IMG/VR virus record: IMGVR_UViG_3300042293_000433 | Source: a virus | Taxonomy: Duplodnaviria; Heunggongvirae; Uroviricota; Caudoviricetes | Length of the DNA: 64,000 nt | Direction: 5' to 3' (one strand) | Shown: in pieces, positions 1-64,000 of the stretch | Layout of the letters: every line of letters begins with the position of its first letter | Numbering within the stretch: position 1 is the first letter of the stretch | Position numbers and translations under genes: made by a program | Notes under the pieces: generated by a model | What the model was told of the DNA's origin: nothing | What the model saw: only the letters and a program-made list of their open reading frames with translations | The model's database searches: none

Positions 1-432
1 ATATCCACGTGTTGCGTATATGTGGTCTCTTACCCCATTCTCATTAATCATATGATTTACTATTACCCAACTATTTAAATTTGTTGAATACATATCTAAT
101 CTATGAAAATATGCTGGTAATTCTAATAACAATAGTAACTTATCTTTTTTATCCCAATTTCGTTTTACAAAATCAAAAGCTTCTCTAACTGCTCTACCAG
201 TTCCGCCACCACTCGCTGCTTTGTTTTCTACCTTACATCCCAACATATCTGCCAATCTACTAGCATATGTAACTTCTAATGTGTTATCCCACCATACATT
301 ATATTTTTCTTTATAAACATCACGTACTAATGTTACCTTATCATCTGCATATTTAATAGTTTCTAATCCGCCACCCGCACTATGTGAACATCCGGTTGCA
401 AATACTATTTCTATGTTATGTTTATTTGTCAT
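1..432 (-). CDS. SGNH/GDSL-like hydrolase family paralog (partial, C-terminus beyond window start)
   Basis: Manual translation from ATG at 432-430 gives MTNKHNIEIVFATGCSHSAGGG..., matching the GCSHSAG block-I motif of the paralogs at 2682..3476; no stop before position 1; start overlaps stop of 429..641 (ATGA). Confidence 0.5.
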   Translation of the reverse strand, partial: MTNKHNIEIVFATGCSHSAGGGLETIKYADDKVTLVRDVYKEKYNVWWDNTLEVTYASRLADMLGCKVENKAASGGGTGRAVREAFDFVKRNWDKKDKLLLLLELPAYFHRLDMYSTNLNSWVIVNHMINENGVRDHIYATRGY

Positions 433-641
433 ATGAATTTTTTACACCTTTCGATTGATTCGTTTTCTGCTCTTGCTTTTGCTCTATACATTATTCTAAC
501 AATAGCACCTAATTGTTCATCGGTTAAATCATCATCTAATATTATTTCTTTACGAATTAATAATGTTTCTTTAGCTTCCTCTGCCCATGCTATTATTTCT
601 TTTGCGTAATGTTTTTCCATATTAATTAAACCATTTATCAA
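429..641 (-). CDS. hypothetical protein
   Basis: 70-aa ORF in same-strand tightly packed array; stop overlaps next start. Confidence 0.4.
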   Translation of the reverse strand: MINGLINMEKHYAKEIIAWAEEAKETLLIRKEIILDDDLTDEQLGAIVRIMYRAKARAENESIERCKKFI

Positions 642-837
642 ATTCAGTTGGCTCTGGTCTGTCTACTTTATTTGTGGGTGTTTTCTTTTTAGGTGTTTGT
701 TTCTTTACAATAGTGGGATTTAATTCTGCTTTTAATTGAATTTTCTCTCTCATTGTTAAATCGGTCATTCTATGATATTGTTTTAAATCCAATGCCGAGT
801 CAACTATGTAATATCCATCCTTATCTTGCTTCAACAT
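622..837 (-). CDS. hypothetical protein (Lys/Pro-rich C-terminus)
   Basis: 71-aa ORF, minus-strand array. Confidence 0.4.
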   Translation of the reverse strand: MLKQDKDGYYIVDSALDLKQYHRMTDLTMREKIQLKAELNPTIVKKQTPKKKTPTNKVDRPEPTEFDKWFN

Positions 838-1102
838 TGCTTTCAGTTTTAATCATTTGTTTATGTATTCTCGCTGCTACTTCATACCATTCATTTGTTA
901 CACATACTTCTAACATATCGGGTAACATGCTTTCATCAAACTCTAATTCGTTTTGCTCATCAGTATTTTTTTCGTATAACTCAATAAGTTCATCCATCAC
1001 ACCTTCCATAAACTCACTATCCTTTAATGTGTTTATAAGTTGCTGCATAAATAACTTTCTTATCTCACCATCTCCTTTGTGCTTATCACGTCTGCTTTTC
1101 AT
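821..1102 (-). CDS. hypothetical protein
   Basis: 93-aa ORF, acidic, minus-strand array. Confidence 0.4.
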   Translation of the reverse strand: MKSRRDKHKGDGEIRKLFMQQLINTLKDSEFMEGVMDELIELYEKNTDEQNELEFDESMLPDMLEVCVTNEWYEVAARIHKQMIKTESNVEAR

Positions 1103-1103
1103 A

Positions 1104-1658
1104 TTAGTTATTGGTTGTATCGGTTAAAGGAACTATTGATTGTCTATTTGCATCACCATCACTTATAACTCTGATTGAATTGATTTCAGCTAAATCCGTT
1201 AAAGTGACCTTTTCTATATTAATACCCCACTCTTTAACTTTAGCACCAATTGTTTTTGTTAGTTCAACTTCAATATCAACCAGGTCTTCCCAATTCCTTT
1301 CCTCAATAATTTCTCTAATCATTGCACCGGTTGTATCTACTAATACATCAGTTGGGTGTGCTAACTTAGTTAAGAATAAATATGCATCTTCAATATCATA
1401 TCTAACAATTGCTCTTACTACTATGTTTCTATAATCTAATGATGTGATTGATTGTGGATGTAAATGTATTGATTGTGTTACAACGGTTTGATGCCATATT
1501 GAATCTACAAATGGTATTTTCCAATGTAGACCTGGATCTTTTATATCATTAAACTTACCAAATCTTAACACCAATGCTTTTTCCCACATATCCACTACAA
1601 ATACGGGCATTATTGAATGTCCAAATTGTTGTATTACTGCTATTAATTTATCAAACAT
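1104..1658 (-). CDS. SPFH/band-7 (stomatin/prohibitin-like) domain protein
   Basis: 184 aa; ALVLRFGKF...PGLHWKIPFVDSI...RAIVRYDIEDAYLF pattern typical of SPFH domain; TCGTATCTTTA motif 15 nt upstream. Confidence 0.6.
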   Translation of the reverse strand: MFDKLIAVIQQFGHSIMPVFVVDMWEKALVLRFGKFNDIKDPGLHWKIPFVDSIWHQTVVTQSIHLHPQSITSLDYRNIVVRAIVRYDIEDAYLFLTKLAHPTDVLVDTTGAMIREIIEERNWEDLVDIEVELTKTIGAKVKEWGINIEKVTLTDLAEINSIRVISDGDANRQSIVPLTDTTNN

Positions 1659-1672
1659 ATTCTTATTTTATA

Positions 1673-1683
1673 TAAAGATACGA
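1673..1683 (-). promoter_or_regulatory. conserved upstream motif TCGTATCTTTA (sense), candidate promoter element
   Basis: plus-strand taaagatacga; 15 nt upstream of ATG of 1104..1658; same motif recurs upstream of at least 7 other genes. Confidence 0.4.
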
Positions 1684-1776
1684 TAAATTTATGAGAATAC
1701 CAAATCCTATTGAGATTTTCTATTCTTAGCTTTTACATCAATAGTGCCTTTGGTATTAGTTTTACCAACTGAATTA

Positions 1777-2046
1777 TTAGCTACTACCTTGTTCTGCTTC
1801 TTCTTGTCCGACTTCATTATGTTCTGCAATAGGATGTCCTTTTGACTCATTGATTTGCTCATATTCTAAATCTTGTATTGTTTCTAAAAATATATAATCG
1901 TTGGATGTTTTAGGTCTTACTATGTAATCTGCTCCATAATATTCTTTTGCCAATTCCAAATCGTTTATTCGTTCACCATTGATTGTTTTTTTAACGATAT
2001 ATAATTTATCATTAAACCGCATCAATTGTCTATTGAATTGAAACAT
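1777..2046 (-). CDS. hypothetical protein
   Basis: 89-aa ORF. Confidence 0.4.
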   Translation of the reverse strand: MFQFNRQLMRFNDKLYIVKKTINGERINDLELAKEYYGADYIVRPKTSNDYIFLETIQDLEYEQINESKGHPIAEHNEVGQEEAEQGSS

Positions 2047-2047
2047 A

Positions 2048-2251
2048 TTATTTAGATTTTGTTTCTTTTGCTTTTTGCTCTGCTAAATAATCACCTAATA
2101 CTTTACTACCTCTCTTAGTAGTCATTAATTCTTTTTGTGAAACTCTTATACCATTACGATATACTCTTAATTCTAGCTCCTCACCATTTTTTAACATAAA
2201 GAAATGATATTCAGGCTTAAAGAATTGCTTTATTTTTCTAAATATATTCAT
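2048..2251 (-). CDS. hypothetical protein
   Basis: 67-aa ORF, basic. Confidence 0.35.
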   Translation of the reverse strand: MNIFRKIKQFFKPEYHFFMLKNGEELELRVYRNGIRVSQKELMTTKRGSKVLGDYLAEQKAKETKSK

Positions 2252-2281
2252 AGTTTAAATATACAATAAGTTATCCATTAT

Positions 2282-2320
2282 ACCAAACAAAAATAGGGGT
2301 ATTTTTTAATTACCCCTATT
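2282..2320 (-). terminator. rho-independent terminator (minus strand)
   Basis: 9-bp perfect stem ataggggta/tacccctat (2293-2301/2311-2319) followed on minus-strand RNA by UUUUUGUUUGG; lies just downstream of the 3' end of CDS 2343..2678. Confidence 0.5.
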
Positions 2321-2342
2321 ATTTAATATAAAATATATAATA

Positions 2343-2678
2343 TTATTCTGCTACTTCTTCTGTAATTTCCACAACTGGTCCAACACCTGTCTCATGTACA
2401 TCTTCAGGTGCAATACCATTCACATCTTTATCCCAAACAAAACAATATCCAGGGTTTGCTACTGATGCTGCTGATGCTTTTACTTTATCATTTGGAGTGA
2501 TAACTAAGTATCTGTCGGTTTCAAACTCATCCATACTTAACACATCTGCTGTGAATATAGTACCATCTTCATTTACTAATGTAACACCAACTTGTCCAGC
2601 TTGAAATAATGCTTCGTTTGCATCTGATAATTCTCTGAATCCAGCGTATTTAACTTCTCTTGTTATTAATTCTGACAT
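2343..2678 (-). CDS. hypothetical protein
   Basis: 111-aa ORF, acidic. Confidence 0.45.
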   Translation of the reverse strand: MSELITREVKYAGFRELSDANEALFQAGQVGVTLVNEDGTIFTADVLSMDEFETDRYLVITPNDKVKASAASVANPGYCFVWDKDVNGIAPEDVHETGVGPVVEITEEVAE

Positions 2679-2681
2679 TTT

Positions 2682-3476
2682 TTAATCTCCGTTTTCTTTT
2701 ATATAAGTATTATGATTTATGTAATTAAGTATGTTTTTGGCTATAAATTTATGTCCAATTTCTCCAAAATGTGAATCTTTTACTATCTTAGTAGTTTCAA
2801 ATTCAATAATTAAATCAGTATTCCAATCTATATGATTACTACATTCATATGCTGTTTCTACAATACCTCTATCACATTCAAATTTAATTAAATTAGGAAA
2901 ATCTAATATAGTTGTATTTTCTTTTATACACTGCTCTATATTTGGATAACTCCATAAAAATACATTCTTAGTTATATTACTTTTAATGTAATTTAATAGT
3001 GATAATATCATTACAACTGAATTTATTGATATCCAATCTTCAAAATCTAAGTGTGCCATATAAAATTGGCGGTATTTATCATTATCATATTTTAAACCAC
3101 CACCTGCTTGAAATGCAGTAGTTTCCCATTTTCCGTCATCATTTTTATATGGAACTTCGAATCTATGATAATGTGTTAATTGAAATAATATAACATCATT
3201 TTCTTTTATGTTCGGTAAATCTTTTAATAACTTTTTAAATTGTTGAGAATTACTATCACCACCTTCGGCTCTTAATATCCAATCCAATTTCAATTCATCT
3301 GCTATTATTTCAAAAAATGGTATTCCCTTTCTACCCAACCATTTGGTATATTCGGTTTCCATAAAATTAATGTCATCTTTTATTCTTGGTAATCCTGGAT
3401 CTTCAAAATGTGAATAACCTAATAGATTGCCGGCACTATGTGAACATCCATATATGTATAACTTATCCATTTTCAA
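2682..3476 (-). CDS. SGNH/GDSL-like hydrolase family paralog
   Basis: 264 aa; N-terminal LYIYGCSHSAGN (block I GxSxxxG-like) and C-terminal DSHFGEIGH (block V DxxH). Confidence 0.55.
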   Translation of the reverse strand: MKMDKLYIYGCSHSAGNLLGYSHFEDPGLPRIKDDINFMETEYTKWLGRKGIPFFEIIADELKLDWILRAEGGDSNSQQFKKLLKDLPNIKENDVILFQLTHYHRFEVPYKNDDGKWETTAFQAGGGLKYDNDKYRQFYMAHLDFEDWISINSVVMILSLLNYIKSNITKNVFLWSYPNIEQCIKENTTILDFPNLIKFECDRGIVETAYECSNHIDWNTDLIIEFETTKIVKDSHFGEIGHKFIAKNILNYINHNTYIKENGD

Positions 3477-4188
3477 AATGTTTTATTATATAATCTGCCC
3501 AAAGTTTATGACCAGGTTCACCAAAGTGTCCATCTGGAATGGTATTGTTTGTTTCTTGTGCTAATGCCATTTTATTATCATACATAAAAGAACTAAATTT
3601 AGTGTATTTATCTGGCATTAAAAATATATTTGCATCATCTACTTCTATTAAATCGTTATCATGTGTCCATACACACACATTATCACATACTGAATTTAAT
3701 AAATACTTTATTGCTTTAATTTCTCGAATTAATCTATCTTTGAATACTTTATTATTTCTATTTAGTATCACTCCTAATAATCCACTTTTGCTTAATCCAT
3801 ACATTTCAAATACATCATCCGGTGTTGTTGATATGCTACCTATATTAGTTGGTTGTAATACGTCATTTATTAGTATATCAAATCTTTCAAAGTAAGATAT
3901 TCCAATTATAATATAATCATTTTTATTTATATCTTTTATATGTGCAAATACACTATCAAATATCATTTCATTTGATGCACCACCTCTAGCCGTATTAACT
4001 AATTCTAAATTGAAATGGTTAGACACATAATCAGGATAGATTAGAATTTCTTCTCCATCCTGTTTATTTAAATATTTTCTATATGAAAGTGTGGTCGGTG
4101 AATATGGGTTTTCTTTAGGTGAACGAATACACCCATCACCTGCGGTAAAAGAATCACCGAAACACCATAATTTATTTTGTGTAACCAT
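3463..4188 (-). CDS. SGNH/GDSL hydrolase family paralog
   Basis: 241 aa; canonical GDSFTAGDG near N-terminus, DGHFGEPGH near C-terminus. Confidence 0.65.
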   Translation of the reverse strand: MVTQNKLWCFGDSFTAGDGCIRSPKENPYSPTTLSYRKYLNKQDGEEILIYPDYVSNHFNLELVNTARGGASNEMIFDSVFAHIKDINKNDYIIIGISYFERFDILINDVLQPTNIGSISTTPDDVFEMYGLSKSGLLGVILNRNNKVFKDRLIREIKAIKYLLNSVCDNVCVWTHDNDLIEVDDANIFLMPDKYTKFSSFMYDNKMALAQETNNTIPDGHFGEPGHKLWADYIIKHFENG

Positions 4189-4205
4189 TATTTAGTATTA
4201 ATATA

Positions 4206-4553
4206 CTACCATTCAATCAACTTAGCAATAGGCCATGCTGGATTTGAAATACTTACTAAATGTGCTTCTTCTACTAATCTTTCTTTTAATTCATCATCTT
4301 CGATGTCTAAAAAATTAACATGTTCGTATTTCACTAATTCGTCTTCAGCAATTGTTATTGTTGAAAATGTATTATCTTTATTTAATACAATAAGTCCAAA
4401 TAATTTTGCTTCTACTAATTCTACATTTCCAGCGTGCTCTAAAAATGGTTCAAATGCTTCTAAATTTATCATTTTGTTTTGTTTTATATAAATATATGTT
4501 TTTATTATTACAATGTAACTACACCACGTTTTTGTACAACTTTTGTTGCACAA
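4206..4553 (-). CDS. hypothetical protein
   Basis: 115-aa ORF. Confidence 0.4.
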   Translation of the reverse strand: MCNKSCTKTWCSYIVIIKTYIYIKQNKMINLEAFEPFLEHAGNVELVEAKLFGLIVLNKDNTFSTITIAEDELVKYEHVNFLDIEDDELKERLVEEAHLVSISNPAWPIAKLIEW

Positions 4554-5239
4554 TCATTTGCGTATTCAATACTAACTTCTATACTTTTTGTTTTTAAATA
4601 ACTAATTACTAATGAAGCCATAAAGGTATCACCTGCACCACTCAAATCTCTAACCTCAATATCGTTGTTAACCGGATATGTAATACCATCATACATTGCA
4701 CCTCGTTCACTCATTGTTATAATTAATCTTTCTCGCCACATTTCGTATTCCTGTCCTTTACAATTTTCCCACTCAACTTCATTTATCTTAATGAATGTAT
4801 AATTACGCATTTCTGCTGATAATGGTTTCTTTGTATCTATAAAAGTTAATGGATGTGAATCACTAATCAATTTCAAATCTGATAATGATAGAAATCCTTT
4901 GTCATAATCACTTACAATAACTGCATCATAATCATTGAATGGAACTCTTTTAACATCAAATGAATTGCTAACCTTATCATTACTGTCAATTCTGATAATC
5001 ATATGATTTGCTTTTTCCTCTACATATCTAGTCTTTGTAATTTGTTCTTTGTTAGTAACCAACTCAACTTTCTCAGCTCCCAACGATTTAAGATTAGCTA
5101 CTACATTACCACTCATACCCATATTGGTAATTGTTCTACTCGGTTCAAATATTGGCACAGGTCCTTCGGGACATAATCTTTTACAATAACCATATACAAA
5201 TACATCAGTACAACTATCACCGATAACTAAAACTTTCAT
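4508..5239 (-). CDS. hldA: D-glycero-beta-D-manno-heptose-7-phosphate kinase (HldE domain I / HldA-like, PfkB fold)
   Basis: 243 aa; VLVIGDSCTDVFVYG..RLCPEGPVPIF, GMSGNVVANLKSLGA, VIVSDYDKG, DLSGAGDTFMASL align by eye to E. coli HldE N-domain blocks (VVGDVMLDRYWYG..ISPEAPVPVV, GGAANVA, LSDYAKG, GAGDT). Confidence 0.8.
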   Translation of the reverse strand: MKVLVIGDSCTDVFVYGYCKRLCPEGPVPIFEPSRTITNMGMSGNVVANLKSLGAEKVELVTNKEQITKTRYVEEKANHMIIRIDSNDKVSNSFDVKRVPFNDYDAVIVSDYDKGFLSLSDLKLISDSHPLTFIDTKKPLSAEMRNYTFIKINEVEWENCKGQEYEMWRERLIITMSERGAMYDGITYPVNNDIEVRDLSGAGDTFMASLVISYLKTKSIEVSIEYANDCATKVVQKRGVVTL

Positions 5240-5907
5240 AATAACGATTTCCTATAAGTATTAATATATTCAAAAAAATGATTAGCCATTCGTTGATGTC
5301 CTAACTCATTAAAATGTTTATCAATATTACCATTCGGTTCTATAATATGTTGTTCCTCTAATTGGTCTTGCCACTTTGTATAAAACGAATAGTTTGTAAA
5401 TTCGTTTGTTGAATTGGGTGCCGGAATAAAGTTTATAATTTCTTTATATTTTTTAAAATCTGAATGGGTTTGTCCTTCCGCACTCCAATAGTAAATTGGT
5501 ATTTTATTTTTAATGCACCAATCATTTACCTGTTTCTTAAACCATTTGTAATTAACATTTCGCATTTCTATTAAATTATCTGCAAATGTTCCATGATGTT
5601 TTATAAAGTATGCCTCCAAATCTATTAATTGTGCTTTTGTTGGATAAATATTATACCTATCAAAAAATGTAAATTCAAATACAACCTTATCACCTGGTTG
5701 AATTTCATCTCGCCTATCTATGAATTGCAATATAGATACCCAATTACATTGTCCAGGATGTGCACTATTTACTAATTCTAAATCTAATTTATCCGCTAAT
5801 ACATACGGCCAACTAATTCTTAATTTATCTTCATCCAGTGGGTCAACTAAATTCATTCCAGTTGAAAATGAACATCCAAATACCCAAAGTTTATTTTTCA
5901 TTATCAT
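5236..5907 (-). CDS. SGNH/GDSL-like hydrolase family paralog
   Basis: 223 aa; KLWVFGCSFSTGMNL and DKHFNELGH; same architecture as 3463..4188. Confidence 0.55.
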   Translation of the reverse strand: MIMKNKLWVFGCSFSTGMNLVDPLDEDKLRISWPYVLADKLDLELVNSAHPGQCNWVSILQFIDRRDEIQPGDKVVFEFTFFDRYNIYPTKAQLIDLEAYFIKHHGTFADNLIEMRNVNYKWFKKQVNDWCIKNKIPIYYWSAEGQTHSDFKKYKEIINFIPAPNSTNEFTNYSFYTKWQDQLEEQHIIEPNGNIDKHFNELGHQRMANHFFEYINTYRKSLL

Positions 5908-6043
5908 TCCAATTTAAAAAATCTTCACCTTTGTAATCGGGATGATTTTCTTTCATATAGTCAATACCTCTTACCCAAAAAAATGAAACGATTGCAGCCA
6001 TTATAAAGCTGCAACCGATTCCTATTACATAACTCATTATCAT
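5891..6043 (-). CDS. small hydrophobic protein (50 aa)
   Basis: Manual translation MIMSYVIGIGCSFIMAAIVSFFWVRGIDYMKENHPDYK...; one predicted TM; fills the gap between two genes. Confidence 0.25.
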   Translation of the reverse strand: MIMSYVIGIGCSFIMAAIVSFFWVRGIDYMKENHPDYKGEDFLNWNDNEK

Positions 6044-6046
6044 ATA

Positions 6047-6757
6047 TTATTCTTTTATTTCTATTGAACTCCAATCATTTGTTTCACTGTCCCATATCCA
6101 AATAGGATTAGCTAATACATAACGAATGTTTAATAACGATGCATTCAAACTTATCATACCTTCTAGCGGCACTTCGGTTTCCTCTTTAATCATTCCACCA
6201 CATTCATGTATGTGTCCAAATACGTGGACCTTAGGGTGTATGTCGTTGATTCTATTGGCTAACATTTCACATCCAACATGGTAGTTGCCTCTTACACTTA
6301 CATCAAATCTACCATATCTCGGTGTATGTGTCACTAACAAATCTACACTTCCGTCCGTTGGAACTTTTTGCCATACTTCATCTAACTCTGCGTTTCTTTG
6401 TTTCATAAATGCCCACATACCGAATACAGGAGACCATGGGCTACCATAGATACCTAATCCATCAATGTTTATAAAACTATCTTCTAAATAGGTAACTCCA
6501 TAATTGTTTGCTAATAACCAATTACGCCTATCGGTTTGCTGTAACACAAAATCATGATTACCCGCTACTAATACTTTATGTTTTGCATTTTGTTTGCTAA
6601 ACCAATTCATAAATAAATCGGTTTCTTCAAACTCACCATAACGAGTACAATCCCCACTATGCACAATAATATCTACATAGGGTAACTCACCATATAATTC
6701 AGTAATCTCAAGATGTCTACCATGAGTGTCACTTAAAAACATTATTTTCATAACCAA
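6047..6757 (-). CDS. calcineurin-like metallophosphoesterase
   Basis: 236 aa; ordered MPP motifs LSDTHGRH (DxH), HSGDCTRYG (GD), AGNHD (GNHD), GHIHE (GH). Confidence 0.75.
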   Translation of the reverse strand: MVMKIMFLSDTHGRHLEITELYGELPYVDIIVHSGDCTRYGEFEETDLFMNWFSKQNAKHKVLVAGNHDFVLQQTDRRNWLLANNYGVTYLEDSFINIDGLGIYGSPWSPVFGMWAFMKQRNAELDEVWQKVPTDGSVDLLVTHTPRYGRFDVSVRGNYHVGCEMLANRINDIHPKVHVFGHIHECGGMIKEETEVPLEGMISLNASLLNIRYVLANPIWIWDSETNDWSSIEIKE

Positions 6758-7886
6758 TTAATTTATCTATTTCTAATATTGTATTTGTAGGATTAAAACT
6801 ATCCATTATAAACTTATAATTCTTTTCTAATCTTTGTTGAACACTATCCGATTCATATATTGCCTTAACTTTATCAATTGATAATTCATTGATTCGTTTT
6901 AAAGCATCTACAAATAGTTCTATTCTTTGTGTTTCCGTTTTATTATCATCCCAACCAATTTCTAATCCAAATACATCTTCAAATGTTTCTATTCCATATT
7001 GTCTCAATGCTGAGTTAAATCCATTACATTGTAAAGATAAGAATATATTTTTACATAACCAAGATCTAATTGTTTTTTCTGTTAATCTTAAATCATCCCC
7101 ACTATCACCACTGCTCTCAATAGTAAATGAAATATATGAATCTAATGAGTTTGTATTGATACTATCATACATATCATTTGTATCTGAACTTTGTATTTGT
7201 CCTAATGCTACCGCATCTTTGTTCTCATATATAAAAAACTCATTTACAAATTGATTTAAGTATTCGATATCAATTACTAAATCATCATTACCACTACGTC
7301 CCCCACCAGGTCTATTTCTATAATTAATAAAATCTTCTATTGTAGAGAGATTACCAAACGTATCTTTTTTTATTATATTACCAAAGGTATAATAACATTC
7401 GTTTAATTCAATACCTTTTTTTTTGAGCAATTCAAATATTTTAAGTCTTCGTAAATTTATAGACCTATTAAAGAAATTAAACTTCTTTGTTCTATTATTG
7501 TTTGGTATATATGCTACTTTTGAAAACAAGTTTGTAAATGGATAACATCTATTTTTAAATGATATATCATTTTCAATACTATACACATCTAAATGCGTTG
7601 TTAAGAAATATATAGTATGATTTGTATTTCTATTTTCTACAATTGCTTTACGCCTATGTTCATTACAATATTCATGTTTAATAAACAAAAATATATTTAA
7701 TTTTAAATTTGGATTTACTGATTCATTTATCTTATCGATTGTATCTAATGTAATAAATAATACATCATTATCTTTAAGATTATCAATAAAACTAAAATCA
7801 TTATATTGTAATTCTATAAGATTATACCCAATTGATTCAAAATATTTAAAGTCTAAACCATAAATAGAATCGTAATAAAATGTCAT
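6729..7886 (-). CDS. GT10-like (alpha-1,3-fucosyltransferase family) glycosyltransferase paralog
   Basis: 385 aa; FTIESS...LTEKTIRSWLCKNIFLSL resembles FucT motif FENS....YxTEK(L/F)W; shares this plus FNFFNR..RLKIFELL block with 22263..23360 and 23353..24609. Confidence 0.4.
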   Translation of the reverse strand: MTFYYDSIYGLDFKYFESIGYNLIELQYNDFSFIDNLKDNDVLFITLDTIDKINESVNPNLKLNIFLFIKHEYCNEHRRKAIVENRNTNHTIYFLTTHLDVYSIENDISFKNRCYPFTNLFSKVAYIPNNNRTKKFNFFNRSINLRRLKIFELLKKKGIELNECYYTFGNIIKKDTFGNLSTIEDFINYRNRPGGGRSGNDDLVIDIEYLNQFVNEFFIYENKDAVALGQIQSSDTNDMYDSINTNSLDSYISFTIESSGDSGDDLRLTEKTIRSWLCKNIFLSLQCNGFNSALRQYGIETFEDVFGLEIGWDDNKTETQRIELFVDALKRINELSIDKVKAIYESDSVQQRLEKNYKFIMDSFNPTNTILEIDKLIGYENNVFK

Positions 7887-7887
7887 T

Positions 7888-8085
7888 TTATATTTTTAAA
7901 TCTTTAATCGTATCAACTATATCTGCTTCATCTTTATATATTTCATATACCTTATCCAATGCGTCATTATAGGCCACTTCTGCTATTTTATGTGCATCAT
8001 CTAATTTAATATACGAAAATGTATCACCATCTTTGTTTTTAAGCGAAAGGAAGCCAGTTGCTTTTAATTTGTTTTCCCATTTCAT
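7888..8085 (-). CDS. hypothetical protein
   Basis: 65-aa ORF. Confidence 0.35.
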   Translation of the reverse strand: MKWENKLKATGFLSLKNKDGDTFSYIKLDDAHKIAEVAYNDALDKVYEIYKDEADIVDTIKDLKI

Positions 8086-8090
8086 ATGTA

Positions 8091-8260
8091 CTACTTTTTT
8101 GAATAAGTATCATCCTTTGTAAGTTTCCGTAATAAATCTTGCTGACCCTTTGTAAAATTACCCTTCTCAGTAAGATGTTTATCTAACGATTCTAATAATT
8201 TAAGTTTGCGAGTAAAGTAATCTCTCGCTTGTTCTAATAGTAATCTATCGTATCTACTCA
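8091..8260 (-). CDS. small hypothetical protein (56 aa)
   Basis: Manual translation MSRYDRLLLEQARDYFTRKLKLLESLDKHLTEKGNF...; fills a 180-bp gap. Confidence 0.25.
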
Positions 8261-8263
8261 TAG

Positions 8264-9469
8264 TTATTCAAATGTATTTGTTACTAAATTATATTTCCAT
8301 CGGTGCACTTTACCATTTACAATTATACCATCTAAATAATAAACATTATCTTTCTGATATAAATTTAATTTAAACATCCATGCTTTTGAATTGGTTTGAT
8401 AGGTTGTGATATTGGTTTCTTTGAACGTTTTATAGTTATCAGTTGTTTTATAAACATTTAATTGAAATCCATTATACCAATTAGTGCCACTATCAATTGT
8501 TCTATTTAATAGAATTTCCGTTGTACCATCATTATCAATATCCGCTGCTACAATATCCAATACTAATGCCCATCCATTTGAATTAGGTTCACAAATAATT
8601 GTATTGTTACTAAACTCATTATTGTTATTCCAAAATATAGTAGATTTAGAATATCTATTTGAATTTGGAAATCCCTCAAATCCAGTCATTATAATATCGG
8701 GTTGTGTATCTTTATTTACATCCAATATTTCAATTGTTATATAACCAGAAGTTCCATTATATTTCCAATCAGTTGCATTAAAACTACCATCACCACTACC
8801 ATATAAAACTTTAATATAATTACCTGCGGTTACAACAATATCAATGTTTCCATCTTTATTTAGGTCACCACTTGCACCACCATGCCAAAACTTTTTGCCA
8901 ATATCAGGTAATGTTCCTAATTTATATTTGCCTGTTTTTTTGTCACTCAATAACAATGTGTTTGTTTCACCTGGCCAATAATTATTATCTTCAAATCCAT
9001 GATTGATTAAAAATAAATCCGGCAAGCTATCATTATTAAAATCACCTACAATTGTTTTACGGGTGTTTTGATTACCATTATACTCTAATGGAAGCATACT
9101 ATTATCTTTTGTATAAGAGTTGCCATTATTAATAAACACATCCGGTTTTGTATTAAATTCACCATCTGAACTATATGGATAAAATATGTCTTCTCTACCA
9201 TCGTTATTCATATCCACATATACAAATCCCAAATTATTAGTTCCATTATATCTACCTATATTTTTAATGCCAAATGTATTTCTAAGTGAATCAATACTAA
9301 TAAATTTATTAGTATTTTTTAATTCATATGAGGTTTTGCCATAATATACAATTTTAGGTAATTCCGTTGGTATTATTGGTGTAACTACAATTGGTTTAAC
9401 GATTATTGGTGCAGTTTTAGAACATCCAAATAAGGTCACTACGATTAATGCTAATATAATTTTTTTCAT
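8264..9469 (-). CDS. lipoprotein with FG-GAP/VCBS-type repeats
   Basis: 401 aa; signal plus lipobox LFGCSK; repeated DxNxDGxxD(I/L) segments (DMNNDGREDIF, DFNNDSLPDLF, GDLNKDGNIDIVV, DVNKDTQPDIIM, DIDNDGTTEILL). Confidence 0.55.
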   Translation of the reverse strand: MKKIILALIVVTLFGCSKTAPIIVKPIVVTPIIPTELPKIVYYGKTSYELKNTNKFISIDSLRNTFGIKNIGRYNGTNNLGFVYVDMNNDGREDIFYPYSSDGEFNTKPDVFINNGNSYTKDNSMLPLEYNGNQNTRKTIVGDFNNDSLPDLFLINHGFEDNNYWPGETNTLLLSDKKTGKYKLGTLPDIGKKFWHGGASGDLNKDGNIDIVVTAGNYIKVLYGSGDGSFNATDWKYNGTSGYITIEILDVNKDTQPDIIMTGFEGFPNSNRYSKSTIFWNNNNEFSNNTIICEPNSNGWALVLDIVAADIDNDGTTEILLNRTIDSGTNWYNGFQLNVYKTTDNYKTFKETNITTYQTNSKAWMFKLNLYQKDNVYYLDGIIVNGKVHRWKYNLVTNTFE

Positions 9470-9472
9470 ATT

Positions 9473-9823
9473 TTAATTTTTAACAAATAACTGAATACCT
9501 ACTATTATAAATCCCAATGCTAAACACAATCCATTCTTTAAACTTAATGGCTCTTTGAATAGATAGTGTGACATCAATGTAAATATAATTACACCGATAC
9601 CAAATCCTAACAAACGGGAAGGCCATATCTGCCCACCAAACCCAGCTATGAATGAGTTTACACTTTGTATGTAAACCCATCCTAGTGGTAATGATGCTAA
9701 TATAACCAACCATTGATACTTCTCATACCAACCATATTTGTAACTACCTTGTAATTGTAAGAATGTACCAATCTGTCCTAAGATACCAAATAAGATACCT
9801 ATGATTATTTTATTATAATTCAT
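9473..9823 (-). CDS. small 4-TM membrane protein (paralog of 38261..38605)
   Basis: 116 aa, four hydrophobic segments; shared motif GFGGQIWPSRLLGF vs GFAGSMWSNRFLFF; overlapping ORF 9480..9713 treated as artefact. Confidence 0.5.
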   Translation of the reverse strand: MNYNKIIIGILFGILGQIGTFLQLQGSYKYGWYEKYQWLVILASLPLGWVYIQSVNSFIAGFGGQIWPSRLLGFGIGVIIFTLMSHYLFKEPLSLKNGLCLALGFIIVGIQLFVKN

Positions 9824-10442
9824 TTGTTATATATTTTCTTTTCAAAATACATTCGTAATAATCCACAACCTCATCTTTGCCATCTTTACTACGAACCCAT
9901 TTTTGTCCAAATTCTTTTTTACATTGTTCTATTCTCTCTCTCTTTGATTTGGTTTTATCGGTATGATTTTTATAATATAACCAACTTGTCCAATAGTGGT
10001 CGTGGTAAGGACTATAAATTGTTATTGCTATTTGATAACCAAAGAATACAAATGATAAAACAGGATTCCATTCAAATCTATAATCCTTATCATTCCATTT
10101 TGTTTTCCAGCCCAACCCACAATAACTGAAGCCTACTTTAAGTGGTACTGCAAAGTTATAGTTTTTCTTTTCTTCAAATAACTCCTCAAAAGATTTTATC
10201 TTACGTGCATATTGAGGATTTAATGCATTGTATTTCTTTTGTGCTGCTATTTCCGATGTAACGGCTGCAGTTATCAGTTTATTATTTCCTTTAACCCATT
10301 TTCTAGGAAAGAAATAAGGAACACCTATTGCTATTTTACCGGCATAGAAACCAACTTTAAATGGTTTGAATGGTGCGTTTAATATTCCCAACCAACTGAA
10401 ACGATTTATTAAGTATTTTAATTCAAATTTTAACTTATTCAT
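9813..10442 (-). CDS. hypothetical protein
   Basis: 209-aa ORF, aromatic-rich. Confidence 0.45.
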   Translation of the reverse strand: MNKLKFELKYLINRFSWLGILNAPFKPFKVGFYAGKIAIGVPYFFPRKWVKGNNKLITAAVTSEIAAQKKYNALNPQYARKIKSFEELFEEKKNYNFAVPLKVGFSYCGLGWKTKWNDKDYRFEWNPVLSFVFFGYQIAITIYSPYHDHYWTSWLYYKNHTDKTKSKRERIEQCKKEFGQKWVRSKDGKDEVVDYYECILKRKYITNEL

Positions 10443-10443
10443 A

Positions 10444-10968
10444 TTACCTATTTAATTTTGTTATACATTCATCAATCTTATTTCTTAACTTACCTTTGAA
10501 TTGCATTTCACCATTTACTTTTACGTGTCTCCATTGTGGGATATTCATAAACTTAAAGTGTAATGCTACATTCAAATCATCAATTGCTATCCAATTACTA
10601 ATCTTATTATCTTTAACCCACTTTGCTATTTGTGCCGCTCGCATATAATCATTTGAACATCTACTCATCTTATACCACAGGTATTGATATGTTGTTGTAT
10701 CAATTAAGTGTGAACGATGTATTCCGTAGTGTTGAAAGATTGCTCCCATCTGGTCAAATGAAAAATGATTTCTCCAATCTGAGCTTAATACTAATTTTGC
10801 ATTTGTTTCATCTAATATAGTTTTCAATGCTTCACATTCCGGTATATCCCAAGCGTATGGTATTGTAAACGGCTTAACTATTCCTTCATCAATAGTAACA
10901 ATTCCATCACCCCAACTTCCCCAAGATAAAGGTCCATCTACATCTATGAATATTATTTTTTGTCTCAT
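10444..10968 (-). CDS. HAD-superfamily phosphatase-like protein
   Basis: 174 aa; N-terminal FIDVDGPL (HAD motif I DxDG), later IAIDDLN (motif IV-like). Confidence 0.5.
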   Translation of the reverse strand: MRQKIIFIDVDGPLSWGSWGDGIVTIDEGIVKPFTIPYAWDIPECEALKTILDETNAKLVLSSDWRNHFSFDQMGAIFQHYGIHRSHLIDTTTYQYLWYKMSRCSNDYMRAAQIAKWVKDNKISNWIAIDDLNVALHFKFMNIPQWRHVKVNGEMQFKGKLRNKIDECITKLNR

Positions 10969-10971
10969 AAC

Positions 10972-11277
10972 TTATTTGTTTGTTATTATATCGTAATCGT
11001 ACACTATTTCATTTAAGAATTTAATAAAACTAAATGGGTCAACCAATGTTTTAGAATCTATATCATATCTAATTGATTTACCACCATCTACTGCTAATCG
11101 TCCTTTAAATTTGTTTTTATCAAATTCATCTCTATCAAGTGTATATGAACAATCATTATCATAATTTTCATGTACAAAATTAAATCTATAAAAATCAGGT
11201 TCAGTTTGTATTTTCTTTATCTCAACCTGCATTGCATTGATTGGATATAACTTATCTATGTTTTTTATTGTTAGCAT
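10972..11277 (-). CDS. MLTIKNI-family small protein (paralog 1)
   Basis: 101 aa; N-terminus MLTIKNIDKL; DNA at start identical over ~22 nt to 12859..13182. Confidence 0.5.
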   Translation of the reverse strand: MLTIKNIDKLYPINAMQVEIKKIQTEPDFYRFNFVHENYDNDCSYTLDRDEFDKNKFKGRLAVDGGKSIRYDIDSKTLVDPFSFIKFLNEIVYDYDIITNK

Positions 11278-11278
11278 A

Positions 11279-11596
11279 TTATCTTACTTTTATTGGTTTT
11301 CTATATTTTTCTATTAAATAAATTATATCCGATATCAGTATTGATTTATTTTCCACAATAGTATTGGAAATCTTAAAGTATTTTGTTGGACTATATCTTA
11401 TACTATATTTACCCCCATCACGTTCTTTCATCAAGTCAATTCGGAAATATCTATTAATATCCGTATCTAAAACTGCAAATGAATATGAATTGGTAAAATC
11501 CTTAACTGAATGTATTTTATATTTGCCCAGTACTTCACCTATTACTTTATCTATATTGTGTATCTTTAGCATATTATTCGTATTCGTTTCTGTCAA
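11279..11596 (-). CDS. MLTIKNI-family small protein (paralog 2, N-extended)
   Basis: 105 aa; internal MLKIHNIDKVIG after a 9-aa extension. Confidence 0.45.
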   Translation of the reverse strand: MTETNTNNMLKIHNIDKVIGEVLGKYKIHSVKDFTNSYSFAVLDTDINRYFRIDLMKERDGGKYSIRYSPTKYFKISNTIVENKSILISDIIYLIEKYRKPIKVR

Positions 11597-12713
11597 TATT
11601 AATTACATATGGAAAACGGGGTATACCATCAGGTGTTAAATTAAAATACTTAATCGTTGCTTGCTTACCGATTAGTTTCTTTTTACTCTTTAACATCTCA
11701 GCCGTTTCATCCCAAGTTCCTTTTACATTTGATTTGAAAGGTTTACCATCAATCGTTTCAAATACCATATAACCAGCAGTTCCAGTTCTATTACCTTCAC
11801 CCTCTACGATATCTAAAATAGTATATTCATCATCAACAAACGATTTATGTTTTAATAAGTTCTTACTTCGTTTGTTTTCATACTTACCATTCGTTCTTAA
11901 CATCTGACCTTCGTAACCTTTCTCTACATACCCACCATATAATTCCATAACTTCATCTTCATTATCAACTTTATATGTTTGTACTATTCTACAATACTTA
12001 CCTACTTGTGAAAATGTTTCAAATAGTATTCCTAAATCATACATTCTTTTTACAAAGTTATTATCTGAACTAGGTAAATCGTATATGTGATACTCTATAC
12101 TTTTTTCACTTTCAATTAAATCCTCTTTAGTTGGTTTTGTTTTTTTAACCAAAGATACAATCTTATTGAAATCATTAGCGAACTTATCGGCATATAACTC
12201 ACCATCTAATATCAAATCAGGATTCATTACAAATACATGCCATAAGCTATACATGATATGTTGCGCTGAAAGAATAGGTTTACCATTTCTGCTAAACATA
12301 CCATCTTTTGTCACTATACAACGAATACCATCTAACTTAGCTTGCGAATAAATTGGATATGTAACCTTATCTTTACTATCTTCCCATTTAGCGGCTAACA
12401 TTGGTTCAAAGTATTGTGTTTTGTTTATGTGTTTGATATTCTCAAAGTAACCACTCTCTAACTTCTTTGTTCGTTTAGCTACCGCCTCTGCCATCGTTTG
12501 TTCTTTATCCGTAGTTTCATTTGCTCTACCAATATTCTTACCATAACAAATTGTCCACTCATTCGTAGTAATAGCACCGCCAACTTGTCCACTATGGGTT
12601 CGGTATTTATTACCTACTACTTCAATTGTCCATTCTTGCGTTGCACCGGTCTTTGTTTTTTTGTAAATAGTTTCTAATTTCATATTATAAATTTTTGTTA
12701 TATTAGGAGTCAT
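11574..12713 (-). CDS. lig: ATP-dependent DNA ligase
   Basis: 379 aa; adenylation motif I KLDGIRCIV (KxDG), YEGQMLR and downstream nucleotidyltransferase/OB-like blocks; true start may be the second ATG (12683) because the first 30 nt belong to a duplicated leader. Confidence 0.85.
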   Translation of the reverse strand: MTPNITKIYNMKLETIYKKTKTGATQEWTIEVVGNKYRTHSGQVGGAITTNEWTICYGKNIGRANETTDKEQTMAEAVAKRTKKLESGYFENIKHINKTQYFEPMLAAKWEDSKDKVTYPIYSQAKLDGIRCIVTKDGMFSRNGKPILSAQHIMYSLWHVFVMNPDLILDGELYADKFANDFNKIVSLVKKTKPTKEDLIESEKSIEYHIYDLPSSDNNFVKRMYDLGILFETFSQVGKYCRIVQTYKVDNEDEVMELYGGYVEKGYEGQMLRTNGKYENKRSKNLLKHKSFVDDEYTILDIVEGEGNRTGTAGYMVFETIDGKPFKSNVKGTWDETAEMLKSKKKLIGKQATIKYFNLTPDGIPRFPYVINIDRNEYE

Positions 12714-12753
12714 TCTCTCGACTCAATACATAAAGATACGACTTTATATTGGA
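12681..12753 (-). repeat. 73-bp duplicated 5' leader (copy A; copy B at 21569..21641)
   Basis: 70/73 identical to 21569..21641; sense strand ends exactly at an ATG and contains TCGTATCTTTA plus a GAGTC/GACTC inverted repeat. Confidence 0.8.
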
Positions 12754-12790
12754 TTGGCAATGCCCTAAGTGAACTAATTTTGAAAGTTTT

Positions 12791-12812
12791 TATTGGGAAT
12801 CAACGAGTTACG
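12791..12812 (-). promoter_or_regulatory. operator-like palindromic element (variant copy)
   Basis: plus-strand tattgggaatcaacgagttacg; matches 22-bp consensus cattgaTaatcaatTagttaRg at 16/22 (three length-conserved, weaker variant copies exist). Confidence 0.35.
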
Positions 12813-12858
12813 CCAATATAACCCTAACATATTAGGTATTTTTAATATATGATACCTA

Positions 12859-13182
12859 TTATTTAAAATTATAGTTATCCAATTTTGCCAAACATTTAGT
12901 TATCATAACTGCCAAATCGGCTGCACTTCTAACATCTGAATTATCTATTTCGACTTCGGTAGCTGCTGCCCATCCCATAACATATAGTTTATAATTACCT
13001 TGTGGTTTTTTATCTCTGTCTAAATAAACTTCACAATCCGGTTTGCCCGCACCATCATCTTTAAATACAAATACATAAGAATCATAATTCATTCTTTGAT
13101 TATGTAGATTATAAAATTCTTTTATGGTTCGGCTATTACACGTATAACCAACCATTTTTTCTATGTTTTTTATTGTTAGCAT
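12859..13182 (-). CDS. MLTIKNI-family small protein (paralog 3)
   Basis: 107 aa; MLTIKNIEKM. Confidence 0.5.
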   Translation of the reverse strand: MLTIKNIEKMVGYTCNSRTIKEFYNLHNQRMNYDSYVFVFKDDGAGKPDCEVYLDRDKKPQGNYKLYVMGWAAATEVEIDNSDVRSAADLAVMITKCLAKLDNYNFK

Positions 13183-13183
13183 G

Positions 13184-13483
13184 TTATATTAATTCATCTA
13201 TTAAAAATCGGATAAAGATATCTCTATCCCCTATACTCTCTATTGGTAGGTAGTGTCTATTACCTGTCTCTTGGCAATACATAAGATAATCACCATTGGA
13301 TGTCTTAACCCTACCAATGCTAAAGTTAAACATATCAAAGGGTGAGCCATTATGTACTACTTTAATAAGATAGTTATCCTTCGACTTAGTCACATAGTGT
13401 ATCTTCCAATGGCCAACGTATGTCCCCGTAAGAGAATCTATGTTTTTTATTGTAAGCATATTATAATTTTTCAAGTTTAGCAA
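13184..13483 (-). CDS. MLTIKNI-family small protein (paralog 4, N-extended)
   Basis: 99 aa; MLNLKNYNMLTIKNIDSL: the motif occurs twice; DNA around second Met near-identical to paralogs 1 and 3. Confidence 0.45.
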   Translation of the reverse strand: MLNLKNYNMLTIKNIDSLTGTYVGHWKIHYVTKSKDNYLIKVVHNGSPFDMFNFSIGRVKTSNGDYLMYCQETGNRHYLPIESIGDRDIFIRFLIDELI

Positions 13484-13724
13484 TTACATCCATTACATCT
13501 TCGGGTCTTAAATAACCAAGTACATCATTCGTAATCGGCGTATCGTAACATATTTCACCATCTTTGAAAATAGCTAATTCATACAATCCGATATCACCAC
13601 CATACGAGTGCGGACTTTGTACTACTGATACTTCATATCCATTATCTAATTTAGTTCTACTTACAATACCAAAATCAGCACCCATAGGGTTTGTTTTAAA
13701 TTCAATATCTTTAAATGTTTTCAT
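13461..13724 (-). CDS. hypothetical protein
   Basis: 87-aa ORF. Confidence 0.4.
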   Translation of the reverse strand: MKTFKDIEFKTNPMGADFGIVSRTKLDNGYEVSVVQSPHSYGGDIGLYELAIFKDGEICYDTPITNDVLGYLRPEDVMDVIAKLEKL

Positions 13725-13777
13725 AATTTGTTTTATTTAATCTATAAAGGTAGTTAATTTTTCTGATACTACCAAAT

Positions 13778-14128
13778 CTATTTATATGCTTTAATAGGTT
13801 TAATTTTCATTTGCCAATTATTGTTACCCGCCATTTGGCATATCATATAACCAAACCAATCTTTGTTTTTAATACAATTCAAAGTCACTTCGGTTCTTAA
13901 ATGAGATGCGTGTGTTTGATACATAACATAGTTACCACTATATTTTGCACTACTATCCCTTAATAAAGTAAATCCAATATAATCTTGTATTGTTCCATTT
14001 CCTTTTGTCAATGAAACTGTTATTGCATACTTTTCCGTACCTTCGTTTATATCCTCAATAGATAATGTATAACCATCACATTCAATATAATCACCTTTAA
14101 GTTCATTATAGTTTTTAATATTTAACAT
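13778..14128 (-). CDS. MLTIKNI-family small protein (paralog 5, divergent)
   Basis: 116 aa; MLNIKNYNELKG. Confidence 0.4.
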   Translation of the reverse strand: MLNIKNYNELKGDYIECDGYTLSIEDINEGTEKYAITVSLTKGNGTIQDYIGFTLLRDSSAKYSGNYVMYQTHASHLRTEVTLNCIKNKDWFGYMICQMAGNNNWQMKIKPIKAYK

Positions 14129-14131
14129 ACA

Positions 14132-14659
14132 CTATGGTTTAAGTAGTTTAATATGTTTACACGTTTGTGGTGTTTCTTTACTATATTGGTATGCAGGACA
14201 AGTACAACTCCAGTCACTCGTACCCAATACATTTTCTGTCACTTGATATAATAAATTAGGACCTGATTGACTTGCTACACTATGTATAATTTCGGTTAAT
14301 GTCATATCAGTCATGCCCATTGTATCAGGTTGTACCACTTCTAAATTAACTTTATTTGCCACATCATACATACTATCGATAACAAATTCCTTAAATCGTT
14401 CTATTGTTAGAATTGAATCTTTTACGATAGGTATATTTTCATGTATATACCAACCATCCATACCATCACCGATTGCACATATTTTAACATTATATTGGTT
14501 TTTATCCCAATTCATTTCAAACAATACACAATTACTCCAACTTCCGTCGTGTACTTGTTGAACAAAGAATCCCTCTTTACATACATCAATTTCAATTTCA
14601 GTATTTCCAAATTTAATTTTTTCGTTATCTACTTTGTGAAAGTTTTCTGGCTTTTTCAT
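14132..14659 (-). CDS. SWIM zinc-finger protein
   Basis: 175 aa; C-terminal WSCTCPAYQYSKETPQTCKHI = CxCx(n)CxH SWIM signature. Confidence 0.5.
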   Translation of the reverse strand: MKKPENFHKVDNEKIKFGNTEIEIDVCKEGFFVQQVHDGSWSNCVLFEMNWDKNQYNVKICAIGDGMDGWYIHENIPIVKDSILTIERFKEFVIDSMYDVANKVNLEVVQPDTMGMTDMTLTEIIHSVASQSGPNLLYQVTENVLGTSDWSCTCPAYQYSKETPQTCKHIKLLKP

Positions 14660-15060
14660 ATTTTATAAATTTTAATTTTTGTTAATTTAGTTTGTTTATC
14701 GTTTGCTCCAATTAATATATCAATTCGTTTCTTATATCGTTTGTTCATTACATCGTGAACTCTATATGTACCATCATATTTACCGGCACCAACAATTCTA
14801 ATCTTTTGTCCAAACTTATATTTCTTTTTTAAATCTCTACTAACTGCAATAATTCTATGTTTCTTTGGATTAGTAATCTTAAATCCACTCGCAGTTATAT
14901 TTGGTGTACTATCCGTTTCGGCTGCATTTGCTTTATATGTGGTTAGTGTCACTATTTCGGGAGTAATCGTTTCAATCATTGTGTTGATTCTTAATTCCTC
15001 TCGTTCCATTTCGTAAGGTAAACATACCATTGCGATTGCTAGTATTATATTGTAATTCAT
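14656..15060 (-). CDS. 3D-domain protein (MltA/YocH-like, putative cell-wall hydrolase/lysis-associated)
   Basis: 134 aa; N-terminal hydrophobic segment; ITASGFKI..RIIAVSRDL..FGQKIRIVGAGKYDGTYRVHDVMNKRYKKRIDILI fits 3D-domain pattern (tAsG..iAv..fG.ki.i.g.G.y.v.D.g..i.g..iDi). Confidence 0.45.
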   Translation of the reverse strand: MNYNIILAIAMVCLPYEMEREELRINTMIETITPEIVTLTTYKANAAETDSTPNITASGFKITNPKKHRIIAVSRDLKKKYKFGQKIRIVGAGKYDGTYRVHDVMNKRYKKRIDILIGANDKQTKLTKIKIYKI

Positions 15061-15063
15061 AAC

Positions 15064-15420
15064 TTATAATAATTTAGGTGTCCATTCATCCGTTAGTAAT
15101 TTAAGTTTGTCCATTAGACTATCCATATTGACAATATCTTCATGCTTTATCCAATAGGGATATCTTACACAATATGCTTCATTACTCCATTTTCCAATTG
15201 TATAATAACCATCCGATATAGCTGATGGGTTAAGTTCTACCGGCCTTCTATTTAATATAATGATATGTCTCATATTACCTCGCCATACATTAATTCTATA
15301 TTCATCTCTCCTTTCATCAATATCCTCAATGTAGTTTTTATCATCCCATTCTTTACGGAATAGTTTTTCAAAGTTCTTAATTGTTAGTTTCATAATATTT
15401 TCTTTTATGTCTTTCTTCAA
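15064..15420 (-). CDS. MLTIKNI-family small protein (paralog 6, N-extended)
   Basis: 118 aa; MKKDIKENIMKLTIKNFEKL. Confidence 0.4.
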   Translation of the reverse strand: MKKDIKENIMKLTIKNFEKLFRKEWDDKNYIEDIDERRDEYRINVWRGNMRHIIILNRRPVELNPSAISDGYYTIGKWSNEAYCVRYPYWIKHEDIVNMDSLMDKLKLLTDEWTPKLL

Positions 15421-15754
15421 ATTTATCTTCTACTAATTGTGCTGCTTTATTATATCCTTTATCTTTTAGTAATATGATTGCAAACATATCAGCCGCAACT
15501 TCATCACTTTCGTTTCTATCCTTTGTGTGTTTCAACATTATATGTGCTACTTCATGTGCTTCTACCCACCGCAATTCATCTTTGGTCAATTTCACTTCAC
15601 CATCTATGAATACACAACCCGAACTTGTCTCAGCGAAACCAAAACCACATTGTTCAAATAATGGTTTCATCACTTCATATCGGTAGTCATCTTTGGTTAG
15701 TATTGCAACTGCAACATCACTTTTGAACTCACTAAAATATGTTTTTGTTTTCAT
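15377..15754 (-). CDS. ImmA/IrrE-family zinc metallopeptidase
   Basis: 125 aa; HEVAHIMLKH (HExxH) followed by ESDEVAADMFA, the characteristic second block of COG2856/ImmA. Confidence 0.55.
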   Translation of the reverse strand: MKTKTYFSEFKSDVAVAILTKDDYRYEVMKPLFEQCGFGFAETSSGCVFIDGEVKLTKDELRWVEAHEVAHIMLKHTKDRNESDEVAADMFAIILLKDKGYNKAAQLVEDKFEERHKRKYYETNN

Positions 15755-16113
15755 TAACTTTTAATTAAATCGTTAAGCATACTTTGAATATTTACTACCG
15801 ATGATATTCTTTCCTTATCATATCCTTTATGGAATAAAGGTAGATATGAACCATTCGGTCGTTTTTCAAATAACTGAACTTCAATGTGATTATTTACATT
15901 GTTTAATGTAATATCCATTCTCATTATTTCCGGTACTGCAAATGTTGTTGGTAACCAGTTGAAATGAACTCCATATTTTTTATATGTCCCATCATTTCCT
16001 AAATCGGTCACTTTGGTGCATACATATTGTTGTGTATTTGCGGAGAACATACCAATAGTAAATACCTTATCCATCAACATCATTGGTCCTCTTGCCATTT
16101 TTTGAATACTCAT
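15754..16113 (-). CDS. hypothetical protein
   Basis: 119-aa ORF. Confidence 0.45.
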   Translation of the reverse strand: MSIQKMARGPMMLMDKVFTIGMFSANTQQYVCTKVTDLGNDGTYKKYGVHFNWLPTTFAVPEIMRMDITLNNVNNHIEVQLFEKRPNGSYLPLFHKGYDKERISSVVNIQSMLNDLIKS

Positions 16114-16131
16114 AACTTATTGTTTTTAATT

Positions 16132-16383
16132 TTATCTATATAATGTTACAAACTCACCGAACTCTCTATCAAATACTTCTATTAAATGGTCATAGTTACC
16201 CTTCATCATTTCTGCTTGAATAGCTTTACTATCTAATCCTAATTGTTTAGCTAATCTACTAGCCATACCAATCAATACAAACGCGTTACCATCAGGTCCC
16301 GTCAAATCGATTTCAATTCCTAACTTTTGTTCTTTACTTTTTATCATAACTTTTAATTTTATTTGTGTGTCTTTCCATTTCAT
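16132..16383 (-). CDS. hypothetical protein
   Basis: 83-aa ORF. Confidence 0.4.
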   Translation of the reverse strand: MKWKDTQIKLKVMIKSKEQKLGIEIDLTGPDGNAFVLIGMASRLAKQLGLDSKAIQAEMMKGNYDHLIEVFDREFGEFVTLYR

Positions 16384-16442
16384 GATGTTGTTTTATCCAC
16401 TCTCTAAGAATGAATAGAACTTTTGTTATTATTGTTTTCATA

Positions 16443-16820
16443 TTACCACCAACTTGTGTAATATACTGTCTTACCATTTGCTATTGCTTCCCTTGCTTTA
16501 GTAACAAATAACAAATCGTTTTCATTTTCTTCATCACCATTAGAACTCTCACCAAAAAAGAAACCGGATGTATCAGGCAAATTACCTTCTCTAATATCCG
16601 CTTCTAATGCATCTAAATCAAAAGTATCTAATACAACACAATCACCATTAAAACTATCCGATGTTCCACCCTTTGTATCATATATAGATTGCATCCATCC
16701 ATGTAAGTTAGGATGTTTTCTCCAATAGTGAACTTCCTCTGGTTTAAAATTCTTAGTTTCAAAGTCTACATCCGTTTTCGGTTTTGCGTTAGTAGAAAAC
16801 GCGTACATGTCTAATCCCAT
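16443..16820 (-). CDS. hypothetical protein
   Basis: 125-aa ORF, acidic. Confidence 0.45.
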   Translation of the reverse strand: MGLDMYAFSTNAKPKTDVDFETKNFKPEEVHYWRKHPNLHGWMQSIYDTKGGTSDSFNGDCVVLDTFDLDALEADIREGNLPDTSGFFFGESSNGDEENENDLLFVTKAREAIANGKTVYYTSWW

Positions 16821-16824
16821 AATT

Positions 16825-17163
16825 TTACTTTTTATTTTTTATTGATACAATATGTTTACAATCTTTACCTCGTCCGAAACCATGTGCCGGACAACTACAA
16901 CTCCAAAATCCTTCATCATTTACTACTTTGTATATGTTACCTTTACTACCCGCCACTTTAAACTCTTTAAGTTTAGTTTTTATTAGTTTAGGTTTTTTAC
17001 CATACTCAATTTTATCCCACATCCTTTCTAATTCATTCCAACTATACCATCTATTTACTTCTATCCACCCGCTGCTTTTTTCACCACCGGTACATACAAT
17101 CCATGTCTTACCGGATAAAGGTGATTCAAAACAAATAGGTGGTAATACTGATTTGATTCTCAT
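16825..17163 (-). CDS. SWIM zinc-finger protein
   Basis: 112 aa; WSCSCPAHGFGRGKDCKHI = CxCx(n)CxH; second SWIM protein in window. Confidence 0.5.
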   Translation of the reverse strand: MRIKSVLPPICFESPLSGKTWIVCTGGEKSSGWIEVNRWYSWNELERMWDKIEYGKKPKLIKTKLKEFKVAGSKGNIYKVVNDEGFWSCSCPAHGFGRGKDCKHIVSIKNKK

Positions 17164-17173
17164 AACTTATTTT

Positions 17174-17509
17174 TTAATATTGATAATCTGCAATCTTTTC
17201 AACTGCGGTGTCAATCGTGTCAATCAAACTATCAATGTAAACCATATCAAATGTTTTCTTAATTGAACTATCTGCATTAATTAAGTGTACTTCAAATGTA
17301 TCACTCCAATCTAATGTAATTAATACCCATCCTTTGTGATGATGTCCACTAACTTTAAATAATAAACCTTTATTATCTAAACTACTCATTTCACACATTC
17401 CCCAACTCCATACAACAGGACCAACGGAACGAATATTGGTTAATAACTCTGATACATTAAACTCTCTTTTAAGTAAAGAGAATGAAACTGATTTGATTTT
17501 ACTTGTCAT
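17174..17509 (-). CDS. hypothetical protein
   Basis: 111-aa ORF. Confidence 0.45.
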   Translation of the reverse strand: MTSKIKSVSFSLLKREFNVSELLTNIRSVGPVVWSWGMCEMSSLDNKGLLFKVSGHHHKGWVLITLDWSDTFEVHLINADSSIKKTFDMVYIDSLIDTIDTAVEKIADYQY

Positions 17510-17663
17510 AACTTATTTATTTTCTTTGAATACTCTTTGTTTATTATTATTGTTTCTATATCCGTATTAGTGGTCAATTGTGTAATATGTGAATAAGATA
17601 ATTTGTTTATATTTACCCTATCACCTAACTTTGTCACTATGGTTATATCGTAGTATGTTTTCA

Positions 17664-18068
17664 TTAGTCTAAATGATTTCTACCACCGGCACCCATTGTA
17701 CCAAATGATGCCGTACTCATAAATGTTTCAATACCATGTCTCTTAAATGGTTTTTCTTTCTTAGGTTTGATACCCATCTTACGATTGTATCTTTGTGTGA
17801 ATAACAATAACAAATCATAGAACCTATCTTTCCAAAACTCTATTGCTTTTGTTTCTACTTTATCGTACCTATCAACACGCTTTGCTCTACCATACTTAGT
17901 AACAATAGGCTCACCCCAAACAGGTGTATAACATTTCACTTTTGTTTCACCTTCCATATCCTTCTTTGTTAAGTATGTTAAGGCTTCATTACATAAGTCT
18001 AAGGCTTCTTTATGATAACCTGCTTTGCTCATCCATTTTGATTTCTCAATCGATTCTATTAAGTTCAT
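17664..18068 (-). CDS. hypothetical protein
   Basis: 134-aa ORF, basic C-terminus. Confidence 0.45.
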   Translation of the reverse strand: MNLIESIEKSKWMSKAGYHKEALDLCNEALTYLTKKDMEGETKVKCYTPVWGEPIVTKYGRAKRVDRYDKVETKAIEFWKDRFYDLLLLFTQRYNRKMGIKPKKEKPFKRHGIETFMSTASFGTMGAGGRNHLD

Positions 18069-18069
18069 A

Positions 18070-18285
18070 TTAATTATTTTTAAAGTTTAAGTTAGAATAT
18101 TTTTTCATATCGTATTGTCTCATTAAGTCACCCGCATTTAGTTTCAATGTTGGGTCCTCATATGATTGAGATATATTTAACTCCCGCATCCAATTCTGAA
18201 ATTCTAAACTGCCCATTGTTTCTTCTCGTTGTTCTTCAATTTCTCTCATTTTAAGAAAGAATTTCATTTTAATTGTATCTAACAT
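18070..18285 (-). CDS. hypothetical protein
   Basis: 71-aa ORF. Confidence 0.35.
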   Translation of the reverse strand: MLDTIKMKFFLKMREIEEQREETMGSLEFQNWMRELNISQSYEDPTLKLNAGDLMRQYDMKKYSNLNFKNN

Positions 18286-18286
18286 T

Positions 18287-18481
18287 TTATTTGTTTTTAT
18301 TTTTAAAAATTGCTTCTGTAATTATTAAGTAATACCATCTCGGTAAGTAAAATAAACATTTAATGAATACATAAAGATTGTATTTTACATCATGTTCTAA
18401 TGCTCTACCTTTCATTTGTTTTTTAATTGTATATAGTAACGGAAATAACGCTACAAAATATACTATCATAAATGTTCTCAT
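18287..18481 (-). CDS. small membrane protein
   Basis: 64 aa, hydrophobic N-half. Confidence 0.35.
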   Translation of the reverse strand: MRTFMIVYFVALFPLLYTIKKQMKGRALEHDVKYNLYVFIKCLFYLPRWYYLIITEAIFKNKNK

Positions 18482-18482
18482 A

Positions 18483-19169
18483 TTAACATCCCCTCAATGC
18501 ATACTTGCCGTTTAATTGTTTAGCTAAATACCAACCACGCTTTGCTGAATGTTTTGTTAATGATTGATGATGATGAATAAAACTGCCACCATTCAATATC
18601 GTTTTGTTACCCCTAATATCAACATCATAGTACGTTTTCAATTCAGTAAAACTTGCATCAAATCTATTATTCATAAACTGCCATATTTGTTTTGTAATCT
18701 GCCCATATGGTTGCTTAGAACGTGGATGAACTTTTGGTGTGTTTGTCACTACGGCTTTTTGTTTGTTTTGATAATATAAATTCATTATTGTTTGATACAC
18801 ATTACTACCTTTACCTTGTATCGTATTGTAATATCCATCTGCTAAACCCAATTTCATATTACCTAACATACGAGCAATAACTACATTATTATCATTCAAC
18901 TTCATATTCTGTCTATGAATACCTTTTGAACTATTGTAGTTTGGATTCTTAGGATGCAAATAGATGTCAATGTATGTTGCTTTACGCCAAGGTACATCAT
19001 TTTGTTTACCAACACTCCAATTTGTTACTACTGATTTTCGGTTATTATGTCTACCTTTCAATACTACCCAACCAAAGATTTGCTCTAATACTTTTTTAAT
19101 TTCGATAACTTGCTCCTCACTTTTCATTGGGATAGTTGCGATAAAGGTTTTTGTTCTATTGATACTCAT
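18483..19169 (-). CDS. hypothetical protein
   Basis: 228-aa ORF. Confidence 0.5.
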   Translation of the reverse strand: MSINRTKTFIATIPMKSEEQVIEIKKVLEQIFGWVVLKGRHNNRKSVVTNWSVGKQNDVPWRKATYIDIYLHPKNPNYNSSKGIHRQNMKLNDNNVVIARMLGNMKLGLADGYYNTIQGKGSNVYQTIMNLYYQNKQKAVVTNTPKVHPRSKQPYGQITKQIWQFMNNRFDASFTELKTYYDVDIRGNKTILNGGSFIHHHQSLTKHSAKRGWYLAKQLNGKYALRGC

Positions 19170-19179
19170 GTTGTTTGTT

Positions 19180-19530
19180 TTATTTTATATAAGAAGGTCC
19201 ATACTCACCCCATTGTGCAGTTCCATCTATAATGTTACCACGTGCGTGTTTTGCTGGTGCTTTCCAAGTTGCCGGTTTCAATAAGTCACCTTTCTTAATT
19301 GGTGCACCTTTTAAATCACCATCAACTCTACTAATGAAACCCCAACAAGTAGTTCCAGTCCATAAACGGATATACTTATTACCAATTTCAACTACTAACT
19401 CCTTATATTGTCTAACCATATCAGCAGTAGTATAATACTTTAATCGTTTTGCATTCACTTCATCAATAAATGTGGCAACAATAGGATTGCCTTTAAGATA
19501 CTCTATTGCTTTTGCATCGGTTGTTCTCAT
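19180..19530 (-). CDS. hypothetical protein
   Basis: 116-aa ORF. Confidence 0.45.
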   Translation of the reverse strand: MRTTDAKAIEYLKGNPIVATFIDEVNAKRLKYYTTADMVRQYKELVVEIGNKYIRLWTGTTCWGFISRVDGDLKGAPIKKGDLLKPATWKAPAKHARGNIIDGTAQWGEYGPSYIK

Positions 19531-19531
19531 A

Positions 19532-20020
19532 TTATCTATTTTGGTTTAAGGTAAATAATTTTTTATTGTTATATCTTTGTTCATCTTGTTTTATAGTATC
19601 TGCATAATTATTGAATGCACTATAATCTCTTTGTTTAGCATCTTCATCCGCATCTTCGTTTGATATTACTCTATACTCACCATTTACTATTCTATCATCT
19701 TCGGTAAAACCCGCACCATCATATTCAGGTTCAATTTCCTCATCAATAGCATTTTTAAGAATATCACGTTCTCTATCGTATTGTTCAGCATTAAACTTAC
19801 TTACATACTCTAATGCTTCATCTAAGCTTTTACACTCATCATATAAAGCAGTTTGTATTTTATCTCTCAATACTTCGGATTTCTTTAATTCATTAGTAAA
19901 GTATTCTATACTACTAATATTTGTACCCAACTCTTTTAAGTGAGATTCATTTTGTTCTACTAACTTACTAGTTGCATAATACAACTGATTCAATTCCAAT
20001 AATGTTAATTCTAAATTCAT
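19532..20020 (-). CDS. hypothetical protein (predicted coiled coil, acidic)
   Basis: 162-aa ORF. Confidence 0.45.
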   Translation of the reverse strand: MNLELTLLELNQLYYATSKLVEQNESHLKELGTNISSIEYFTNELKKSEVLRDKIQTALYDECKSLDEALEYVSKFNAEQYDRERDILKNAIDEEIEPEYDGAGFTEDDRIVNGEYRVISNEDADEDAKQRDYSAFNNYADTIKQDEQRYNNKKLFTLNQNR

Positions 20021-20050
20021 ATGTTATAGTTTTTAATTTAATTAATTTAT

Positions 20051-20284
20051 TTAAGCCGCTCTTAACCATTGTTGATAAATTACATCGTAGTCACATCCTT
20101 TATTAGATGCCAACTTCTCAAACAGGCGTTCTCTTATAATACTATCGTACACCCATAGGTAATCATATACATCACAATAGGTATTTAAGGTTTTCCATAG
20201 ACCATCAAAGGTAGCCATTGGATTAATACCTTTACCCATGTCATCGGTTGGGTAATTCTTTAGATAAAATTCTCTAATACTCAT
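20051..20284 (-). CDS. hypothetical protein
   Basis: 77-aa ORF. Confidence 0.4.
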   Translation of the reverse strand: MSIREFYLKNYPTDDMGKGINPMATFDGLWKTLNTYCDVYDYLWVYDSIIRERLFEKLASNKGCDYDVIYQQWLRAA

Positions 20285-20542
20285 ATTTTATAGTTTTTAT
20301 TTATTTTTACGAGCCCAATTCTTTTGAGCTTTTTTCTTTTTGTTTGGTACTACCTTTGGTTTATACCTACCATCAAACACACCCGCTTCTTTTTGGTCAC
20401 TTCGTTTGATAGTTCGTTCATACGCCGTTTTCATTATCTATCTTTTAATCTTACAAACACTTCTTTGATTTTTGGTGTTTCTAATCTTTTCAAAAATTTC
20501 TCTAATTTTTTATCTAAGAATTTCTTTTGTTTCTTTGTCATA

Positions 20543-21391
20543 CTATTTTACTTTTACTAATTTACTTTGAGCGGCTTTTGTTATCATTGGATTAACATCA
20601 TACACACTAAACTTGCTATCCATAGGGATAATGAATTTGTTATGTGCAGTATCAATCTTAGTTCTAACAAACTTAAACTTCAATCCTACAATTACACCCG
20701 TCTCATCTAAGTGTCTCATATCGTATGCATCACCATCAATTACTTTATAACCCATAAATGATATTGGTAATTGTTTACCTTCAAATACCATAGCAACTCT
20801 ACCTTTATTATTTTCTAATAACTCTAATGATTGTAACATATTGTAACCACTAAAAGAATAAGTCAAATCATAGTTAGAATACTTATCTAACAACTTAAAG
20901 CGATTAGCAACCTTAGTATAATCATAAAATGTCACTTCGTTGAATATATCGAAAATCACTTTACCATTGAATTTAAACAATGTTGGCTGAATATCGGATG
21001 TGCCATTTAATCTAACTGAAAATGTAAAACCTTTAGCAATTGCATCAGCTTTAGCTTTACTAATCTCAGCTACTAACCAACCCATAAAGAACTCTCTATG
21101 CTCAAAGAACAATTTAGTTTTTTTAATACGAGCTTTATTGATTGCGTTTTTCTTAACGTCAATTCTATTGTGTCCACTTTCAGTTAAACACGCTTCTCTA
21201 CATTCAGCCGTTGAACCCGGACAAACATTGTAACCACTTTGTTCAGCAGGAGCAAGATACAATATATAAGTCATTTCATTGTACTTTAAACCTTTAGCAA
21301 TTTTAGATGAACTTGCTACACTACCTAAATAAGATAAACCAGTTAACTTTTTAGCATTACCAATTGTTGTAAACTTCATTGTGTTATTCAT
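20543..21391 (-). CDS. hypothetical protein with Cx6Cx3C motif (possibly GP88-like phage protein)
   Basis: 282 aa; YNVCPGSTAECREACLTESGH cysteine cluster; family assignment is from memory only. Confidence 0.45.
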   Translation of the reverse strand: MNNTMKFTTIGNAKKLTGLSYLGSVASSSKIAKGLKYNEMTYILYLAPAEQSGYNVCPGSTAECREACLTESGHNRIDVKKNAINKARIKKTKLFFEHREFFMGWLVAEISKAKADAIAKGFTFSVRLNGTSDIQPTLFKFNGKVIFDIFNEVTFYDYTKVANRFKLLDKYSNYDLTYSFSGYNMLQSLELLENNKGRVAMVFEGKQLPISFMGYKVIDGDAYDMRHLDETGVIVGLKFKFVRTKIDTAHNKFIIPMDSKFSVYDVNPMITKAAQSKLVKVK

Positions 21392-21415
21392 ATTATTATT
21401 TTTAAATTTTAGAAA

Positions 21416-21601
21416 TTATTTACTATCGTTATGTTTAAATACTATTTCAAACTTTCTATCTTCAATAGAAAAACTATCTAAAACGATTTGTAATTGTTTA
21501 GAAAGATTATCTAATTTAGACTCATCCGTAAATTCAAACTCAATGTTGAACTGAAATGTTACATTACTCATATTATAAATTTTTGTTATATAAGGACTCA
21601 T
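21416..21601 (-). CDS. small hypothetical protein (likely starts at internal ATG 21571; first 10 codons lie in duplicated leader)
   Basis: 61-aa ORF MSPYITKIYNM...; N-terminus encoded by the 73-bp repeat shared with the ligase gene. Confidence 0.4.
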   Translation of the reverse strand: MSPYITKIYNMSNVTFQFNIEFEFTDESKLDNLSKQLQIVLDSFSIEDRKFEIVFKHNDSK

Positions 21602-21641
21602 TCTCTCGACTCAATACATAAAGGTACGACTTTATATTGGA
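21569..21641 (-). repeat. 73-bp duplicated 5' leader (copy B)
   Basis: 70/73 identity with 12681..12753. Confidence 0.8.
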
Positions 21642-21690
21642 CTTTGAACAGTCAAAGGTAACTATTTTTAGGTTTTTCAAAGATTTTTGA

Positions 21691-21712
21691 CTGACTATCA
21701 ATGAGTTACATA
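21691..21712 (-). promoter_or_regulatory. operator-like element (half-site copy)
   Basis: plus-strand ctgactatcaatgagttacata; right half atcaatgagtta matches consensus. Confidence 0.3.
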
Positions 21713-21758
21713 TATGATTTTTTTATATATGGGTAAAAAGGTGTAGACATAGATAACC

Positions 21759-21780
21759 CATTGAGAATCAATAAGTTATA
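21759..21780 (-). promoter_or_regulatory. operator-like palindromic element
   Basis: plus-strand cattgagaatcaataagttata, 18/22 to consensus. Confidence 0.4.
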
Positions 21781-21783
21781 ACT

Positions 21784-21805
21784 CTTTGATAATCAATGGG
21801 TTAGG
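21784..21805 (-). promoter_or_regulatory. operator-like palindromic element
   Basis: plus-strand ctttgataatcaatgggttagg; core ttgataatcaa is a perfect inverted repeat. Confidence 0.45.
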
Positions 21806-21861
21806 AATTTGAGTTATTATATTACATTTTTATATAATATCAACCCTTATTTTATGTATTA

Positions 21862-22266
21862 TTACCAGGAAATTTCCCAATCTTTAAACTCTGCCGCTAA
21901 ACAATCTATTTTATAATCCATTCTGCCACCAACAACTTCCTGAATTTTATTTTTTGCTACATTTCTGATACCATTAATACCATGTGTTAATTCTAAATTG
22001 TTTCCCTCTTTAATTCCTTTACGATAGTTCGATTCATTCTGCCAAATATGTGCATTGATTTGTGATAATACTACAATTGCTCTAATCGTTTCGCCACTAA
22101 TTGGCTTGTCACTATTATCTAAACACAATTGAATATCATGTACGATATCCGCAATTTCCTGTGCGTATTCTGCTTTGTGTTCAGGAATCTTTACTTCTTT
22201 TAATTGAGCTATACTCAATCTGTCAATTAACTCCGCTAATGTTGGGAGATATTTTCTTTCACTCAT
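21862..22266 (-). CDS. hypothetical protein
   Basis: 134-aa ORF. Confidence 0.45.
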   Translation of the reverse strand: MSERKYLPTLAELIDRLSIAQLKEVKIPEHKAEYAQEIADIVHDIQLCLDNSDKPISGETIRAIVVLSQINAHIWQNESNYRKGIKEGNNLELTHGINGIRNVAKNKIQEVVGGRMDYKIDCLAAEFKDWEISW

Positions 22267-23360
22267 AGTTGTATGTTTTTTAAATAACGAATTAATGTAT
22301 TTCTATTGTGTTCAAATTCTTCAAAGTTATCATAATAAATACTATGTAAATCGGAGTATGATAAACTAGCAAATTCATTTACCTTAGTATTAAATGCATC
22401 TAAATCATATCCCATATTATTACAATGATACAAAGGACATTCAAATGAAAATCCAAAGTATTTACTAAATTGTTCCAATGTATTTTCAGGTCCCCAAAAA
22501 CTAAATGGATTCATAAACATTAATGGTTTATAAATCTTTTCTGAATAGTGTAGTATATTACTTCTATCTGCGTATGGATGTACGGGTGTACGTGAACTAA
22601 ATCCTTCCGTTATAATTTCAAAGTAAGTATTATGAAAATGCGTTACGTTTGTATTTTGTGGTTGAAAGTAAACAGGATTTGCTATATGTTTAATATCATT
22701 TTCAAATACATAATTTGCATTGTTATCACCATCTAATTCTATTGGTAATACTTTATATGCATCTGATTTTAAAATATATTCCATATCCGAATTACTCACA
22801 TCATACATTCTACTATCAAACTTGTCATTAGCCAATGTCCAATTAAAACTAACTAAACCATCATCTAAATTATTATTGTTGTATAATGATTCAAATATTT
22901 TGAACCTTTCAGTTCTCATATGATGATTAAGAAACAAATATTTCTTTAATCGTTTTTTAGTTCTTAATACATCCCATTGTATAAATTTGTTTGATTGTGT
23001 AAACCCATCTTTTGTAAAGTTGTCTGCTAATTGTAAGGCGTGTAATGGAAAAAATACATGCGATTTGAATTGACAATTGAGTATGTTTACCGTCAGTATT
23101 TTAAGATTAAACCCACTCAACTCTGCTTCTAATCGTTTATAGGTATTTACATCAATATAACTTTCAGTAGAAATAAAATCTAAATATACGTTTTCAATGT
23201 TTTGTTTTTTTATGAATAATCCAATACGTTCAATTTTAGGACGAGATGAATCTTCCATTATACTTAATACTAAACATTCTTTTGTAGGTTTTATATAACC
23301 ACACGGTAAATGGTCATATTCTACAAACTCTTTATTCTCATATCTAAAATATTTATTCAA
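22263..23360 (-). CDS. GT10-like glycosyltransferase paralog
   Basis: 365 aa; FEIITEG...YSEKIYKPLMFMNPFSFWG and KKYLFLNHHMRTERFKIFESL blocks shared with 6729..7886. Confidence 0.4.
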   Translation of the reverse strand: MNKYFRYENKEFVEYDHLPCGYIKPTKECLVLSIMEDSSRPKIERIGLFIKKQNIENVYLDFISTESYIDVNTYKRLEAELSGFNLKILTVNILNCQFKSHVFFPLHALQLADNFTKDGFTQSNKFIQWDVLRTKKRLKKYLFLNHHMRTERFKIFESLYNNNNLDDGLVSFNWTLANDKFDSRMYDVSNSDMEYILKSDAYKVLPIELDGDNNANYVFENDIKHIANPVYFQPQNTNVTHFHNTYFEIITEGFSSRTPVHPYADRSNILHYSEKIYKPLMFMNPFSFWGPENTLEQFSKYFGFSFECPLYHCNNMGYDLDAFNTKVNEFASLSYSDLHSIYYDNFEEFEHNRNTLIRYLKNIQL

Positions 23361-24609
23361 CTGAAAACAATTTTATAGTATTAATCTTTTCTTTCTCTAT
23401 TAGTTTAACTAAAACATGATAGTTGTACTCACAATTAAAATAAGTTTCATCAACCAGTTCTCTTAACGTTTCTATATCCATACTTGCTAATTCATCCAAT
23501 ATCTTTAAAAATTTAGCAAACCTTCTTTTATAAAATATAGCCTTTGCGTTATCCTCATGTCTAACTTCATCCATTATCTCATAAAATTCGGTAGTATCAT
23601 CTAATATACTTGCATCATATAATTGTGGGAACAACTTAAATCCATATTCCTCTAATCCTTTATAGATACCCGCACTACCAAATATCAAAAATGGTTTCTT
23701 ACATACGATAGGTCTAAATGCCTTCTCAGTTAGTGAACAAAAATCAACCGGGTCACTTAGCGTTTCTATTACTAAATCAATTAATGCGTTATTATTCTTT
23801 TCAAAGTTTACCCACTTACAATTGTAATAGTGTCCACCTTCTAATTCATTTTGAAATACTCTAACAGGAAATTGAAATGAATCATCTATATCATCCAATA
23901 GTTTTTTATTACCATCTCGTTCTCTCTCTGAATATGTGATATACTTTTTACCATCATCCCAATGTCTAAAAAAGAAAGTTGCTTCACACTTACTTAACAT
24001 CCTATTATCTAATAAGTGTTTGTATAAGTGCATTCTTGCTTCTCTCGGTTGGTTGTTAGTAGTATAGAAATGTTTTTGTGCATTTGAACTATTAACTACA
24101 ATATTTTCTGCTTCTATTTTCTCTATATTGTTTTCCAAAAAGTAAGGTAAACATCCTAAGTTATAGATTACATTTATATTTTCCCAATCATGCGACCAAT
24201 TCTTTGATGCGATACTAATAAATACCTTATCAATTTGGTCACCGAAAAAACGATTAAGGTGAAATACCAATTCAGGTACAGGACCACCGACAGTAAGAAA
24301 GTCCATATCCTCACCATAGAATATGAACTTCTTTATAACACCAGTCCTAAGTTTGTCTAAAATTTCTTTTGATTTCTCTAATTGTAAGAAACCAGGTATT
24401 GCAGATGAAATTGATTCAGTATAGAACATACAATAAACTTCATCATCCTCTACAAATTTTATATCACCATACTTTTGTACGCTGAATATAAATTGTTTCA
24501 TATGTCCTTGTCTAATATAATTGTTTTGACCTTCCTCTGAATAGAAGTCTAAATCAATAACACCCCAATTGGATTTATATTCTGTAAACTTAATTTTAAT
24601 CTCTTGCAT
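23353..24609 (-). CDS. GT10-like glycosyltransferase paralog
   Basis: 418 aa; VIETLS..CSLTEKAFRPIVCKKPFLIFG resembles FENS...TEK fucosyltransferase motif. Confidence 0.4.
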   Translation of the reverse strand: MQEIKIKFTEYKSNWGVIDLDFYSEEGQNNYIRQGHMKQFIFSVQKYGDIKFVEDDEVYCMFYTESISSAIPGFLQLEKSKEILDKLRTGVIKKFIFYGEDMDFLTVGGPVPELVFHLNRFFGDQIDKVFISIASKNWSHDWENINVIYNLGCLPYFLENNIEKIEAENIVVNSSNAQKHFYTTNNQPREARMHLYKHLLDNRMLSKCEATFFFRHWDDGKKYITYSERERDGNKKLLDDIDDSFQFPVRVFQNELEGGHYYNCKWVNFEKNNNALIDLVIETLSDPVDFCSLTEKAFRPIVCKKPFLIFGSAGIYKGLEEYGFKLFPQLYDASILDDTTEFYEIMDEVRHEDNAKAIFYKRRFAKFLKILDELASMDIETLRELVDETYFNCEYNYHVLVKLIEKEKINTIKLFSVE

Positions 24610-25012
24610 ATGTCTTATAATAACTATATAAACTCATTAAATCTCCCCCACATTTTTCAACCGCTTCATCCCAAATATTTAAACCAAAGACGGTTTTAAA
24701 ATCATGTTCTAATTTATAAAGTATCTTTTGTTCGTCTTTATGTGCTTCTAATTCTAACTTAATGGCTTTTAATCGTTTCATTCTACTTGCTTCTAATGCC
24801 GATTCAACACGATTCTTTTCATCAGTACCACCATAGTTGTCATATGTTTGTTGATATGCCTGTTTTGCGGTTGCTCGCATTTTATCAGCTTCACCAAACA
24901 TGAACGAATAATCATAATCACCATTTTGTATCTTATCAAATAAAGGTGCTCTATCTGAAAGGGGTTTCTTTCTTTTACCTGTTGCCCACCATCTGAATTT
25001 GTTGTATGCCAT
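24596..25012 (-). CDS. hypothetical protein
   Basis: 138-aa ORF. Confidence 0.45.
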   Translation of the reverse strand: MAYNKFRWWATGKRKKPLSDRAPLFDKIQNGDYDYSFMFGEADKMRATAKQAYQQTYDNYGGTDEKNRVESALEASRMKRLKAIKLELEAHKDEQKILYKLEHDFKTVFGLNIWDEAVEKCGGDLMSLYSYYKTYARD

Positions 25013-25014
25013 AA

Positions 25015-25308
25015 CTAACCATTTAATTGAATATTCATAACTTGTCTTCGTAAGTAGATTTCGTTTAATTTATGTGTAACCTCTGATACTATTCTTTCGT
25101 CCTTTATAACTTCTGCTACCGCACTTTCAACATCAGCGGTACAAAAACGAGTATCATAGTAGGCATTTATCCTATCCATTGTTTCCTCTACTTTAGCTTC
25201 CCAATATTGCTCGGTTAATTTTGATTCAGATGCAAATTGTTCATATAAATAATCTTCATCACCACTTTCATTAATTGGTGTGTTTGTTGGTAGTTGTTGT
25301 TTGCTCAT
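25015..25308 (-). CDS. hypothetical protein
   Basis: 97-aa ORF, acidic. Confidence 0.4.
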   Translation of the reverse strand: MSKQQLPTNTPINESGDEDYLYEQFASESKLTEQYWEAKVEETMDRINAYYDTRFCTADVESAVAEVIKDERIVSEVTHKLNEIYLRRQVMNIQLNG

Positions 25309-25468
25309 AATATTCTTTTAATGTTTTTTCTATAAAGTGTATTCCCTCACTATCACCACTATATGCATCATATGAGGTGTAAAGACGGACAAACTTTTCA
25401 ATTCCATATGTTTCTAATTCATATATAACGGAACTAAGGTTTGATATTTGACAATGATTAAATCCCAT
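25271..25468 (-). CDS. hypothetical protein
   Basis: 65-aa ORF. Confidence 0.3.
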   Translation of the reverse strand: MGFNHCQISNLSSVIYELETYGIEKFVRLYTSYDAYSGDSEGIHFIEKTLKEYYEQTTTTNKHTN

Positions 25469-25793
25469 CTTTTAATCCTCTCTTTTTTATAAGTATATCC
25501 ATAGATGCACTTTCGTTTTGTTTTATAATCGGTTTTAAACTATCATACAACCCATCCTTAAACACTTCATCCGTTCCCTTATCACTATTTGCTACTGCCG
25601 TAGAAATGTGTGCAAATCGTTTTAATTTGTACGGAGAGAGTGGTACAATATGTTGTTTGAGACTTAGGGCTTTAGCATCCAGGTACTCGAATAATTCCGA
25701 GTCGGTCATTTGTTTTAGTTCCTCGTCTGTCTTATTAAATTCCATACTCAAATATACTAATAAATAATGAATTAAAAAAATAAAGGGGAACAT
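25458..25793 (-). CDS. hypothetical protein
   Basis: 111-aa ORF. Confidence 0.4.
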   Translation of the reverse strand: MFPFIFLIHYLLVYLSMEFNKTDEELKQMTDSELFEYLDAKALSLKQHIVPLSPYKLKRFAHISTAVANSDKGTDEVFKDGLYDSLKPIIKQNESASMDILIKKRGLKDGI

Positions 25794-25806
25794 TTCTGCT
25801 CCCCGT
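25771..25806 (-). terminator. rho-independent terminator (minus strand)
   Basis: stem gggga/tcccc (loop 10 nt) followed on minus RNA by UUUAUUUUUUUAAU; placed at the 3' end of CDS 25816..27663, overlapping the C-terminal codons of 25458..25793. Confidence 0.4.
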
Positions 25807-25815
25807 TTGTATGTT

Positions 25816-27663
25816 TTAAACTACATTTTGTGTAGATATATTCATTAATGGATTTTCCAAATCTAAATTATCAATTGTGTTAGTACCACGTTTTGATTTA
25901 GATTTAATATGTCCTTTATGTTTAGTATTCCCAAATAATTCTGCTTTTCTCTTTGAAGCATTTCCAAATGATGGTAAAAACGATGTGTATGAAGGCATAG
26001 TAGTTGCATCAGTCCAATTAATGTCACTAAAGTAACCATCCTCTTGCTTATTTTCCATTTTAGAAATAAAAGCACTTTTCAAATTTTCATTAACTACATT
26101 AACAATTGTATCGTGTTTATCATGCCATCCGGTTACAAAACTATCTCCAATATGTTTGCGAAATGCTTTGTCTATATTATTCTTATCATATTGTGATTCC
26201 TTACATTTTGTTTCAATTGATTTGAAGCTTTTCAAAAAGTTAGAATCATCCATTTCTTCTTTAGAGGTAAAATATCTTCGACTAGATTGGTTTACCTTAT
26301 CAAGTGTTTGTTTACCATCTTCTGTTTCCCAATAATATGTATTGATTGGATGCATTGGATTGTTATAATACTCACATATTGCAATAAAATCAGTAATAAC
26401 GTTTTCTAAATTACTTAATTCTATCTTTGGTTTCCATATTCTACCAGACGAATCCATATATTGAAATACTTTAGTTATATAGTTATATAAAAATATAGAT
26501 AAAATAAACATTGATGGTTTTGATATTATCGCAGTTAACGCTTCATTATTATTTTCGTTACTTCCAATTTTGTTAAAAACTTTAGCAACTTTTAATAAAT
26601 CTGATTTCATACTCTTTAAATCCGATTCGCTTATTTCACAATCTTTGCTTAAGATAGATGATAACATTTGTTGTTCATTCTTAAATCCAAATCTTTGTAA
26701 TTGCTTTATATCATAATAACATGTATCTGCTATAACTGATATGAGATATTCAAATCCACCATCTTTCTTTTGAAACTTACCTGTTCCAAATTTTACTGGA
26801 TTTGCTTTACCATATAACATCTCCAATATCCCACCTACTGAACTATCAGTTGTTTCTGATGCAATATTATCTCTAACAAAAATTGTAAATGGATTCTTTG
26901 TTAACTTAAACTTATGTAGAAATTCTGACCAACTAGTGGATGAATTACTATACCATATAAATTTGGCTATATCTTCAAATGAATCTGCTTCAGTAATTTC
27001 AATTATATTGATAGGGCATTCACTTAAATATTTTAAATATATATTCGTTGTTTCTTCAACTGAAAGTCCTTTGAATTCTTTAATTTGTTTTGAAGGATTT
27101 GTTGAGGTACATTTTGTTTCTAAATCTTTTAAAGATTCAAATTTTATTTCCTTATCATTAACTATAAATGGTGCAAATTGAATTTCAGCATTTGTTTTTG
27201 GTAATTTACCAGTCAAATCACTTATATATTGTGTCATTCTATGTTGCCCATTAACTGAAAAATATTTATCTTTAAATCTCTTTTCAGAAAAATAGTTAAT
27301 ATCATCTTTCAAATAAGCAATAGATGTATCATATATTGCCTTTTGCGATAATTCTGCATTTAATTTTGAAATTTCTTTAGTAGCTAATTCACTTTTCAAT
27401 ACTTTGATAATTGTTTTCGCTGAAATATAATATACCGGCGATGATGTACCAAATCCATTGGTAGCCGCCGTAACCATATTTTTACGAACTGCTTTCTTTA
27501 GTTCTTTAATATATCTATTGATTCTAGTTGAATTAATAAATTTATCTTTATTTTCAAATATATATCTTAAATCACTACCCAATGCTTCAACTGCAATTCT
27601 TAATGATTTTTTGATTTCTATTTTCTTTTTTCCATTTGAAATGGTAAAAATTGTTTTTAACAT
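25816..27663 (-). CDS. large hypothetical protein, possible DUF262/ParB-like nuclease-domain protein
   Basis: 615 aa; FSVNGQHRMTQYI resembles the (I/V)DGQQR(L/T)T motif of DUF262; weak, from memory. Confidence 0.5.
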   Translation of the reverse strand: MLKTIFTISNGKKKIEIKKSLRIAVEALGSDLRYIFENKDKFINSTRINRYIKELKKAVRKNMVTAATNGFGTSSPVYYISAKTIIKVLKSELATKEISKLNAELSQKAIYDTSIAYLKDDINYFSEKRFKDKYFSVNGQHRMTQYISDLTGKLPKTNAEIQFAPFIVNDKEIKFESLKDLETKCTSTNPSKQIKEFKGLSVEETTNIYLKYLSECPINIIEITEADSFEDIAKFIWYSNSSTSWSEFLHKFKLTKNPFTIFVRDNIASETTDSSVGGILEMLYGKANPVKFGTGKFQKKDGGFEYLISVIADTCYYDIKQLQRFGFKNEQQMLSSILSKDCEISESDLKSMKSDLLKVAKVFNKIGSNENNNEALTAIISKPSMFILSIFLYNYITKVFQYMDSSGRIWKPKIELSNLENVITDFIAICEYYNNPMHPINTYYWETEDGKQTLDKVNQSSRRYFTSKEEMDDSNFLKSFKSIETKCKESQYDKNNIDKAFRKHIGDSFVTGWHDKHDTIVNVVNENLKSAFISKMENKQEDGYFSDINWTDATTMPSYTSFLPSFGNASKRKAELFGNTKHKGHIKSKSKRGTNTIDNLDLENPLMNISTQNVV

Positions 27664-27717
27664 ACTTTTAAATTTTAGTGTTTATTAAATATACGAAATA
27701 TAATTGGATTTACCAAA

Positions 27718-28320
27718 TTATATATTTTGTTCTTTGTATAATTTCATATACTTGTCACTCATTTTTTTGTAGTTCATTCTGAAATTAGGGGGCATTGCTT
27801 CATAGATAGCTTTATTACTATATGGTGCGTTGCCTGGTCTACTCCATCTCTTTGAGTATCTCATCCAATTATAAAACTGAATATATGCATTTGCTTTCTT
27901 AATGTAATCGTTAAGGTCAATTGGTAGTTTCCATTTCTTAATTAACTTTACCGAGCGTTTCTCATTATCCAATTCTAAATCTCTACTCCATTCTATTGCG
28001 TTTTTAATGCTACGAATTTTCTTGCCACCCAACCAATCGTCTAAATGGGTCACTCCGGTCGAACCGGTTTTCCATATGTTAGTGCTCTTATCTTGCCATT
28101 GTGTTAAGTGTGCATATTCATGTGTTAATATACCTAACCAATCTTTACTTTTACCCGCTACTACTAATCTCATAGTTTCCTCACAAAAGTAACCACTACA
28201 TCTTATATTACCACTCAATACTAAATATTTTACAGGTCGTATTTGGCATCTAATCCCCACTTCCTTACAATGTCCTTTCACATGATTAATGAAAGCTCTT
28301 ACGTTTTTTGTTAATGCCAT
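27718..28320 (-). CDS. HExxH-motif protein (putative metallopeptidase)
   Basis: 200 aa; GILTHEYAHLTQW. Confidence 0.4.
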   Translation of the reverse strand: MALTKNVRAFINHVKGHCKEVGIRCQIRPVKYLVLSGNIRCSGYFCEETMRLVVAGKSKDWLGILTHEYAHLTQWQDKSTNIWKTGSTGVTHLDDWLGGKKIRSIKNAIEWSRDLELDNEKRSVKLIKKWKLPIDLNDYIKKANAYIQFYNWMRYSKRWSRPGNAPYSNKAIYEAMPPNFRMNYKKMSDKYMKLYKEQNI

Positions 28321-28335
28321 TTTGTTTTATTATTA

Positions 28336-28380
28336 ATTTAAAAAATAAAGGAGGGTACAAATTGTACCCCCCTTAGTTAT
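28336..28380 (-). terminator. rho-independent terminator (minus strand)
   Basis: 13-bp stem aaggagggtacaa/ttgtacccccctt (1 mismatch) with 1-nt loop; minus RNA continues UUUAUUUUUUAAAU; directly after 3' end of AAA+ ATPase gene. Confidence 0.55.
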
Positions 28381-28429
28381 TTAGGTATAGTCGTTATGAG
28401 TATGTATAAAACTATACCCTCATAACATA

Positions 28430-29662
28430 TTACCAAACAATAGTATCGTCATTCGCATCTTCCTCTTTCACTTCGTTGAATAACTTTTCACCTTCATTCT
28501 CATCTACTACGAATTTTTGTATAAGTTGCTTAATGTAAGTACGCTCACTATCCATACCACCATCTTGTGAATAGAACGGGAAGATTGCTACCTCAGCTGC
28601 TTCTAACAAACTGAAACCATCATACAACAAACCTGCCATCTCTACTGAAATACGAGTTGATACAGCAGTTGTCAATTTACCCGCCTCACCTTTGATTTGG
28701 TCTCTAGTGTGTGCCGCAATCTCTGCTACTGATTTCAAATTGTAATCATTCGTATCAGGATATAACATCTTTAACAATTCATATTCCTGCTCAGCATTCA
28801 ATACATCTACCTCAATTGTCACGAATCTATCTAACAATGCTCTATCCATTACACGCGTTGCAGTATATTCAGAACCGATGTTTGCAGTTGCAATAAAGGT
28901 AACACCTTCTGCCACCTTAACAATTGGTGAATTTTCTTGCTCATCTAATCGTAAGTATCTTTGTGTTTGGTCTAACACTGTCATTAGGATATTAGCGGCT
29001 TCTGGATGAGCTCTACTTAATTCATCTAATAACACAACTGCGTAAGGTGTCTTAATAGCTTTAACGAATGCACTCTCACTAAAATAAGTACCACTTGCTT
29101 TGTTAAAGTGTGTGTTACCAATTAATGCCGCCCTCGGGTCTTGCGTCGCACCTAAGTTAAAGTAATGAAACGGTCTTTTCAATGCCGCAACTAATGCTTT
29201 AGCTGCCATTGTCTTACCACTACCCGCAGGTCCTGTCATCATAATATTTCGCGCTCGAACCGCTGAACGTAATAAATATTTCCACTTCAACTCGTTCATA
29301 ATTAAGTTAGCAGGTTTTAACGCCATACCCTCTTTATGAATGAAATCGATAACATCTTTATGCTCCGTTGGATTTTCTACGATAGTTTCAGCGATATCCG
29401 TATTCATCGGCTTAACCAACATATCCGTATATTCTTGCATTTCTACCATACGATAGCTTTTAGCTCCGTTTTTGTTTACATGCGCACGAATTGCTTTATT
29501 TTGTGCTGATGCTTTTTTTCGTAAAGAACTACCTACTATTGTAGAATCTGAACTACTTAATACATCACCCGCAGTATTAACTAAGTTAAAACGGGATTTA
29601 AGATTTTCTACTTTGTACACTTCATTTGTGTAACCATACTCTTGTGTTGCTTTTTTACTCAT
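28430..29662 (-). CDS. MoxR/CobS-like AAA+ ATPase (AAA_5)
   Basis: 410 aa; Walker A MMTGPAGSGKTMAAKAL, Walker B VVLLDELSRAHPEAANILMTVLDQ. Confidence 0.8.
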   Translation of the reverse strand: MSKKATQEYGYTNEVYKVENLKSRFNLVNTAGDVLSSSDSTIVGSSLRKKASAQNKAIRAHVNKNGAKSYRMVEMQEYTDMLVKPMNTDIAETIVENPTEHKDVIDFIHKEGMALKPANLIMNELKWKYLLRSAVRARNIMMTGPAGSGKTMAAKALVAALKRPFHYFNLGATQDPRAALIGNTHFNKASGTYFSESAFVKAIKTPYAVVLLDELSRAHPEAANILMTVLDQTQRYLRLDEQENSPIVKVAEGVTFIATANIGSEYTATRVMDRALLDRFVTIEVDVLNAEQEYELLKMLYPDTNDYNLKSVAEIAAHTRDQIKGEAGKLTTAVSTRISVEMAGLLYDGFSLLEAAEVAIFPFYSQDGGMDSERTYIKQLIQKFVVDENEGEKLFNEVKEEDANDDTIVW

Positions 29663-29708
29663 AACTGAATTTTTAATGTTTATTGTTTAATTATTGTTTG
29701 ATATATCA

Positions 29709-29719
29709 TAAAGATACGA
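29709..29719 (-). promoter_or_regulatory. conserved upstream motif TCGTATCTTTA (sense)
   Basis: plus-strand taaagatacga 47 nt upstream of ATG of 28430..29662. Confidence 0.4.
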
Positions 29720-29802
29720 AATTCTGCCCACACTACCAAAACTATTTATAACCTATTGAATATCAACACATTATACACATCCATTTAGGGTAATGTATAA
29801 CA

Positions 29803-29824
29803 CATTGATAATCAATTAGTTAAG
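29803..29824 (-). promoter_or_regulatory. operator-like palindromic element (best copy)
   Basis: plus-strand cattgataatcaattagttaag; core attgataatcaat is a perfect 13-bp palindrome. Confidence 0.5.
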
Positions 29825-29837
29825 TTTTAGTGTGTTT

Positions 29838-31982
29838 TTACGCTTTTTTCATAAAAAGCTCATTCATTGTTTTAATGATAGGAACGATTTGTTTAACATC
29901 AATAAAACGGCTGTCACTTCCGTACATTGTTTTAAAGTTGTCAGATGAACTACTATATGAACTGCCACCAACAAAGTAACTCATAACTTGTATACCCATA
30001 TCTTTGATTTGTCCTACCATTTTCTTAGTGTGTAACAAAGCGTTTCTACCACTATAAGAACATTGTTGATTTGAGAATGTTGGCTCACCATCACATATGT
30101 TTAAGAAATAAGAATCCATATCTTTGTTGCTCTCTACAAAATGTTTAAGTATCGCTTGATAACATAAACCTTCAGGTGTTGTACCATTGGCGTGTAATGC
30201 AGGAAACAATCTCTTAACTTTCTCAAACTTATCAAATCTACTATCATACGCAATACATATGTAAGGTTTATCACCCCACGTACCTCTGATAGAAACTTGT
30301 ACATTTAAGTTACTTACCATTGATGCTGCTTTACAAATAGCAATTGTTACGGCTAATGTATCATCCCACACACTACCACTCATTGAACCACTACCATCAA
30401 TAGTAACGTGCAACATTACTTTCTTAAACCTATCTACTTCTTTGGTACTGAATACATTTACATAATCATATCCTAATGCTGCTACCATTCTCTTATCAAT
30501 TCTACCATTCTTTTGGCGTGGATTGATTGTTTCTCTTTCCTCACTACGAACTGCAATACGCTTACCTAAGATTGTACCCATTACGATACCTCTTTGTAAA
30601 GTATCAGCATTCCAGTTATTCCATTTATCATTCCAAAAACTAGCGAAAGGGAACGAACTATCTTGCATCAATCCTTCGGTCATTTTCTTAGATACGATAC
30701 ATTGAACCGGTTGAATATATCCACCATTCTCTAATTTAGTATCACCTACGGATTGCATTTCAGTTCCACTCTCAGCCATTTGGTCTAAGGTTTCATCCTC
30801 TTTCTTAGTTAATCCTTTCTTTTTGATATTGTTATTAACGAAGTCCTTTTGCTTTTGGATTTGTTTATCCAATTGTTTCTTAGCAGTATCACTCATTAAA
30901 TCTTTACCATTACCAGTTTGTGAAGCACCACTCGTAGAGTCACCTTTCTCACCCATCACAGGTGCATCACCACCACTACCACCCATTTCATCGTTTTGTT
31001 TATCACCTGCCTCTGCTCCAGTTTCATTACCTGCTTCGTTTACATCTGCAGGGTCACCATTACCCTTACCTTTACCATCTTTACTTAAATCAACTAAGAT
31101 ATGTTGTAAGATAGTGTTGGTAATCTTTTCTGCTACCTCTAATGAATCGGTTGTATTTTTTAATCTACTAATATTCTTAAGGTCTAATGTTTCGTAGATT
31201 TCTTTCAAACCTTTCAATTTGTTAAGGTCAGTATTTTGATTTGTGATATTGATAATACGGAACATATACGATTGTAATGTTTCATCCGTATATTCATCAC
31301 TTATCAATCCTTTGTCAATAGTCTTATCATAGAAATACTCATCATACAATGCTCTATAATAGTCTCTATAACCTGGACAAGTATTGTAGATATATTGGTC
31401 AATCCTTCTATCCTCTACAAAGTTTACCAATGATTTAACTACATCAAATAATTGTTCTTTGTTTCGATAATGTTGTGTACCATCAAAAGAAGGGTCATTT
31501 ACATCTAAACCCGCTGCTTTTGCAAAGTTATTAAACATTTCGGTTGGTGCAGAATAAGCAGGCATTAATTCAAAGTCCGTAAGAACAATGTGTGATGCTT
31601 CGTGCAATGCCAAACCTACCGCGATATCAAACTTTTCAGGTTTAACCTCAGCTGATAATACTACCGATTTACCATCAGTATAAGAATCACCTTTACGCGA
31701 AAACTTTACAGGAATGTTTTTGTTTGTAAGAATGTTCACAAAGTTAGCAATTGCTCTCCTATGTGCATTCAACTTAATAAGGTCAGCAGTACTGCTTTCT
31801 ACCTTATTGTACTCTTTTGGTTTCCAAGTATCACCACCCCAATATGTAGTAGGTGTGTCATAGGAACTCCATTCATCAGCCCAAAATGAACTCGCTGATT
31901 TTTTCTCTTTCTTTTTACTAGTGTACGAACCTTTAGTTAAATAATCTAAAGTACCCGTCTTAAAACTGTCATACCAACTCAT
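29838..31982 (-). CDS. von Willebrand factor A domain protein (CobT-like partner of the AAA+ ATPase)
   Basis: 714 aa; MIDAS motif HVTIDGSGSMSGS (DxSxS) in C-terminal third; central Gly/Asp/Lys low-complexity linker; immediately upstream of MoxR-like gene. Confidence 0.7.
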   Translation of the reverse strand: MSWYDSFKTGTLDYLTKGSYTSKKKEKKSASSFWADEWSSYDTPTTYWGGDTWKPKEYNKVESSTADLIKLNAHRRAIANFVNILTNKNIPVKFSRKGDSYTDGKSVVLSAEVKPEKFDIAVGLALHEASHIVLTDFELMPAYSAPTEMFNNFAKAAGLDVNDPSFDGTQHYRNKEQLFDVVKSLVNFVEDRRIDQYIYNTCPGYRDYYRALYDEYFYDKTIDKGLISDEYTDETLQSYMFRIINITNQNTDLNKLKGLKEIYETLDLKNISRLKNTTDSLEVAEKITNTILQHILVDLSKDGKGKGNGDPADVNEAGNETGAEAGDKQNDEMGGSGGDAPVMGEKGDSTSGASQTGNGKDLMSDTAKKQLDKQIQKQKDFVNNNIKKKGLTKKEDETLDQMAESGTEMQSVGDTKLENGGYIQPVQCIVSKKMTEGLMQDSSFPFASFWNDKWNNWNADTLQRGIVMGTILGKRIAVRSEERETINPRQKNGRIDKRMVAALGYDYVNVFSTKEVDRFKKVMLHVTIDGSGSMSGSVWDDTLAVTIAICKAASMVSNLNVQVSIRGTWGDKPYICIAYDSRFDKFEKVKRLFPALHANGTTPEGLCYQAILKHFVESNKDMDSYFLNICDGEPTFSNQQCSYSGRNALLHTKKMVGQIKDMGIQVMSYFVGGSSYSSSSDNFKTMYGSDSRFIDVKQIVPIIKTMNELFMKKA

Positions 31983-32013
31983 ACTCTTTAAGTTTATATG
32001 TGAATAAATATTG

Positions 32014-32064
32014 TTAGAAGATAGTAGGGGAATCGAACCCCTACCATGTTTCCAAAACTATCTT
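32014..32064 (-). other. tRNA-like fragment / hairpin (T-arm only)
   Basis: minus-strand sense contains GGTAGGGGTTCGATTCCCCTAC (canonical T-stem-loop GGTTCGATTCC) enclosed by a 9-bp stem gaagatagt/actatcttc; no D or anticodon arm could be fitted. Confidence 0.35.
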
Positions 32065-32301
32065 AGTTTATCTGCGAATTAAGCAGAAATCTTAGCTCTA
32101 CTAGCTAATTGTTGTAATCTTTGAGAATAGTACAACGCTCTACTTGTGTAGTAAGTACGCTTTTGCTCACTACTTGTAGTGTTTGCATTTGTTAAAGCTT
32201 CTGTCAATTGATTCGTGATAAATTCGAACTTTGATTTTAAAGTAACCATTTTGTGTTTTCCAGTTTTTTATGTGGTGGCTCCACGTTTATTAAAAAAATC
32301 T

Positions 32302-32601
32302 TTAATTGCTTTTCATACCTTTACATACCCCATATCCTTGTCTTTGTGATAATCTATATAATCGTGCAGCATCTGCAGCAGGCATAATTTGTATTTCGTT
32401 ACCCGTCTTATGATTTGCTATTGCAACCCCACCAACTTTTTCTACCGAACTACAATTGATACAATTTCGATATCCGTATTTTTCATATCTAAGTTGCGGC
32501 ATATCGTTTTTACATTTAATACATTTAATCATTAATAACTTACCCATAATTATTATTGTTTGATGAAACATAAAGATACGATAAATATCTGAAACCGCCA
32601 A
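32302..32601 (-). CDS. zinc-ribbon protein (probably starts at internal ATG 32547)
   Basis: CIKCKN...CINCSS paired CxxC; TCGTATCTTTA motif lies inside the long ORF at 32571-32581, implying the shorter 81-aa form. Confidence 0.45.
   Translation of the reverse strand: MAVSDIYRIFMFHQTIIIMGKLLMIKCIKCKNDMPQLRYEKYGYRNCINCSSVEKVGGVAIANHKTGNEIQIMPAADAARLYRLSQRQGYGVCKGMKSN
32571..32581 (-). promoter_or_regulatory. conserved upstream motif TCGTATCTTTA (sense)
   Basis: plus-strand taaagatacga 24 nt upstream of internal ATG 32547. Confidence 0.4.
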
Positions 32602-32677
32602 ACATTTTGGAAAGTATTTTGTAAGGTACTGATATTCAGTTAGTTACACATTAGCGTTTATTCTAATATAGATAAGT

Positions 32678-32699
32678 CATTGATTATCAATTAGTTAGG
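32678..32699 (-). promoter_or_regulatory. operator-like palindromic element
   Basis: plus-strand cattgattatcaattagttagg; 13-bp palindrome attgattatcaat. Confidence 0.5.
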
Positions 32700-33132
32700 T
32701 AAATTGGTGTATTTCGTTGTATCTATTCAATATAGACCTAATGTTTTCAGCACCTACCGGATTTGCTGAATGTATTAAATATGTAGGCATTGGTAAACCA
32801 TTTTCACTACAATATTCAATTAACCATTTTGCACAATCATATCCCGTTTTTTCTTTGAAATCTGCTTTTAATGGGTCAGGTGGATTTTCTCTACCACCAT
32901 TATCAAAATAGTAGTTTATATGTTCCTCACCTAAATCGTGGTCAAACGATACAATATTAGGGAGGCCATTAAGTGCGATTGTTCCTATAAATTCACCATA
33001 AGACCTAACTACTTTCCATTTTAAATCTTTATACCTACTATCACCACTTTTTTTAAAGGATGCTTTAGGTTCTCTAATATCATCTAAATATAAATTGTAA
33101 CTCTCTTGCATATCACGTTTCCATTTAATCAT
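32695..33132 (-). CDS. hypothetical protein (flavodoxin/receiver-like pattern)
   Basis: 145 aa; hydrophobic-DD (LYLDDIR), hydrophobic-D (ISFDHDLG), hydrophobic-S (LIHSANP) spacing reminiscent of a CheY-like fold; speculative. Confidence 0.45.
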   Translation of the reverse strand: MIKWKRDMQESYNLYLDDIREPKASFKKSGDSRYKDLKWKVVRSYGEFIGTIALNGLPNIVSFDHDLGEEHINYYFDNGGRENPPDPLKADFKEKTGYDCAKWLIEYCSENGLPMPTYLIHSANPVGAENIRSILNRYNEIHQFT

Positions 33133-33142
33133 TGGTTACCCC

Positions 33143-33177
33143 CATAAATAAAAAAGGGGATAATTTCTTATCCCCTT
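33143..33177 (-). terminator. rho-independent terminator (minus strand)
   Basis: 9-bp stem aggggataa/ttatcccct, 4-nt loop, then UUUUUUAUUUAU on minus RNA; downstream of small lipoprotein gene. Confidence 0.6.
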
Positions 33178-33185
33178 TATATAAA

Positions 33186-33344
33186 TTACTTAGTAGTAAT
33201 TGTAGAATCTACTTTTGTAGAATCCGTAACTACTGATGTTGAATCGGTTTGAACTGACGTTGAATCCGTTTTCACTTCTGTTGTTGTTGCTCCACCACAT
33301 GCTGTTAAAGATGCGATAGCAACAATTGCTAACATTTTTTTCAT
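33186..33344 (-). CDS. small lipoprotein with TDSTSV repeats (52 aa)
   Basis: manual translation MKKMLAIVAIASLTACGGATTTEVKTDSTSVQTDSTSVVTDSTKVDSTITTK; lipobox LTAC; followed by strong terminator. Confidence 0.4.
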   Translation of the reverse strand: MKKMLAIVAIASLTACGGATTTEVKTDSTSVQTDSTSVVTDSTKVDSTITTK

Positions 33345-33415
33345 TTGTTTTGTTTTTGTTATTGTTATTTAATGTTTATATGTCTAAGATACTTAATATA
33401 TTCGAAACTACCAAA

Positions 33416-33664
33416 TTATTTGGTTGTTTTCTTTTTTGCACTAGTTGTAGGTACTTTAGCCGTTGCTTTTTTAACTTTAGCCTCAACTTCAGCTACTTTA
33501 ACTTCAGCTACTTTTTTAACGTTTTTAACTTTGTTCAAATCGCTTCTTAAATTAGTTGCGGTATCTGGTGCTACTTTAGCTACGTCTGATACAAATGAAT
33601 CTACTTGTTTTTCTAATTCGGTTGCTTTTGCAAACAATCCTTTAATGAATGTAAATAATCCCAT
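33416..33664 (-). CDS. small Lys/Ala/Val-rich basic protein
   Basis: 82 aa; KVKNVKKVAEVKVAEVEAKVKKATAKV; TCGTATCTTTA motif 33 nt upstream. Confidence 0.45.
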   Translation of the reverse strand: MGLFTFIKGLFAKATELEKQVDSFVSDVAKVAPDTATNLRSDLNKVKNVKKVAEVKVAEVEAKVKKATAKVPTTSAKKKTTK

Positions 33665-33696
33665 AATTTTTGTTTTGTTTAATTATAAATATATCT

Positions 33697-33707
33697 TAAA
33701 GATACGA
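33697..33707 (-). promoter_or_regulatory. conserved upstream motif TCGTATCTTTA (sense)
   Basis: plus-strand taaagatacga. Confidence 0.4.
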
Positions 33708-33712
33708 AAGGT

Positions 33713-34030
33713 TTATTGATTTTCCAAATATTTTAACCCAAAAAATGCGTAATTATCGATAACTGATTGACGCTCACCCATTTGTATAGCTATTTCCTCA
33801 CTAGAAACAATGGCATCAACGGGACATTCCGGTAAACAAGCACTACAATCTATACATTCTATTGGATTTATGTATAATTGTTTACCTTTCTTATCCTCAT
33901 CACTCATTCCAATCGATTCTAATCCCATTCCTGTCGTATTTATCGGTCCATGTATACAATCCATAGGACAAACTTTTAAACACCCACCATCGATACAACT
34001 GATACAACTAGACGTAATTATAAAACTCAT
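33713..34030 (-). CDS. 2x[4Fe-4S] dicluster ferredoxin-like protein
   Basis: 105 aa; CISCIDGGCLKVCP and CIDCSACLPECP (two CxxCxxCxxxCP motifs). Confidence 0.7.
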   Translation of the reverse strand: MSFIITSSCISCIDGGCLKVCPMDCIHGPINTTGMGLESIGMSDEDKKGKQLYINPIECIDCSACLPECPVDAIVSSEEIAIQMGERQSVIDNYAFFGLKYLENQ

Positions 34031-34389
34031 AATATATCACCTTTGTATATTCTATAACTATCTGAATCAAAATGTTCCGTACTTACTTCAAATACTTCAC
34101 CATCTTCTAATGCTATCAATTGATGTGGTTGTCCTGGATATTGAGTAACTACATCTCCTACCTTTAAAGTAGTTTCTTCGGTAATCCCTCGTTCAGTATC
34201 TATCCATTTGTAAATAAAACTACCTTTGTTTACATACCAAGTTTCTTGTTTCAACATATGATAATGCATAGAGAACTTACATCCTTCTTTAAACACTAAT
34301 ACTTTTCCACAATATTTTTCATCATTGTAGATTATTAATTCATGTCCCCAACCTTTTGGTATTTTACAACACTCCGTTACCTTTGCCAT
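34027..34389 (-). CDS. cupin-domain protein
   Basis: 120 aa; GHELIIYN...HYHMLKQETWYV...GQPHQL pattern of cupin motifs 1 and 2. Confidence 0.5.
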   Translation of the reverse strand: MAKVTECCKIPKGWGHELIIYNDEKYCGKVLVFKEGCKFSMHYHMLKQETWYVNKGSFIYKWIDTERGITEETTLKVGDVVTQYPGQPHQLIALEDGEVFEVSTEHFDSDSYRIYKGDIL

Positions 34390-34780
34390 TATATAATTGA
34401 TTTATAACATTAGTAGAACTGAATCCTTCCATTTTAGGAAAATATACAATTTCACCAACATATTCACTTCCTATAATTTTTTTACCTTTGTATTCCTCAC
34501 CTATAACCATTATTGCAGGTCTCATGGTTTTGATAAGTGTTTCTAATTGCTCATCTGAATCAAATGCTACAACTCTATCTACATATCTAATAGCCTCTAA
34601 TAGTGTAATTCTACTTACTAAATTATTTATAGGTCTTTGTTCACCTTTTAATTCTTTAACTCGTTTATCACCATCAAGTCCTACGATTAGGAAATCGCCT
34701 AAGTCGGCTGCTTTCTTTAAGAGCTGAACATGTCCTAAATGGACTATATCAAATGTTCCGTTTACCCAAACTTTTATCAT
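34364..34780 (-). CDS. hldC: D-beta-D-heptose-1-phosphate adenylyltransferase (HldE domain II / HldC-like cytidylyltransferase fold)
   Basis: 138 aa; VNGTFDIVHLGHVQLLKKAADLGDFLIVGLDGDKRVKELKGEQRPIN and C-terminal FSSTNVINQL align by eye to E. coli HldE C-domain (TNGVFDILHAGHVSYL..LKGDSRPVN..CSTTNIIKKI). Confidence 0.8.
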   Translation of the reverse strand: MIKVWVNGTFDIVHLGHVQLLKKAADLGDFLIVGLDGDKRVKELKGEQRPINNLVSRITLLEAIRYVDRVVAFDSDEQLETLIKTMRPAIMVIGEEYKGKKIIGSEYVGEIVYFPKMEGFSSTNVINQLYNGKGNGVL

Positions 34781-35145
34781 ATTGTAATATTCCCAAAGCC
34801 TTCATCTCTTTTTACTGAGATTCCAATTGCTCTACTTACATCCGGTGTTAGTTTTTCACTATTATTAATTAAGTATCGTTCTTGTCTACCAATACCCATT
34901 AATAATTGATGATAACGAATACCAGCGGTTATCATTTGCATTTTAGTTATCAATTCTAAATCCCAAGGACGAGCCGTAGTTAATACAATGTGATGGCCGG
35001 CTTCATACCATTCATTCATTTTTTCACTAACACCCGGTAGTACAGTCACTACATTTGGGTCTAAATCTTCAAATCTAACTTGCTCTATTAAAGTACCATC
35101 TATATCAGAAAAGATGGTTTTATAATTATTATCAGTCTTCACCAT
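34777..35145 (-). CDS. HAD-like phosphatase
   Basis: 122 aa; IFSDIDGTLIEQ (DxDGT), VLTTARP; could play the GmhB role but does not align to GmhB. Confidence 0.5.
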   Translation of the reverse strand: MVKTDNNYKTIFSDIDGTLIEQVRFEDLDPNVVTVLPGVSEKMNEWYEAGHHIVLTTARPWDLELITKMQMITAGIRYHQLLMGIGRQERYLINNSEKLTPDVSRAIGISVKRDEGFGNITI

Positions 35146-35371
35146 ATAATGAGAATGTTTTTATTGGTTCATCGTATTCTTTAACTTCAAACACACTAAC
35201 TGTCCCATCTCTTGCATCTATAAAATATTGTGTATCACCATTAACTTGATAATACGCTTCTAATGCATCGGTAAGTGATGGATAAATTGTTGTTTTTCTA
35301 TCTGCAAATACCCATCTATCTCCAGGTGCAATTCTTTTAAGAACTACTATCGGGTTTGTTTCAGTTGCCAT
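35132..35371 (-). CDS. hypothetical protein
   Basis: 79-aa ORF. Confidence 0.4.
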   Translation of the reverse strand: MATETNPIVVLKRIAPGDRWVFADRKTTIYPSLTDALEAYYQVNGDTQYFIDARDGTVSVFEVKEYDEPIKTFSLYGED

Positions 35372-35373
35372 AA

Positions 35374-35601
35374 TTATTCAGCGTTTACTACTTCAATAAT
35401 TTTACTTTCTTTAGCACCGGTTACTTCATAATCAACGTTAATCGCTGAATCTACGAATAATTTAACTACTCTAGCTTCTGCTTCGGTTACACTCATTGCA
35501 TCTACTAAATAGTTTTCTTTTGTTTTCTTAATTTTAGATACACCTTTACCATTATCTACTTCGTGGTGCATCGTTACTTGTACTTCATAATACTTTGCCA
35601 T
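35374..35601 (-). CDS. hypothetical protein
   Basis: 75-aa ORF; variant motif TGTATCTTTA 30 nt upstream. Confidence 0.4.
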   Translation of the reverse strand: MAKYYEVQVTMHHEVDNGKGVSKIKKTKENYLVDAMSVTEAEARVVKLFVDSAINVDYEVTGAKESKIIEVVNAE

Positions 35602-35639
35602 AACTTTTATTTTTAGTTTGTTTATAAATTAAAGATACA

Positions 35640-36266
35640 TTAAATTTCTGAATCTTCCAAATCTTCTTCTATATTTTCTTCTTCATCCTCATCACCCACT
35701 ATACCCTGCTCCACATATTGACCATCTTTTGGTATTTTTCTTTTACCTATTAGTAGAAAGAAACAATTATAACATAGAAATCTTAGATTTTCTAATTTAT
35801 GGTTCTGCCAATTACCATCAAAGAAATCTAATAATAGGGGTGCTTTACCATCCGTTACTCTTACTTCCTCAAACCCACAACAGCTACATTGTTCAGGAAA
35901 CACATCATTTTTAATCAATCTCCTCTTTAGCTTATAGATAGGATAGTTCGGATGCATACCTTGTAGAATCTCACTTAAAGGGTATTTACCAACCGTCAGC
36001 TTTAATCTACGTTCAATAGGAACATTCGTAGGGTTATAATCAATTTCAAATATACCATACATCTTTGCATATTTTTTATATGTGTTGTATGATACACCCA
36101 ATGTCCTTGCCGTATCTTTTGCCGAACGAGACCTACCTTGTGCTTCCGTAATTTCGGCTGCTAATAATTGTCTACTACCTAATCCTCTTTTTAATGTTCC
36201 CCTAGATGAGTTATCTACTTTTTTATATGTTTCATCTAAATTGGGAAAGAAACCTTCATTTTCCAT
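35640..36266 (-). CDS. HTH plus HNH endonuclease
   Basis: 208 aa; HTH-like TARTLGVSYNTYKKYAK; C-terminal CSCCGFEE...DGNWQNHKLENLRFLCYNCF (HNH Cys/His/Asn arrangement); acidic tail. Confidence 0.55.
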   Translation of the reverse strand: MENEGFFPNLDETYKKVDNSSRGTLKRGLGSRQLLAAEITEAQGRSRSAKDTARTLGVSYNTYKKYAKMYGIFEIDYNPTNVPIERRLKLTVGKYPLSEILQGMHPNYPIYKLKRRLIKNDVFPEQCSCCGFEEVRVTDGKAPLLLDFFDGNWQNHKLENLRFLCYNCFFLLIGKRKIPKDGQYVEQGIVGDEDEEENIEEDLEDSEI

Positions 36267-36270
36267 AAAC

Positions 36271-36909
36271 TTATTTAAACTTCAACCCAGTCAATTTTTC
36301 TATATCAACTAATTCAACTTTGTTATTATATATTCCATCGGGTTTAGATTGGTCATTCTCAAATAAGAAAGCCATCCATTCATTTGATTTTTTATAGTAA
36401 ACCACTTTCCAACATTGTTTTGGAACTGATACTTTACCTATCTTTTTTATCTCTCCCACATTACCTGCCCATATATGAACCGAATCATCTTTCACTGCCC
36501 ACTCTCTAGTCATTACTTCTAATGATTTCCAATCTCCTGCATTTAGTCTATGTGTTTGTGCCGACATATTACTCATATAGAACGATTCAATTTGAACACC
36601 TGCCGTTTGACATTGATTGGATGCTGCAGGACTCATATGTCCTCTATCATATCCACTACCTACATAGTCTGCTTTAATATCGGTTTCAAGTATTGCTTGT
36701 GGGTCTGGCTGAAATGCATCTCTTCTAGGTAATGGATTTGGACAACCAACTTTTGCTTTAGTTTCCCACCACTCTACCATTACTGGATATTTTTTTGACT
36801 TACTAAAATGTGATGTATAGTTTGTATGTTTCAAAATAACTACATCTTGTGCTCTACCACCTATTGCAAAAAATACACAAATCGTAACAAGTAATACTAA
36901 TTTTTTCAT
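36271..36909 (-). CDS. secreted DNA/RNA non-specific endonuclease (NucA/Serratia nuclease family)
   Basis: 212 aa; signal peptide MKKLVLLVTICVFFAIGGRAQD; catalytic block GYDRGHMSPAA (DRGH). Confidence 0.7.
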   Translation of the reverse strand: MKKLVLLVTICVFFAIGGRAQDVVILKHTNYTSHFSKSKKYPVMVEWWETKAKVGCPNPLPRRDAFQPDPQAILETDIKADYVGSGYDRGHMSPAASNQCQTAGVQIESFYMSNMSAQTHRLNAGDWKSLEVMTREWAVKDDSVHIWAGNVGEIKKIGKVSVPKQCWKVVYYKKSNEWMAFLFENDQSKPDGIYNNKVELVDIEKLTGLKFK

Positions 36910-36930
36910 ACATATAAATATATACGAATA

Positions 36931-36960
36931 TAAAAAACCCCCACTTTTAAGGTGAGGGTG
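36931..36960 (-). terminator. rho-independent terminator (minus strand)
   Basis: stem cccccac/gtgaggg (the single C/A mismatch becomes a G-U pair on minus RNA), then UUUUUU; located between 36966..37148 and the nuclease gene. Confidence 0.55.
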
Positions 36961-36965
36961 TTTTA

Positions 36966-37148
36966 TTAGTTTGAACTTTTAGTTTCTTCTACCGAAGCTT
37001 GTCTATAATCAGTTACTAATTTCTTTAAGTCACCGATTGCAGTTCTTGCATTCTTTTGAGATACTTTTGTTGTCTTGTTGTGTTCTTCTTCAAATTTTAG
37101 AAACAATGATTTGATTGCTTCAAAAATTTCTTCTTTTTTACTTGCCAT
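36966..37148 (-). CDS. hypothetical protein
   Basis: 60-aa ORF. Confidence 0.35.
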   Translation of the reverse strand: MASKKEEIFEAIKSLFLKFEEEHNKTTKVSQKNARTAIGDLKKLVTDYRQASVEETKSSN

Positions 37149-37166
37149 AATTTTTGGTTTTGTTTA

Positions 37167-37472
37167 TTAATTGTTTTTAATATCCCAATACACCTGTCTA
37201 ACCTTAGCTCCTAATTCAGCATCGTTGGGTGTATCTAAAATTGTTCTACTATTTATTGTAATAAGATTTCTATCTTCACCTAAATAACATTCTCTACATA
37301 ATTGTCCTGCTCCATCTACATAACCATATCTAAAATCTACATGTGTTGATTTTAATATTGTAGTTTCTTTACTACACATTATACAATCTTCGTATAATTT
37401 ATGAACTGAATCATAACTGCCACCCATATCTGTTCCTACTGAATTTTGCGTTTCCATATTATTCTGTTTCAT
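37167..37472 (-). CDS. Cys-rich hypothetical protein
   Basis: 101 aa; CIMCSK...CRECYLGE. Confidence 0.4.
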   Translation of the reverse strand: MKQNNMETQNSVGTDMGGSYDSVHKLYEDCIMCSKETTILKSTHVDFRYGYVDGAGQLCRECYLGEDRNLITINSRTILDTPNDAELGAKVRQVYWDIKNN

Positions 37473-37776
37473 TTGTTAAAAAATCATTGAATTGTTTTGC
37501 TGCTTTTGGATTTACTTCCTCTAAATTTTGTAAACTTATTTCATATCTACCTAATGTATTATTGGAAATAAATGCCTCATCATGTAATGAATCAATTAAA
37601 TTTGTTAATGAATCGATATATTTTGCTTTTTCAATATCACCACCTTCTAAAAAACCAGGTGATATTGTATTTAATTCATTCTTTAATTTTTCATTTTGTT
37701 CTCTATATCCATAGACGGTATATAGTAATGCTAATAATGTTCCTGCTGTCAATAATGGTCCAAAGAATTTTTTCAT
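37459..37776 (-). CDS. membrane-anchored hypothetical protein
   Basis: 105 aa; N-terminal hydrophobic segment. Confidence 0.4.
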   Translation of the reverse strand: MKKFFGPLLTAGTLLALLYTVYGYREQNEKLKNELNTISPGFLEGGDIEKAKYIDSLTNLIDSLHDEAFISNNTLGRYEISLQNLEEVNPKAAKQFNDFLTNETE

Positions 37777-37778
37777 AT

Positions 37779-37921
37779 TATTTCTGTTTACGTTTAAATA
37801 AATCTTTTAATTTTTTTGCGGGCATAATTATATTTTCATTTTGGTCTACTAATGGTGCTCTCCAAATTTCAAATGCCATCCATAATGCAGTTCCTATTAT
37901 ACCTATTGCGAAATATTCCAT
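37779..37921 (-). CDS. small membrane protein (47 aa)
   Basis: manual translation MEYFAIGIIGTALWMAFEIWRAPLVDQNENIIMPAKKLKDLFKRKQK. Confidence 0.25.
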
Positions 37922-37923
37922 AA

Positions 37924-38223
37924 TTATATTTTAAATTTCCAAAATTGATACCATTTCTTTTTTGGGGGCGGCGTGCATAAACTAAATGGATTATCCCCAA
38001 ATGATACTGAATCTAAATACTTTGTCGATATCATATTTAAAAATACCTCATGGTACTTTTCAGGTATAGTATCAAAGTCTGCTTCAATCTTTATATCTAA
38101 ACTAATAGCCCCATCATTTGGTGTAATTAACTTTAAGCTATTCTGTACACTTACTATACTAGCGGTCTTAATATTAATATTACTACCCCCACCTAAATAA
38201 ATGTCCGTTTCTTTTTTACTCAT
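37924..38223 (-). CDS. hypothetical protein
   Basis: 99-aa ORF. Confidence 0.4.
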   Translation of the reverse strand: MSKKETDIYLGGGSNINIKTASIVSVQNSLKLITPNDGAISLDIKIEADFDTIPEKYHEVFLNMISTKYLDSVSFGDNPFSLCTPPPKKKWYQFWKFKI

Positions 38224-38260
38224 AATTCTTAATTATACTTAAATATACTACTAAGTTTTG

Positions 38261-38605
38261 TTATTTCCAAAAAATACTTACTAAAATTATAGATACGGCT
38301 AACATACATTGTACCAATACTTTAAGTGTAAATGGTTGATGAAAGTGATATGGATATAATATCATCCCCACAAATACCCCAGTAACAAAGAATAAAAATC
38401 TATTACTCCACATACTACCGGCAAATCCAGCTACACCATATTCGGATGCTTTAATCCAAAGAAAAGTACATACAACTGCTAATAGATAAGGTATTGGTGA
38501 TTTAATCCAATTTGGTGTTTTAAATTGCCAATACATAATATACCAATGTCCAAACCCACCTGCCATAAATAACAGGAATGATTGTAAAATTTTAATTAAA
38601 TTCAT
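38261..38605 (-). CDS. small 4-TM membrane protein (paralog of 9473..9823)
   Basis: 114 aa; shares GxxGxxWxxRxLxF motif and topology with 9473..9823. Confidence 0.5.
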   Translation of the reverse strand: MNLIKILQSFLLFMAGGFGHWYIMYWQFKTPNWIKSPIPYLLAVVCTFLWIKASEYGVAGFAGSMWSNRFLFFVTGVFVGMILYPYHFHQPFTLKVLVQCMLAVSIILVSIFWK

Positions 38606-39409
38606 TTATTTTCTTTTTATAAATATTGAAATACAATTACCCAATTCCGCATACAAATTAGTTATTTTACTTACTATAAAATCAGAATATTTAAACCCTA
38701 ATATTTTATTATAATATTCAGTATCATTTCCTATTATTGGTTCTAATATTTTCCATTTTTTTTTAAAATCTGTTTTTAATAATTCTGCTATTTGATTTTT
38801 CGTATAATATTTTTCAAATAAATAATTATTTTTATTAAATATTACATCATGCATTCCCAACTCATTCTTAATCAAATCAGATAAACACTCTAATTTAATA
38901 AATGTTACTTTATTAAAAAATTCATAATTTGTTATAAGATTGGTATAAAGCGATTCAAATTTTGGATAATAATGAGAAAACATTCCATTTGTATTTTGTG
39001 TATTATTTTTAAAATGAATAGGTTTGGCTAAATCGTCTATCATTTTTTTTAGTATATCATATTTTAATATATCTTCTTTTTCTTTAACTCTTATATAAAA
39101 ATTATTAATTTGTGTTTTCACTTGATTATCAGGATGTGTATCGGTAAGACCATTATGTTCAGTTAATACGGCAGATAAGAAATGCTGCATAGGTTCTCTG
39201 ATTATCCAGTATATTTTATCTACCTTATTTATGATATCTGAATCTCTATAATCGTATGATATAAATTTAGAAGAATCTGATAAAAATCTACTACCACATT
39301 TATTAGATGTTATTATTAACGTATTTTCAAATATAAAAAATTTAGTACCCGCTGAATCAAATATTTCCATTATATCAACTAGCTTATTGTCTAAACTATT
39401 AGATGCCAT
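38606..39409 (-). CDS. hypothetical protein
   Basis: 267-aa ORF, Asn/Lys-rich. Confidence 0.5.
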   Translation of the reverse strand: MASNSLDNKLVDIMEIFDSAGTKFFIFENTLIITSNKCGSRFLSDSSKFISYDYRDSDIINKVDKIYWIIREPMQHFLSAVLTEHNGLTDTHPDNQVKTQINNFYIRVKEKEDILKYDILKKMIDDLAKPIHFKNNTQNTNGMFSHYYPKFESLYTNLITNYEFFNKVTFIKLECLSDLIKNELGMHDVIFNKNNYLFEKYYTKNQIAELLKTDFKKKWKILEPIIGNDTEYYNKILGFKYSDFIVSKITNLYAELGNCISIFIKRK

Positions 39410-40247
39410 ACTTGTTGTTTATATTTTCAATAATTTGTTTAGCAATAAGTCTAGAACCTCTAATTGAATTATGCTCATCCACCTCTACTGAATTTGTATC
39501 TTTTGTGATTGTTGCTTTTTCATAATCTCTGTAATATTCTAACAACGATTTTATATCTGCTTTATCACTATGTGTAAATGTTATAGTATTTGGTAGTATT
39601 AATTTGTCAATTACATCTTTAATCTTATTTTCACCTACATATTTTAATGTAGTTTCATTTAATTGTTCTATCGGAAATTCATCTAATAAAATTAAATATT
39701 CACCACCATTTTGTTTAATATAGGATATAACGCCAATCAATGAATGTAAATCTTCTAAAAAAGCTATATCAGATGCAAAGAAGTTTGGTGCAAATTCATT
39801 AATTAATACTCTATGAATATACGGGTCCATACTATCGTAGTTATCAAAATTTGCCGTATAATTTACATATCGTTTTTGTAATTCAATATACATTTCACGT
39901 CTAACTCCAATCGGCCACTCTAATATGAATAAAGTATCTTTAACTAATTCATTATTATTTAGCATCCAATTCATTGTTTTACGAACTGCTCTTTGTAATG
40001 AACCACCATATATCGATTCATCTATTACATTGATACCATAATGTTCTTTTAATCTACCACCAATGTTAAATTTTTGCCTAACCCAATCGTAATTATTAAA
40101 TGGTGTTTTTCCGTTATAATGTACAGGATGTGATGTATCTATATCGTTTGTTTCTTCAAAAAATTGGAATGTATTTGGATTAGAATGTCCCATGCCCCAC
40201 ATAAACGAACAACCATTGAGATATATTTGTTTAAATTTAAATGACAT
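39399..40247 (-). CDS. SGNH/GDSL-like hydrolase family paralog
   Basis: 282 aa; IYLNGCSFMWGMG similar to GCSFSTG of 5236..5907. Confidence 0.45.
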   Translation of the reverse strand: MSFKFKQIYLNGCSFMWGMGHSNPNTFQFFEETNDIDTSHPVHYNGKTPFNNYDWVRQKFNIGGRLKEHYGINVIDESIYGGSLQRAVRKTMNWMLNNNELVKDTLFILEWPIGVRREMYIELQKRYVNYTANFDNYDSMDPYIHRVLINEFAPNFFASDIAFLEDLHSLIGVISYIKQNGGEYLILLDEFPIEQLNETTLKYVGENKIKDVIDKLILPNTITFTHSDKADIKSLLEYYRDYEKATITKDTNSVEVDEHNSIRGSRLIAKQIIENINNKYGI

Positions 40248-40998
40248 CGTTTTGTTTTAAGAAATTATACAACTTTTTAGCATATTTTTTATTATGCTCT
40301 GCTCCAGCGTGTTTTATATCTGCCGATTTATCTATGAAATTGTCATAATCACCATCAAATCTATTTTCTTCCTTAATTGTAGTATCATTTAAGAAACTAC
40401 CATTCCATACCATAGGAACATTATTTAATTTACAAAAATATGTAATCAATAGATGATTTTTATACCAATTAATTAAATCATTTTCATCTTGTGTAATTTC
40501 TAAAAAACCAGCATGCTCTTTTTTGCCCAAATCATCCTCTAAAAAATATCCCCAAGGATTAACGTGAAATGGTTCTAAGTCACCAGTACCTGTATAATAT
40601 TCTTTTCGAGATGGATATGTATACATTATATTAACTAATTGTGGTCTTGCTGTTTTAAAGTAAGTTTGTAAACATCTGAAAATATAGTCATTACTTCTAC
40701 CACCAAATCCAAAATTCAAATCTACTGCACCCGGTATAAGTTTACATAATTGATGTGACCATGTTTCCTCATCGTTAACACCAACACCTTCGGTATGTGA
40801 ATCACCAATACTCATAATTCTAAATCCATCTTTGTAAATAGAATCACCTCTATATCCTAATTCATTATAGGTATACCAGCAGTTGCCACTTTGGTCTGAA
40901 CCACTTCCATTAAATTTTTGATTAACTCGTTCGTGTAGTCGCCATTTACAGGTAGCAACATCAAAACCATCTTTTGTCCAAAACTTTATTCCTTTCAT
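40237..40998 (-). CDS. SGNH/GDSL hydrolase family paralog
   Basis: 253 aa; IMSIGDSHTEGVG (GDSxxxG) and C-terminal DIKHAG (DxxH). Confidence 0.6.
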   Translation of the reverse strand: MKGIKFWTKDGFDVATCKWRLHERVNQKFNGSGSDQSGNCWYTYNELGYRGDSIYKDGFRIMSIGDSHTEGVGVNDEETWSHQLCKLIPGAVDLNFGFGGRSNDYIFRCLQTYFKTARPQLVNIMYTYPSRKEYYTGTGDLEPFHVNPWGYFLEDDLGKKEHAGFLEITQDENDLINWYKNHLLITYFCKLNNVPMVWNGSFLNDTTIKEENRFDGDYDNFIDKSADIKHAGAEHNKKYAKKLYNFLKQNDVI

Positions 40999-41036
40999 AT
41001 ATAACTAATTTAATAAATAAAAACTATATTACCAAA

Positions 41037-41861
41037 TTAAAGCTTAGCTAATTGTATTCTAAACTTAACATTTGGATATTTCTTTTCTAATTGTTGAACT
41101 GCTGCCACATTTTTGGCTGAATCATCTATAAAGAATACATCATCATATCCTTTTTTAATCATATCTTCAATGTACTTTGCTTTCTTTTGTGGGTCACTAT
41201 CACCTAATGCCATTACATAGATACTACCCATACCAATATCTTTTAAGTATTGTTTAACAGGTGCATATGCTGAACGAGCAGTTAATATAGTTACTCTACG
41301 TTCCCCTTCACTACTTACAAATCTTTTAAGTAATTTTGTATAACCCAGTATTTGTTCGGGTTCGTTTACATTGTTGAAATCTGAAAAATCAAATTGGTCA
41401 CCTTGTTTTGGTGTATAAACTGCATATTCCCCAGGACTTAATTTAGATTTTTTTCCACCTCTATGTGTTACAAAAATAAATGATTTTGTTTTTACTAATG
41501 TATCATCGAAATCAAATATTCTTAATTTCTTATCTTCTGCCATTAAATCTCTTAATAACATTGATTCCTTTACATTCAACTTATCATCTTCAATATGTCC
41601 ATCAACTGGCTCATATCCTCTATTTATTTTATCTTTCTTTTTATCATATGGTTCTTGTACACCAGGTTCATTTGGTTCACCATCATCAGAATCAACCGTG
41701 TGTTTTTCTGCCGGTGCTCCCATATGTTTAGTATAGGTAGATGTAGCGTGATGTTGATTAAAATCACGTTCTGCTTCGGTTTTTTCAGTATCGGAAAGAC
41801 CTGTATTTAAATGCTTACCTGTATCTTCTAACAAATCTTTTAACTTTATCATAGTCCACAC
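41037..41861 (-). CDS. HAD-superfamily hydrolase
   Basis: 274 aa; RIFDFDDTLV (DxDxT), VTILTARS, VFFIDDS. Confidence 0.55.
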   Translation of the reverse strand: MWTMIKLKDLLEDTGKHLNTGLSDTEKTEAERDFNQHHATSTYTKHMGAPAEKHTVDSDDGEPNEPGVQEPYDKKKDKINRGYEPVDGHIEDDKLNVKESMLLRDLMAEDKKLRIFDFDDTLVKTKSFIFVTHRGGKKSKLSPGEYAVYTPKQGDQFDFSDFNNVNEPEQILGYTKLLKRFVSSEGERRVTILTARSAYAPVKQYLKDIGMGSIYVMALGDSDPQKKAKYIEDMIKKGYDDVFFIDDSAKNVAAVQQLEKKYPNVKFRIQLAKL

Positions 41862-42169
41862 ATTTTTGTAAATTCACCTCTATTATAAATAACATTCTCT
41901 TTATTGAATTTTTCAATCATAGAATGCAATACTTCTTCTCTATTTTTCATATCTCTAATCATATGCACAATTTCTGCAACACCCACTACCATATCTCTAT
42001 CGTTTTCATGTCCATCTTCTTCATTTACTTTTTTATTATCATGTCCACACTTGTGACAAACATAGATATTTTTTCCACCGTCTATAATATCCCAAGACCA
42101 CTTGCATTTGTCACAAATTATTTCTTTATTTGTTACAACTTCATTTAATAAATTTTTCAAAAGTATCAT
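41849..42169 (-). CDS. zinc-ribbon protein
   Basis: 106 aa; CDKCKW...CHKCGH. Confidence 0.4.
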   Translation of the reverse strand: MILLKNLLNEVVTNKEIICDKCKWSWDIIDGGKNIYVCHKCGHDNKKVNEEDGHENDRDMVVGVAEIVHMIRDMKNREEVLHSMIEKFNKENVIYNRGEFTKMCGL

Positions 42170-42384
42170 TTAGGATGTTTATTTAAATATCGTGTAAGTA
42201 ATATATAAGATAACCAAAAACAACCTGAAATTGAGTAAAAGATAACGTCTGCTCCCCAATACGAACCTGTCAATTCCATCATTAGTTTGAATAGTGCATC
42301 GTAACCCAGTGGTAGAAAGAACATCGCTAACATTAGTGATGTATCTTTTAAAACAGTTATTCTCTTTTTTGTCTGTTTTTCCAT
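42166..42384 (-). CDS. small 2-TM membrane protein
   Basis: 72 aa; chosen over overlapping 42179..42412 because of clean hydrophobic helices and stop/start coupling. Confidence 0.4.
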   Translation of the reverse strand: MEKQTKKRITVLKDTSLMLAMFFLPLGYDALFKLMMELTGSYWGADVIFYSISGCFWLSYILLTRYLNKHPK

Positions 42385-42443
42385 TTTTTAGTATTATACT
42401 ATCACCGTCCATTTAGGCCCTGATTTCGTTATTAATATTGAAC

Positions 42444-42764
42444 TTATCCATTCAATTGTTTCTTGTCTGATTTAGTTGATGTTTTTGCTAATTTTTCATT
42501 TTCTTTTGTAAGAAATTCAACTTTAACCGATAGTGCTGCTACTTGTTTAGTTAAATCTAAAATCATCATTCGTAAATCATCTTTTTCTTTACCGGCTGCT
42601 TCTAATAATCCTTCTAATTTAGCAATTCTATCTTTACAATCGTGTCTAATAAAATCTTCATCTCTTTCTTTATGCATTGCTCTTTTTTCATAGAATCTCC
42701 ATGCAGATGCTCCACCTAAAATTGAAATTGCGGTTATTAATACGGTATATGCGTTTTGGTCCAT
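42444..42764 (-). CDS. membrane-anchored coiled-coil protein
   Basis: 106 aa; N-terminal TM then heptad-like KLEGLLEAAGKEKDDLRMMILDLTKQVAALSVKVEFL. Confidence 0.4.
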   Translation of the reverse strand: MDQNAYTVLITAISILGGASAWRFYEKRAMHKERDEDFIRHDCKDRIAKLEGLLEAAGKEKDDLRMMILDLTKQVAALSVKVEFLTKENEKLAKTSTKSDKKQLNG

Positions 42765-42806
42765 TGTTTTTGTGTATTTAAGGGGGTTAATACTATAATA
42801 TAAATA

Positions 42807-43649
42807 TTAAATAATTGAATGAAATGATGTATAATATCCAGGATCATTTAATATACTATTATATATATTATCCGCTACAATTTCATGTGCTTCAAAATTA
42901 GGATGCGAATCATCTATTCCTAAATCATCTACTACTCTTAATTTATTTATAGTTACAAAATCAAAGATATTAGAAAATGAAATACCATTATGTTGAATTT
43001 TTACAAATATATTCTCATCAAATTTATCCAAATTTTCTTTGTAATCATCTGAATATGATATTACTTTTAATATAACACCTTTACTTTTTAAAATTTTATG
43101 TAGTATATTAATCTTACTTATAAAATATGCACTTTGATTTTTTCTCCAACGTACCTCATCTAATGTAAATAATTCTAATTCTAATTCTAACTTAGTTATA
43201 AAATCATTTTTATCTACAACATCTATATTATCTATTAATTCTTTTTTTGATTTTACAAACCCATCATATGTTTCAAAATCTAATTTATAAATCTTATTTT
43301 CGTATATAAAAAAATCTCTTGTAACATTTGTAAGTTGTAATATAACTACCTTTGGTTTAAAAAAATTATGGTCAAACTTGTCATCACCCGGTAAGTATAT
43401 AGAATTAGTTGATTTTTTTATAATCTCTAATCCTTCAAAAAAATTACTTGAACCTGAACTTGATACGATTTGATTAGGTAAATCTAATTTTTTAGCTAAA
43501 ATACTAGAGTATGAGTGTTTATAATTAAAATATAACTCATCAGTTGTAATTGTATTAAAATCTAATGGTAATCCTAGTTGTTTTCTTTTATAAAAGTGTA
43601 ATGCTAATCCATGTGTAAATGAAGTGCCCACTGCTAATATCTTATACAT
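42807..43649 (-). CDS. SGNH/GDSL-like hydrolase family paralog
   Basis: 280 aa; ILAVGTSFTHGLA and C-terminal DDSHPNFEAH (DxxH). Confidence 0.5.
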   Translation of the reverse strand: MYKILAVGTSFTHGLALHFYKRKQLGLPLDFNTITTDELYFNYKHSYSSILAKKLDLPNQIVSSSGSSNFFEGLEIIKKSTNSIYLPGDDKFDHNFFKPKVVILQLTNVTRDFFIYENKIYKLDFETYDGFVKSKKELIDNIDVVDKNDFITKLELELELFTLDEVRWRKNQSAYFISKINILHKILKSKGVILKVISYSDDYKENLDKFDENIFVKIQHNGISFSNIFDFVTINKLRVVDDLGIDDSHPNFEAHEIVADNIYNSILNDPGYYTSFHSII

Positions 43650-43652
43650 AAC

Positions 43653-44030
43653 TTATTTTAAAGTTAATAAATACTTAGTTTGATTTAATTTACCTAATAG
43701 TTCATCTCTTAGATTAAGTAAATCGGTATCTACTTTTGCATCAAGTGAATCTGTTAATTTTGTACACATATCAATTGCACCATCTACTACACTAATAACA
43801 TTTTCATCTGAAACATTTATGAATGTGTAACTTAATCCCGCTACCTCTATTCTACCATATTTACCCATTGCGATTTCAGTAAATTCATCTATGTTAGCTA
43901 TAATAGCATCAAACAATCCATCTAATGCAATATGTTTAGAATAAATTTTAGTTTGCCAATGAAAGAACTTAACTTGTACTTGTAATTGAACAATATCTTG
44001 TATGTATTGTTGTAAATCTTTATTTTCCAT
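43653..44030 (-). CDS. hypothetical protein
   Basis: 125-aa ORF. Confidence 0.45.
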   Translation of the reverse strand: MENKDLQQYIQDIVQLQVQVKFFHWQTKIYSKHIALDGLFDAIIANIDEFTEIAMGKYGRIEVAGLSYTFINVSDENVISVVDGAIDMCTKLTDSLDAKVDTDLLNLRDELLGKLNQTKYLLTLK

Positions 44031-45693
44031 TTGAATATTGTGTTTGATTTTCAGGTTTTGGAATATTATTTCCTAATTTTTTATCTTCCTGGTCATAATA
44101 TCCTTTTGATGCTTGAACAATATAGTTTTCTGCATTTGTGATATGGTCTTGTATCCATCCTGGAATATCTTTCTCTTGGTCACCTAATCTACCCATTAAA
44201 TCGTTTACTGCTTTACCAATACTCACCAATGATGCTTTTGCCATAGAAACTTCGTGGTCTTGTACACCATTACTTGCTACTACATCGCCACCTGGTTCTT
44301 GCATATCATCTTCGTTTAGTGTAGTTTCGTTTACGGATTCACCTAATCTATCAATCATTCCACTTACAACTCTGTTAGTTATTTTATGGTTATTATCATT
44401 AAAAGCTTTTAAAATCGCTTGATAAACACTATTACTACCTTTATAGTTGAACTTATCTATCTTTAGTTTTCTACCATTTTTTAATGTTACTAAAATATAG
44501 TCCGGTTTTACAAATTCATCCCAATCTTTGTAGAGGGGTGCCGCTTCGTTTACTATACTTTCACCGAACATACCTACGAAATCACCTTGATATCTATTAC
44601 CTGGTCTTCCTGACATTGCGGTTGCAAAATCTTTTCTAATTTTTTCTTTCCCTTTAGATATATAGTTAAAAAGTTTTTTAGAATTTAAATTATAATCATC
44701 TATAAATTTTTGTACTATACTATCACGTGTACCTGTCAATCCAGCAATTTCTTTTGCTTCTCTACCCGTTCCTTCACCCATTCTTCTTTTAACTATTAAC
44801 TCTTTTGCTTCTTTTCTAGGTTTGATTTCATTTTTATAGAATTCACTTAGTGTTGTATAAACAGTTTCATCAACATGCTTACCCATTCTCCATCCACCAC
44901 CTTTCTTTTCATACATCTTAACTCTTTCTGTCATTCCTCTACCTTCACATACTCTACCGGTTGCTTTCCACAAAATATCATTTGTTGGAGTAGGTTTTGT
45001 ATCTCTCATTGTACCCAATGGTCCTTCGTTTTTAGTTTTTTCACTTACACCCGGTATTACTGCTGATGGTAATGCATCTAAATCATTTGATGTTGGTTCT
45101 TCTGGTTTAGTTGTTACACTTCCTTCTTTAATATCATATGCCTTTGCATAATGTTCTAAATCTCTATTAATAGATACTAATGATGATTTATCATTTGGAT
45201 TTGCTCTTTTCATTTTATTTATAATACCTTGAAAAAATTTCTTTCTTCCACCTTCTAGTTTATTTACTTTATTTTCAAAATCTTTAACTATTGCTTTAAC
45301 TTTTTGTGGGTTTAATTTTCTACCATCATTCCAATTATTAAATGCATCTTTTGCATCTTTTGCTAATTGTGCAATTCCTAATGCTGATAAAACTGTCACA
45401 CCGGTTGCACCTAATGTTAAAAGCCATGCTAATACATGTAATCCAATTATTTGAAATGAGTTTAATCCCGCATCACTACACGCTTGCATAAATTCTCTAA
45501 ATACTTCTGGATTTATAGATTCATCAATGTGGTCAGGTAATCCTTTATGTTTTGTTGATGCGAAATCTTTAGCTGATTTATCACTCATATTATCGGCTGC
45601 TTTTTCTACTTCTTTACTTGCTGGTGTTTCACCTTTTTGTGCGGCGTGGACCATTCCCATAAATTTTTGTTGTGCTTTACTTACTGCTGGCAT
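44020..45693 (-). CDS. large hypothetical protein with one TM segment
   Basis: 557 aa; hydrophobic LHVLAWLLTLGATGVTVLSALGIAQLA near N-terminus. Confidence 0.55.
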   Translation of the reverse strand: MPAVSKAQQKFMGMVHAAQKGETPASKEVEKAADNMSDKSAKDFASTKHKGLPDHIDESINPEVFREFMQACSDAGLNSFQIIGLHVLAWLLTLGATGVTVLSALGIAQLAKDAKDAFNNWNDGRKLNPQKVKAIVKDFENKVNKLEGGRKKFFQGIINKMKRANPNDKSSLVSINRDLEHYAKAYDIKEGSVTTKPEEPTSNDLDALPSAVIPGVSEKTKNEGPLGTMRDTKPTPTNDILWKATGRVCEGRGMTERVKMYEKKGGGWRMGKHVDETVYTTLSEFYKNEIKPRKEAKELIVKRRMGEGTGREAKEIAGLTGTRDSIVQKFIDDYNLNSKKLFNYISKGKEKIRKDFATAMSGRPGNRYQGDFVGMFGESIVNEAAPLYKDWDEFVKPDYILVTLKNGRKLKIDKFNYKGSNSVYQAILKAFNDNNHKITNRVVSGMIDRLGESVNETTLNEDDMQEPGGDVVASNGVQDHEVSMAKASLVSIGKAVNDLMGRLGDQEKDIPGWIQDHITNAENYIVQASKGYYDQEDKKLGNNIPKPENQTQYSNGK

Positions 45694-45724
45694 ATTTGTT
45701 TTCCTCTAATATATAAATATAAGA

Positions 45725-46843
45725 TTAATTTACTTTAATTAATTCATTTTGATATTCATTGTAGTTTTTTATATATAGATTAAATATATCTATTTTGAAT
45801 TGCCCAATTTGTGTATTTTGTTTTAATACATATGGTACTTTCATTAAAAATTCTATGTTTTCGTTTGTTAGATGTTCTGCATTTATTGTCACAAAACTAT
45901 CATTGGTAAGTTCATCATTAATATCTTTTAACTTACTAACACCCTCAACTTGACCCAAATTATTAGTGTATATAGTTGTAAAGTATGGTTCTAAAAATAT
46001 AACTAAATCTTGTGGTGCATTATAAATGATTAACCCAATGTTATATTTTGGCATTGGAATTGGTTTGTGATTTATATCAAAATACCATATACACCCCCAT
46101 TTTCTAATATATTTTTTTGTATCGGTATCTATTCTACTTTGATAATCATCTTGTACTTTTTGTAAATCACCACCTTCAAATTTATGCCCTCTTTGTGTAA
46201 AATGATAAACTAATGCATCTCTACTTTGTATAATATCAAATCCACCAATTACCATTCTATGAAAAATATCAACATCTTCGATTGTTTGAAAATTTGTATC
46301 GTGTCCACCTAATATATTAATGTACTCATCTTTCAATACAAACCAAGGTGCAAATATACCATTGTTAGTTGTATTTTTTTCTATCGTTTCATAGAACTCA
46401 TCAAACTTAGATTGATTAAACTCATTTGGATATGTACCTGCATCTAATTGATATTTTTCCTTACCTGCTGGATGAATTGGTGGCTCTACACACATACCAC
46501 ATACGATTTTATTTGTTCCCACATACTTCAAAATATTCTCAAAGAAATTTTTGTGAACTATCATATCTGCGTGCAAAATCCCTATTACAGGTCTACTTGC
46601 TATTTGAAATCCATAATCGTATAAAACAGGATGTCCAAGTTTTTCACTATATATGTGGGTAATTGTATTTGTATGTTTTAATGATAATAACCATTCATTT
46701 GTTCCATCATTACACCCATCCCCATATAGTATAACTTCAATATCGTCAGAAATATCTCTAACTGATTTATATACTAATTTTAAATACTCTAAGTTATTAT
46801 AACTTGGTATTACTACTGAAATGTCTTTTAATTCGTAACTCAT
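45725..46843 (-). CDS. family-2 (GT-A fold) glycosyltransferase
   Basis: 372 aa; N-terminal ISVVIPSYNNLEYL signature and DGCNDGT. Confidence 0.7.
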   Translation of the reverse strand: MSYELKDISVVIPSYNNLEYLKLVYKSVRDISDDIEVILYGDGCNDGTNEWLLSLKHTNTITHIYSEKLGHPVLYDYGFQIASRPVIGILHADMIVHKNFFENILKYVGTNKIVCGMCVEPPIHPAGKEKYQLDAGTYPNEFNQSKFDEFYETIEKNTTNNGIFAPWFVLKDEYINILGGHDTNFQTIEDVDIFHRMVIGGFDIIQSRDALVYHFTQRGHKFEGGDLQKVQDDYQSRIDTDTKKYIRKWGCIWYFDINHKPIPMPKYNIGLIIYNAPQDLVIFLEPYFTTIYTNNLGQVEGVSKLKDINDELTNDSFVTINAEHLTNENIEFLMKVPYVLKQNTQIGQFKIDIFNLYIKNYNEYQNELIKVN

Positions 46844-47487
46844 TCGCCTACATCTTTTATGTGTCTACCCCACCCAGCATGCTTACAATATCCTTCTGTA
46901 AATGCCATAGCAAAGTATCCTAATGAATAATAATATTTACTTAATTCTAATTCTCTACCTATTGGTTTATACCCATCTTCTGGATAATCTTTCATTTTCT
47001 TTAGTGCAGGATTGAATGTAAATCCGTGCCAATGTCCATCAAATCCCCAACTTACTCTTTGTACTTTATTTCCCATTGGAGTTAAATATACATCAGGTAA
47101 AAGTGGATGCCCTATATCATTTGGGTCTCTTGTTTGAACACAAATAATCTTATCATCTAAATCTATAATTTCTAAACAAGCTTCTATAAATCCTTCTTTG
47201 TAAAATTCCCAATCTTCTTCCATATGAAAAACATACGGAGTAATTACATATCCATACATTTTATCAATAGTTGCAACCTGCCCTATGTTAGTAGGGTTAT
47301 ACCAAAAACTTACTGATGGGAATTTTTGTTTTAAATGGTCATTACATCCTACCACACCACTATCATCTATAACATGAAAGTAATCTAATTCAATTGGATA
47401 TGTGTTATATTTGAAAAAACTATCTAAGGTTTTCTCTAATAAATCTGGTCTATTACAACTTGTACAAACTACACTTACTTCTTTCAT
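46840..47487 (-). CDS. GT-A-like glycosyltransferase
   Basis: 215 aa; VSVVCTSCNRPDLLEKTLDSF and HVIDDSG (DxD). Confidence 0.5.
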   Translation of the reverse strand: MKEVSVVCTSCNRPDLLEKTLDSFFKYNTYPIELDYFHVIDDSGVVGCNDHLKQKFPSVSFWYNPTNIGQVATIDKMYGYVITPYVFHMEEDWEFYKEGFIEACLEIIDLDDKIICVQTRDPNDIGHPLLPDVYLTPMGNKVQRVSWGFDGHWHGFTFNPALKKMKDYPEDGYKPIGRELELSKYYYSLGYFAMAFTEGYCKHAGWGRHIKDVGE

Positions 47488-47966
47488 AATCTTATTATTC
47501 TTTGTACCATCGGTTTGATATTAATTAATGATGGTTCAAAATATTCTTTAAATTCTTTAAAACTTTTAAAACTTTTAAATGTATTTTTTTTATCAACTAT
47601 TTTTTTTAATTCATTATTTTTTTCAATAATGTAATTTGAATTATAATTTGGGTTATGTCTACTTTTAATTTGTATTTTTAATTCTTCTTCTTTCAAATTA
47701 ATTATTCCAAATTTAATATTTTTATAATAATGTTTACACTCTAATATAAAGTTTGGTGGAAATATATTTGTTAAATAAATCTGATTATCTTTATTAACCA
47801 ATTCTAACATAACATCTATTAATAATATTTCATTTTCATATTCACCATTTGGTAATGCTTTTATCACATCCCAATCCACTAAATCATAATCTTTTAATTT
47901 ATTATTGTTTAGTGAACAAAATGTTGTTTTACCACTACATTCGGTTGTGAAAATTATCCAATTCAT
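47484..47966 (-). CDS. hypothetical protein with P-loop-like segment
   Basis: 160 aa; IIFTTECSGKTTFC resembles Walker A (lacks first Gly). Confidence 0.35.
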   Translation of the reverse strand: MNWIIFTTECSGKTTFCSLNNNKLKDYDLVDWDVIKALPNGEYENEILLIDVMLELVNKDNQIYLTNIFPPNFILECKHYYKNIKFGIINLKEEELKIQIKSRHNPNYNSNYIIEKNNELKKIVDKKNTFKSFKSFKEFKEYFEPSLINIKPMVQRIIRL

Positions 47967-48592
47967 TATAACGTTTCGTAAAGAGCATTTTGTTTTTCTT
48001 GTCTTTCTATTTCTTTAATGTGTTTAATACAATATGTTTCATCTTGTGGAAATATTGTATAACTTTCAAATCCCTGTAATTGTTCATGTACTTTACCTGC
48101 CCAAAAAATAGATTGTTTGTTTTGATATAATCTACCTTGAACATCAGGAAAATTTACCCATCCTTTCTCATTTACATTCCATCTCCATTTTTGAATATGT
48201 GATTCTGTTAATCCATTCACTATATTAATTCTAGGAATAAAAAACATTTCAATAGTATCATTACCTTCTAATATATTTGATAATCCCTGTATTAATATTG
48301 GGTCTATTGTTTCGTCTGCATCTAATTGGAATATCCAGTCACCCGTACAATTTTGTGTAAGATGTTGTTTGTATGTTCCAAAATCTCCATTCAGAGGATA
48401 TCCAATTGTTTTATCAATTTTTTTGTCAAATGTCAAATCATTAAGATATTCAAGTACTTCAACCGTCACTTTTTGATTATCATATTGAACAACAATTTCA
48501 TCTACTTCTCTTTTGTTTTCTATTAGTAGTGGTAATAATGTTTGTATTTCTTTTATTTCATTTACAACCGTAATTGCATAACTTATTTTCAT
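47966..48592 (-). CDS. putative GT-A-like glycosyltransferase
   Basis: 208 aa; ISYAITVVNE N-terminus and FQLDADETI (DxD-like). Confidence 0.35.
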   Translation of the reverse strand: MKISYAITVVNEIKEIQTLLPLLIENKREVDEIVVQYDNQKVTVEVLEYLNDLTFDKKIDKTIGYPLNGDFGTYKQHLTQNCTGDWIFQLDADETIDPILIQGLSNILEGNDTIEMFFIPRINIVNGLTESHIQKWRWNVNEKGWVNFPDVQGRLYQNKQSIFWAGKVHEQLQGFESYTIFPQDETYCIKHIKEIERQEKQNALYETL

Positions 48593-48593
48593 A

Positions 48594-49139
48594 TTATATT
48601 ATTTCTTGTTCATCTGTATTAAAATTTTTGAATCCTAATTTTGGTTTTAGTTTAGATACATCAAAATACAACTCTTTAATCATCTTTACATTTTTCTTTT
48701 TGTAAGTGCGATATACATCATATTTTTGCAAATCTCTATTATTTTTAACTGATTTTTTATAAAAGGTTCTACCACTTTTATCAATTAAGATTGCTTTCCT
48801 ACCCGTGTCATATCCTAAATTTTCATTAAACGTTGCATCTTTATCTTCGATTTCTTTAATTAATTCACGAGTGTATGCTTGGTTTTGAATATCATCATAT
48901 AATTTTAAAAATCTAGTTAATGGTAGTTCATTTAATTTTATACAATGTATCAATCCTTTTTGTGAATTTTTACCTAATACCAATAACAATGGGGTTGTTG
49001 CGGCACTATATGATTCACTTACTCCTGTATCTTCATATTTGTAACCATATAATCTATAAAATCCGCCATTCTTAACTTCATTAATAGAGGTTACTATTTC
49101 TTTATAAAAATATTTTCTATAATGATGTATCTGATTCAT
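48594..49139 (-). CDS. hypothetical protein
   Basis: 181-aa ORF. Confidence 0.45.
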   Translation of the reverse strand: MNQIHHYRKYFYKEIVTSINEVKNGGFYRLYGYKYEDTGVSESYSAATTPLLLVLGKNSQKGLIHCIKLNELPLTRFLKLYDDIQNQAYTRELIKEIEDKDATFNENLGYDTGRKAILIDKSGRTFYKKSVKNNRDLQKYDVYRTYKKKNVKMIKELYFDVSKLKPKLGFKNFNTDEQEII

Positions 49140-50406
49140 TTATCTTAGTAAGGGTTGGTAAATTCAATGGTATAAATTGTTTTATTGTTGGAACATATTG
49201 AGTTAAAATAGTGTCAAATGATTTAGTCATTTTTTGTAAACTAAAATTTTCGTTATTATACTTACCCAATTTTTTAGATTCAACTTTATATGTGTTGTAG
49301 TTCTTATAAATATCTTTTAACTTATTAATTGCATTAGAATAATTTACATAAAACCATTGACTACCATCTATAATAAATTGATTTTGTGCCGATTTATCTA
49401 CGGGTTTTAATTCACCCTCTAATAATACTGCACCACTTTTTAAGAAATCTAAATGACCACTCCAATTAGATGCAATTACCGGCTTACCCGTCAAACTGAA
49501 TTCTAATAGAGGTCTGCCGAATCCCTCACCATGTGTAAATGATACCATTGCTTTTACTTTTGGATGTTCATATAACCCATGCATTTCGGTTTCAGTTAAA
49601 TCACCATGTAGTAAATAGATTGAAGGACACTTATCACCAAATTCATTTGTAAGTGTTTCTATTCTGCCCGCCATATCTTCTCTATCTCTTACACTAAACC
49701 CAGCGGATGATGTTTTTAATACCAATGCTGGTTTTTGTTTTTCATTACTAAAAGCGTGACAAAAACTTTTGATTGTCATTCCAATATCTTTTCTATCATG
49801 TCCTAATTGACCTTGTAACCAGTGCCCGGTAATTAAGAATGCAAACTCTTCTTTGATTGCATCTAATTCCGTAATATATGGAACTTCTGCCGCACCAAAT
49901 GTTGCATCATTAAATCCTTCAAATAGAACTTCAATTGGTTTTGTAATTTTGAAATTATTAATAACTTGTTGTGTTTGATTATTTTTTTCTACATACGATG
50001 TTTTTATTAATACATCTTTAGAAAATTCAGATGGAACTATAATCAAATCCATTTTATTACAACCATGTATCCAATCAATAGGACAAACCGTTGTTTCTAT
50101 ACCTGCTGAAATACCGATATTATATGTTCCTTTTCTTTCAAATTCATTAGGAACTGTAATTTGAATAAACACATCGGGTGTTCTATCAATAGGTAATCCA
50201 ATTCTATCTATGATTTGTTTATCACTATCATTTTTTGCATTTAGACCATTCATAGGAGTACTACCCCATCTCATTGATACAATTCTAATATCGTATTTAT
50301 CTAAACTAATTAAACTTCTAACTAAATCTCTACTATGGTCTCCGTAACCACTTCGCGTTGCTACCGGTCCTTGAACTACTACTAAAGGTTTTTTAATTTC
50401 TGCCAT
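49117..50406 (-). CDS. GT4-family (GT-B, glycosyl transferase group 1) glycosyltransferase
   Basis: 429 aa; HGEGFGRPLLEFSLTGKPVIASNWSGHLDFL = E..G...lE....G.PvIas signature. Confidence 0.7.
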   Translation of the reverse strand: MAEIKKPLVVVQGPVATRSGYGDHSRDLVRSLISLDKYDIRIVSMRWGSTPMNGLNAKNDSDKQIIDRIGLPIDRTPDVFIQITVPNEFERKGTYNIGISAGIETTVCPIDWIHGCNKMDLIIVPSEFSKDVLIKTSYVEKNNQTQQVINNFKITKPIEVLFEGFNDATFGAAEVPYITELDAIKEEFAFLITGHWLQGQLGHDRKDIGMTIKSFCHAFSNEKQKPALVLKTSSAGFSVRDREDMAGRIETLTNEFGDKCPSIYLLHGDLTETEMHGLYEHPKVKAMVSFTHGEGFGRPLLEFSLTGKPVIASNWSGHLDFLKSGAVLLEGELKPVDKSAQNQFIIDGSQWFYVNYSNAINKLKDIYKNYNTYKVESKKLGKYNNENFSLQKMTKSFDTILTQYVPTIKQFIPLNLPTLTKINESDTSL

Positions 50407-50409
50407 AAC

Positions 50410-51813
50410 TTATTTTATTTTGAATAATTCGTATTTTTTTCTAGGTTTCCAATTCGTAAATGCACCATCCATTCCATTGATTAAAGTTTGACACATATTT
50501 TGTACACTTAATCCACCAACTCCTAGTGCAAAATCTCTACCTAATATTCCTTTTTCTTTTCTTTGTTCTCTACTCATATCATACCAATGACGGATTGAAT
50601 CTGCTACTTCAACATAATCAATATGGTCTTCAAATATATAAGGTGTAGGTACTGAACCTGTAAATGAACGAGATGTTGGCCAAACCGGTGTCACCCAATC
50701 TCCCCACTTTAATTTATCTTTCCATAATCTCCAATCATGTAGAGTACCCCACTTAACATAATCCGATGGTCTTGTATAATCCCAATTGCCATGCACATCT
50801 TCATTTTGGAATACAAATCCACATTGGTCTTGTATACCACCCGTTACATTTACTATAATTGGTGTTCCTGCCATAATAGATTCTGCAGTTGCTAATCCAA
50901 ATCCTTCGTTAGATGCTATATTAATTGTAACATCTGCAATATTATAAAGATAGTTTAATTCAGTTTCATTCCATCTACCTGTATCAAATACTACATTGAT
51001 TTCAGGTGCACAATCTGCAATAACTCTAGGTAAATCTGTACCATTATCATCCACCGGTTGGGTATGCATTAACAATACGGTCTTTTTAGCTTGCTCAGGT
51101 GAAAGTGTTGCTACAAATTCTTTGAATGCGTATATAACTTCAATCGGTTGTTTTCGTCTGATATTTCTATTACTCCAATACAATACGAAATCATATGTTT
51201 TATCCCCAAATATTTTCTTTTTGAAATCGGCAGGTACATCTGCTACTTTATAATCTTCCGGATTAATACCATGTGGTACATAACTCACTTGCCAATTTTC
51301 AGGTTGTTTCCATCTATCTTTTGAGGTTAAACTCCAAACTCTATTTGTAATACCAAATGTTTGTTTTGAAATAGTACCTATCCAATCACAACTTTCGTAG
51401 TAATCTCTATTGTACTTAGGGTCTGGTAAATCATCCCAAATGTGGTAAAAGAATATTGGTGTATGTTGTCTGATTTCATGTTCAATATCATATAACCATA
51501 TCCAATATCTCGGGTCTGTAAAGTGTAGAATAGCATCAGGTTTTTCAATTTCTAATATTTGTCTTAACTTTTCTGCCGTTCCATACCCTGTTGATGGATA
51601 AATTTTTAGATATGCATCTTCAATTCCGGTTCTACCACGAACATCATCACATAAATCTAAAATTTTACCTTCTTCTGGATGTGTTACTGCTGCACCCAAT
51701 TGAACCCAATCATAGTGTTGTAGTGAACCCATTACTAATTGTTTACTCATATTAGCAATACCACTACTCATTCTTAAATCATCTGCCAATAACAGGATTT
51801 TCTTTTTTGCCAT
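50410..51813 (-). CDS. GT4-family glycosyltransferase
   Basis: 467 aa; SNEGFGLATAESIMAGTPIIVNVTGGIQDQ. Confidence 0.7.
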   Translation of the reverse strand: MAKKKILLLADDLRMSSGIANMSKQLVMGSLQHYDWVQLGAAVTHPEEGKILDLCDDVRGRTGIEDAYLKIYPSTGYGTAEKLRQILEIEKPDAILHFTDPRYWIWLYDIEHEIRQHTPIFFYHIWDDLPDPKYNRDYYESCDWIGTISKQTFGITNRVWSLTSKDRWKQPENWQVSYVPHGINPEDYKVADVPADFKKKIFGDKTYDFVLYWSNRNIRRKQPIEVIYAFKEFVATLSPEQAKKTVLLMHTQPVDDNGTDLPRVIADCAPEINVVFDTGRWNETELNYLYNIADVTINIASNEGFGLATAESIMAGTPIIVNVTGGIQDQCGFVFQNEDVHGNWDYTRPSDYVKWGTLHDWRLWKDKLKWGDWVTPVWPTSRSFTGSVPTPYIFEDHIDYVEVADSIRHWYDMSREQRKEKGILGRDFALGVGGLSVQNMCQTLINGMDGAFTNWKPRKKYELFKIK

Positions 51814-51829
51814 AACTTATTTTATTTCA

Positions 51830-52027
51830 TTAAAATTGTGAACCACTTACTTGTAACTCTGAATGTTTTGTTAAATTGTCTCTATATGAATTATCTGTCA
51901 TATATAGGTTTAAACTTCTATTAACTAATTTTTGTAACGTAATCCCGTCAGTTATCGTATGAATCTTAAAGGATTTGTATAAATCAGTTAATATTTTTAC
52001 AGATGTTAATTGTGTTTTGTCTGCCAT
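51830..52027 (-). CDS. hypothetical protein
   Basis: 65-aa ORF. Confidence 0.35.
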   Translation of the reverse strand: MADKTQLTSVKILTDLYKSFKIHTITDGITLQKLVNRSLNLYMTDNSYRDNLTKHSELQVSGSQF

Positions 52028-52066
52028 AATATTTTCCTTTTGTTTTATATATGTATATATATATAA

Positions 52067-52939
52067 CTATTTAAATAAAGAACACAATTTTCTCTCTTTA
52101 AATTCACACCATCTACAATTTTTATTTTTCTCACCGGGAACTGGCTCAAAATTTGCTTGTAAATTATAATTACCATCCTCTAAAAATACTGAATCTACAA
52201 ACTGCATAAAATCCTTATATCCTTTTAATGTAGTATTAGTTCCATGCGCAGGTACAAATGCTGACATATGTGGAATTGGAAATTCGTAATCTTTGTTTAT
52301 CTTTCTTTTGATGATATGATATTCTACTTTAATTTTTTCAATATCTATCTTATACTGAATAGATAGGAAATATTTGTAAAGTAATAATTGATTGATTTTG
52401 GTTTTATCCTTCTTCATATCTTTTGTCCAACCACCTCTACTTGTCTTAAAATCTATAATATAATATTCACCACTTTCTTTATGCTTCAAAAGTACATCGA
52501 TGAATCCCATATAACTTACATTCTCTTTTACTTTTAAGTTAAGTGGTTTTTCTACTCCTACTAACTCCCATCCTTTCTTTGAGAACAATCTATCACCATG
52601 TTTCCTAAACCAATTTAAAATCTCAATACCATCCCCATAGAACTCCTCTAATTCTTCTTTGGTACAAACTACTTCACCATCACTAAACTTCTCTTGTTCC
52701 TTCTTAAAATTAGATTTAAGAGATTCTAATAACATTAGGTTTAGGTCTAATTGATTTGCTTGTTTTTTACTTACACCATAGAAAACCGTAAGGTAATGTT
52801 GTAAAACCTCGTGCATGGCCGTCCCAAATACCATATTGATATTTGATTTAGACTCACTTAGTTTATCTATGTATGCTAATTTGTATTGTTGTGGACAATT
52901 TGCCCACATTGTGTATTGTGAATAACTTACTCTTGCCAT
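52067..52939 (-). CDS. Cas4/RecB-like PD-(D/E)XK nuclease with Fe-S cysteine set
   Basis: 290 aa; N-terminal Cys (WANCPQQY), IIDFKTSRGGW (D..K core), C-terminal CRWCEFKERKLC (CxxCx7C). Confidence 0.6.
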   Translation of the reverse strand: MARVSYSQYTMWANCPQQYKLAYIDKLSESKSNINMVFGTAMHEVLQHYLTVFYGVSKKQANQLDLNLMLLESLKSNFKKEQEKFSDGEVVCTKEELEEFYGDGIEILNWFRKHGDRLFSKKGWELVGVEKPLNLKVKENVSYMGFIDVLLKHKESGEYYIIDFKTSRGGWTKDMKKDKTKINQLLLYKYFLSIQYKIDIEKIKVEYHIIKRKINKDYEFPIPHMSAFVPAHGTNTTLKGYKDFMQFVDSVFLEDGNYNLQANFEPVPGEKNKNCRWCEFKERKLCSLFK

Positions 52940-53011
52940 ATACTCTAATATACGACTATTTACTTAATAAACCAAAAAATTAATAGAATATCAATTACAT
53001 ATTATAAAAAA

Positions 53012-54613
53012 TTATAATACCATTCTAGAGCCTATCTGAAAATTACTCAAAAATGCGGAATATGCTTTAGTATTACCACTCATTTTATAGTTAAACGCAA
53101 ATCCAAATCTCTTACTAATTTTATAATCAAATGCGGCGCCTAATAAAAATCCCATATGTCTATTTACCGTTGTTTCACCACTTACACTATTATAACTAAT
53201 TGGTGAGAACATTGTAAATACTTGTGGTGATATAGTGAGTTTTTTTGAATACTGATAAGGTTTAGTCCAAAATACAATTGCCGATGTTGCCATATTGTAT
53301 TCAAACCCACCCGTCTCATCGTTTTTAAGGAATAGATTGATTACACCCACATTATAACCATATGTTCCTTTTTTTGGTGTTGGTTTAATATAGGTATATC
53401 CTAATAAGTTCATATAGTTTCCGGCTAAATATGCAAATGCCGTTCCGTATGAGTGTATTGCATCTAATTGTCCATCTTTGGTTAATCCCATTTTTGTTAT
53501 ACCACCGGTCATTACAATAGAACTCAAATTACTATTTATCATCAATCCTGCACTATAACTTATATCACCTGCTAAAGATGATTTACTAAGTCCCATTGAT
53601 ATAGCTGCTAAATACTGACCTGCACTTGCTTCTGCAACAGTTACATCTGATGCTAATAATGTTGGGTTTGTTACTTCTTGTTTTTTCTTTTTCTCTTCCT
53701 CTTTTTTCTTTTCTTCTTCTTTCTTTTTCTCTTCCTCTTTTTTGGTTTCTTCTTTCTTTTCTTCCTCTTTTTTAGCTTCTTCTTTTTTCTCCTCAGTCTT
53801 TTTTTCTTCTGATTTCTTTTCTTCGGTTTTAGCTTCTTCTTTCTTTTCTTCGGTTTTAGTTTCCGTTTTCTTTTCTTCCGCTTTTTGTTCAGCAGGTTTT
53901 GCTTCTGCGGGTTTTGCTTCTGCGGGTTTTGCTTCCGTTGATGATGAACTACCACCCGATGAACTACTACCACTTGCTGGTGGTGGAGATGATGAACCAC
54001 CACTTGCTGGCGGTGGTGTATTGGTAGGAGGTGGTGCTGATGCCGGTGGCGGCGGTGGAACATTTACGGGTGGCGGTGGTGGCGGTGCTATGTTTATTGG
54101 TGGTGGTGTTGCTGCATTTGCTGCCGCTGAACTCGCTGCTCCACTTGCGGCGGATGATGCGGCACCACTGGCCGCTCCACTCGCTGCATTTGCTGCGGCT
54201 TTTGCTGCGGCATCTGCGGCTGCTTTTGCGGCTGCATCTGCGGCTGCTTTTGCTGCGGCATCTGCGGCTGCTTTTGCGGCGGCATCTGCTGCGGCTCTCG
54301 CTGCGGCATCTGCGGCTGCTCTTGCGGCGGCTTCTTGTGCTAATCTTATGTTATCGTTTACCGGACAAGGTGTTGCAAATACACTATTTACCCATTGTTG
54401 AAATGAACCATTATTCATATCTGCTAATGTTACAATTTTAGATTTACCTCTAATAATTGCAACGGTTTGATTTTGTCCGAATGGAATTACGACAACATAT
54501 ACTTTGTTATCACATGGGTCAATGTAAGTTTGGGTAATAGTTTGCCCTTCTGCTTTAAATGCAGTTAAGGTAGTAACAATTAATAATAAAATAATTACTA
54601 ACCATTTCTTCAT
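53012..54613 (-). CDS. secreted low-complexity repeat protein (Ala-rich, Pro-rich, Lys/Glu-rich tracts plus C-terminal beta-rich domain)
   Basis: 533 aa; signal peptide; (AAAKAAAD)n, PPPPPVNVPPPPP, (EAKPA)3, (EEKK)n; TolA-domain-II-like composition. Confidence 0.55.
   Translation of the reverse strand: MKKWLVIILLLIVTTLTAFKAEGQTITQTYIDPCDNKVYVVVIPFGQNQTVAIIRGKSKIVTLADMNNGSFQQWVNSVFATPCPVNDNIRLAQEAAARAAADAAARAAADAAAKAAADAAAKAAADAAAKAAADAAAKAAANAASGAASGAASSAASGAASSAAANAATPPPINIAPPPPPPVNVPPPPPASAPPPTNTPPPASGGSSSPPPASGSSSSGGSSSSTEAKPAEAKPAEAKPAEQKAEEKKTETKTEEKKEEAKTEEKKSEEKKTEEKKEEAKKEEEKKEETKKEEEKKKEEEKKKEEEKKKKQEVTNPTLLASDVTVAEASAGQYLAAISMGLSKSSLAGDISYSAGLMINSNLSSIVMTGGITKMGLTKDGQLDAIHSYGTAFAYLAGNYMNLLGYTYIKPTPKKGTYGYNVGVINLFLKNDETGGFEYNMATSAIVFWTKPYQYSKKLTISPQVFTMFSPISYNSVSGETTVNRHMGFLLGAAFDYKISKRFGFAFNYKMSGNTKAYSAFLSNFQIGSRMVL
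53650..54345. repeat. coding tandem/low-complexity repeats (GC-rich island)
   Basis: 24-bp units gcggctgcttttgcggcggcatct x~5 around 54170-54330 and gaa/aag-rich repeats 53650-53900; generate spurious ORFs on other frames. Confidence 0.7.
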
Positions 54614-55467
54614 TACTTATTGTTCAGTCCGATTGAAATTTGAGAATACCCTCTGATTGGGTCTGTGTCTATTTTTAATGTAACAAATTTGAAATCTCTT
54701 ATTATACCAATTTTAAATGTAGTAAAGTTTGCATTTGATTTTGGAAATGAGATACCACCTAAGTCATCTTTACCTTGCCATCTGATAATTTCATGTCCAA
54801 ATCCTATCATACCATGTATTCCTAATTTACCAATTCTTTTACCACCACCAACATAGAAAGTTGACTCTTTTTTCCAATCTTCTTTACTAAGTGGAAAGTC
54901 AACATTGTTAATTTGACCATATGGATAATAGCTGTTTTGGTCTATTGCATAAGTCATTACATAATCCACAATAAAATATCCTTTATTACCACCAATCAAC
55001 CCCCAAAATGCAGTTTGTTTATTGTTAGTGTGTCCTATACCTGCTGAAAATAATACAGGTGTTGAAGCAATCGTATCTCTCCTACCATTTTCATATATTC
55101 TAACTACACTTCTTTGTCTCCACCCAAAATCATCATACCAAATATAAGGATATGGTTGGTAATATCCATATATTCCATATTGTAAACCATACGGATTGTA
55201 TGTTGTAGGTCTATATCTTCTTACTAATGGTTGTCCTTCAAAATTATCACCTGGTCTAATTGGTGCAGTTTGTGTTCTCCAACTACTCACATTATTTTGT
55301 TGTGGTATGGATGGTTGAACTCTTGTTTGAGTTGATTGTGATGTTTGTGATGATGCTGGAACACTTCCACCAGTTTGTCTCCAAGTTGATACTTGTGCAT
55401 TTAACATAATTGCACATATTAAGACTAACAATATTGTTAATCCACCAATCAATACTAGTTTTTTCAT
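54613..55467 (-). CDS. signal-peptide outer-membrane protein
   Basis: 284 aa; signal peptide ending NAQ; Tyr/Gly-rich beta-strand pattern. Confidence 0.5.
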   Translation of the reverse strand: MKKLVLIGGLTILLVLICAIMLNAQVSTWRQTGGSVPASSQTSQSTQTRVQPSIPQQNNVSSWRTQTAPIRPGDNFEGQPLVRRYRPTTYNPYGLQYGIYGYYQPYPYIWYDDFGWRQRSVVRIYENGRRDTIASTPVLFSAGIGHTNNKQTAFWGLIGGNKGYFIVDYVMTYAIDQNSYYPYGQINNVDFPLSKEDWKKESTFYVGGGKRIGKLGIHGMIGFGHEIIRWQGKDDLGGISFPKSNANFTTFKIGIIRDFKFVTLKIDTDPIRGYSQISIGLNNK

Positions 55468-55700
55468 ATTATCTCCTTTTTACATATTCTATCCAATTCC
55501 TCTGGTCTTAATGCGAATGTTTGTTCTTGATTTCCATTTTCTGAAATCATGTTAACTATCCATAATCCCAAACGTTTTTCTTCAATCTCTATTTTTTGCC
55601 CTTGTATAAATCCCATATCCATTAATCGTAATCTTAAACATGGTGTACATTTTTCACAGGGGTCATTTGCAGGTACATCTATGACATCGTAGGTTTTCAC
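55464..55700 (-). CDS. FeoA-domain protein
   Basis: 78 aa; LRLRLMDMGFIQGQKIEI matches FeoA core (l..RL.elGl.pG..i.v). Confidence 0.5.
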   Translation of the reverse strand: MKTYDVIDVPANDPCEKCTPCLRLRLMDMGFIQGQKIEIEEKRLGLWIVNMISENGNQEQTFALRPEELDRICKKEII

Positions 55701-55818
55701 TACTTCAATTTTTGTAAGATAGCTAAGTTCTTTTTTATTTGTTCTGCTGTTTTAACTCCAGAACGTTTACTTCGCATTGCTCTTTTTTTCTTTGGTGCTG
55801 TTCCCATTTGTATAAATT

Positions 55819-56538
55819 TTATTTTGTGTAAATACCTTTTTTAATCATTCTACCCAATATTCTTGCACACGCAATATCCAATGCCTTTTTAGTTGCTATT
55901 GAAATTGTTGATTGATTGAATTTAACTTCATCAATCGTTGCATCTGAAAGAAAAGTTAATTCTCTTTTAGTTGTTGCTTCTCCTAATCCACTTGCTGCAA
56001 ATATCTCACCTGTTTCTGCATCGGTAAAACGAACTTGTAAACCAATACGAGTAACCACCATATTTTTAACACCATTACTTAAATTTACTGTCTCATCTTC
56101 TGATACTGAATAATCATAACATTCTATCTCTACGAAATAATGTGCTAATCTAATTTTACCCCTACCATCGAGCTTATCTTGCGATATACCGCTCTGCGAT
56201 GCTTGAAACTGCTTAACCATGCGATTTTTAATTTCAGTTTTATCTTCTGTAAATGTAAATCTATTAAGATTACTAAGATACTCCAATGTAATATTAGCCA
56301 CACCGAGACCGACACGTTTTTCTTTAAGTTCCGGATATTGTTCGTACATTTCTTCACTTATACCACATTTTAAAATTTGAATTGGAATGGTAGGCCCGTC
56401 ATAATCCATATATTGGCTTATGTCCACTTTGGTTTCAAAACTTGCTTTGTATTGTTCTGTTTTAGTTGAACCTATATTCTGACTACTTGCAACAAGACTT
56501 ACCAAACAAAAACTTAATAAAACGAATAAACTTTTCAT
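55819..56538 (-). CDS. secreted hypothetical protein
   Basis: 239 aa; signal peptide MKSLFVLLSFCLVSLVASSQ. Confidence 0.5.
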   Translation of the reverse strand: MKSLFVLLSFCLVSLVASSQNIGSTKTEQYKASFETKVDISQYMDYDGPTIPIQILKCGISEEMYEQYPELKEKRVGLGVANITLEYLSNLNRFTFTEDKTEIKNRMVKQFQASQSGISQDKLDGRGKIRLAHYFVEIECYDYSVSEDETVNLSNGVKNMVVTRIGLQVRFTDAETGEIFAASGLGEATTKRELTFLSDATIDEVKFNQSTISIATKKALDIACARILGRMIKKGIYTK

Positions 56539-56581
56539 ACATTCTTACTTTTTATATAAATATAGAATTTTATCATTATAA

Positions 56582-56611
56582 ATAAAAAACCCCCACCGAT
56601 TAAGTGGGGGT
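56582..56611 (-). terminator. rho-independent terminator (minus strand)
   Basis: stem cccccac/gtggggg, loop cgattaa, then UUUUUU on minus RNA; 3' of lipoprotein gene. Confidence 0.6.
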
Positions 56612-56629
56612 TATCATATTATTTTGTTA

Positions 56630-57832
56630 TTAATTACCTTTTGTTGGAAATCTAGTCCAACCACTAATCCATATTGGTTTGGATAATATTTCCATTTCAG
56701 CTTTTGTATAAGATACTTGTTTGTTACCTTCTGATAAAGCTTTTGCCTTCATATCAGCTGCAGTAAATACAATTGATGTTGATTTGAAATTTAATAATGG
56801 GTCATACGCCTGAACCTCATTGTTTTGGAATTTACTTACACCATCTTTATATGCTTGTGCAGTTTCATTACTTTCCATTGAGAATCCCCCTTTTTGATAT
56901 CCAACAATCTTTGAGTTAGTAATTGTGAATTGAGTTGCTCTCCTCCATCTTAAACCTAAATTATGGTTTGCTAATGAAGCCACATCAAATGGTCCAACTA
57001 AAATCATATTATCTAATTTAGGATGTGTAAATGGTTGTGCAGATGTACCTGTTCCATCATTATCACATTCTACACCATTTCCAGCATCACCAGCATCTAC
57101 GAATTGTGGGTCTCTCTTTGAAACTGAATACGATACTGAACCTCTATATCCAAAATCAAAATCGTAATCATCATCCGCAGTTGCATAAGCGTATAAGTTT
57201 TTTGCATTTACAGTTCCACCAAAAAATTCAAATGCATCATCGTTAGCGTAAATAGTTTGAACATTCTCAATGATTGTCCCACTACCAACTCCACCTAATG
57301 TTAGTGCGTTGATTTCAGAGTTTGGCATTGCTGCGATACCAGCGTATTCAATTCTTACATATTTTAGAACACCACTATTATCCAAATCGTTAGTACCACC
57401 ATAAGGTCTACCAATACCACCTTCAATAGTTGGTTCGGAAGTTCTATTAGTAGTTGCTCTACCTAACAATACAACACCACCCCAATCACCAGGTGTTCTT
57501 TCACCAACTGCTTTACCTGATGTAAATACAATTGGTTTTGTAGAAGTTCCCTCTGCAATTAGTTGTGCACCTCTTTCAATAATTAGTGCACCTTTCTCTG
57601 CAATATCAGAAACAATTGTTGTACCCGGTTGGATAATAAGTTTAGCACCATCGGTTACATAAACATATCCTTTTAATGTCCATGTCTTGTCCGATGTTAA
57701 AGTTGTTGTTGTGTTAATGTTTCCACTTAATGTTGTTGTAGTTGGAACATTGATAGGCGTTACATCGCCACCTAATTCTTTTTTGCAGCTGAATAATCCT
57801 AATACCAAAATAAGCCCTAATAATTTTTTCAT
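56630..57832 (-). CDS. lipoprotein
   Basis: 400 aa; signal plus lipobox LFSCKK; Gly/Thr-rich; stop/start overlap with upstream TonB-dependent receptor (SusC/SusD-like gene order). Confidence 0.55.
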   Translation of the reverse strand: MKKLLGLILVLGLFSCKKELGGDVTPINVPTTTTLSGNINTTTTLTSDKTWTLKGYVYVTDGAKLIIQPGTTIVSDIAEKGALIIERGAQLIAEGTSTKPIVFTSGKAVGERTPGDWGGVVLLGRATTNRTSEPTIEGGIGRPYGGTNDLDNSGVLKYVRIEYAGIAAMPNSEINALTLGGVGSGTIIENVQTIYANDDAFEFFGGTVNAKNLYAYATADDDYDFDFGYRGSVSYSVSKRDPQFVDAGDAGNGVECDNDGTGTSAQPFTHPKLDNMILVGPFDVASLANHNLGLRWRRATQFTITNSKIVGYQKGGFSMESNETAQAYKDGVSKFQNNEVQAYDPLLNFKSTSIVFTAADMKAKALSEGNKQVSYTKAEMEILSKPIWISGWTRFPTKGN

Positions 57833-60108
57833 AGATTCAAATTTAATGTTAAAGAAATTGTTCGTTCGTTGTTTGTTTTTATCAAATTTCGGTTTTGTAA
57901 CTTTTGATAATAGATTGATGGTTGACCTAACACATCACCTATTGCCAATTTTATTTCACCTTTATTTAATTTATGTAAAAGGGTAACATCCAATACATCT
58001 CTGCTGTTTTCAAAAATGTCTGGATAACCCTGAAATCCTATTGCTGATATTCTATCTCCTACTCTATTGTAAGTTATGTTAAGTGTGTTTTTCTTTTTAT
58101 GTATATTCACGCCACCATTTAATACATAGTTTGATTGTCCTTGTAATTGTCTTTTAACTCCTTTCACGTTTACTTCCGAATTCATTACCGAAGCGTTTGT
58201 ATAAAAATCAAACCATTCAGTTACCTTTTTACGAAATTCTAATTCAACACCATAAAGATATGCGTTATCAGGATTTGAGTAAGTTAATAATAAGTTTGAT
58301 GGAACTGAACCATCAGCTACTACTTGCTCAATTGGTTTTATGAAGTTCTTACCAAATAGGGATACTGAAATATTCTCTCCTACTTTTGGATATAACTCCC
58401 ATTTCAAATCTAAATTATATATGTCAGATTTTTCCAATTTAGGATTACCCAATAATTGTGCGTTTCTTACAAAATCATAATAAGCAAAATTAGCTACTTC
58501 TCTAAACTCCGGCCTTGCTAATGTTTTACTTAATGAAAATCTATACTTCGTTTTTTCTAAATTGTATGAAAGATTTAATGATGGTAATACATCCAAATAC
58601 TCTCTATTAACTTTAACTTTACTTCCACTAAAATCTGCGGTAGATACATCAAATAAATTATATTCGGTTCTAACACCCGTATTTAATTTCCATAAACCAA
58701 ATTCTTTATCCAACATTACATACCCACTACCTAAATCAAAATCAGCAGTGTATTTGTCTGTGTTGTTTGTTATCTCGTCTAACATATCAGTTGAAAGATA
58801 ACGAAATATTCTTGCGTTAAATCCTCTAATTTTTTTTAAGTAACCACCACCAATCTTAATATCACCAAATGATTTGTTAATGTTACCACTAAAAGAGTTT
58901 TCATCCATCACACTCCAAAAACGATATGTATCTCTCCATGCGGTAGCATAGGGTTCGTTTACTCCCAATGATTTTGTAATTGGATTAACTCTATAATCAG
59001 GTTGCTCTCTAAAGATAAAATTGTATCCTAAATTAAAATCCCAAGTTTTAAGTTTACCATCAAATTGAGAATTAACTACAATGTTGTTTATATGGTTAGA
59101 TGAATTACTATGAACATTTTGAACATTATCATAGTTCTCACCATTTCTATTCATATAAGAATCATCAGCTTGATAGTTCACTAATGTTTTCCAACTATAT
59201 CGGTTCTCACCTAAATAAGTTAAATTCAATAAACCATTTGCGGAAAATCTTTTTGTATATAATGTATCTTTATAATCGTATGCTAATTCAGTTGAGGATT
59301 GATAATCTATTCTATCTATGTAATTTAATCCATATGAGTTTCTAATAGTTGAACTGAATAAAGCATTGAATTTATTTTTCTTTACACCAAATGATAAACC
59401 ACCATTTAAGTTTGGAGATGAATTAAATCCATCTACTATTGGATTACTAAATTGCTTTGTATATAATCTTTTATCACCATTACTACTAACTCTATATCCG
59501 TATGTAGATGGGAATGTGGAAGGGAATTCAGTAGCTTGAACTAACTTAAAATCCTTTAAAGTTGAAACCAAACCCCAACCACTTCCCAATGAGATATTGA
59601 AGAAATTATCGGAAACTTCTTTTGTTGTAATTTGTACCAAGCCACCACTCCAATCTCCTGGTTGATTTGCTGATGCTGATTTAGCAACTATAATATTATC
59701 AATTAAAGCTGTTGGAATTATATCAAATGAAAATGCTCTCCTATCAGGTTCAGTTGATGGTAGGAGTGTTTTGTTTAGGATAGCCGAATTGTATCTATCT
59801 GCTAATCCTCTTACTAATACAAACTTATCGTTTTGTATTGTTACACCACTTACTCTTTTAAGTGCATCACCTACATTTCTGTCAGGTGTTTTTTTAATAA
59901 ATTCTATGGATACACCATCAGAAACTACCGATGAATTTCGGATAGTTGTTATTACTGCTACTTCGGTAATTTTCTTACCCGCTGAACGAACTGTAACTGT
60001 TGTTAGTTTTTTTGAAAATAGAGTGTCTTGTGAAAATGATATAAATGGTAAGGATAAAAGGACAAATAAAAATACTCTCATAAACATATTAGGGTTTGTT
60101 TTCCCCAA
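57829..60108 (-). CDS. TonB-dependent outer-membrane receptor
   Basis: 759 aa; signal peptide; plug-domain-like N-terminus (DRNVGDALKRVSGV...VRGLADRYNS...FDIIPTALIDNIIV) then long beta-barrel-like region with aromatic-rich C-terminus. Confidence 0.65.
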   Translation of the reverse strand: MGKTNPNMFMRVFLFVLLSLPFISFSQDTLFSKKLTTVTVRSAGKKITEVAVITTIRNSSVVSDGVSIEFIKKTPDRNVGDALKRVSGVTIQNDKFVLVRGLADRYNSAILNKTLLPSTEPDRRAFSFDIIPTALIDNIIVAKSASANQPGDWSGGLVQITTKEVSDNFFNISLGSGWGLVSTLKDFKLVQATEFPSTFPSTYGYRVSSNGDKRLYTKQFSNPIVDGFNSSPNLNGGLSFGVKKNKFNALFSSTIRNSYGLNYIDRIDYQSSTELAYDYKDTLYTKRFSANGLLNLTYLGENRYSWKTLVNYQADDSYMNRNGENYDNVQNVHSNSSNHINNIVVNSQFDGKLKTWDFNLGYNFIFREQPDYRVNPITKSLGVNEPYATAWRDTYRFWSVMDENSFSGNINKSFGDIKIGGGYLKKIRGFNARIFRYLSTDMLDEITNNTDKYTADFDLGSGYVMLDKEFGLWKLNTGVRTEYNLFDVSTADFSGSKVKVNREYLDVLPSLNLSYNLEKTKYRFSLSKTLARPEFREVANFAYYDFVRNAQLLGNPKLEKSDIYNLDLKWELYPKVGENISVSLFGKNFIKPIEQVVADGSVPSNLLLTYSNPDNAYLYGVELEFRKKVTEWFDFYTNASVMNSEVNVKGVKRQLQGQSNYVLNGGVNIHKKKNTLNITYNRVGDRISAIGFQGYPDIFENSRDVLDVTLLHKLNKGEIKLAIGDVLGQPSIYYQKLQNRNLIKTNNERTISLTLNLNL

Positions 60109-60162
60109 TAACTATGAGAGTATTTTAATTAAATATTAAGTATTAGATTAACTTTATGTTAA

Positions 60163-60426
60163 CTATCCTAATTCTTCTTCCTTCTTAGGTTCTTCTGCTT
60201 TTTTACTAGTAAATTTATCCAAAGTATCTGCACCCATACCGATAGCAGTAATTACCATTACGGCATTTACTAATTCAGCGGCTGGTTTGAAATGGTCTTC
60301 GGAAAATGAATTAGCCAACATTGTACCACATAAGAATAACGCACCTACGAATGCGATTACTGGTTTTACGGAAATTGAACCCCTTTCATCTTTGAAAATT
60401 TCAATTGCCCACTCTTTAAATGTCAT
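60163..60426 (-). CDS. small 2-TM protein, holin-like
   Basis: 87 aa; two hydrophobic helices and charged C-terminal tail KKAEEPKKEEELG. Confidence 0.35.
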   Translation of the reverse strand: MTFKEWAIEIFKDERGSISVKPVIAFVGALFLCGTMLANSFSEDHFKPAAELVNAVMVITAIGMGADTLDKFTSKKAEEPKKEEELG

Positions 60427-60476
60427 AATTACTCCCTTTATTTTTTTGTTATGATTACTTTTTATTTAATACCCTA

Positions 60477-60830
60477 TTACCATTTTGGTGCATCTTCCTT
60501 AAACTCATCACCTTCTTTCTTTTTAGGTTTTGGTGCTGCTGCTGCAGGAGTTGCATTTTTTTCTTTGATAATTACAGTTTTAGTTCCACCACCTGCTGCT
60601 TGTTGTTGAGCCGGTATGTTAATGTTGATTGATTGTGGTTGAACCTGCTTATCACTATCTTTTGGTTTTTGTAAGTAGGACATTAAGAATGTACCACCAC
60701 CCACTACCAATGTACTAACTGTACCTATAAGAGTTTTTTTCAAACCACTCATTGTACCATCATTATGTTTTTCGTTTTTAGCCATTGCAGCTTCTTCCGA
60801 TGTCTTTGTTGTTTTTGTTGCCTTTGCCAT
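60477..60830 (-). CDS. single-pass membrane protein, Ala/Lys-rich
   Basis: 117-aa ORF. Confidence 0.4.
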   Translation of the reverse strand: MAKATKTTKTSEEAAMAKNEKHNDGTMSGLKKTLIGTVSTLVVGGGTFLMSYLQKPKDSDKQVQPQSININIPAQQQAAGGGTKTVIIKEKNATPAAAAPKPKKKEGDEFKEDAPKW

Positions 60831-60831
60831 A

Positions 60832-61200
60832 TTATATTTTATTAAAGTCTGTTATTCCTAATTGATTTCCTTTATCATCAAACAATGCAATTCTATATGC
60901 AGATGATGGTAATGCTGATGTATATACTTTTAATATATTGTCACCAACTTTTACTTCACTTGTTGATTTAGATACTACTCTATTTGAGATATCGAATATT
61001 TTTATTGTTACCGTTTGTGCTGTTTCACTTTTAACATTCATTGCTACTTGTGATGTTACAAAGGGTGATTCTAATTTAATACCACTTACACTATTAATTG
61101 CCAATTCAGATGGTACTTGATTTATTATAGTTGGTATATCTACCTTTCTGCATCCGATAAATGTTATAGCTACCAATGCTATTAAAATTGTTTTTTTCAT
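60832..61200 (-). CDS. small lipoprotein
   Basis: 122 aa; lipobox FIGCRK. Confidence 0.45.
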   Translation of the reverse strand: MKKTILIALVAITFIGCRKVDIPTIINQVPSELAINSVSGIKLESPFVTSQVAMNVKSETAQTVTIKIFDISNRVVSKSTSEVKVGDNILKVYTSALPSSAYRIALFDDKGNQLGITDFNKI

Positions 61201-61201
61201 T

Positions 61202-61546
61202 TTACTTTACTATTATTGTTGTTTTACCTACTTTATTTTTACTCTCATCTTCCAATAACAAATATAAATATTTAATTTCTAGTGTATTAGTGTATATTTT
61301 CTTTTTATTTATTCCAATTTGTCCTTTAAATCTTTCTCTTGTCAAAACTTGGTTGGTTGTACTATCACCTATTGTTAGAGTATATACACCATTTTTAGTT
61401 AAATCAAATTGTATTTCTTGTCCGTTTTCAACACTACTTTGTGCAACACTAAATATTTTTACATTTTCAGGAGGTGGAGTTGGTATAACTTCTACCTTCT
61501 TACATGCGGCTAAACTTAAACACAATATGAATAATATTTTTTTCAT
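61202..61546 (-). CDS. small lipoprotein
   Basis: 114 aa; lipobox LAACKK. Confidence 0.45.
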   Translation of the reverse strand: MKKILFILCLSLAACKKVEVIPTPPPENVKIFSVAQSSVENGQEIQFDLTKNGVYTLTIGDSTTNQVLTRERFKGQIGINKKKIYTNTLEIKYLYLLLEDESKNKVGKTTIIVK

Positions 61547-62451
61547 TAAAATTGAAAGTTTGTTCCTACCATAAATAGAATTGGGTTACTCTTTTTATAT
61601 CCAACCGATTCACTCAATTTATCCCAAGTTGTGTTATATCTGATGTTAGTATTCAATACAAATCTTTTAGTTATTTTCCAATCAATAGATGTACCATAAT
61701 ATAAGTCCAAATTGAAATCATCTACATACGCTAAATCCGATTCAGTACCATCTTTAAATACTTTATAAACATCACTCATTGCAAATATTTGTGGTGATAC
61801 GTTTACTCTTTTTGTTTTTAGTGTATACGTGTACATCACCATACCTCTATAAGTAAGTTCAGATGATGCTGGCATTTGTGGATATATTAAATCTTTAAAA
61901 TCACCGTTTTCGTCCACAGTATATTTTCCTTCCCATTCACCTTGATAAGTTCCCCAAAATGATTTTGATGCTGTTAAACTATAACCAAATGTCCCATATT
62001 TTTTTGTTCTAAACACATCTATAAACGATAGTGTAATATCTTTTTGGAAATCAAAATCAGTTGAGTAAAATGTTTGGATTGTAGTTGTTCTTTTTTCTGT
62101 GTTTCTACTAAGACCATAACCCACACCATAATAATTCCATATAGGATTTATTGATGCTGCAAATGAATGACCCCATTGACCATTTAAAGACGATTTATGG
62201 TATCCTAAATTAAGTGTAGTTGATATTTGCTTTCCAATAATTCCTACTGAAAGGTTTGATGATGAAAGAACATCTTTTGAAAAATTAACATAGGATTGTA
62301 ATATACCCACATCGTTCCAATCATCACTTTCTCCAAATAATTCTTTTGGTGATAATTGTAATGTATCGGGTTTTTGTATCTGTGCGTTTGTAACAAATGT
62401 TGTCAAAATTAGTGACAAAACTAATAGTATTTTTTTCATTAGTTTAATCAT
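61546..62451 (-). CDS. outer-membrane beta-barrel-like protein
   Basis: 301 aa; signal peptide ending TNAQ; alternating aromatic pattern, C-terminal NFQF. Confidence 0.5.
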   Translation of the reverse strand: MIKLMKKILLVLSLILTTFVTNAQIQKPDTLQLSPKELFGESDDWNDVGILQSYVNFSKDVLSSSNLSVGIIGKQISTTLNLGYHKSSLNGQWGHSFAASINPIWNYYGVGYGLSRNTEKRTTTIQTFYSTDFDFQKDITLSFIDVFRTKKYGTFGYSLTASKSFWGTYQGEWEGKYTVDENGDFKDLIYPQMPASSELTYRGMVMYTYTLKTKRVNVSPQIFAMSDVYKVFKDGTESDLAYVDDFNLDLYYGTSIDWKITKRFVLNTNIRYNTTWDKLSESVGYKKSNPILFMVGTNFQF

Positions 62452-62704
62452 TTAAGTATTGTTTACAAACATCACAACCACATTTTTCTCTTACCTTTTT
62501 CCAATCAATATCTCCACAAACATCTTCAAATCTATGATTTATTTCACGATGGTCGTGAATGTACCTTATTGCTTTATCGGTAAGTCCCATCCACATATCA
62601 CATCTTGAAGCGTTGCCATCACCACCAGAACTATACATTCTTACCTCATTTTTATTACAATCTGAACAATGAAATATTATTCCGTCTCCGTTTTTCTTTG
62701 GCAT
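62444..62704 (-). CDS. Cys/His-rich small protein
   Basis: 86 aa; HCSDCNK, CDMW, CGCDVCKQY. Confidence 0.4.
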   Translation of the reverse strand: MPKKNGDGIIFHCSDCNKNEVRMYSSGGDGNASRCDMWMGLTDKAIRYIHDHREINHRFEDVCGDIDWKKVREKCGCDVCKQYLND

Positions 62705-62717
62705 AATTTTCTCCTTT

Positions 62718-64000
62718 TTATTTCATTCTAATTTTTAATGTTGTTCCTGCTTTATTAACTGCATCCATAAATCCAACCGAAACCAATCCCAATATATTAT
62801 CCAATTTTGTTTTAGTTGTAAATGTAATTTTATATTCCGTTGTATTATTCAAAACACCACCATCGGTAATTAATGAACCAAAATTTACATATGTTCCTTT
62901 ATCCGTTCCGTAGTTAGTTGGTGAACCTATTGTTTTATAAGATACATTCATAAACTTTAACAAACTATTATCATAATTTAAGTGTAATTGAGTTCCTACT
63001 AATTCTTGTTGTAGTGGGTCTATTGTAATATATGCATAAACACTATCACCCATTATTTCAGTTATGATTGATGCGTTGATTTCGTTTGATATTGATAAAC
63101 TCATTGTTTTAATACCCATACTTCTAACCGAATTGCTTGCGGTTGTATTAATCACAGGTATTGCTGAATGTGAAAGGTTTACATCACCTCTCCAACTTAC
63201 ACTAACATTATATGTGTTATTAAGTGTTCCAGTATTTAAACTGAATGGATATAAACTTCTCGTTGAATTGAATTGTGTATTCCAATTTGATTTTGTAATC
63301 CCATCATATTCCGATTTACCATATAGTTTCATCAAATATGTTAGGGTTGAATATTGTGTAAGTGATTCTACACCTGTTAAGTGTTGTAATAATTTATATG
63401 TATCTGCTTCATTAAATAAACCATCACCCGTTACATCTGCGTTCATATACTGAATACCATATCCAAATTCATTACCTGTTTCATTGCCAAATAATCCACG
63501 ATTTGATAATTCTTTAAATGCCAAATATACATCTGCAACACCAACGATACTACTATACAATGTGTTTAAATCCGTTTGATTAGTATATGATAAATCAATT
63601 CCATGTTGTTTGAATGCCAATATTGGTGAGAAAGTAAATTCGGCTCTAGTTCCATACCAACCATCTTGTAATCTTAATTGAGCTTGAAATGTTGATGAAG
63701 TTATTTTGGTTGTTAAATTACCAGGCATTACATATGTTTTCCACCAACCACTTACACTATAAACACTAACAGGCCCATCGTATATATCAAATAATTTAAT
63801 TGATGTTATATCGTTTGGAGATACTCCTGTTCCATCAAATTCTCTTTCATCTATTAATAATTGATGCCCACCTAAATTTGCATCATATGGATTTATTATT
63901 GCCCATTCAACTTGTCCGGCCGCCGTTGTTGCTTTAATACCACCACCACTCACCTTTAAGGTATCTAAATCATTTGTAATATCCGTTTTACCTAATCCAC
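62718..64000 (-). CDS. large surface/structural-like protein (5'-partial; N-terminus beyond window end)
   Basis: frame stays open upstream of the GTG reported at 63953 (…TDITNDLDTLKVSGGGIKATTAAG…); contains dockerin/EF-hand-like ADVTGDGLFNEADTYKLL. Confidence 0.5.
   Translation of the reverse strand, partial: GLGKTDITNDLDTLKVSGGGIKATTAAGQVEWAIINPYDANLGGHQLLIDEREFDGTGVSPNDITSIKLFDIYDGPVSVYSVSGWWKTYVMPGNLTTKITSSTFQAQLRLQDGWYGTRAEFTFSPILAFKQHGIDLSYTNQTDLNTLYSSIVGVADVYLAFKELSNRGLFGNETGNEFGYGIQYMNADVTGDGLFNEADTYKLLQHLTGVESLTQYSTLTYLMKLYGKSEYDGITKSNWNTQFNSTRSLYPFSLNTGTLNNTYNVSVSWRGDVNLSHSAIPVINTTASNSVRSMGIKTMSLSISNEINASIITEIMGDSVYAYITIDPLQQELVGTQLHLNYDNSLLKFMNVSYKTIGSPTNYGTDKGTYVNFGSLITDGGVLNNTTEYKITFTTKTKLDNILGLVSVGFMDAVNKAGTTLKIRMK

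Follow-up and report, generated by a model that had tools for sequence, protein, structure and literature searches.

Enzymes of the SGNH/GDSL superfamily (PF00657, PF13472), such as alr1529 (1vjg), the CE3 esterase 2vpt and TAP/TesA, adopt an α/β/α fold in which the nucleophilic Ser closes strand 1 within a G-x-S-x-x-x-G turn, Block II contributes the oxyanion-hole Gly, Block III, following strand 3, reads G-x-N-D, and the loop preceding the C-terminal helix carries the His together with an Asp at His-3. The canonical motifs have been described together with the DXH motif and Block III Asn loss of AlgX-type transferases (PMC9487903), as have the residues that usually precede the nucleophile (PMC10792757). 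The AlgX/AlgJ and DHHW (PatB1) O-acetyltransferases have D-x-H instead of D-x-x-H and have lost the Block III Asn (PMC9487903, PMC10792757); the AlgX-type fold is also circularly permuted, placing D-x-H before the Ser. MBOAT/AT3-SGNH systems (PatA/PatB, OatA, AlgI/J/X) combine an extracytoplasmic SGNH domain with a polytopic membrane acyltransferase, as partner or fusion. Among phage-encoded proteins, the tail-fibre or tailspike deacetylases G7C gp63.1 (4qnl) and SFP21A Gp09 (9lna) contain an SGNH catalytic module that is one part of a virion fibre protein of 600-850 aa; fibres of this class are multi-domain and bind the particle through their N-terminus. The hydrolase of the crocagin pathway, CgnD (8a2n), belongs to a RiPP cluster and has a peptide as its substrate.

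The window analyzed here, a 64-kb stretch of viral DNA, contains seven SGNH paralogs, A to G (Table 1), each a real (-)-strand ORF at the interval given in a preliminary description of this DNA. That description counted eight paralogs, yet its own list names seven, and no eighth emerges when subfamily HMMs are run on the 146 window ORFs that reach 70 aa. The ORF at 4508..5239, whose product starts MKVLVIGDSCTD (VIGDSCTD), may have been miscounted as a member; it was rejected as an SGNH copy, being a PfkB kinase by Pfam and by NCBIfam rfaE_dom_I (1e-33, below the curated cut-off). The ORF at 38606..39409, which overlaps E, was also rejected, showing no similarity. Orthologs, including a full-length one that is 92% identical (P0044), indicate that the complete A gene encodes about 275 aa; the full-length A orthologs carry a C-terminal D-L-H-P-G-Y-F-x-H. 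B begins 8-14 nt before the end of C, and about 60 extra N-terminal residues (SGSD...YNELGFRGD) are conserved in the F family.

Table 1. SGNH paralogs and neighboring features in the window
Feature	Position	Strand	Product or basis	Motifs or remarks
Paralog A	1..432	(-)	N-terminal 144 aa only; gene continues beyond window	TGCSHSAG, SGGGTGR, then HRLD
Paralog B	2682..3476	(-)	264 aa from TTG, 262 aa from ATG at 3470	GCSHSAG, GGDSN, R-F-E, D-S-H-F-G-E-I-G-H
Paralog C	3463..4188	(-)	241 aa	Most canonical copy; GDSFTAG (Ser13), G70/N73, S98...R102-F-D104, D219-G-H221...H227
PfkB-type sugar kinase	4508..5239	(-)	Pfam PfkB 1.7e-12	Between D and C
Paralog D	5236..5907	(-)	223 aa	GCSFSTG, PGQCN, R-Y-N, D-K-H-F-N-E-L-G-H
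Terminator-like hairpin	5989..6017	(-)	Consensus scan only	11 pairs, 6 G-C, T-run; just upstream of D
Protein with no assigned function	6729..7886	(-)	385 aa	Paralog at 23353..24609
Cytidylyl/adenylyltransferase	34364..34780	(-)	NCBIfam rfaE_dom_II 7e-36, below cut-off	
Paralog E	39399..40247	(-)	282 aa	NGCSFMWG, YGGSLQR, R-R-E, D-E-H, without second His
Paralog F	40237..40998	(-)	253 aa	GDSHTEG, GFGGRSND, R-K-E, canonical D-I-K-H
Paralog G	42807..43649	(-)	280 aa	GTSFTHG, SGSSN, N-x-x-R-D-F, D-D-S-H-P-N-F-E-A-H
Glycosyltransferase cluster	45725..51813	(-)	Pfam, including precomputed on identical or related contigs	Begins 2 kb from G
GT2-type genes	45725..46843, 46840..47487, 47966..48592	(-)	Pfam	
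GT1/GT4-type genes	49117..50406, 50410..51813	(-)	Pfam	

Assignment of these proteins to the SGNH/GDSL fold superfamily, already proposed in the preliminary description, is supported by structural models and by retention of the Ser, His and Asp. The models show a three-layer α/β/α fold with a five-stranded parallel sheet and place the Ser directly after strand 1 (strand 6-12 followed by S13 in C; strand 59-65 followed by S67 in F). All window copies fall short of the curated Pfam and NCBIfam thresholds: against Lipase_GDSL and Lipase_GDSL_2, C scores 23.2 bits with a gathering score of 23.6 and F scores 16.3 with one of 32.9, while A, B, D, E and G give no match. Pfam matches of the Lipase_GDSL type are sub-threshold but consistent, occurring in 24 of 26 C-family and 19 of 26 F-family members. 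By these profile comparisons, the nearest Pfam family is the uncharacterized DUF6071 (PF19547), the curated model matched most often: by 17 of 19 E-family members (best 2e-6), 9 of 26 F-family members and 25 of 141 distant representatives (best overall 8e-13). Its gathering threshold of 27 bits is not reached by copy E (17.1 bits) and is reached by the relatives P0236, P0238 (precomputed domain) and P0242 (27.0 bits); A, B, C, D and G give no match to it. DUF6071 is not mentioned in the literature searched and so adds no functional information. PHROGs and NCBIfam provided nothing useful for the seven proteins, and a search of PDB sequences with the C- and F-family profiles returned no significant match, the best for F being the CE3 esterase 2vpt (E 0.11).

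The SGNH core fills the whole of each single-domain protein (223-282 aa in B to G), and a hydropathy scan detects no transmembrane or signal segment in any of the seven. These properties bear on the principal reading of the preliminary description, a possible host-range or serotype toolkit of receptor-destroying esterases; on this reading the enzymes would be carried on the virion, and each would strip O-acetyl groups from a different polysaccharide of the host surface. G7C gp63.1 and SFP21A Gp09 are likewise phage-encoded SGNH catalytic modules; unlike them, the window proteins are free-standing and lie in a metabolic gene neighborhood. Their small size, single domain and lack of a leader give no support to a function in tailspikes or host range; no PHROG tail match falls below E 0.06, and in the comparison with phage fibre esterase modules the window proteins are structurally no closer to these than to any esterase. 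We therefore regard the toolkit reading as very unlikely.

Pairwise identities among the copies are just 20-29%, and BLASTP within the window connects B with C (1e-9), C with D (7e-8) and A with E (2e-3), with no link from F or G to the others. Such values would suit a superficial similarity, in which G-x-S and D-x-H arose by chance in AT-rich ORFs with no shared ancestor, but profile methods give a different picture. A C-subfamily HMM built without the other window copies matches B (6.5e-19), D (8e-13), E (2e-5), A (0.0025) and G (0.0064), and independent subfamily HMMs recover the other copies, and no further window ORF. Full-length hhalign comparisons reach probabilities of 94-97% (C with A, 97.2%, E 2.9e-11; C with G, 96.5%, E 9.6e-10; E with A, 93.7%, E 1.9e-7), the SGNH fold appears in two independent models, and an R-x-[DE] motif is common to most copies, F included (D has R-Y-N). 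An origin by chance is thus refuted for A to E and G, and for the set as a whole its probability is close to negligible; the similarity of these sequences is far above chance. The hhalign comparison of C with F is weaker (72%, E 3e-5, Blocks II-V only), but the F model has the same fold. At the profile level, A, B, C, D, E and G constitute one family, and F is a more distant sister family.

The G-x-S of Block I, recognized in the preliminary description, is present in all seven copies and invariant in each subfamily alignment. The DxxH block reported with it applies only to F, which has the canonical D-x-x-H; A (from its orthologs), B to E and G have D-x-H, and G (DDSH) has an additional Asp at His-3. 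The Block V His is invariant, with an invariant Asp at His-2 in A, B, C, D, E and G, and the F family reads [D/E/H]-x-x-H. At the Block II Gly (G70, C numbering), the A, B, C, E and F families show no variation, in contrast to the G family, and the residue is near-invariant overall. Block III departs from G-x-N-D: in place of the Asn, C has Ser, B, D, F and G have Thr, and A and E have Pro; four residues later follows an invariant Arg, mostly as R-x-[D/E] (R-Y-N in D, R-D-F in G). These copies hence differ from the superfamily in having the Asp at His-2 in six of seven and Ser, Thr or Pro plus Arg in Block III; the role of the missing Asn might fall to a conserved one three residues past the Block II Gly (G-x-S-N). 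Across 37 sequences of six subfamilies, the sole invariant columns are G11, S13, R102, D219 and H221 (C numbering), positions that are at least 90% conserved in the 141 distant cluster representatives. Invariant residues within single families are G8, C9, S10, G71, R103, D232 and H234 (B), G81, S83, R116, D257 and H259 (E), and G8, S10, G14, R111, D247, H249 and H255 (G). The residue preceding the Ser is Cys, Ser, Thr, Ala or Asp and varies inside orthologous groups, making the Cys or Thr found there a poor marker of the sub-functionalization once read from it. The putative catalytic Ser, His and Asp, whose loss had been named as the sign of a superficial resemblance, are conserved across the copies. 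One tandem copy on another viral contig (L008) carries Asn in place of both the Ser and the first His, a joint loss that would be expected of residues working as a pair.

Since the Ser in G-x-S-x-x-x-G, the Block II Gly and the His/Asp pair are all kept, the usual acyl-enzyme mechanism would be expected: the Ser would attack an ester or thioester, and the acyl group of the resulting acyl-enzyme would be handed on, with water as acceptor in an esterase and a hydroxyl group as acceptor in an acyltransferase. The traits held in common with AlgX/AlgJ and DHHW (PatB1) make acyl transfer credible, and by analogy with AlgX/AlgJ-type O-acetyltransferases, which combine Block III Asn loss with DXH, transfer would be at least as likely as hydrolysis. 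The Block I G-T-S of copy G also resembles the GTSYS of AlgX (PMC9487903, PMC10792757). All window copies differ from the permuted AlgX-type fold in having an N-terminal Ser and a C-terminal D-x-H, and the hydropathy scan found no membrane partner of MBOAT or AT3 size, such as supplies known SGNH O-acetyltransferases, and no ORF with more than three predicted transmembrane segments in the 64-kb window. A further reading, that the copies hydrolyze amides or peptides or serve in binding with little catalysis, some possibly being pseudoenzymes, draws on the resemblance of F to CgnD, which has an SGNH fold and cleaves a leader peptide slowly. This match is one of fold only (14% identity), no RiPP-type genes are seen near the window copies, and Ser, His and Asp are kept in 7/7 of these and in nearly all orthologs, which leaves that reading highly improbable.

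Each paralog has its own orthologous group in related viral contigs, with conserved gene order (synteny with L006, L007, L023 and L024 at 42-94% identity). Orthologs of D, which are missing from one homology search and were recovered in IMG/VR and JGI loci, are 89% (L006), 64% (L007) and 61% (L023) identical. The paralogs are under purifying selection, with dN/dS of 0.07-0.21; dN/dS taken against the L007 orthologs is unreliable because synonymous sites are near saturation. Separate orthologs, fixed gene order and purifying selection together indicate that the duplications are old and the copies separately maintained. Each copy probably has its own substrate or position specificity, as the variable central 'cap' region differs between copies.

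The wider family comprises about 9,300 cluster representatives at 50% identity (E <= 1e-3), or about 2,600 at E <= 1e-10, and all representatives checked are metagenomic hypotheticals. Judged from these homologs, the seven proteins belong to a large SGNH branch that is metagenomic and virus-associated as far as sampled; its signature is G-x-S, G, R, D-x-H, and most members are missed by Pfam, some overlapping DUF6071. Searches of GenBank phages with positions 1..8000 (blastn, words of 11) and with C, F and a 533-aa ORF (tblastn) gave no match. Patterns for the C and E families retrieved no cellular relative from GTDB genomes, an absence that is weakly supported because the patterns are narrow. 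Separately, an AAA+ protein of the window has only distant matches in GenBank phages (at most 51% identity).

Sugar-activating genes and glycosyltransferase genes surround the copies. The stop of D and the start of the PfkB gene share 4 nt, the PfkB gene directly follows the D ortholog in L023, so that this adjacency is conserved, and the hairpin upstream of D suggests that D, PfkB, C and B form one transcription unit; sigma-70 promoter scans found fewer sites than in shuffled sequences and were uninformative. The best match of the kinase is heptose-7-phosphate kinase (HldE domain I) and that of the adenylyltransferase is heptose-1-phosphate adenylyltransferase (HldE domain II); as both matches lie under equivalog cut-offs, 'heptose' denotes the nearest model only. 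The window also has a WbuC-like cupin gene, and relatives at 50-67% identity keep both the D-PfkB linkage and that of the glycosyltransferase cluster with G, F and E. The heptose-kinase-like and heptose-adenylyltransferase-like genes and at least five glycosyltransferases around the copies make it plausible, from gene context only, that these proteins acylate or de-acylate sugar-nucleotide or glycan intermediates of a virus-encoded pathway, a proposal we hold to be about evenly balanced between right and wrong. The work would be carried out inside the infected cell. O-acetylation editing of glycans from the neighboring glycosyltransferases was the alternative offered in the preliminary description, and it fits this gene context. 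The copies could instead be lipolytic enzymes or thioesterases (lysophospholipase/TesA-like) that have no link to the glycan genes and attack host lipids or acyl-CoA/ACP, serving membrane remodelling, lysis or carbon scavenging. Structural neighbors are not substrate-diagnostic, with CE2, CE3, CE16 and PatB/OatA scoring alike; the translational coupling of a sugar kinase gene to D and the conserved G-F-E linkage to the glycosyltransferases count against the lipolytic reading, and seven maintained specificities are harder to explain by bulk lipid hydrolysis, so we consider it unlikely. Counting against the glycan proposal, an array of five SGNH copies on L008 adjoins 2OG-Fe(II) oxygenases, with no glycosyltransferase among the ten neighbors scanned.

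A bolder and rather doubtful version of glycan acyl tailoring is that the copies represent a large virus-associated clade of cytoplasmic SGNH-fold acyltransferases, not esterases, with a rewired, non-permuted S...G...R...D-x-H arrangement, several regiospecific copies decorating a phage-encoded glycan. The Arg would then lie in or near the oxyanion or substrate site, replacing the Block III Asn, and the glycan, possibly heptose-containing, might sit for example on the virion or on the envelope of the infected cell, making this a phage-borne glycan-acylation toolkit without an MBOAT or AT3 partner. Virus-encoded glycosylation occurs in giant viruses and a few phages; if acyl tailoring is the function, an uncultivated phage-like lineage with genomes of about 250 kb would acylate or de-acylate glycans of its own synthesis with a multi-enzyme system, extending such glycosylation to tailoring chemistry. 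Given that SGNH enzymes are common and versatile, the finding is unsurprising in kind. AlgX-like D-x-H spacing and Block III Asn loss occur here in a non-permuted SGNH topology too, and the large family defined here can be used in annotating viral dark matter and is a possible source of esterases or acyltransferases.

Metagenomic fusion proteins of 647-702 aa join an SGNH domain of this family to a C-terminal domain. An 'E(S/T)...(S/T)EK' motif hints that this domain and the 385-aa window protein (Table 1) might be GT10-like glycosyltransferases; the window protein has no Pfam match, and a profile search of PDB sequences returned nothing for it. It is homologous to the fused C-terminal domain (hhalign 86%, E 5e-6, 223 columns).

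All seven intervals that the preliminary description assigned to an SGNH/GDSL family correspond to real minus-strand ORFs, here named A to G and listed in the table with the other features of the window. Full-length orthologs of A measure about 275 aa, one of them (P0044) being 92% identical. The count of eight paralogs given in the title of that description does not hold: just seven were listed, and subfamily HMMs searched against the 146 window ORFs of at least 70 aa revealed no eighth member. The ORF between C and D, which opens with MKVLVIGDSCTD, a lookalike of the GDS block, was rejected as an SGNH copy, being a PfkB sugar kinase (Pfam, 1.7e-12).

Features of the window discussed in the text
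Feature	Position	Strand	Remark
A	1..432	-	first 144 codons only; gene exits window
B	2682..3476	-	SGNH copy
C	3463..4188	-	SGNH copy
PfkB-type kinase	4508..5239	-	best NCBIfam match heptose-7-phosphate kinase rfaE_dom_I, 1e-33, below cut-off
D	5236..5907	-	SGNH copy
Terminator-like hairpin	5989..6017	-	11 pairs, 6 G-C, T-run
Fusion-domain homolog 1	6729..7886	-	0.8 kb upstream of D
FG-GAP repeat protein	8264..9469		also in L008
Small membrane protein 1	9473..9823	-	paralogous to small membrane protein 2
Extra paralog sets	10972..14128	-	
Fusion-domain homolog 2	23353..24609	-	paralogous to homolog 1
AAA+ ATPase, MoxR/CbbQ-type	28430..29662	-	AAA_5, 9e-19
714-aa protein	29838..31982	-	'cobalamin biosynthesis protein' PHROG
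WbuC-like cupin	34027..34389		overlaps adenylyltransferase
Heptose-1-phosphate-like adenylyltransferase	34364..34780	-	7e-36, below equivalog cut-off
Small membrane protein 2	38261..38605	-	
267-aa ORF	38606..39409	-	overlaps end of E
E	39399..40247	-	SGNH copy
F	40237..40998	-	SGNH copy
HAD-like match	41037..41861		weak; between F and G
G	42807..43649	-	SGNH copy
Run of ORFs with hydrophobic N-termini	53012..62451		ORFs at 53012, 54613, 55819, 60832, 61202, 61546
TonB-dependent-receptor-like gene	57829..60108	-	Plug + OMP_b-brl_3, 4.7e-26
Extra paralog set	60832..61546	-	

The seven copies are related beyond chance. Within the window, BLASTP links B with C (1e-9), C with D (7e-8), B with D (1e-3) and A with E (2e-3). 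Homologs from a metagenome protein collection were aligned separately for each subfamily: A2 (C), A3 (G), A4 (F), A5 (A), A7 (E) and A8 (B). An HMM of the C family, built without any other window copy, matches B (6.5e-19), D (8e-13), E (2e-5), A (0.0025) and G (0.0064); of the remaining window ORFs, the best reaches 0.14. Profile-profile comparison aligns C with A (97.2%, E 2.9e-11), C with G (96.5%, E 9.6e-10) and E with A (93.7%, E 1.9e-7) over the full length, and C with F (72%, E 3.4e-5) over Blocks II-V only. F is more distant than the other copies; it has an R-x-E motif in common with them and the same predicted fold.

Every window copy belongs to its own orthologous group. The IMG/VR contig L006 shares the gene order of cluster 1 (D, PfkB, C, B ... 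A) at 87-94% identity, and L007 shares part of it at 42-64%. A 240-kb JGI contig (L023) has the order FG-GAP protein, 378-aa protein, metallophosphoesterase, D, PfkB, B, Band_7, A, with identities of 61% for D, 49% for B and 58% for A; it is without C, so the number of copies differs between relatives. Identical or near-identical contigs keep cluster 2 (GT cluster, DUF3008, DUF5856, G ... F, E), as does L024, a relative with 67% identity in E. The dN/dS ratios against L006 orthologs are 0.08 (A), 0.10 (B), 0.21 (C) and 0.16 (D), and that of G against L001 is 0.07. Given separate orthologous groups, synteny and ratios of 0.07-0.21, the duplications are therefore old and all copies are maintained. 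Tandem arrays also occur in other viral contigs: that of L008 has five copies and that of L009 four. Adjoining the E-F pair, the 267-aa ORF is present in the near-identical contigs L002 and L003 and absent from L001 and L004, a presence/absence polymorphism; its 'SNKCGSRF' may loosely resemble a sulfotransferase PAPS-binding loop.

An exhaustive profile search over 1.84 billion cluster representatives recovered 9,266 family members at E <= 1e-3, of which 2,605 reach E <= 1e-10 and 105 reach E <= 1e-30, and the sampled clusters are all metagenomic 'hypothetical proteins'. Among the 141 best new representatives, 25 match DUF6071 (best 8e-13), seven Lipase_GDSL and three Lipase_GDSL_2, the remainder having no Pfam match at 1e-3. 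DUF6071, which is not mentioned in the literature searched, is the commonest match of the E family (17/19) and frequent in the F family (9/26). Foldseek comparison of the C model with predicted viral structures gave 38 matches at E <= 1e-3, mostly small 'uncultured Caudovirales phage' proteins, a few of them labelled SGNH_hydrolase. GenBank phage records yielded no relative, nor did GTDB genomes when searched with narrow patterns. The window holds a real, well-conserved seven-copy expansion of an SGNH-fold family that is divergent and largely unannotated.

The assignment to the SGNH/GDSL superfamily was right, and the alignment proposed as its check found the catalytic Ser, His and Asp conserved. 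When 37 sequences of six subfamilies are aligned, full invariance is confined to G11, S13, R102, D219 and H221 (C numbering), G17 and G70 being near-invariant, and the invariant positions are at least 90% conserved in 141 distant representatives. The conserved Ser comes immediately after strand 1 in both structure models, and the conserved His lies in the loop preceding the C-terminal helix, which is the layout of the superfamily (Ser after strand 1, His before the last helix; PMC9487903). One of the five tandem copies at 10010-13545 of L008, a distantly related 97-kb viral contig, is predicted to be dead: in this copy (L008:12027-12704) the Ser and the first His are both replaced by Asn and the remainder is kept, a joint loss that is expected of a functional pair.

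The active-site signature of the family is distinctive. The DxxH block of the preliminary description stands for F only, which carries [D/E/H]-x-x-H at Block V; the other copies have D-x-H (DLH in A, DSH in B, DGH in C, DKH in D, DEH in E and (D)DSH in G), usually followed six residues on by a second invariant His. The Block III Asn is absent, Ser, Thr or Pro occupying its position, and an invariant Arg lies four residues downstream; in five copies, F among them, this Arg begins an R-x-[D/E] motif (R-Y-N in D, R-D-F in G). The residue before the Ser is fixed as Cys in B and as Asp in C, and is Asp or Cys in F orthologs, Cys or Ser in A orthologs and Thr or Ala in G orthologs. Its replacement had been read as a sign of sub-functionalisation; since it varies inside orthologous groups of 55-70% identity, this residue alone is no such marker. 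The position is normally Asp, Asn or Gln, with Thr in AlgJ/AlgX (PMC10792757). The O-acetyltransferases AlgX and AlgJ combine a DXH Block V and a GTSYS Block I with loss of the Block III Asn, which is lost or masked in other SGNH transferases too (PMC9487903). Whereas AlgX and AlgJ are circularly permuted and periplasmic, the window proteins have the normal order and are leaderless. From this motif pattern, acyl transfer would be as likely as hydrolysis.

None of the seven copies has a hydrophobic N-terminus or transmembrane segment, so they would most simply be cytoplasmic enzymes of the infected cell; the window contains no polytopic membrane protein of MBOAT/AT3 size. D and the heptose-kinase-like PfkB gene overlap, stop on start; C and B come next and also overlap each other. 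The region's strongest hairpin precedes D, between it and a metallophosphoesterase gene, which suggests that D, PfkB, C and B form one transcription unit. The kinase and the adenylyltransferase, resembling the two halves of HldE, are separate genes 29 kb apart, and five glycosyltransferase genes begin 2 kb from G. In nine metagenomic representatives (647-702 aa), an SGNH domain of the family at the N-terminus is joined to a C-terminal domain about 380 aa long, homologous to fusion-domain homolog 1 (hhalign 86%, E 5e-6, 223 columns) and to homolog 2; the two window homologs match each other in BLASTP at 6.6e-6. Neither Pfam nor PDB sequences match the homolog 1 domain. An 'E(S/T)...(S/T)EK' motif may be reminiscent of GT10 fucosyltransferases; a PDB profile search was negative. 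Together, the neighbourhood and this one fusion type lead us to favour the tailoring of sugar or glycan intermediates as the role of the copies, although the L008 array adjoins 2OG-Fe(II) oxygenases instead (at least two among the tandem ORFs of about 170-200 aa at L008:13535-17333, directly after it). Acyl editing of virus-made glycans would be the best-supported reading, its link to virus-encoded glycan synthesis being plausible but unproven. The tailspike-type, receptor-destroying toolkit also proposed earlier is not supported: the proteins are too small and single-domain, no recognisable structural genes lie nearby, the copies are stable orthologs and not exchangeable cassettes, and phage tail-fibre SGNH modules rank 37-50 against the window models, structurally no closer than any other esterase.

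With a G+C content of about 30%, the window is AT-rich; its GC skew is strongly negative along the whole length, and nearly all its long ORFs are tightly packed on the minus strand, with frequent overlaps of a few bases. This organisation is phage-like, and the element is related to viral contigs of IMG/VR and to metagenomic contigs, up to about 249 kb long; few genes match PHROGs. As hallmark structural genes were not identified within the 64-kb window, we can only infer that the element is a large uncultivated phage. Outer-membrane receptor genes are unusual in phage-like genomes; the Bacteroidota-type TonB-dependent receptor genes of the window, situated within the run of ORFs with hydrophobic N-termini, and of L024 (a SusC-like 1092-aa CarboxypepD_reg + OMP_b-brl_4 gene at 13847-17125) hint at a Bacteroidota host. 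The adjoining AAA+ and 714-aa genes resemble CobS/CobT as in cyanophages, the best phage matches being an uncultured 484-kb phage and Microcystis phage Mel-JY01 (about 51% identity). Other small paralog sets were found by window BLASTP (1e-6 to 7e-3), namely the ORFs at 10972/12859, 11279/13184/13778 and 60832/61202 and the two small membrane proteins, so duplicated genes are frequent in this genome and not peculiar to the SGNH family.

Follow-up and report, generated by a model that had tools for sequence, protein, structure and literature searches.

A repeated intergenic box in a large uncultured phage is probably the -7 element of Bacteroidota-type promoters

A short box, TCGTATCTTTA, is repeated just upstream of start codons in the DNA of an uncultured phage, and the question is what reads it. 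The DNA analysed is a 64-kb stretch (64,000 nucleotides, called the window here) of the IMG/VR record IMGVR_UViG_3300042293_000433. A sequence-only reading of the window had taken the box for a promoter-type signal and suspected a phage-specific class. The best explanation, to which we give a probability of about 0.8, is that the box is the -7 element of promoters of the Bacteroidota primary-sigma type (sigma-A, or sigma-ABfr), carried by a large uncultured phage with a Bacteroidota host.

The window has about 30% G+C and a steady negative GC skew, and a greedy ORF call gives 109 genes, essentially all on the minus strand and covering 94% of the DNA. Most of their products have no family match. 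Those that can be recognised include an ATP-dependent DNA ligase, a MoxR-like AAA ATPase, a Cas4-like PD-(D/E)XK exonuclease, an Endonuclease_NS (DRGH) nuclease, an HNH endonuclease, polynucleotide-kinase-like and RNA-repair-type domains, several glycosyltransferases and a TonB-dependent-receptor-like protein. The gene for this last protein was considered as a clue to the host and set aside, as close homologues, including 825-residue forms, also occur in phage-like contexts. No tRNA genes were found in the window, and nothing in it matched Rfam at gathering thresholds.

A megablast search with 20 kb gave no DNA match to GenBank phages, and the best protein matches were to distant uncultured huge phages of 484-595 kb. 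Protein searches found no cultured relative, so no host can be read from isolates. IMG/VR holds many relatives on contigs of up to ~290 kb, among them IMGVR_UViG_3300023184_000263, whose MoxR-like protein is 99% identical. Because of the huge-phage matches and these many relatives, the window is taken to belong to a large, uncultured phage whose family is abundant, and the whole genome is probably much larger than the 64-kb window.

The box and its upstream partner

The exact box occurs 5 times in the 64-kb window against 0.10 copies expected, a number reached in 0 of 100 shuffles, and all five copies (at 1673, 12731, 29709, 32571 and 33697) lie on the minus strand, which is the gene strand. 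The repetition that had been noticed is therefore real. When up to one mismatch is allowed there are 9 copies against 2.27 expected, again all on the minus strand (9/9). All five exact copies are intergenic, as are the variants at 21619 and 27686; the copy at 32571 is overlapped only by a mechanically extended ORF, and the exact box is absent from conserved coding sequence in the window. Two one-mismatch boxes on the minus strand, at 7032..7042 and at 33306..33316 (within 33186..33344), fall inside coding sequence, lack a -33 partner and go undetected by the matrix described below; they are probably chance occurrences outside the promoter system.

The comparison of coding with non-coding DNA that had been suggested alongside the original observation found the words of the box concentrated in non-coding DNA. 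CGTATCTT is non-coding in 5/5 occurrences and GTATCTTT in 6/7, while such words overall are ~5% non-coding (p ~1e-7). In an unbiased word count these two words and TTTGGTA (7/23) were among those most enriched in non-coding DNA.

Comparison of the flanks reveals another block, TTTGG(T/A)A, whose spacing from the downstream box is constant. Together the two form a 32-nt element, TTTGG-N16-TCGTATCTTTA (in shorter form TTTG-N20-TAnnTTTA), of which the box makes up the 3' half. The looser pattern TTTG-N18-22-TAnnTTTA has 10 gene-strand matches, 9 of them in the 5.7% of the DNA that is non-coding, and in 8 of those 9 the spacer is exactly 20 nt. The Bacteroidota primary-sigma consensus, as quoted in PMC7366714 from Bayley et al. 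2000, is TTTG at -33 and TAnnTTTG at -7. With TTTGG exactly 20 nt upstream of TA, the architecture is therefore the canonical -33/-7 one. The sequence-only reading had held that the box does not match the Bacteroidota -7 element, and in doing so overlooked this partner.

A 46-column weight matrix was built from 19 non-redundant sites in related contigs alone, which makes it independent of the window. It finds 11 matches of at least 10 bits in the window, 9 of them above 20 bits, and 0 on the antisense strand, whereas the best score in each of 50 simulated sequences averaged 4.1 bits and never exceeded 10.6 bits. The weight-matrix analysis that had been proposed thus bears the box out. All 11 sites are on the gene strand with a 20-nt spacer, and 11/11 are intergenic once the zinc-ribbon gene is set to start at ATG 32547. 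The end of the box is 4-46 nt from the start codon (47 nt if the second ATG of a cassette discussed below is used), which widens the 15-45 nt first reported. The signal behaves as a promoter-type signal, being orientation-specific, intergenic, kept in relatives and placed a short, variable distance upstream of starts.

Two other candidates were rejected. The E. coli-type -35/-10 consensus is not enriched in the window (106 found against 123.7 expected), so sigma-70 of that type was dropped as the promoter type. A 31-nt form of the element at 28407-28437 was discarded because a terminator follows it and the matrix does not pick it up.

In the published numbering, TTTGG occupies -36 to -32, the box begins with T-15 C-14 G-13, and the -7 element runs T-12 A-11 T C T T T A-5. 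In F. johnsoniae the -7 element has been refined to TAHHTTTG at -12 to -5 (PMC6847099), with G-5 nearly invariant (PMC6847099). T-12, A-11, the lack of G at -10 and -9, T-8, T-7 and T-6 all fit this form, and the sole deviation is A for G-5. Across the 11 matrix sites and two further boxes in the cassettes, the core is always TA[TC][CA]TT, with T at -6 in 11/13 and A in the two TTAG variants; the endings are TTTA in 11/13, TTAG in 2/13 and the canonical TTTG in 0/13. The TTTGG element with its 20-nt spacer, within the 19-21 nt expected between a Bacteroidota -33 TTTG and the -7 element, is present in the 11 sites and absent or shifted in the two cassette boxes. The defining features of a Bacteroidota sigma-A promoter that can be tested are all found here except G-5 in this genome.

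Candidate promoters and their genes

The sites, referred to here as class-I promoters, span 1.6 to 38 kb of the window, plus one at 52.9 kb, and all are on the minus strand. The site at 1673..1704 (33.9 bits) carries the exact box TCGTATCTTTA, which ends 14 nt before the ATG of gene 1104..1658. At 2256..2287 (30.1 bits) the box TTGTATATTTA ends 4 nt before the ATG of gene 2048..2251, so the mRNA of that gene is predicted to be leaderless; a terminator-like hairpin with a longer loop (~2295-2320) immediately precedes this promoter. A variant box, AACTACCTTTA, lies at 13745..13776 (36.3 bits), 20 nt from the ATG of gene 13461..13724. Promoters 1673, 2256 and 13745 have orthologous copies at equal ATG distance in the two closest relatives (L241 and L259), the 4-nt distance of the second being kept in L241.

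Further along, TCGTATATTTA at 27686..27717 (28.5 bits) stands 22 nt before the ATG of gene 25816..27663. The site at 29709..29740 (25.4 bits) precedes the MoxR-like AAA ATPase gene 28430..29662 by 46 nt, and the one at 32571..32602 (32.6 bits) precedes the zinc-ribbon gene, its box ending 23 nt before ATG 32547. Two sites lie close together: a AAGTATCTTAG variant at 33384..33415 (22.0 bits), 39 nt before the ATG of gene 33186..33344, and 33697..33728 (24.4 bits), 32 nt before that of gene 33416..33664. ATGTATCTTTA at 35630..35661 (34.7 bits) is 28 nt from the ATG of gene 35374..35601 (DUF4494). A weaker site, TAGTATATTTA at 38240..38271 (15.7 bits), is 16 nt from the ATG of gene 37924..38223. 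The weakest, TCGTATATTAG at 52945..52976, is 5 nt from the ATG of the Cas4-like exonuclease gene 52067..52939; it scores 11.4 bits against a simulated maximum of 10.6, and its TATATTAG ending is common in relatives.

This set differs in part from the one first reported, whose coordinates are correct. The one-mismatch boxes before 21416..21601 and 25816..27663 stand, while two others, ATGTATCTTTA upstream of 35374..35601 and TCGTATATTAG upstream of the Cas4-like gene, have two mismatches to the consensus and are backed by the bipartite matrix. The box claimed before the DRGH/Endonuclease_NS gene 36271..36909 does not belong: it has no -33 element, lies just past a terminator and fits the motif TATATTTATATG. 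Four sites were absent from the earlier list (2256-2287, 13745-13776, 33384-33415 and 38240-38271). TATATTTATATG (TATATTTATATA) is a second intergenic motif in its own right, found for instance before this DRGH gene. Intrinsic terminators on the gene strand lie at 25785-25804, 28348-28374, 33153-33178, 36937-36959 and 56588-56612, and those other than the ~2295-2320 hairpin precede genes that have no class-I promoter or have the second motif.

The zinc-ribbon gene shows how the promoters bear on gene starts. Its promoter sits within the mechanical ORF 32302..32601, and the earlier proposal that the gene begins downstream of the box is supported. The ATG that overlaps the box (32571) is lost in relatives, which have TTTGgg there and retain the promoter with the canonical TAACTTTG or TATCTTTG. 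Homology to a relative's gene starts at ~32541, and the conserved coding sequence, which lies downstream of the box, opens with MIKCIKCK. From these alignments the most likely start is ATG 32547, 23 nt past the box, or else the ATG 15 nt further on.

The element is also conserved across the family. In ~600 kb around ligase homologues, 21/23 gene-strand bipartite matches fall in the ~11% of the DNA that is non-coding. The promoter before the MoxR-like gene holds its position in relatives down to ~61% protein identity, and an unanchored MAFFT alignment of 22 orthologous upstream regions is strongly conserved solely at TTGG, T-26 and cGTAtnTT. Since the spacer and leader vary while the elements are kept, this is the footprint expected of a bipartite promoter recognised by a sigma factor.

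The same spacing bears on a different idea, in which the box acts at the RNA level or binds a protein, for example as a translational operator in the 5' UTR or as a repressor site, and has no part in transcription initiation. The box is close to start codons, and the separate palindromes described below point to regulator-binding DNA in intergenic regions. Against this, the gap between box and ATG ranges over 4-46 nt while that between box and TTTGG stays at 20 nt. The box has no palindromic symmetry, two boxes lie 4-5 nt from the ATG and so too near for a position in a leader, and base by base the box fits a known sigma recognition element. We regard this idea as very improbable.

Host-type or phage-specific recognition

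What remains is whether the host polymerase or a phage-specific factor reads the promoters. In the latter case the tight consensus (TTTGG, T-26 C-25, T-15 n G-13 and A-5) would be read by a phage sigma factor or a re-targeted host polymerase, and a point in its favour is that the boxes of the window end in A or AG and never in the canonical TTTG. This A or TTAG ending at every site is also a real difference from Bacteroidota sigma-A promoters. The family as a whole gives another picture. Octamers were counted at 107 non-redundant sites anchored only on TTTGG-N17-[CT]GTA, and the most common were TATATTTG (20), TATATTAG (14), TATATTTA (13), TATCTTTA (12) and TATCTTTG (10). Over these 107 sites the -7 core is well kept (T-10 81%, T-8 90%, T-7 91%), and the -5 base is G in 56% and A in 30%, both in the same contigs; TA and TG endings stand side by side within single contigs, including the near-identical relative L278. 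Because G dominates the family and both forms coexist, the TTTA of the window is an allowed variant of the canonical box and not a separate class, and the suggestion of a phage-specific promoter type finds no support on this point. In a rough sample of host genomes the G-ending form is commoner than the A-ending form (80 vs 22).

Positions outside the host consensus provide a further argument for a phage-specific reader. T-15 reaches 89%, and G-13 is present in 17/19 of the relatives' sites where it was not imposed, whereas host-genome TAHHTTTG boxes in a rough sample (n=80) have G-13 in 31% and T-15 in 41%. T-15, G-13 and T-26 are nearly fixed in the phage, unlike in Bacteroidota sigma-A promoters generally, and the phage -33 element is an extended TTTGG(T/A)A that is far better conserved than that of F. 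johnsoniae, where -33 is barely visible. That TTTGG, T-26, T-15 and G-13 are so much better conserved than in the rough host sample leaves some room for phage-specific tuning or for a phage-specific reader or co-factor.

The distribution of the exact pattern TTTGG-N16-TCGTATCTTTA can be read both ways. It occurs at no fewer than 120 loci in viral contigs. Of the 120 viral matches listed, 72 have one or more proteins in common with the window, which makes the exact consensus largely a trait of this family and counts in favour of a phage-specific class. Among the viral matches listed, A-37 and T-26 are each present in 83% of sites, and -21 to -16 is T-rich. The same 32-nt pattern is also found in bacteria, at no fewer than 120 loci in contigs from one genome per species. 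Among the first 120 bacterial matches listed, which are not a random sample, 53 are in Bacteroidota, and 41/53 of these are fully non-coding; they span Bacteroidales, Flavobacteriales, Chitinophagales, Sphingobacteriales and Saprospirales, and 12 of the non-coding ones lie 7-47 nt before a called gene. In other non-Actinomycetota taxa (Bacillota etc.) there are 23 among the matches listed, and these are mostly in coding sequence (17/23), with 6/23 non-coding. The remaining 44 listed bacterial matches are a separate conserved element in Solirubrobacterales.

These sites in the intergenic DNA of Bacteroidota chromosomes count against a phage-specific class, as do the exactly host-type architecture and spacing and the TAnnTTTG endings, which prevail across the family and share genomes with TTTA. 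Early genes, moreover, need unmodified host polymerase unless a polymerase is injected. Whether the phage encodes a sigma factor of its own weighs on both sides. A 2025 paper on related aquatic large phages with predicted Flavobacteriia hosts reports a sigma-factor gene and no RNA polymerase genes (PMC12619734), and a sigma gene may lie outside the window here and supply a phage-specific reader. Of the 59 Pfam families matched by the 109 proteins of the window, 25 are listed, and these include neither a sigma nor an RNA polymerase family, a weak point against such a reader. On balance a class of promoters read by a phage factor seems quite unlikely.

Host-type recognition, the preferred reading, also fits the start regions. 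Shine-Dalgarno-like words precede 9/109 starts against 7.7% at random positions, which is no enrichment, and the start regions are A-rich (A 60-68% at -13 to -10 and 59% at -3). F. johnsoniae is similar in that adenines at -3, -6, -12 and -13 favour initiation (PMC6847099). The promoter type and the SD-free, A-rich start regions together point to a Bacteroidota host. The phage promoters resemble Bacteroidota sigma-A promoters in being bipartite with TTTG ~20 nt upstream of TA, in their short predicted leaders and A-rich SD-free starts, in a family octamer that most often ends in G and in having identical sites in Bacteroidota chromosomes.

In Bacteroidota, transcription starts 4-5 nt past the -7 element (PMC6847099, PMC9723704, the latter with a start-site map of F. 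psychrophilum), and leaders have a median of 24-33 nt with a few leaderless genes (PMC9723704, PMC6847099). The predicted leaders, orientation and intergenic location of the phage sites (4-46 nt to ATG) fit the published range. The fifth base after the box is a purine in 92% of 128 viral sites among the matches listed, and as this position matches the published start-site distance (PMC6847099), transcription is predicted to start there.

These pieces suggest a mechanism in which the host RNA polymerase holoenzyme would bind the -33 TTTGG through sigma region 4 and the -7 element TAtcTTTA (-12 to -5), 20 nt downstream of it, through sigma region 2. T-15 and G-13 in the 'TCG' of the box, together with an A-rich stretch from -44 to -37, may provide extra contacts that strengthen the promoters. 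Transcription would begin 4-5 nt after the box, giving leaders of ~0-42 nt that run into A-rich, SD-free start regions, with little or no leader left for genes 2048..2251 (4 nt) and 52067..52939 (5 nt). The 11 bipartite sites would each head a short transcription unit within a dense one-strand block of small accessory and nucleic-acid-metabolism genes.

Cassettes, palindromes and possible roles

Two boxes belong to a promoter-leader cassette, a 102-nt repeat (D3) on the minus strand whose copies are 85% identical. Copy 1 at 12680..12781 holds the box 12731-12741 without a consensus -33 element and is fused to the ligase gene through a 49-nt leader, or through 10 in-frame codons. Copy 2 at 21568..21669, with the box TCGTACCTTTA at 21619-21629, precedes gene 21416..21601. 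Between 11 nt before the box and a second ATG, 47 nt beyond it, the copies hardly differ. This second ATG, at 12683 in copy 1, is probably where the ligase starts, since for most of its homologues the match begins at residue 10-11. A leader hairpin GAGTC...GACTC was dropped as a structure, being broken in the second copy. Conservation of the ligase promoter in relatives had been expected and was ruled out, since nearly every relative has another gene upstream; by this comparison the ligase promoter belongs to a recent, lineage-specific cassette.

The cassette raises the possibility that the promoters are chiefly recombination modules like the PeSL (promoter-early stem-loop) cassettes of T4-type phages, serving mainly in gene shuffling over evolution, with promoter activity secondary, an idea compatible with the host-type explanation. 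In a small sample of the window, L241 and L259, the cassette is joined at the same point, the second ATG, to 4 different genes, and the gene upstream of the ligase changes in almost every relative. Synteny with relatives is mosaic, with gene-sized indels bordered by intergenic regulatory DNA, where the synteny breaks fall; a 154-nt promoter segment before the MoxR gene is missing in one relative (L279), and a 4-gene indel is bounded by 4478 and 2349. PeSL elements themselves are a precedent (PMC4122927), and the likeness lies in the duplication of a promoter-leader cassette, in its attachment to different genes among close relatives and in promoter-bearing segments that behave as indels. Unlike in PeSL, the defining adjacent stem-loop is found at 1/11 bipartite promoters (2256-2287), so the likeness is one of functional analogy and not membership. 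In addition, the long cassette is confined to the window and its two closest relatives (L241 and L259), and most class-I sites share just the 32-nt consensus, which is short for homologous recombination. A primary role in recombination is a tentative possibility.

Palindromes form a further layer. Operator-like pairs lie upstream of the MoxR promoter (29756..29815, TTGATATTCAA and TTGATTATCAA), of the zinc-ribbon promoter (32629..32690) and of cassette copy 2 (21761..21796). The palindrome is TAACnnATTGATnATCAATnnGTTA, with the extended form TAACnnA-TTGATnATCAA-TnnGTTA, and the zinc-ribbon pair is kept as TTGAnnnTCAA in four relatives (L280, L281, L283 and L284). Of 56 non-redundant exact sites across the family, 52 fall in non-coding DNA, and 33 are followed by a class-I promoter at a distance of 20-97 nt. 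No helix-turn-helix regulator was found by Pfam among the small proteins next to the palindromes. The paired palindromes, taken together with the near-invariant TTTGG, T-26 C-25 and T-15 n G-13 and the non-G base at -5, could mark a phage-controlled regulon switched by a phage-encoded dimeric regulator and/or a sigma co-factor. We think this unlikely. If true, it would be a system resembling sigma appropriation in a Bacteroidota phage, and we know of no phage transcription programme of that kind described in Bacteroidota.

Known phage promoters offer two closer comparisons. T4-type early promoters are likewise of the host-sigma type with a tighter-than-host consensus and A-rich upstream DNA (PMC2988021, PMC4122927), and likewise are scattered on one strand between small accessory genes; unlike them, the promoters here follow the Bacteroidota -33/-7 and not the -35/-10 type. 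By analogy with T4-type phages, the tight host-sigma consensus and the setting among clustered small accessory genes make it most likely that the class-I promoters are an early or constitutive class. In the Bacteroides phage Bf12P1, host-type -7/-33 elements were used to predict promoters (PMC13139388). There, as here, intergenic -7 and -33 TTTG elements mark promoters, those of Bf12P1 preceding co-expressed gene blocks (PMC13139388). Unlike Bf12P1, which is small, cultured and accompanied by expression data, the present phage belongs to an uncultured, large, freshwater-type family and is known here from sequence and comparison.

The class-I elements are most likely host-type promoters with a tighter, slightly shifted, phage-typical consensus, and they call for no new mechanism. 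The result is useful for host assignment and annotation, and unsurprising to a specialist. The tight consensus provides candidate strong, compact promoters for genetics in Flavobacteriia and Bacteroidia. The matrix can be used to annotate transcription units and to correct gene starts in the family, as for the zinc-ribbon gene and probably the ligase. Together with the SD-free starts, the promoter type assigns an abundant, uncultured family of large freshwater-type phages to Bacteroidota hosts from its DNA alone.

Palindromes and a duplicated cassette around the promoters

Paired palindromes of the form TTGATnATCAA (21761-21796, 29756-29815 and 32629-32690) occupy the long intergenic regions directly upstream of three promoters: that of the second cassette copy described below and the class-I promoters (bipartite Bacteroidota-type elements) of the MoxR-like ATPase gene and the zinc-ribbon gene. 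The extended form is TAACnnA-TTGATnATCAA-TnnGTTA. All three exact TTGATnATCAA copies in the window are intergenic, and the relatives contribute 56 non-redundant copies, 52 of them in non-coding DNA; 33 copies are followed by a class-I promoter 20-97 nt downstream. The palindromes resemble operator sites at which a dimeric regulator would bind.

A promoter-leader cassette has two copies in the window, at 12680-12781 and 21568-21669. It includes 10 in-frame potential codons (M[TS]P[NY]ITKIYN) followed by a second ATG. The same cassette is found in the two closest related phage contigs, L241 (about 924 and 9276) and L259 (about 1826), and across these three closely related genomes it is joined to four different genes.

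The exact 32-nt promoter pattern was also seen in 44 Solirubrobacterales/Actinomycetota loci (L127-L236) among the first 120 bacterial-genome matches listed. There it lies inside an AT-rich, highly conserved element of ~44 nt (ATTTGCAGGGGATTTGGGATTTYCGCYCGGATTTCGTATCTTTAA; for example L141 4868-4899), in genomes of ~70% G+C, with a conserved DUF1802 gene about 75-90 nt downstream. This is a conserved putative regulatory element of an unrelated phylum.

A second intergenic motif

The motif TATATTTATATA has exact copies at 4485-4496, 45710-45721 and 56553-56564, each 12-16 nt upstream of a start codon, and variants at about 36911-36922, 52054-52065, 42797-42808 and 38616-38627. Each of the exact copies falls in non-coding DNA, and none is antisense. 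The motif includes the -7-like TATATTTA but lacks a -33 partner. It may represent a -33-independent promoter class, dependent on an activator or a phage sigma factor and possibly late, that recalls the T4 late TATAAATA.

Repeats, an outer-membrane protein and RNA-repair-type genes

A 533-residue ORF (53012-54613) contains two repeats (54135-54350 and 53675-53746): one is long and GC-rich with a 12-nt period (GCnGCn...) and reads as alanine-rich on the gene strand; the other is rich in purines (A/G) on that strand. Only this region of the window has raised G+C (0.37). Another repeat, of 38 nt, has four copies (11252-11289, 11547-11584, 13157-13194 and 13434-13471) that are 74-89% identical and sit at junctions between adjacent small genes flanking the ligase region, which suggests a paralogous small-gene family or conserved gene ends/starts.

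The phage also encodes a TonB-dependent-receptor-like outer-membrane beta-barrel protein (57829-60087; Plug + OMP_b-brl_3), which is 82-97% identical to many metagenomic sequences. The single homologue of 825 residues that was examined has an N-terminal CarboxypepD_reg-like domain, and its gene surroundings are phage-like too. This is an odd and conserved gene of the phage.

ARAGORN called no tRNA over the window. A tRNA-like minihelix, AAGATAG...AGGGGTTCGATTCCCCT.CTATCTT, lies on the minus strand at about 32020-32075, in intergenic DNA upstream of gene 29838..31982; its T-arm is perfect, matches the tmRNA T-arm at 14 bits and is flanked by a 7-bp acceptor-like stem. RNA-repair-type domains are encoded at 32695-33132, 41037-41861 and 11574-12713 and in a HAD_SAK_2 ORF. 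The set comprises cREC_REC, HAD_SAK_2 "Swiss Army Knife", a polynucleotide-kinase-like domain and a ligase, and the presence of several such domains together hints at a module with which the phage would repair RNA or tRNA.

Follow-up and report, generated by a model that had tools for sequence, protein, structure and literature searches.

Background

Genes annotated as 'rfaE' or assigned to ADP-heptose synthesis have been described in cyanomyophages and pelagimyophages (PMC7378029, PMC7029224). In the phage DNA-glycosylation cluster 'contig 53', a kinase/HAD protein, a nucleotidyltransferase of the cytidylyltransferase fold and a GT-B enzyme put heptose on the 5hmC of DNA (bioRxiv 10.1101/2023.12.21.572611), which demonstrates that phages activate heptose for their own use. 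The LPS of the marine Synechococcus WH8102 contains no heptose (PMC4515613), yet phages of this strain carry the gene module discussed here, making a self-sufficient phage pathway plausible.

The window analyzed here, a stretch of 64,000 nucleotides from the IMG/VR record IMGVR_UViG_3300042293_000433, derives from a large marine AT-rich jumbo phage, and megablast of 12 kb of it against cultured phages gave no match. On balance, the window probably contains, in scattered form, the genes of a pathway to nucleotide-activated heptose that is conserved among viruses. The initial annotation had recognized ADP-heptose genes on a mobile element; such genes are indeed present, but they are not new, having been annotated earlier in the above cyanomyophages and pelagimyophages. 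The new elements are the proposed substitution of a cupin for the isomerase GmhA and two propagated misannotations.

Gene organization of the window

The five open reading frames of the initial annotation were all recovered with exact coordinates on the minus strand. The HldA-like compact PfkB kinase (4508..5239, 243 aa) stands apart, and the cap-less small HAD phosphatase (34777..35145, 122 aa), the HldC-like nucleotidyltransferase (34364..34780, 138 aa), the single-domain metal cupin (34027..34389, 120 aa, Cupin_2) and the dicluster ferredoxin (33713..34030, 105 aa, Fer4/FdxA-like models) form a co-directional, tightly packed block with overlaps of 4 nt (HAD/nucleotidyltransferase), 26 nt (nucleotidyltransferase/cupin) and 4 nt (cupin/ferredoxin). 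The kinase and the nucleotidyltransferase lie 29 kb apart, in line with the split pathway noted previously. Near-identical copies of these genes occur on metagenomic contigs of 204-249 kb, and the full genome of the lineage is put at roughly 250 kb. However, kinase, nucleotidyltransferase and cupin are contiguous in the closest outgroup phages, so the split is a rearrangement confined to one lineage rather than a design feature.

The many glycosyltransferases reported for the window were found as three GT2 and two GT4-like genes (45725..51813, minus strand), which are candidate consumers of the nucleotide sugar. Pfam scans of 50 window proteins, genes from this block included, revealed neither a GT9 heptosyltransferase nor markers of DNA glycosylation (hmC synthesis, TET-like oxygenases). 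A link of the ferredoxin to the pathway was rejected: when the proteins of the window and the cupin-anchored loci were clustered, it formed a singleton family with no homologue in those loci, and it adjoins the cupin only in near-identical contigs of its own population (L164-L168). It is probably a lineage-specific neighbour outside the pathway.

Kinase and nucleotidyltransferase

The kinase matched the Pfam PfkB model with an E value of 1.7e-12, and its best NCBIfam model was TIGR02198 rfaE_dom_I (E 1e-33, 116.8 bits), followed by ribokinase as the next unrelated model with 32.6 bits. The score is well under the curated equivalog cut-off of 345 bits for this model of about 315 positions, and the 243-aa protein lacks about 70 residues relative to HldA. 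The Burkholderia HldA 4e84 was its sole PDB sequence match, and the AF2 model displayed the PfkB fold with HldA as the top structural neighbour; profile and fold searches alike ranked HldA as its closest counterpart among PfkB kinases. G201-A-G-D204-T-F, which holds the GAGD motif of the anion hole and catalytic Asp, is invariant, as are N153 and E156 of the NxxE motif.

The nucleotidyltransferase matched CTP_transf_like (PF01467, E 1.6e-18), and TIGR02199 rfaE_dom_II was its best model with 123.2 bits (well under the curated cut-off of 181.5 bits), compared with 84.1 bits for TagD. It contains H13-L-G-H16 (HxGH) and, at residues 119-124, G-F-S-S-T-N as the C-terminal S-T-T-type motif, matches phrog_7878, is 44% identical to gp309 of P-SSM2, and also matches ECT and TagD structures. 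Judged from these profiles and motifs, it is proposed to be a heptose-1-phosphate adenylyltransferase. The likeness of the two proteins to the kinase and adenylyltransferase domains of HldE, put forward previously, was borne out by these scores, and the opposite outcome, placement in ribokinase and TagD families with no heptose context, did not occur in the profile searches.

HAD phosphatase

The HAD protein gave weak matches to generic Cof, HAD-IIIA and HAD-IIB models, all below the cut-offs, and no match to the GmhB equivalog model. Motif I, D14-x-D16-G-T (DxDGT), is intact and T57 of motif II (the T of 'TAR') is conserved, whereas NN occupies motif IV, at which relatives carry the Mg-binding DD, and the Lys of motif III is not evident in the window copy. 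The homologue from P-SSM2 scored 35 bits with the EcbF-BcbF capsule phosphatase model, and the HAD slot of a near-identical genome is filled by an allele only 31% identical. The suggestion that this protein stands in for GmhB is favoured by the clustering of its family with kinase, nucleotidyltransferase and cupin (48 of 113 kinase loci) and by a nucleotidyltransferase-HAD fusion in locus L096. It is proposed to be a GmhB analogue that would take the 7-phosphate off heptose-1,7-bisphosphate. The second HAD protein of the window (10444..10968) was rejected as a GmhB candidate, being of the HAD_SAK_2 RNA-repair type and located beside a DNA ligase.

Conservation of the module in viral loci

The IMG/VR scan confirmed at least 576 kinase matches, and the loci were viewed within 10 kb on either side of the anchor gene. 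Clustering of the kinase, nucleotidyltransferase, small HAD, cupin and often an HldD-like 6-epimerase was observed in about 190 related viral loci. All five genes lay within 10 kb in 25 of 80 kinase-anchored loci and the cupin in 42 of 80, with the gene order heavily shuffled among them, and the kinase and/or nucleotidyltransferase was adjacent in 33 of 80 cupin-anchored loci. The five genes overlap as one operon in many of the loci, with the order cupin-HAD-nucleotidyltransferase-kinase-HldD in L003, L005, L006, L012, L031 and L082. The cupin was missing within 10 kb from 44 of 113 kinase loci. Another 47 loci contained a cupin 64-71% identical to that of the window, adjoined by an AAA_28 protein and a terminase, with no kinase or nucleotidyltransferase nearby; most of these contigs are short, and just six have at least 8 kb on both sides.

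The HldD-like epimerase of the relatives scored 210 bits with TIGR02197 HldD against 52 bits with GalE, which points to heptose rather than hexose, and its presence in the same operon provides the heptose context. No homologue of this SDR was found within the 64-kb window, and the scanned window proteins gave no SDR-family match; the closest outgroup loci have their nearest SDR-type gene about 5 kb off, outside the operon. A protein without assigned function (21862..22266, minus strand, 134 aa) matched no Pfam, NCBIfam or PHROG family, and homologues of it accompany the module in 41 of 113 loci; those of L004 and L008 follow the cupin immediately on its downstream side.

Search for GmhA and proposed identity of the cupin

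The same tblastn query was used for the window, the kinase-anchored loci and the cyanophage genomes, namely an E. coli GmhA sequence, which recovered known phage GmhA genes. No SIS-type GmhA was detected in the window at E <= 1, in agreement with the initial annotation, and the search was equally negative for the kinase-anchored loci (0 of 80) and for every complete genome of a cyanophage bearing the module. In Caulobacter phage Cr30, an SIS GmhA gene adjoins the heptose kinase and the cupin is absent. An incomplete ORF with an SIS domain lies 9 kb away from the complete cupin module of locus L013, which counts against displacement.

The cupin is the most conserved member of the module (64-80% identity), and its AF2 model is an all-beta barrel with a pLDDT of 87.9. 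In the metal site H-x-H...E...H, H89 is near-invariant and the other three residues (H42, H44, E49) are invariant, as are S40 and K47. Specific Pfam affinities of the cupin are confined to lyxose and mannose-6-phosphate isomerases: 32 of 35 family members matched Lyx_isomer (PF07385) and 27 of 35 MannoseP_isomer (PF01050) at E <= 0.01, while the window copy itself stays below the gathering thresholds (20.1 vs 20.8 and 18.2 vs 23.6, respectively). A close structural neighbour is 7zvy, a 112-aa single-cupin phosphomannose isomerase (PMI), and the cupin profile gave only generic, insignificant cupin matches to PDB sequences. The C1/C2 conversion of ketose to manno-aldose catalysed by mannose-6-phosphate isomerase is the same as that of GmhA, but its phosphosugar substrate has one carbon less. 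The motif S-x-Q-x-H-x-x-R has been described for type I/II mannose-6-phosphate isomerases (PMC9602691), and in our alignment S40, K47 and the metal-site positions of the cupin coincide with it.

None of the 35 family members matched PF00908 (RmlC) and none matched the FdtA model, and a separate RmlC-type gene (PF00908, 113 bits) was present in 42 related loci. Considering these results and the metal site, the heptose epimerase of Campylobacter type that had been suggested for the cupin is very unlikely. The cysteine dioxygenase (CDO) identity given to the family in RefSeq and PHROGs was likewise not supported; true CDOs bear a three-His metal site without the motif-1 Glu. Based on the metal site, the likeness to isomerase families and the separate RmlC-type epimerase of the relatives, the cupin is read as the missing isomerase and appears to replace SIS-fold GmhA as a sedoheptulose-7-phosphate isomerase. 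When genome contigs were scanned with the cupin, one locus was retrieved, a contig labelled as a Thaumarchaeota MAG that carries the whole module and may be of viral origin.

Proposed pathway and alternative explanations

The substrates and products that we infer from sequence suggest the following route. The cupin would isomerize sedoheptulose-7-phosphate, the HldA-like kinase would phosphorylate C1, the HAD protein would then remove the 7-phosphate, and the nucleotidyltransferase would attach the nucleotide, presumably yielding ADP-heptose. In the relatives, which also have additional tailoring enzymes, the HldD-like 6-epimerase would lead to the L,D form. On the acceptor side, the GT2/GT4 genes at 45.7-51.8 kb may serve. 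It is tentatively suggested, with slightly less than even confidence, that the cupin represents a new non-homologous class replacing GmhA, that hundreds of marine phages, some with heptose-free hosts among them, thereby have an ADP-heptose pathway entirely independent of the host, and that the heptose has a phage-specific use (virion, host-surface or DNA heptosylation). No paper was found linking a cupin to GmhA, sedoheptulose isomerization or phage heptose synthesis.

The strongest competitor, albeit an unlikely one, is that kinase, HAD and nucleotidyltransferase make ADP-heptose while the cupin interconverts F6P and M6P, as an ordinary mannose-6-phosphate isomerase does, with GmhA supplied by the host or from elsewhere in the genome; the cupin would then be an independent auxiliary gene of carbon metabolism or GDP-mannose synthesis. 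The specific profile matches of the cupin to PF01050 and PF07385 are in keeping with this, as are the 47 loci where it lacks kinase and nucleotidyltransferase neighbours, the GDP-mannose-dehydratase-like SDRs in the same islands, the SIS-domain fragment of L013 and the reported abundance of viral MPI-type genes as AMGs in marine viromes (PMC9602691). Contrarily, dozens of loci show translational coupling of the cupin with the HAD and nucleotidyltransferase genes despite the shuffled order, neither phosphomannomutase nor GDP-mannose pyrophosphorylase is among the recurrent families annotated in the loci, SIS GmhA was not found in the complete module-bearing cyanophage genomes, and marine Synechococcus LPS is devoid of heptose (PMC4515613).

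Two further explanations are each improbable, and clearly more so than an ordinary mannose-6-phosphate isomerase. The cupin could tailor the nucleotide heptose, as a C3 or C3/C5 epimerase or as a keto-isomerase on ADP-heptose; the cupin domain of S. aureus CapF works comparably to the Campylobacter-type tailoring epimerase, and the dehydratase-type SDRs and aminotransferases of the islands could supply keto-sugar intermediates. However, no member of the family matches RmlC or FdtA models, a separate, true RmlC-type gene with 113 bits on PF00908 occurs in 42 loci, the HldD-like SDR has no homologue in the window and the nearest SDR of the outgroup is about 5 kb away, and the 64-80% identity of the cupin fits a core step better than variable tailoring. 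Alternatively, the enzymes might activate another sugar or polyol phosphate (a mannose-derived ADP-hexose or a CDP-alditol), the HldE-like scores reflecting shared ancestry. The kinase and nucleotidyltransferase scores far under the equivalog cut-offs, the truncated form of the kinase, the 84 bits of the nucleotidyltransferase on TagD with its ECT and TagD structure matches, and the failure to find HldD in the window would all accord with that. They are set against the large margin over every alternative equivalog, HldA as the best structural match and sole PDB sequence match of the kinase, and the HldD-like 6-epimerase, which needs a C6-C7 side chain, often encoded in the same operon of related loci.

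If the cupin is a sedoheptulose-7-phosphate isomerase, GmhA would have been replaced non-orthologously, and the first committed step of heptose synthesis would be known in two unrelated folds. A large and globally distributed group of marine phages would then make ADP-heptose from a central metabolite without help from the host, which raises the question of what use phages make of heptose in hosts whose LPS has none.

Comparison with known systems

The T4-like cyanophage 'LPS gene' clusters (P-SSM2 gp309-gp313, S-SM2, S-CAM1, P-TIM68) are direct homologues with the same five-gene composition, showing 44% (nucleotidyltransferase), 39-44% (kinase) and 45-51% (cupin) identity to the window proteins, whereas the window belongs to an AT-rich jumbo-phage lineage that is unrelated to them and gave no nucleotide-level match. 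In the cyanophage records, the name 'phosphoheptose isomerase' is attached to the HAD protein, and 'nucleotidyltransferase' or 'cysteine dioxygenase' to the cupin. The 'phosphoheptose isomerase' of P-SSM2 did not match the window cupin, and its second 'nucleotidyltransferase' matched neither the nucleotidyltransferase nor the HAD protein of the window; the cross-pairs did match, the former with the HAD protein and the latter with the cupin, which exposes the mislabels. The present comparisons do not support these cyanophage labels, and the two propagated errors obscure the true architecture of the pathway in phage databases.

The bacterial ADP-heptose pathway likewise comprises an HldA-like PfkB kinase, an HldC-like nucleotidyltransferase and a cap-less HAD phosphatase, and its HldD-like SDR epimerase has counterparts in the viral relatives but not in the window. 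As with Burkholderia HldA/HldC, the kinase and nucleotidyltransferase are separate proteins. The viral system differs in the small HAD subfamily, which is distinct from GmhB and fails to match its equivalog model, and in the 120-aa metal cupin where SIS-fold GmhA would be expected. Like the cupin isomerases PF01050, PF07385 and the minimal PMI of Thermococcus kodakarensis (7zvy), which interconvert aldoses and ketoses to give the manno configuration, this cupin is a single small metal barrel and keeps the positions of the motif S-x-(Q/H)-x-H-x-x-(R/K). It departs from them in two features specific to its family, a Cys-rich segment at the N terminus and the motif STxHFDxDSYR at the C terminus, in scores below the Pfam thresholds, and in an operon context of heptose instead of mannose.

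The 'contig 53' system, in contrast, uses an APH-like rather than PfkB kinase, fused to HAD, and draws its upstream steps from E. coli; no hmC-forming enzyme was found among the window proteins scanned. In Caulobacter phage Cr30, a GT2 gene likewise has genes for a heptose kinase and epimerase-type enzymes next to it, but this phage relies on a genuine SIS GmhA with no cupin, an arrangement complementary to that of the window.

Heptose genes of the window and their family placement

The ORFs named in the initial annotation were all recovered on the minus strand: the kinase (4508..5239), the nucleotidyltransferase (NT, 34364..34780) and, as neighbours of the latter, a Cupin_2 protein (34027..34389), a small HAD phosphatase with an intact DxDGT motif (34777..35145) and a dicluster ferredoxin (33713..34030). 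Successive genes of the 33713..35145 block overlap by 4, 26 and 4 nt. The 138-aa NT adopts a cytidylyltransferase fold and scored 123.2 bits against TIGR02199, the HldE adenylyltransferase-domain model, versus 84.1 bits against TagD; ribokinase or TagD placement without heptose context was therefore not what the searches returned, and the proposed HldA/HldC-like identity held. Because both proteins score well under the curated equivalog cut-offs (345 bits for the kinase, 181.5 bits for the NT) and the kinase falls some 70 residues short of the length of HldA, they are filed from their sequences as HldA-like and HldC-like rather than as outright orthologues. The window HAD carries NN in place of the Mg-binding DD found in its relatives. 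The glycosyltransferases reported earlier are also present (three GT2 and two GT4-like genes at 45.7–51.8 kb), and no match to the GT9 heptosyltransferase family was obtained among 50 window proteins scanned against Pfam.

The window also encodes five SGNH/GDSL-like paralogues that carry a G-x-S motif at the N-terminal end (2682..3470, 3463..4188, 5236..5907, 39399..40247 and 42807..43649), three of them flanking the kinase; relatives adjoin the heptose module elsewhere (e.g., 10745..11527 of the viral contig L004), and the five might act as esterases or transferases of sugar O-acyl groups. A 134-aa protein without database match (21862..22266) has homologues near the module in 41 of the 113 kinase loci among the matches listed; in L004 and L008 such a homologue immediately follows the cupin, whereas the window copy is displaced by 12 kb.

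A five-gene viral module without GmhA

Kinase homologues of 34–44% identity were found in T4-like cyanomyophages. In P-SSM2, the NT gp309 (44% identical to that of the window) and the kinase gp310 are followed by gp311, annotated as a phosphoheptose isomerase but actually a small HAD akin to that of the window, gp312, annotated as a nucleotidyltransferase but actually a cupin 45% identical to that of the window, and gp313, which reached 210 bits with the equivalog model of the ADP-heptose 6-epimerase HldD versus 52 bits with GalE.

IMG/VR was searched with the cupin as anchor (80 loci) and independently with a kinase alignment (at least 576 confirmed matches, 80 loci kept), and the loci were scored by family HMMs. 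The kinase and/or NT adjoined the cupin in 33 of the 80 cupin-anchored loci, and in six loci (L003, L005, L006, L012, L031 and L082) the genes for cupin, HAD, NT, kinase and HldD follow one another in this order as a co-directional operon with overlaps. Among the matches listed, all five genes lay within 10 kb in 25 of the 80 kinase-anchored loci and the cupin was found in 42, gene order being strongly permuted, yet the genes remained together. One 257-aa ORF (L096, 10687..11460) even fuses an HldC-like NT (residues 15–142) to a small HAD phosphatase (152–253). Of all 113 kinase loci among the matches listed, 72 had the NT, 69 the cupin and 48 the HAD, the cupin being absent within 10 kb in 44. 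A 15-kb contig of a 'Thaumarchaeota archaeon' MAG (L083, JACAFS010000024.1) likewise carries the viral module in full, with several SDRs, HAD, cupin, kinase and NT; the contig may be of viral origin and wrongly binned as archaeal.

A SIS-type GmhA, the usual sedoheptulose-7-phosphate isomerase, was found neither in the window, nor in the 80 kinase-anchored loci among the matches listed, nor in module-bearing complete cyanophage genomes. The same query did recover GmhA from a few phages, Caulobacter phage Cr30 among them. A partial SIS-domain ORF lies at the edge of the contig L013, 9 kb from a full cupin module.

Rearrangement around the kinase and the HAD

The initial annotation described a split pathway. 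The kinase and NT are indeed 29 kb apart in the window, but kinase, NT and cupin are contiguous in the closest outgroup phages (L004, L007, L008, L009 and L011; cupin 75–80% and kinase 58–59% identical), and the split is a local rearrangement. Other contigs of the window lineage also show the two halves apart: L084 is syntenic with window 425..16136 and has the kinase in the same position, with NT and cupin not within 10 kb, while the population contigs L164–L168 retain HAD-NT-cupin-ferredoxin but lack a kinase in the vicinity. At the HAD position a cassette has been swapped: flanking proteins of the window and L164 are 96–100% identical (p79 100%, NT 96%, cupin 99%), whereas the HADs (34777..35145 and L164 9299..9613) share only 31% identity, with DxDGT in both. 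The ferredoxin clustered with no other protein of the cupin-anchored loci or the window, stood beside the cupin only in near-identical population contigs, and is treated as an unrelated neighbour.

The cupin as a putative isomerase

The cupin is the most conserved module member (64–80% identity across loci). H42, H44 and E49 are invariant and H89 nearly so, constituting a classic putative metal site; S40 and K47 are likewise invariant, and KGWGxE and C-terminal STxHFDxDSYR segments are conserved. In our alignment, S40-x-H42-x-H44-x-x-K47 matches the S-x-Q-x-H-x-x-R motif, which in type I/II mannose-6-phosphate isomerases comprises phosphate-binding, catalytic and metal-binding residues (PMC9602691). 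D-lyxose isomerase and mannose-6-phosphate isomerase (PMI), matched by 32 and 27 of 35 family members, were the only specific Pfam families matched by many members beyond generic cupin models; Polysacc_synt_C was matched by 19, and RmlC, FdtA and CDO models by none of the 35. GmhA converts a ketose phosphate into a manno-configured aldose phosphate, the same C1/C2 chemistry as fructose 6-phosphate to mannose 6-phosphate on a substrate one carbon longer. This shared chemistry leads us to propose the cupin as the enzyme of the isomerase step, in which case it would act on sedoheptulose 7-phosphate in place of GmhA. Among the cupin cysteines, C27 is invariant and C8 and C37 are conserved in at least 90% of members, many of which carry an N-terminal CxxC; these could provide a second, structural metal site or disulfides. 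A second, more PMI-like subfamily of about 220 aa adjoins the HAD in L100, L124 and L151, with a fourth member in L126.

The Campylobacter-type heptose epimerase role suggested initially is disfavoured, because an RmlC-type gene (PF00908, 113 bits) is separate from the cupin in 42 related loci among the matches listed and the window lacks a homologue of the HldD-like SDR of the module; no SDR family able to supply the keto intermediate was matched among the window proteins scanned. That the cupin is a plain PMI is a serious competing reading, given the reported abundance of MPI-type genes as auxiliary genes of viruses (PMC9602691). In 47 'class B' loci (L028 to L082; e.g., L028 706..2303), a cupin 64–71% identical to that of the window adjoins an AAA_28 P-loop protein, a T4-type large terminase and a portal-sized protein, with kinase and NT not within reach, on contigs extending at least 8 kb on both sides in only 6 of 47; in the window, for comparison, module genes can stand 29 kb apart.

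Genomic setting

The window belongs to a jumbo-phage lineage of aquatic metagenomes. Its GC content is 28–35%, nearly all coding sequence is on the minus strand, and it encodes a DNA ligase, a PD-(D/E)XK nuclease, a GP88-family protein and further phage-type genes. Cultured phages gave no nucleotide-level match; near-identical kinase and cupin copies occur on metagenomic contigs of 204–249 kb, and related IMG/VR viral contigs reach 330 kb. Several other genes were observed. A 752-aa protein (57829..60087) resembles a TonB-dependent receptor (Plug and outer-membrane beta-barrel) and sits amid several predicted lipoproteins or secreted proteins at 53–62 kb. At 28430..31982, a MoxR/CbbQ-type AAA+ ATPase precedes a 714-aa partner without Pfam match; both are conserved in L164–L168, as is a protein at 32695..33132 with a cREC_REC domain (cyclic-phosphate processing receiver). 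At least six paralogous proteins of about 100 aa starting with MLTIKNI(D/E)K form an array (10972..15393); an ATP-dependent DNA ligase (11574..12713) lies among them, and a HAD_SAK_2 RNA-repair-type HAD (10444..10968) adjoins the array.

Use of the sugar and comparison with known systems

In related loci the heptose module is often embedded in large islands for nucleotide-sugar tailoring, which suggests highly modified heptoses; these islands encode a 4,6-dehydratase, an RmlC-type epimerase, a DegT aminotransferase, split TPP enzymes and a B12-radical-SAM enzyme. Among the kinase-anchored matches listed, L089, L113, L149, L079 and L148 hold the module together with a GDP-mannose-dehydratase-like SDR, an RmlC-type epimerase, DegT, split TPP E1/transketolase subunits and a B12-binding radical SAM protein. 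Heptose and Kdo are both absent from the LPS of marine Synechococcus WH8102 and CC9311 (PMC4515613). Since the module is nevertheless present in phages of WH8102, mere boosting of the host LPS core is unlikely for them.

The basic finding is already known, since phage 'rfaE', heptose kinase and epimerase genes have been annotated in cyanophages and pelagimyophages (PMC7378029, PMC7029224). What is new is the recognition of a viral five-gene operon without GmhA, the proposed replacement of GmhA by the cupin, for which no publication tying a cupin to this step was found in our literature search, and the correction of two labels. In PHROGs (phrog_1238 and phrog_7851), the HAD is listed under 'phosphoheptose isomerase' and the cupin under 'cysteine dioxygenase', and the misannotation has propagated through GenBank, RefSeq and PHROGs, with the cupin as 'nucleotidyltransferase' or 'cysteine dioxygenase' and the HAD as 'phosphoheptose isomerase' (e.g., L001 6719..7400).

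A metagenomic phage cluster in which a fused kinase/HAD is encoded with a GT-B enzyme and an NT of cytidylyltransferase fold was shown to heptosylate 5hmC in DNA (bioRxiv 10.1101/2023.12.21.572611); the window differs in that no hmC-forming enzyme was found among the 50 window proteins scanned against Pfam. In Cr30, a SIS GmhA lies one small ORF (153 nt) downstream of an annotated heptose kinase, with an HldD-like SDR and no cupin. This arrangement, GmhA without cupin, is complementary to the module, which has the cupin without GmhA.
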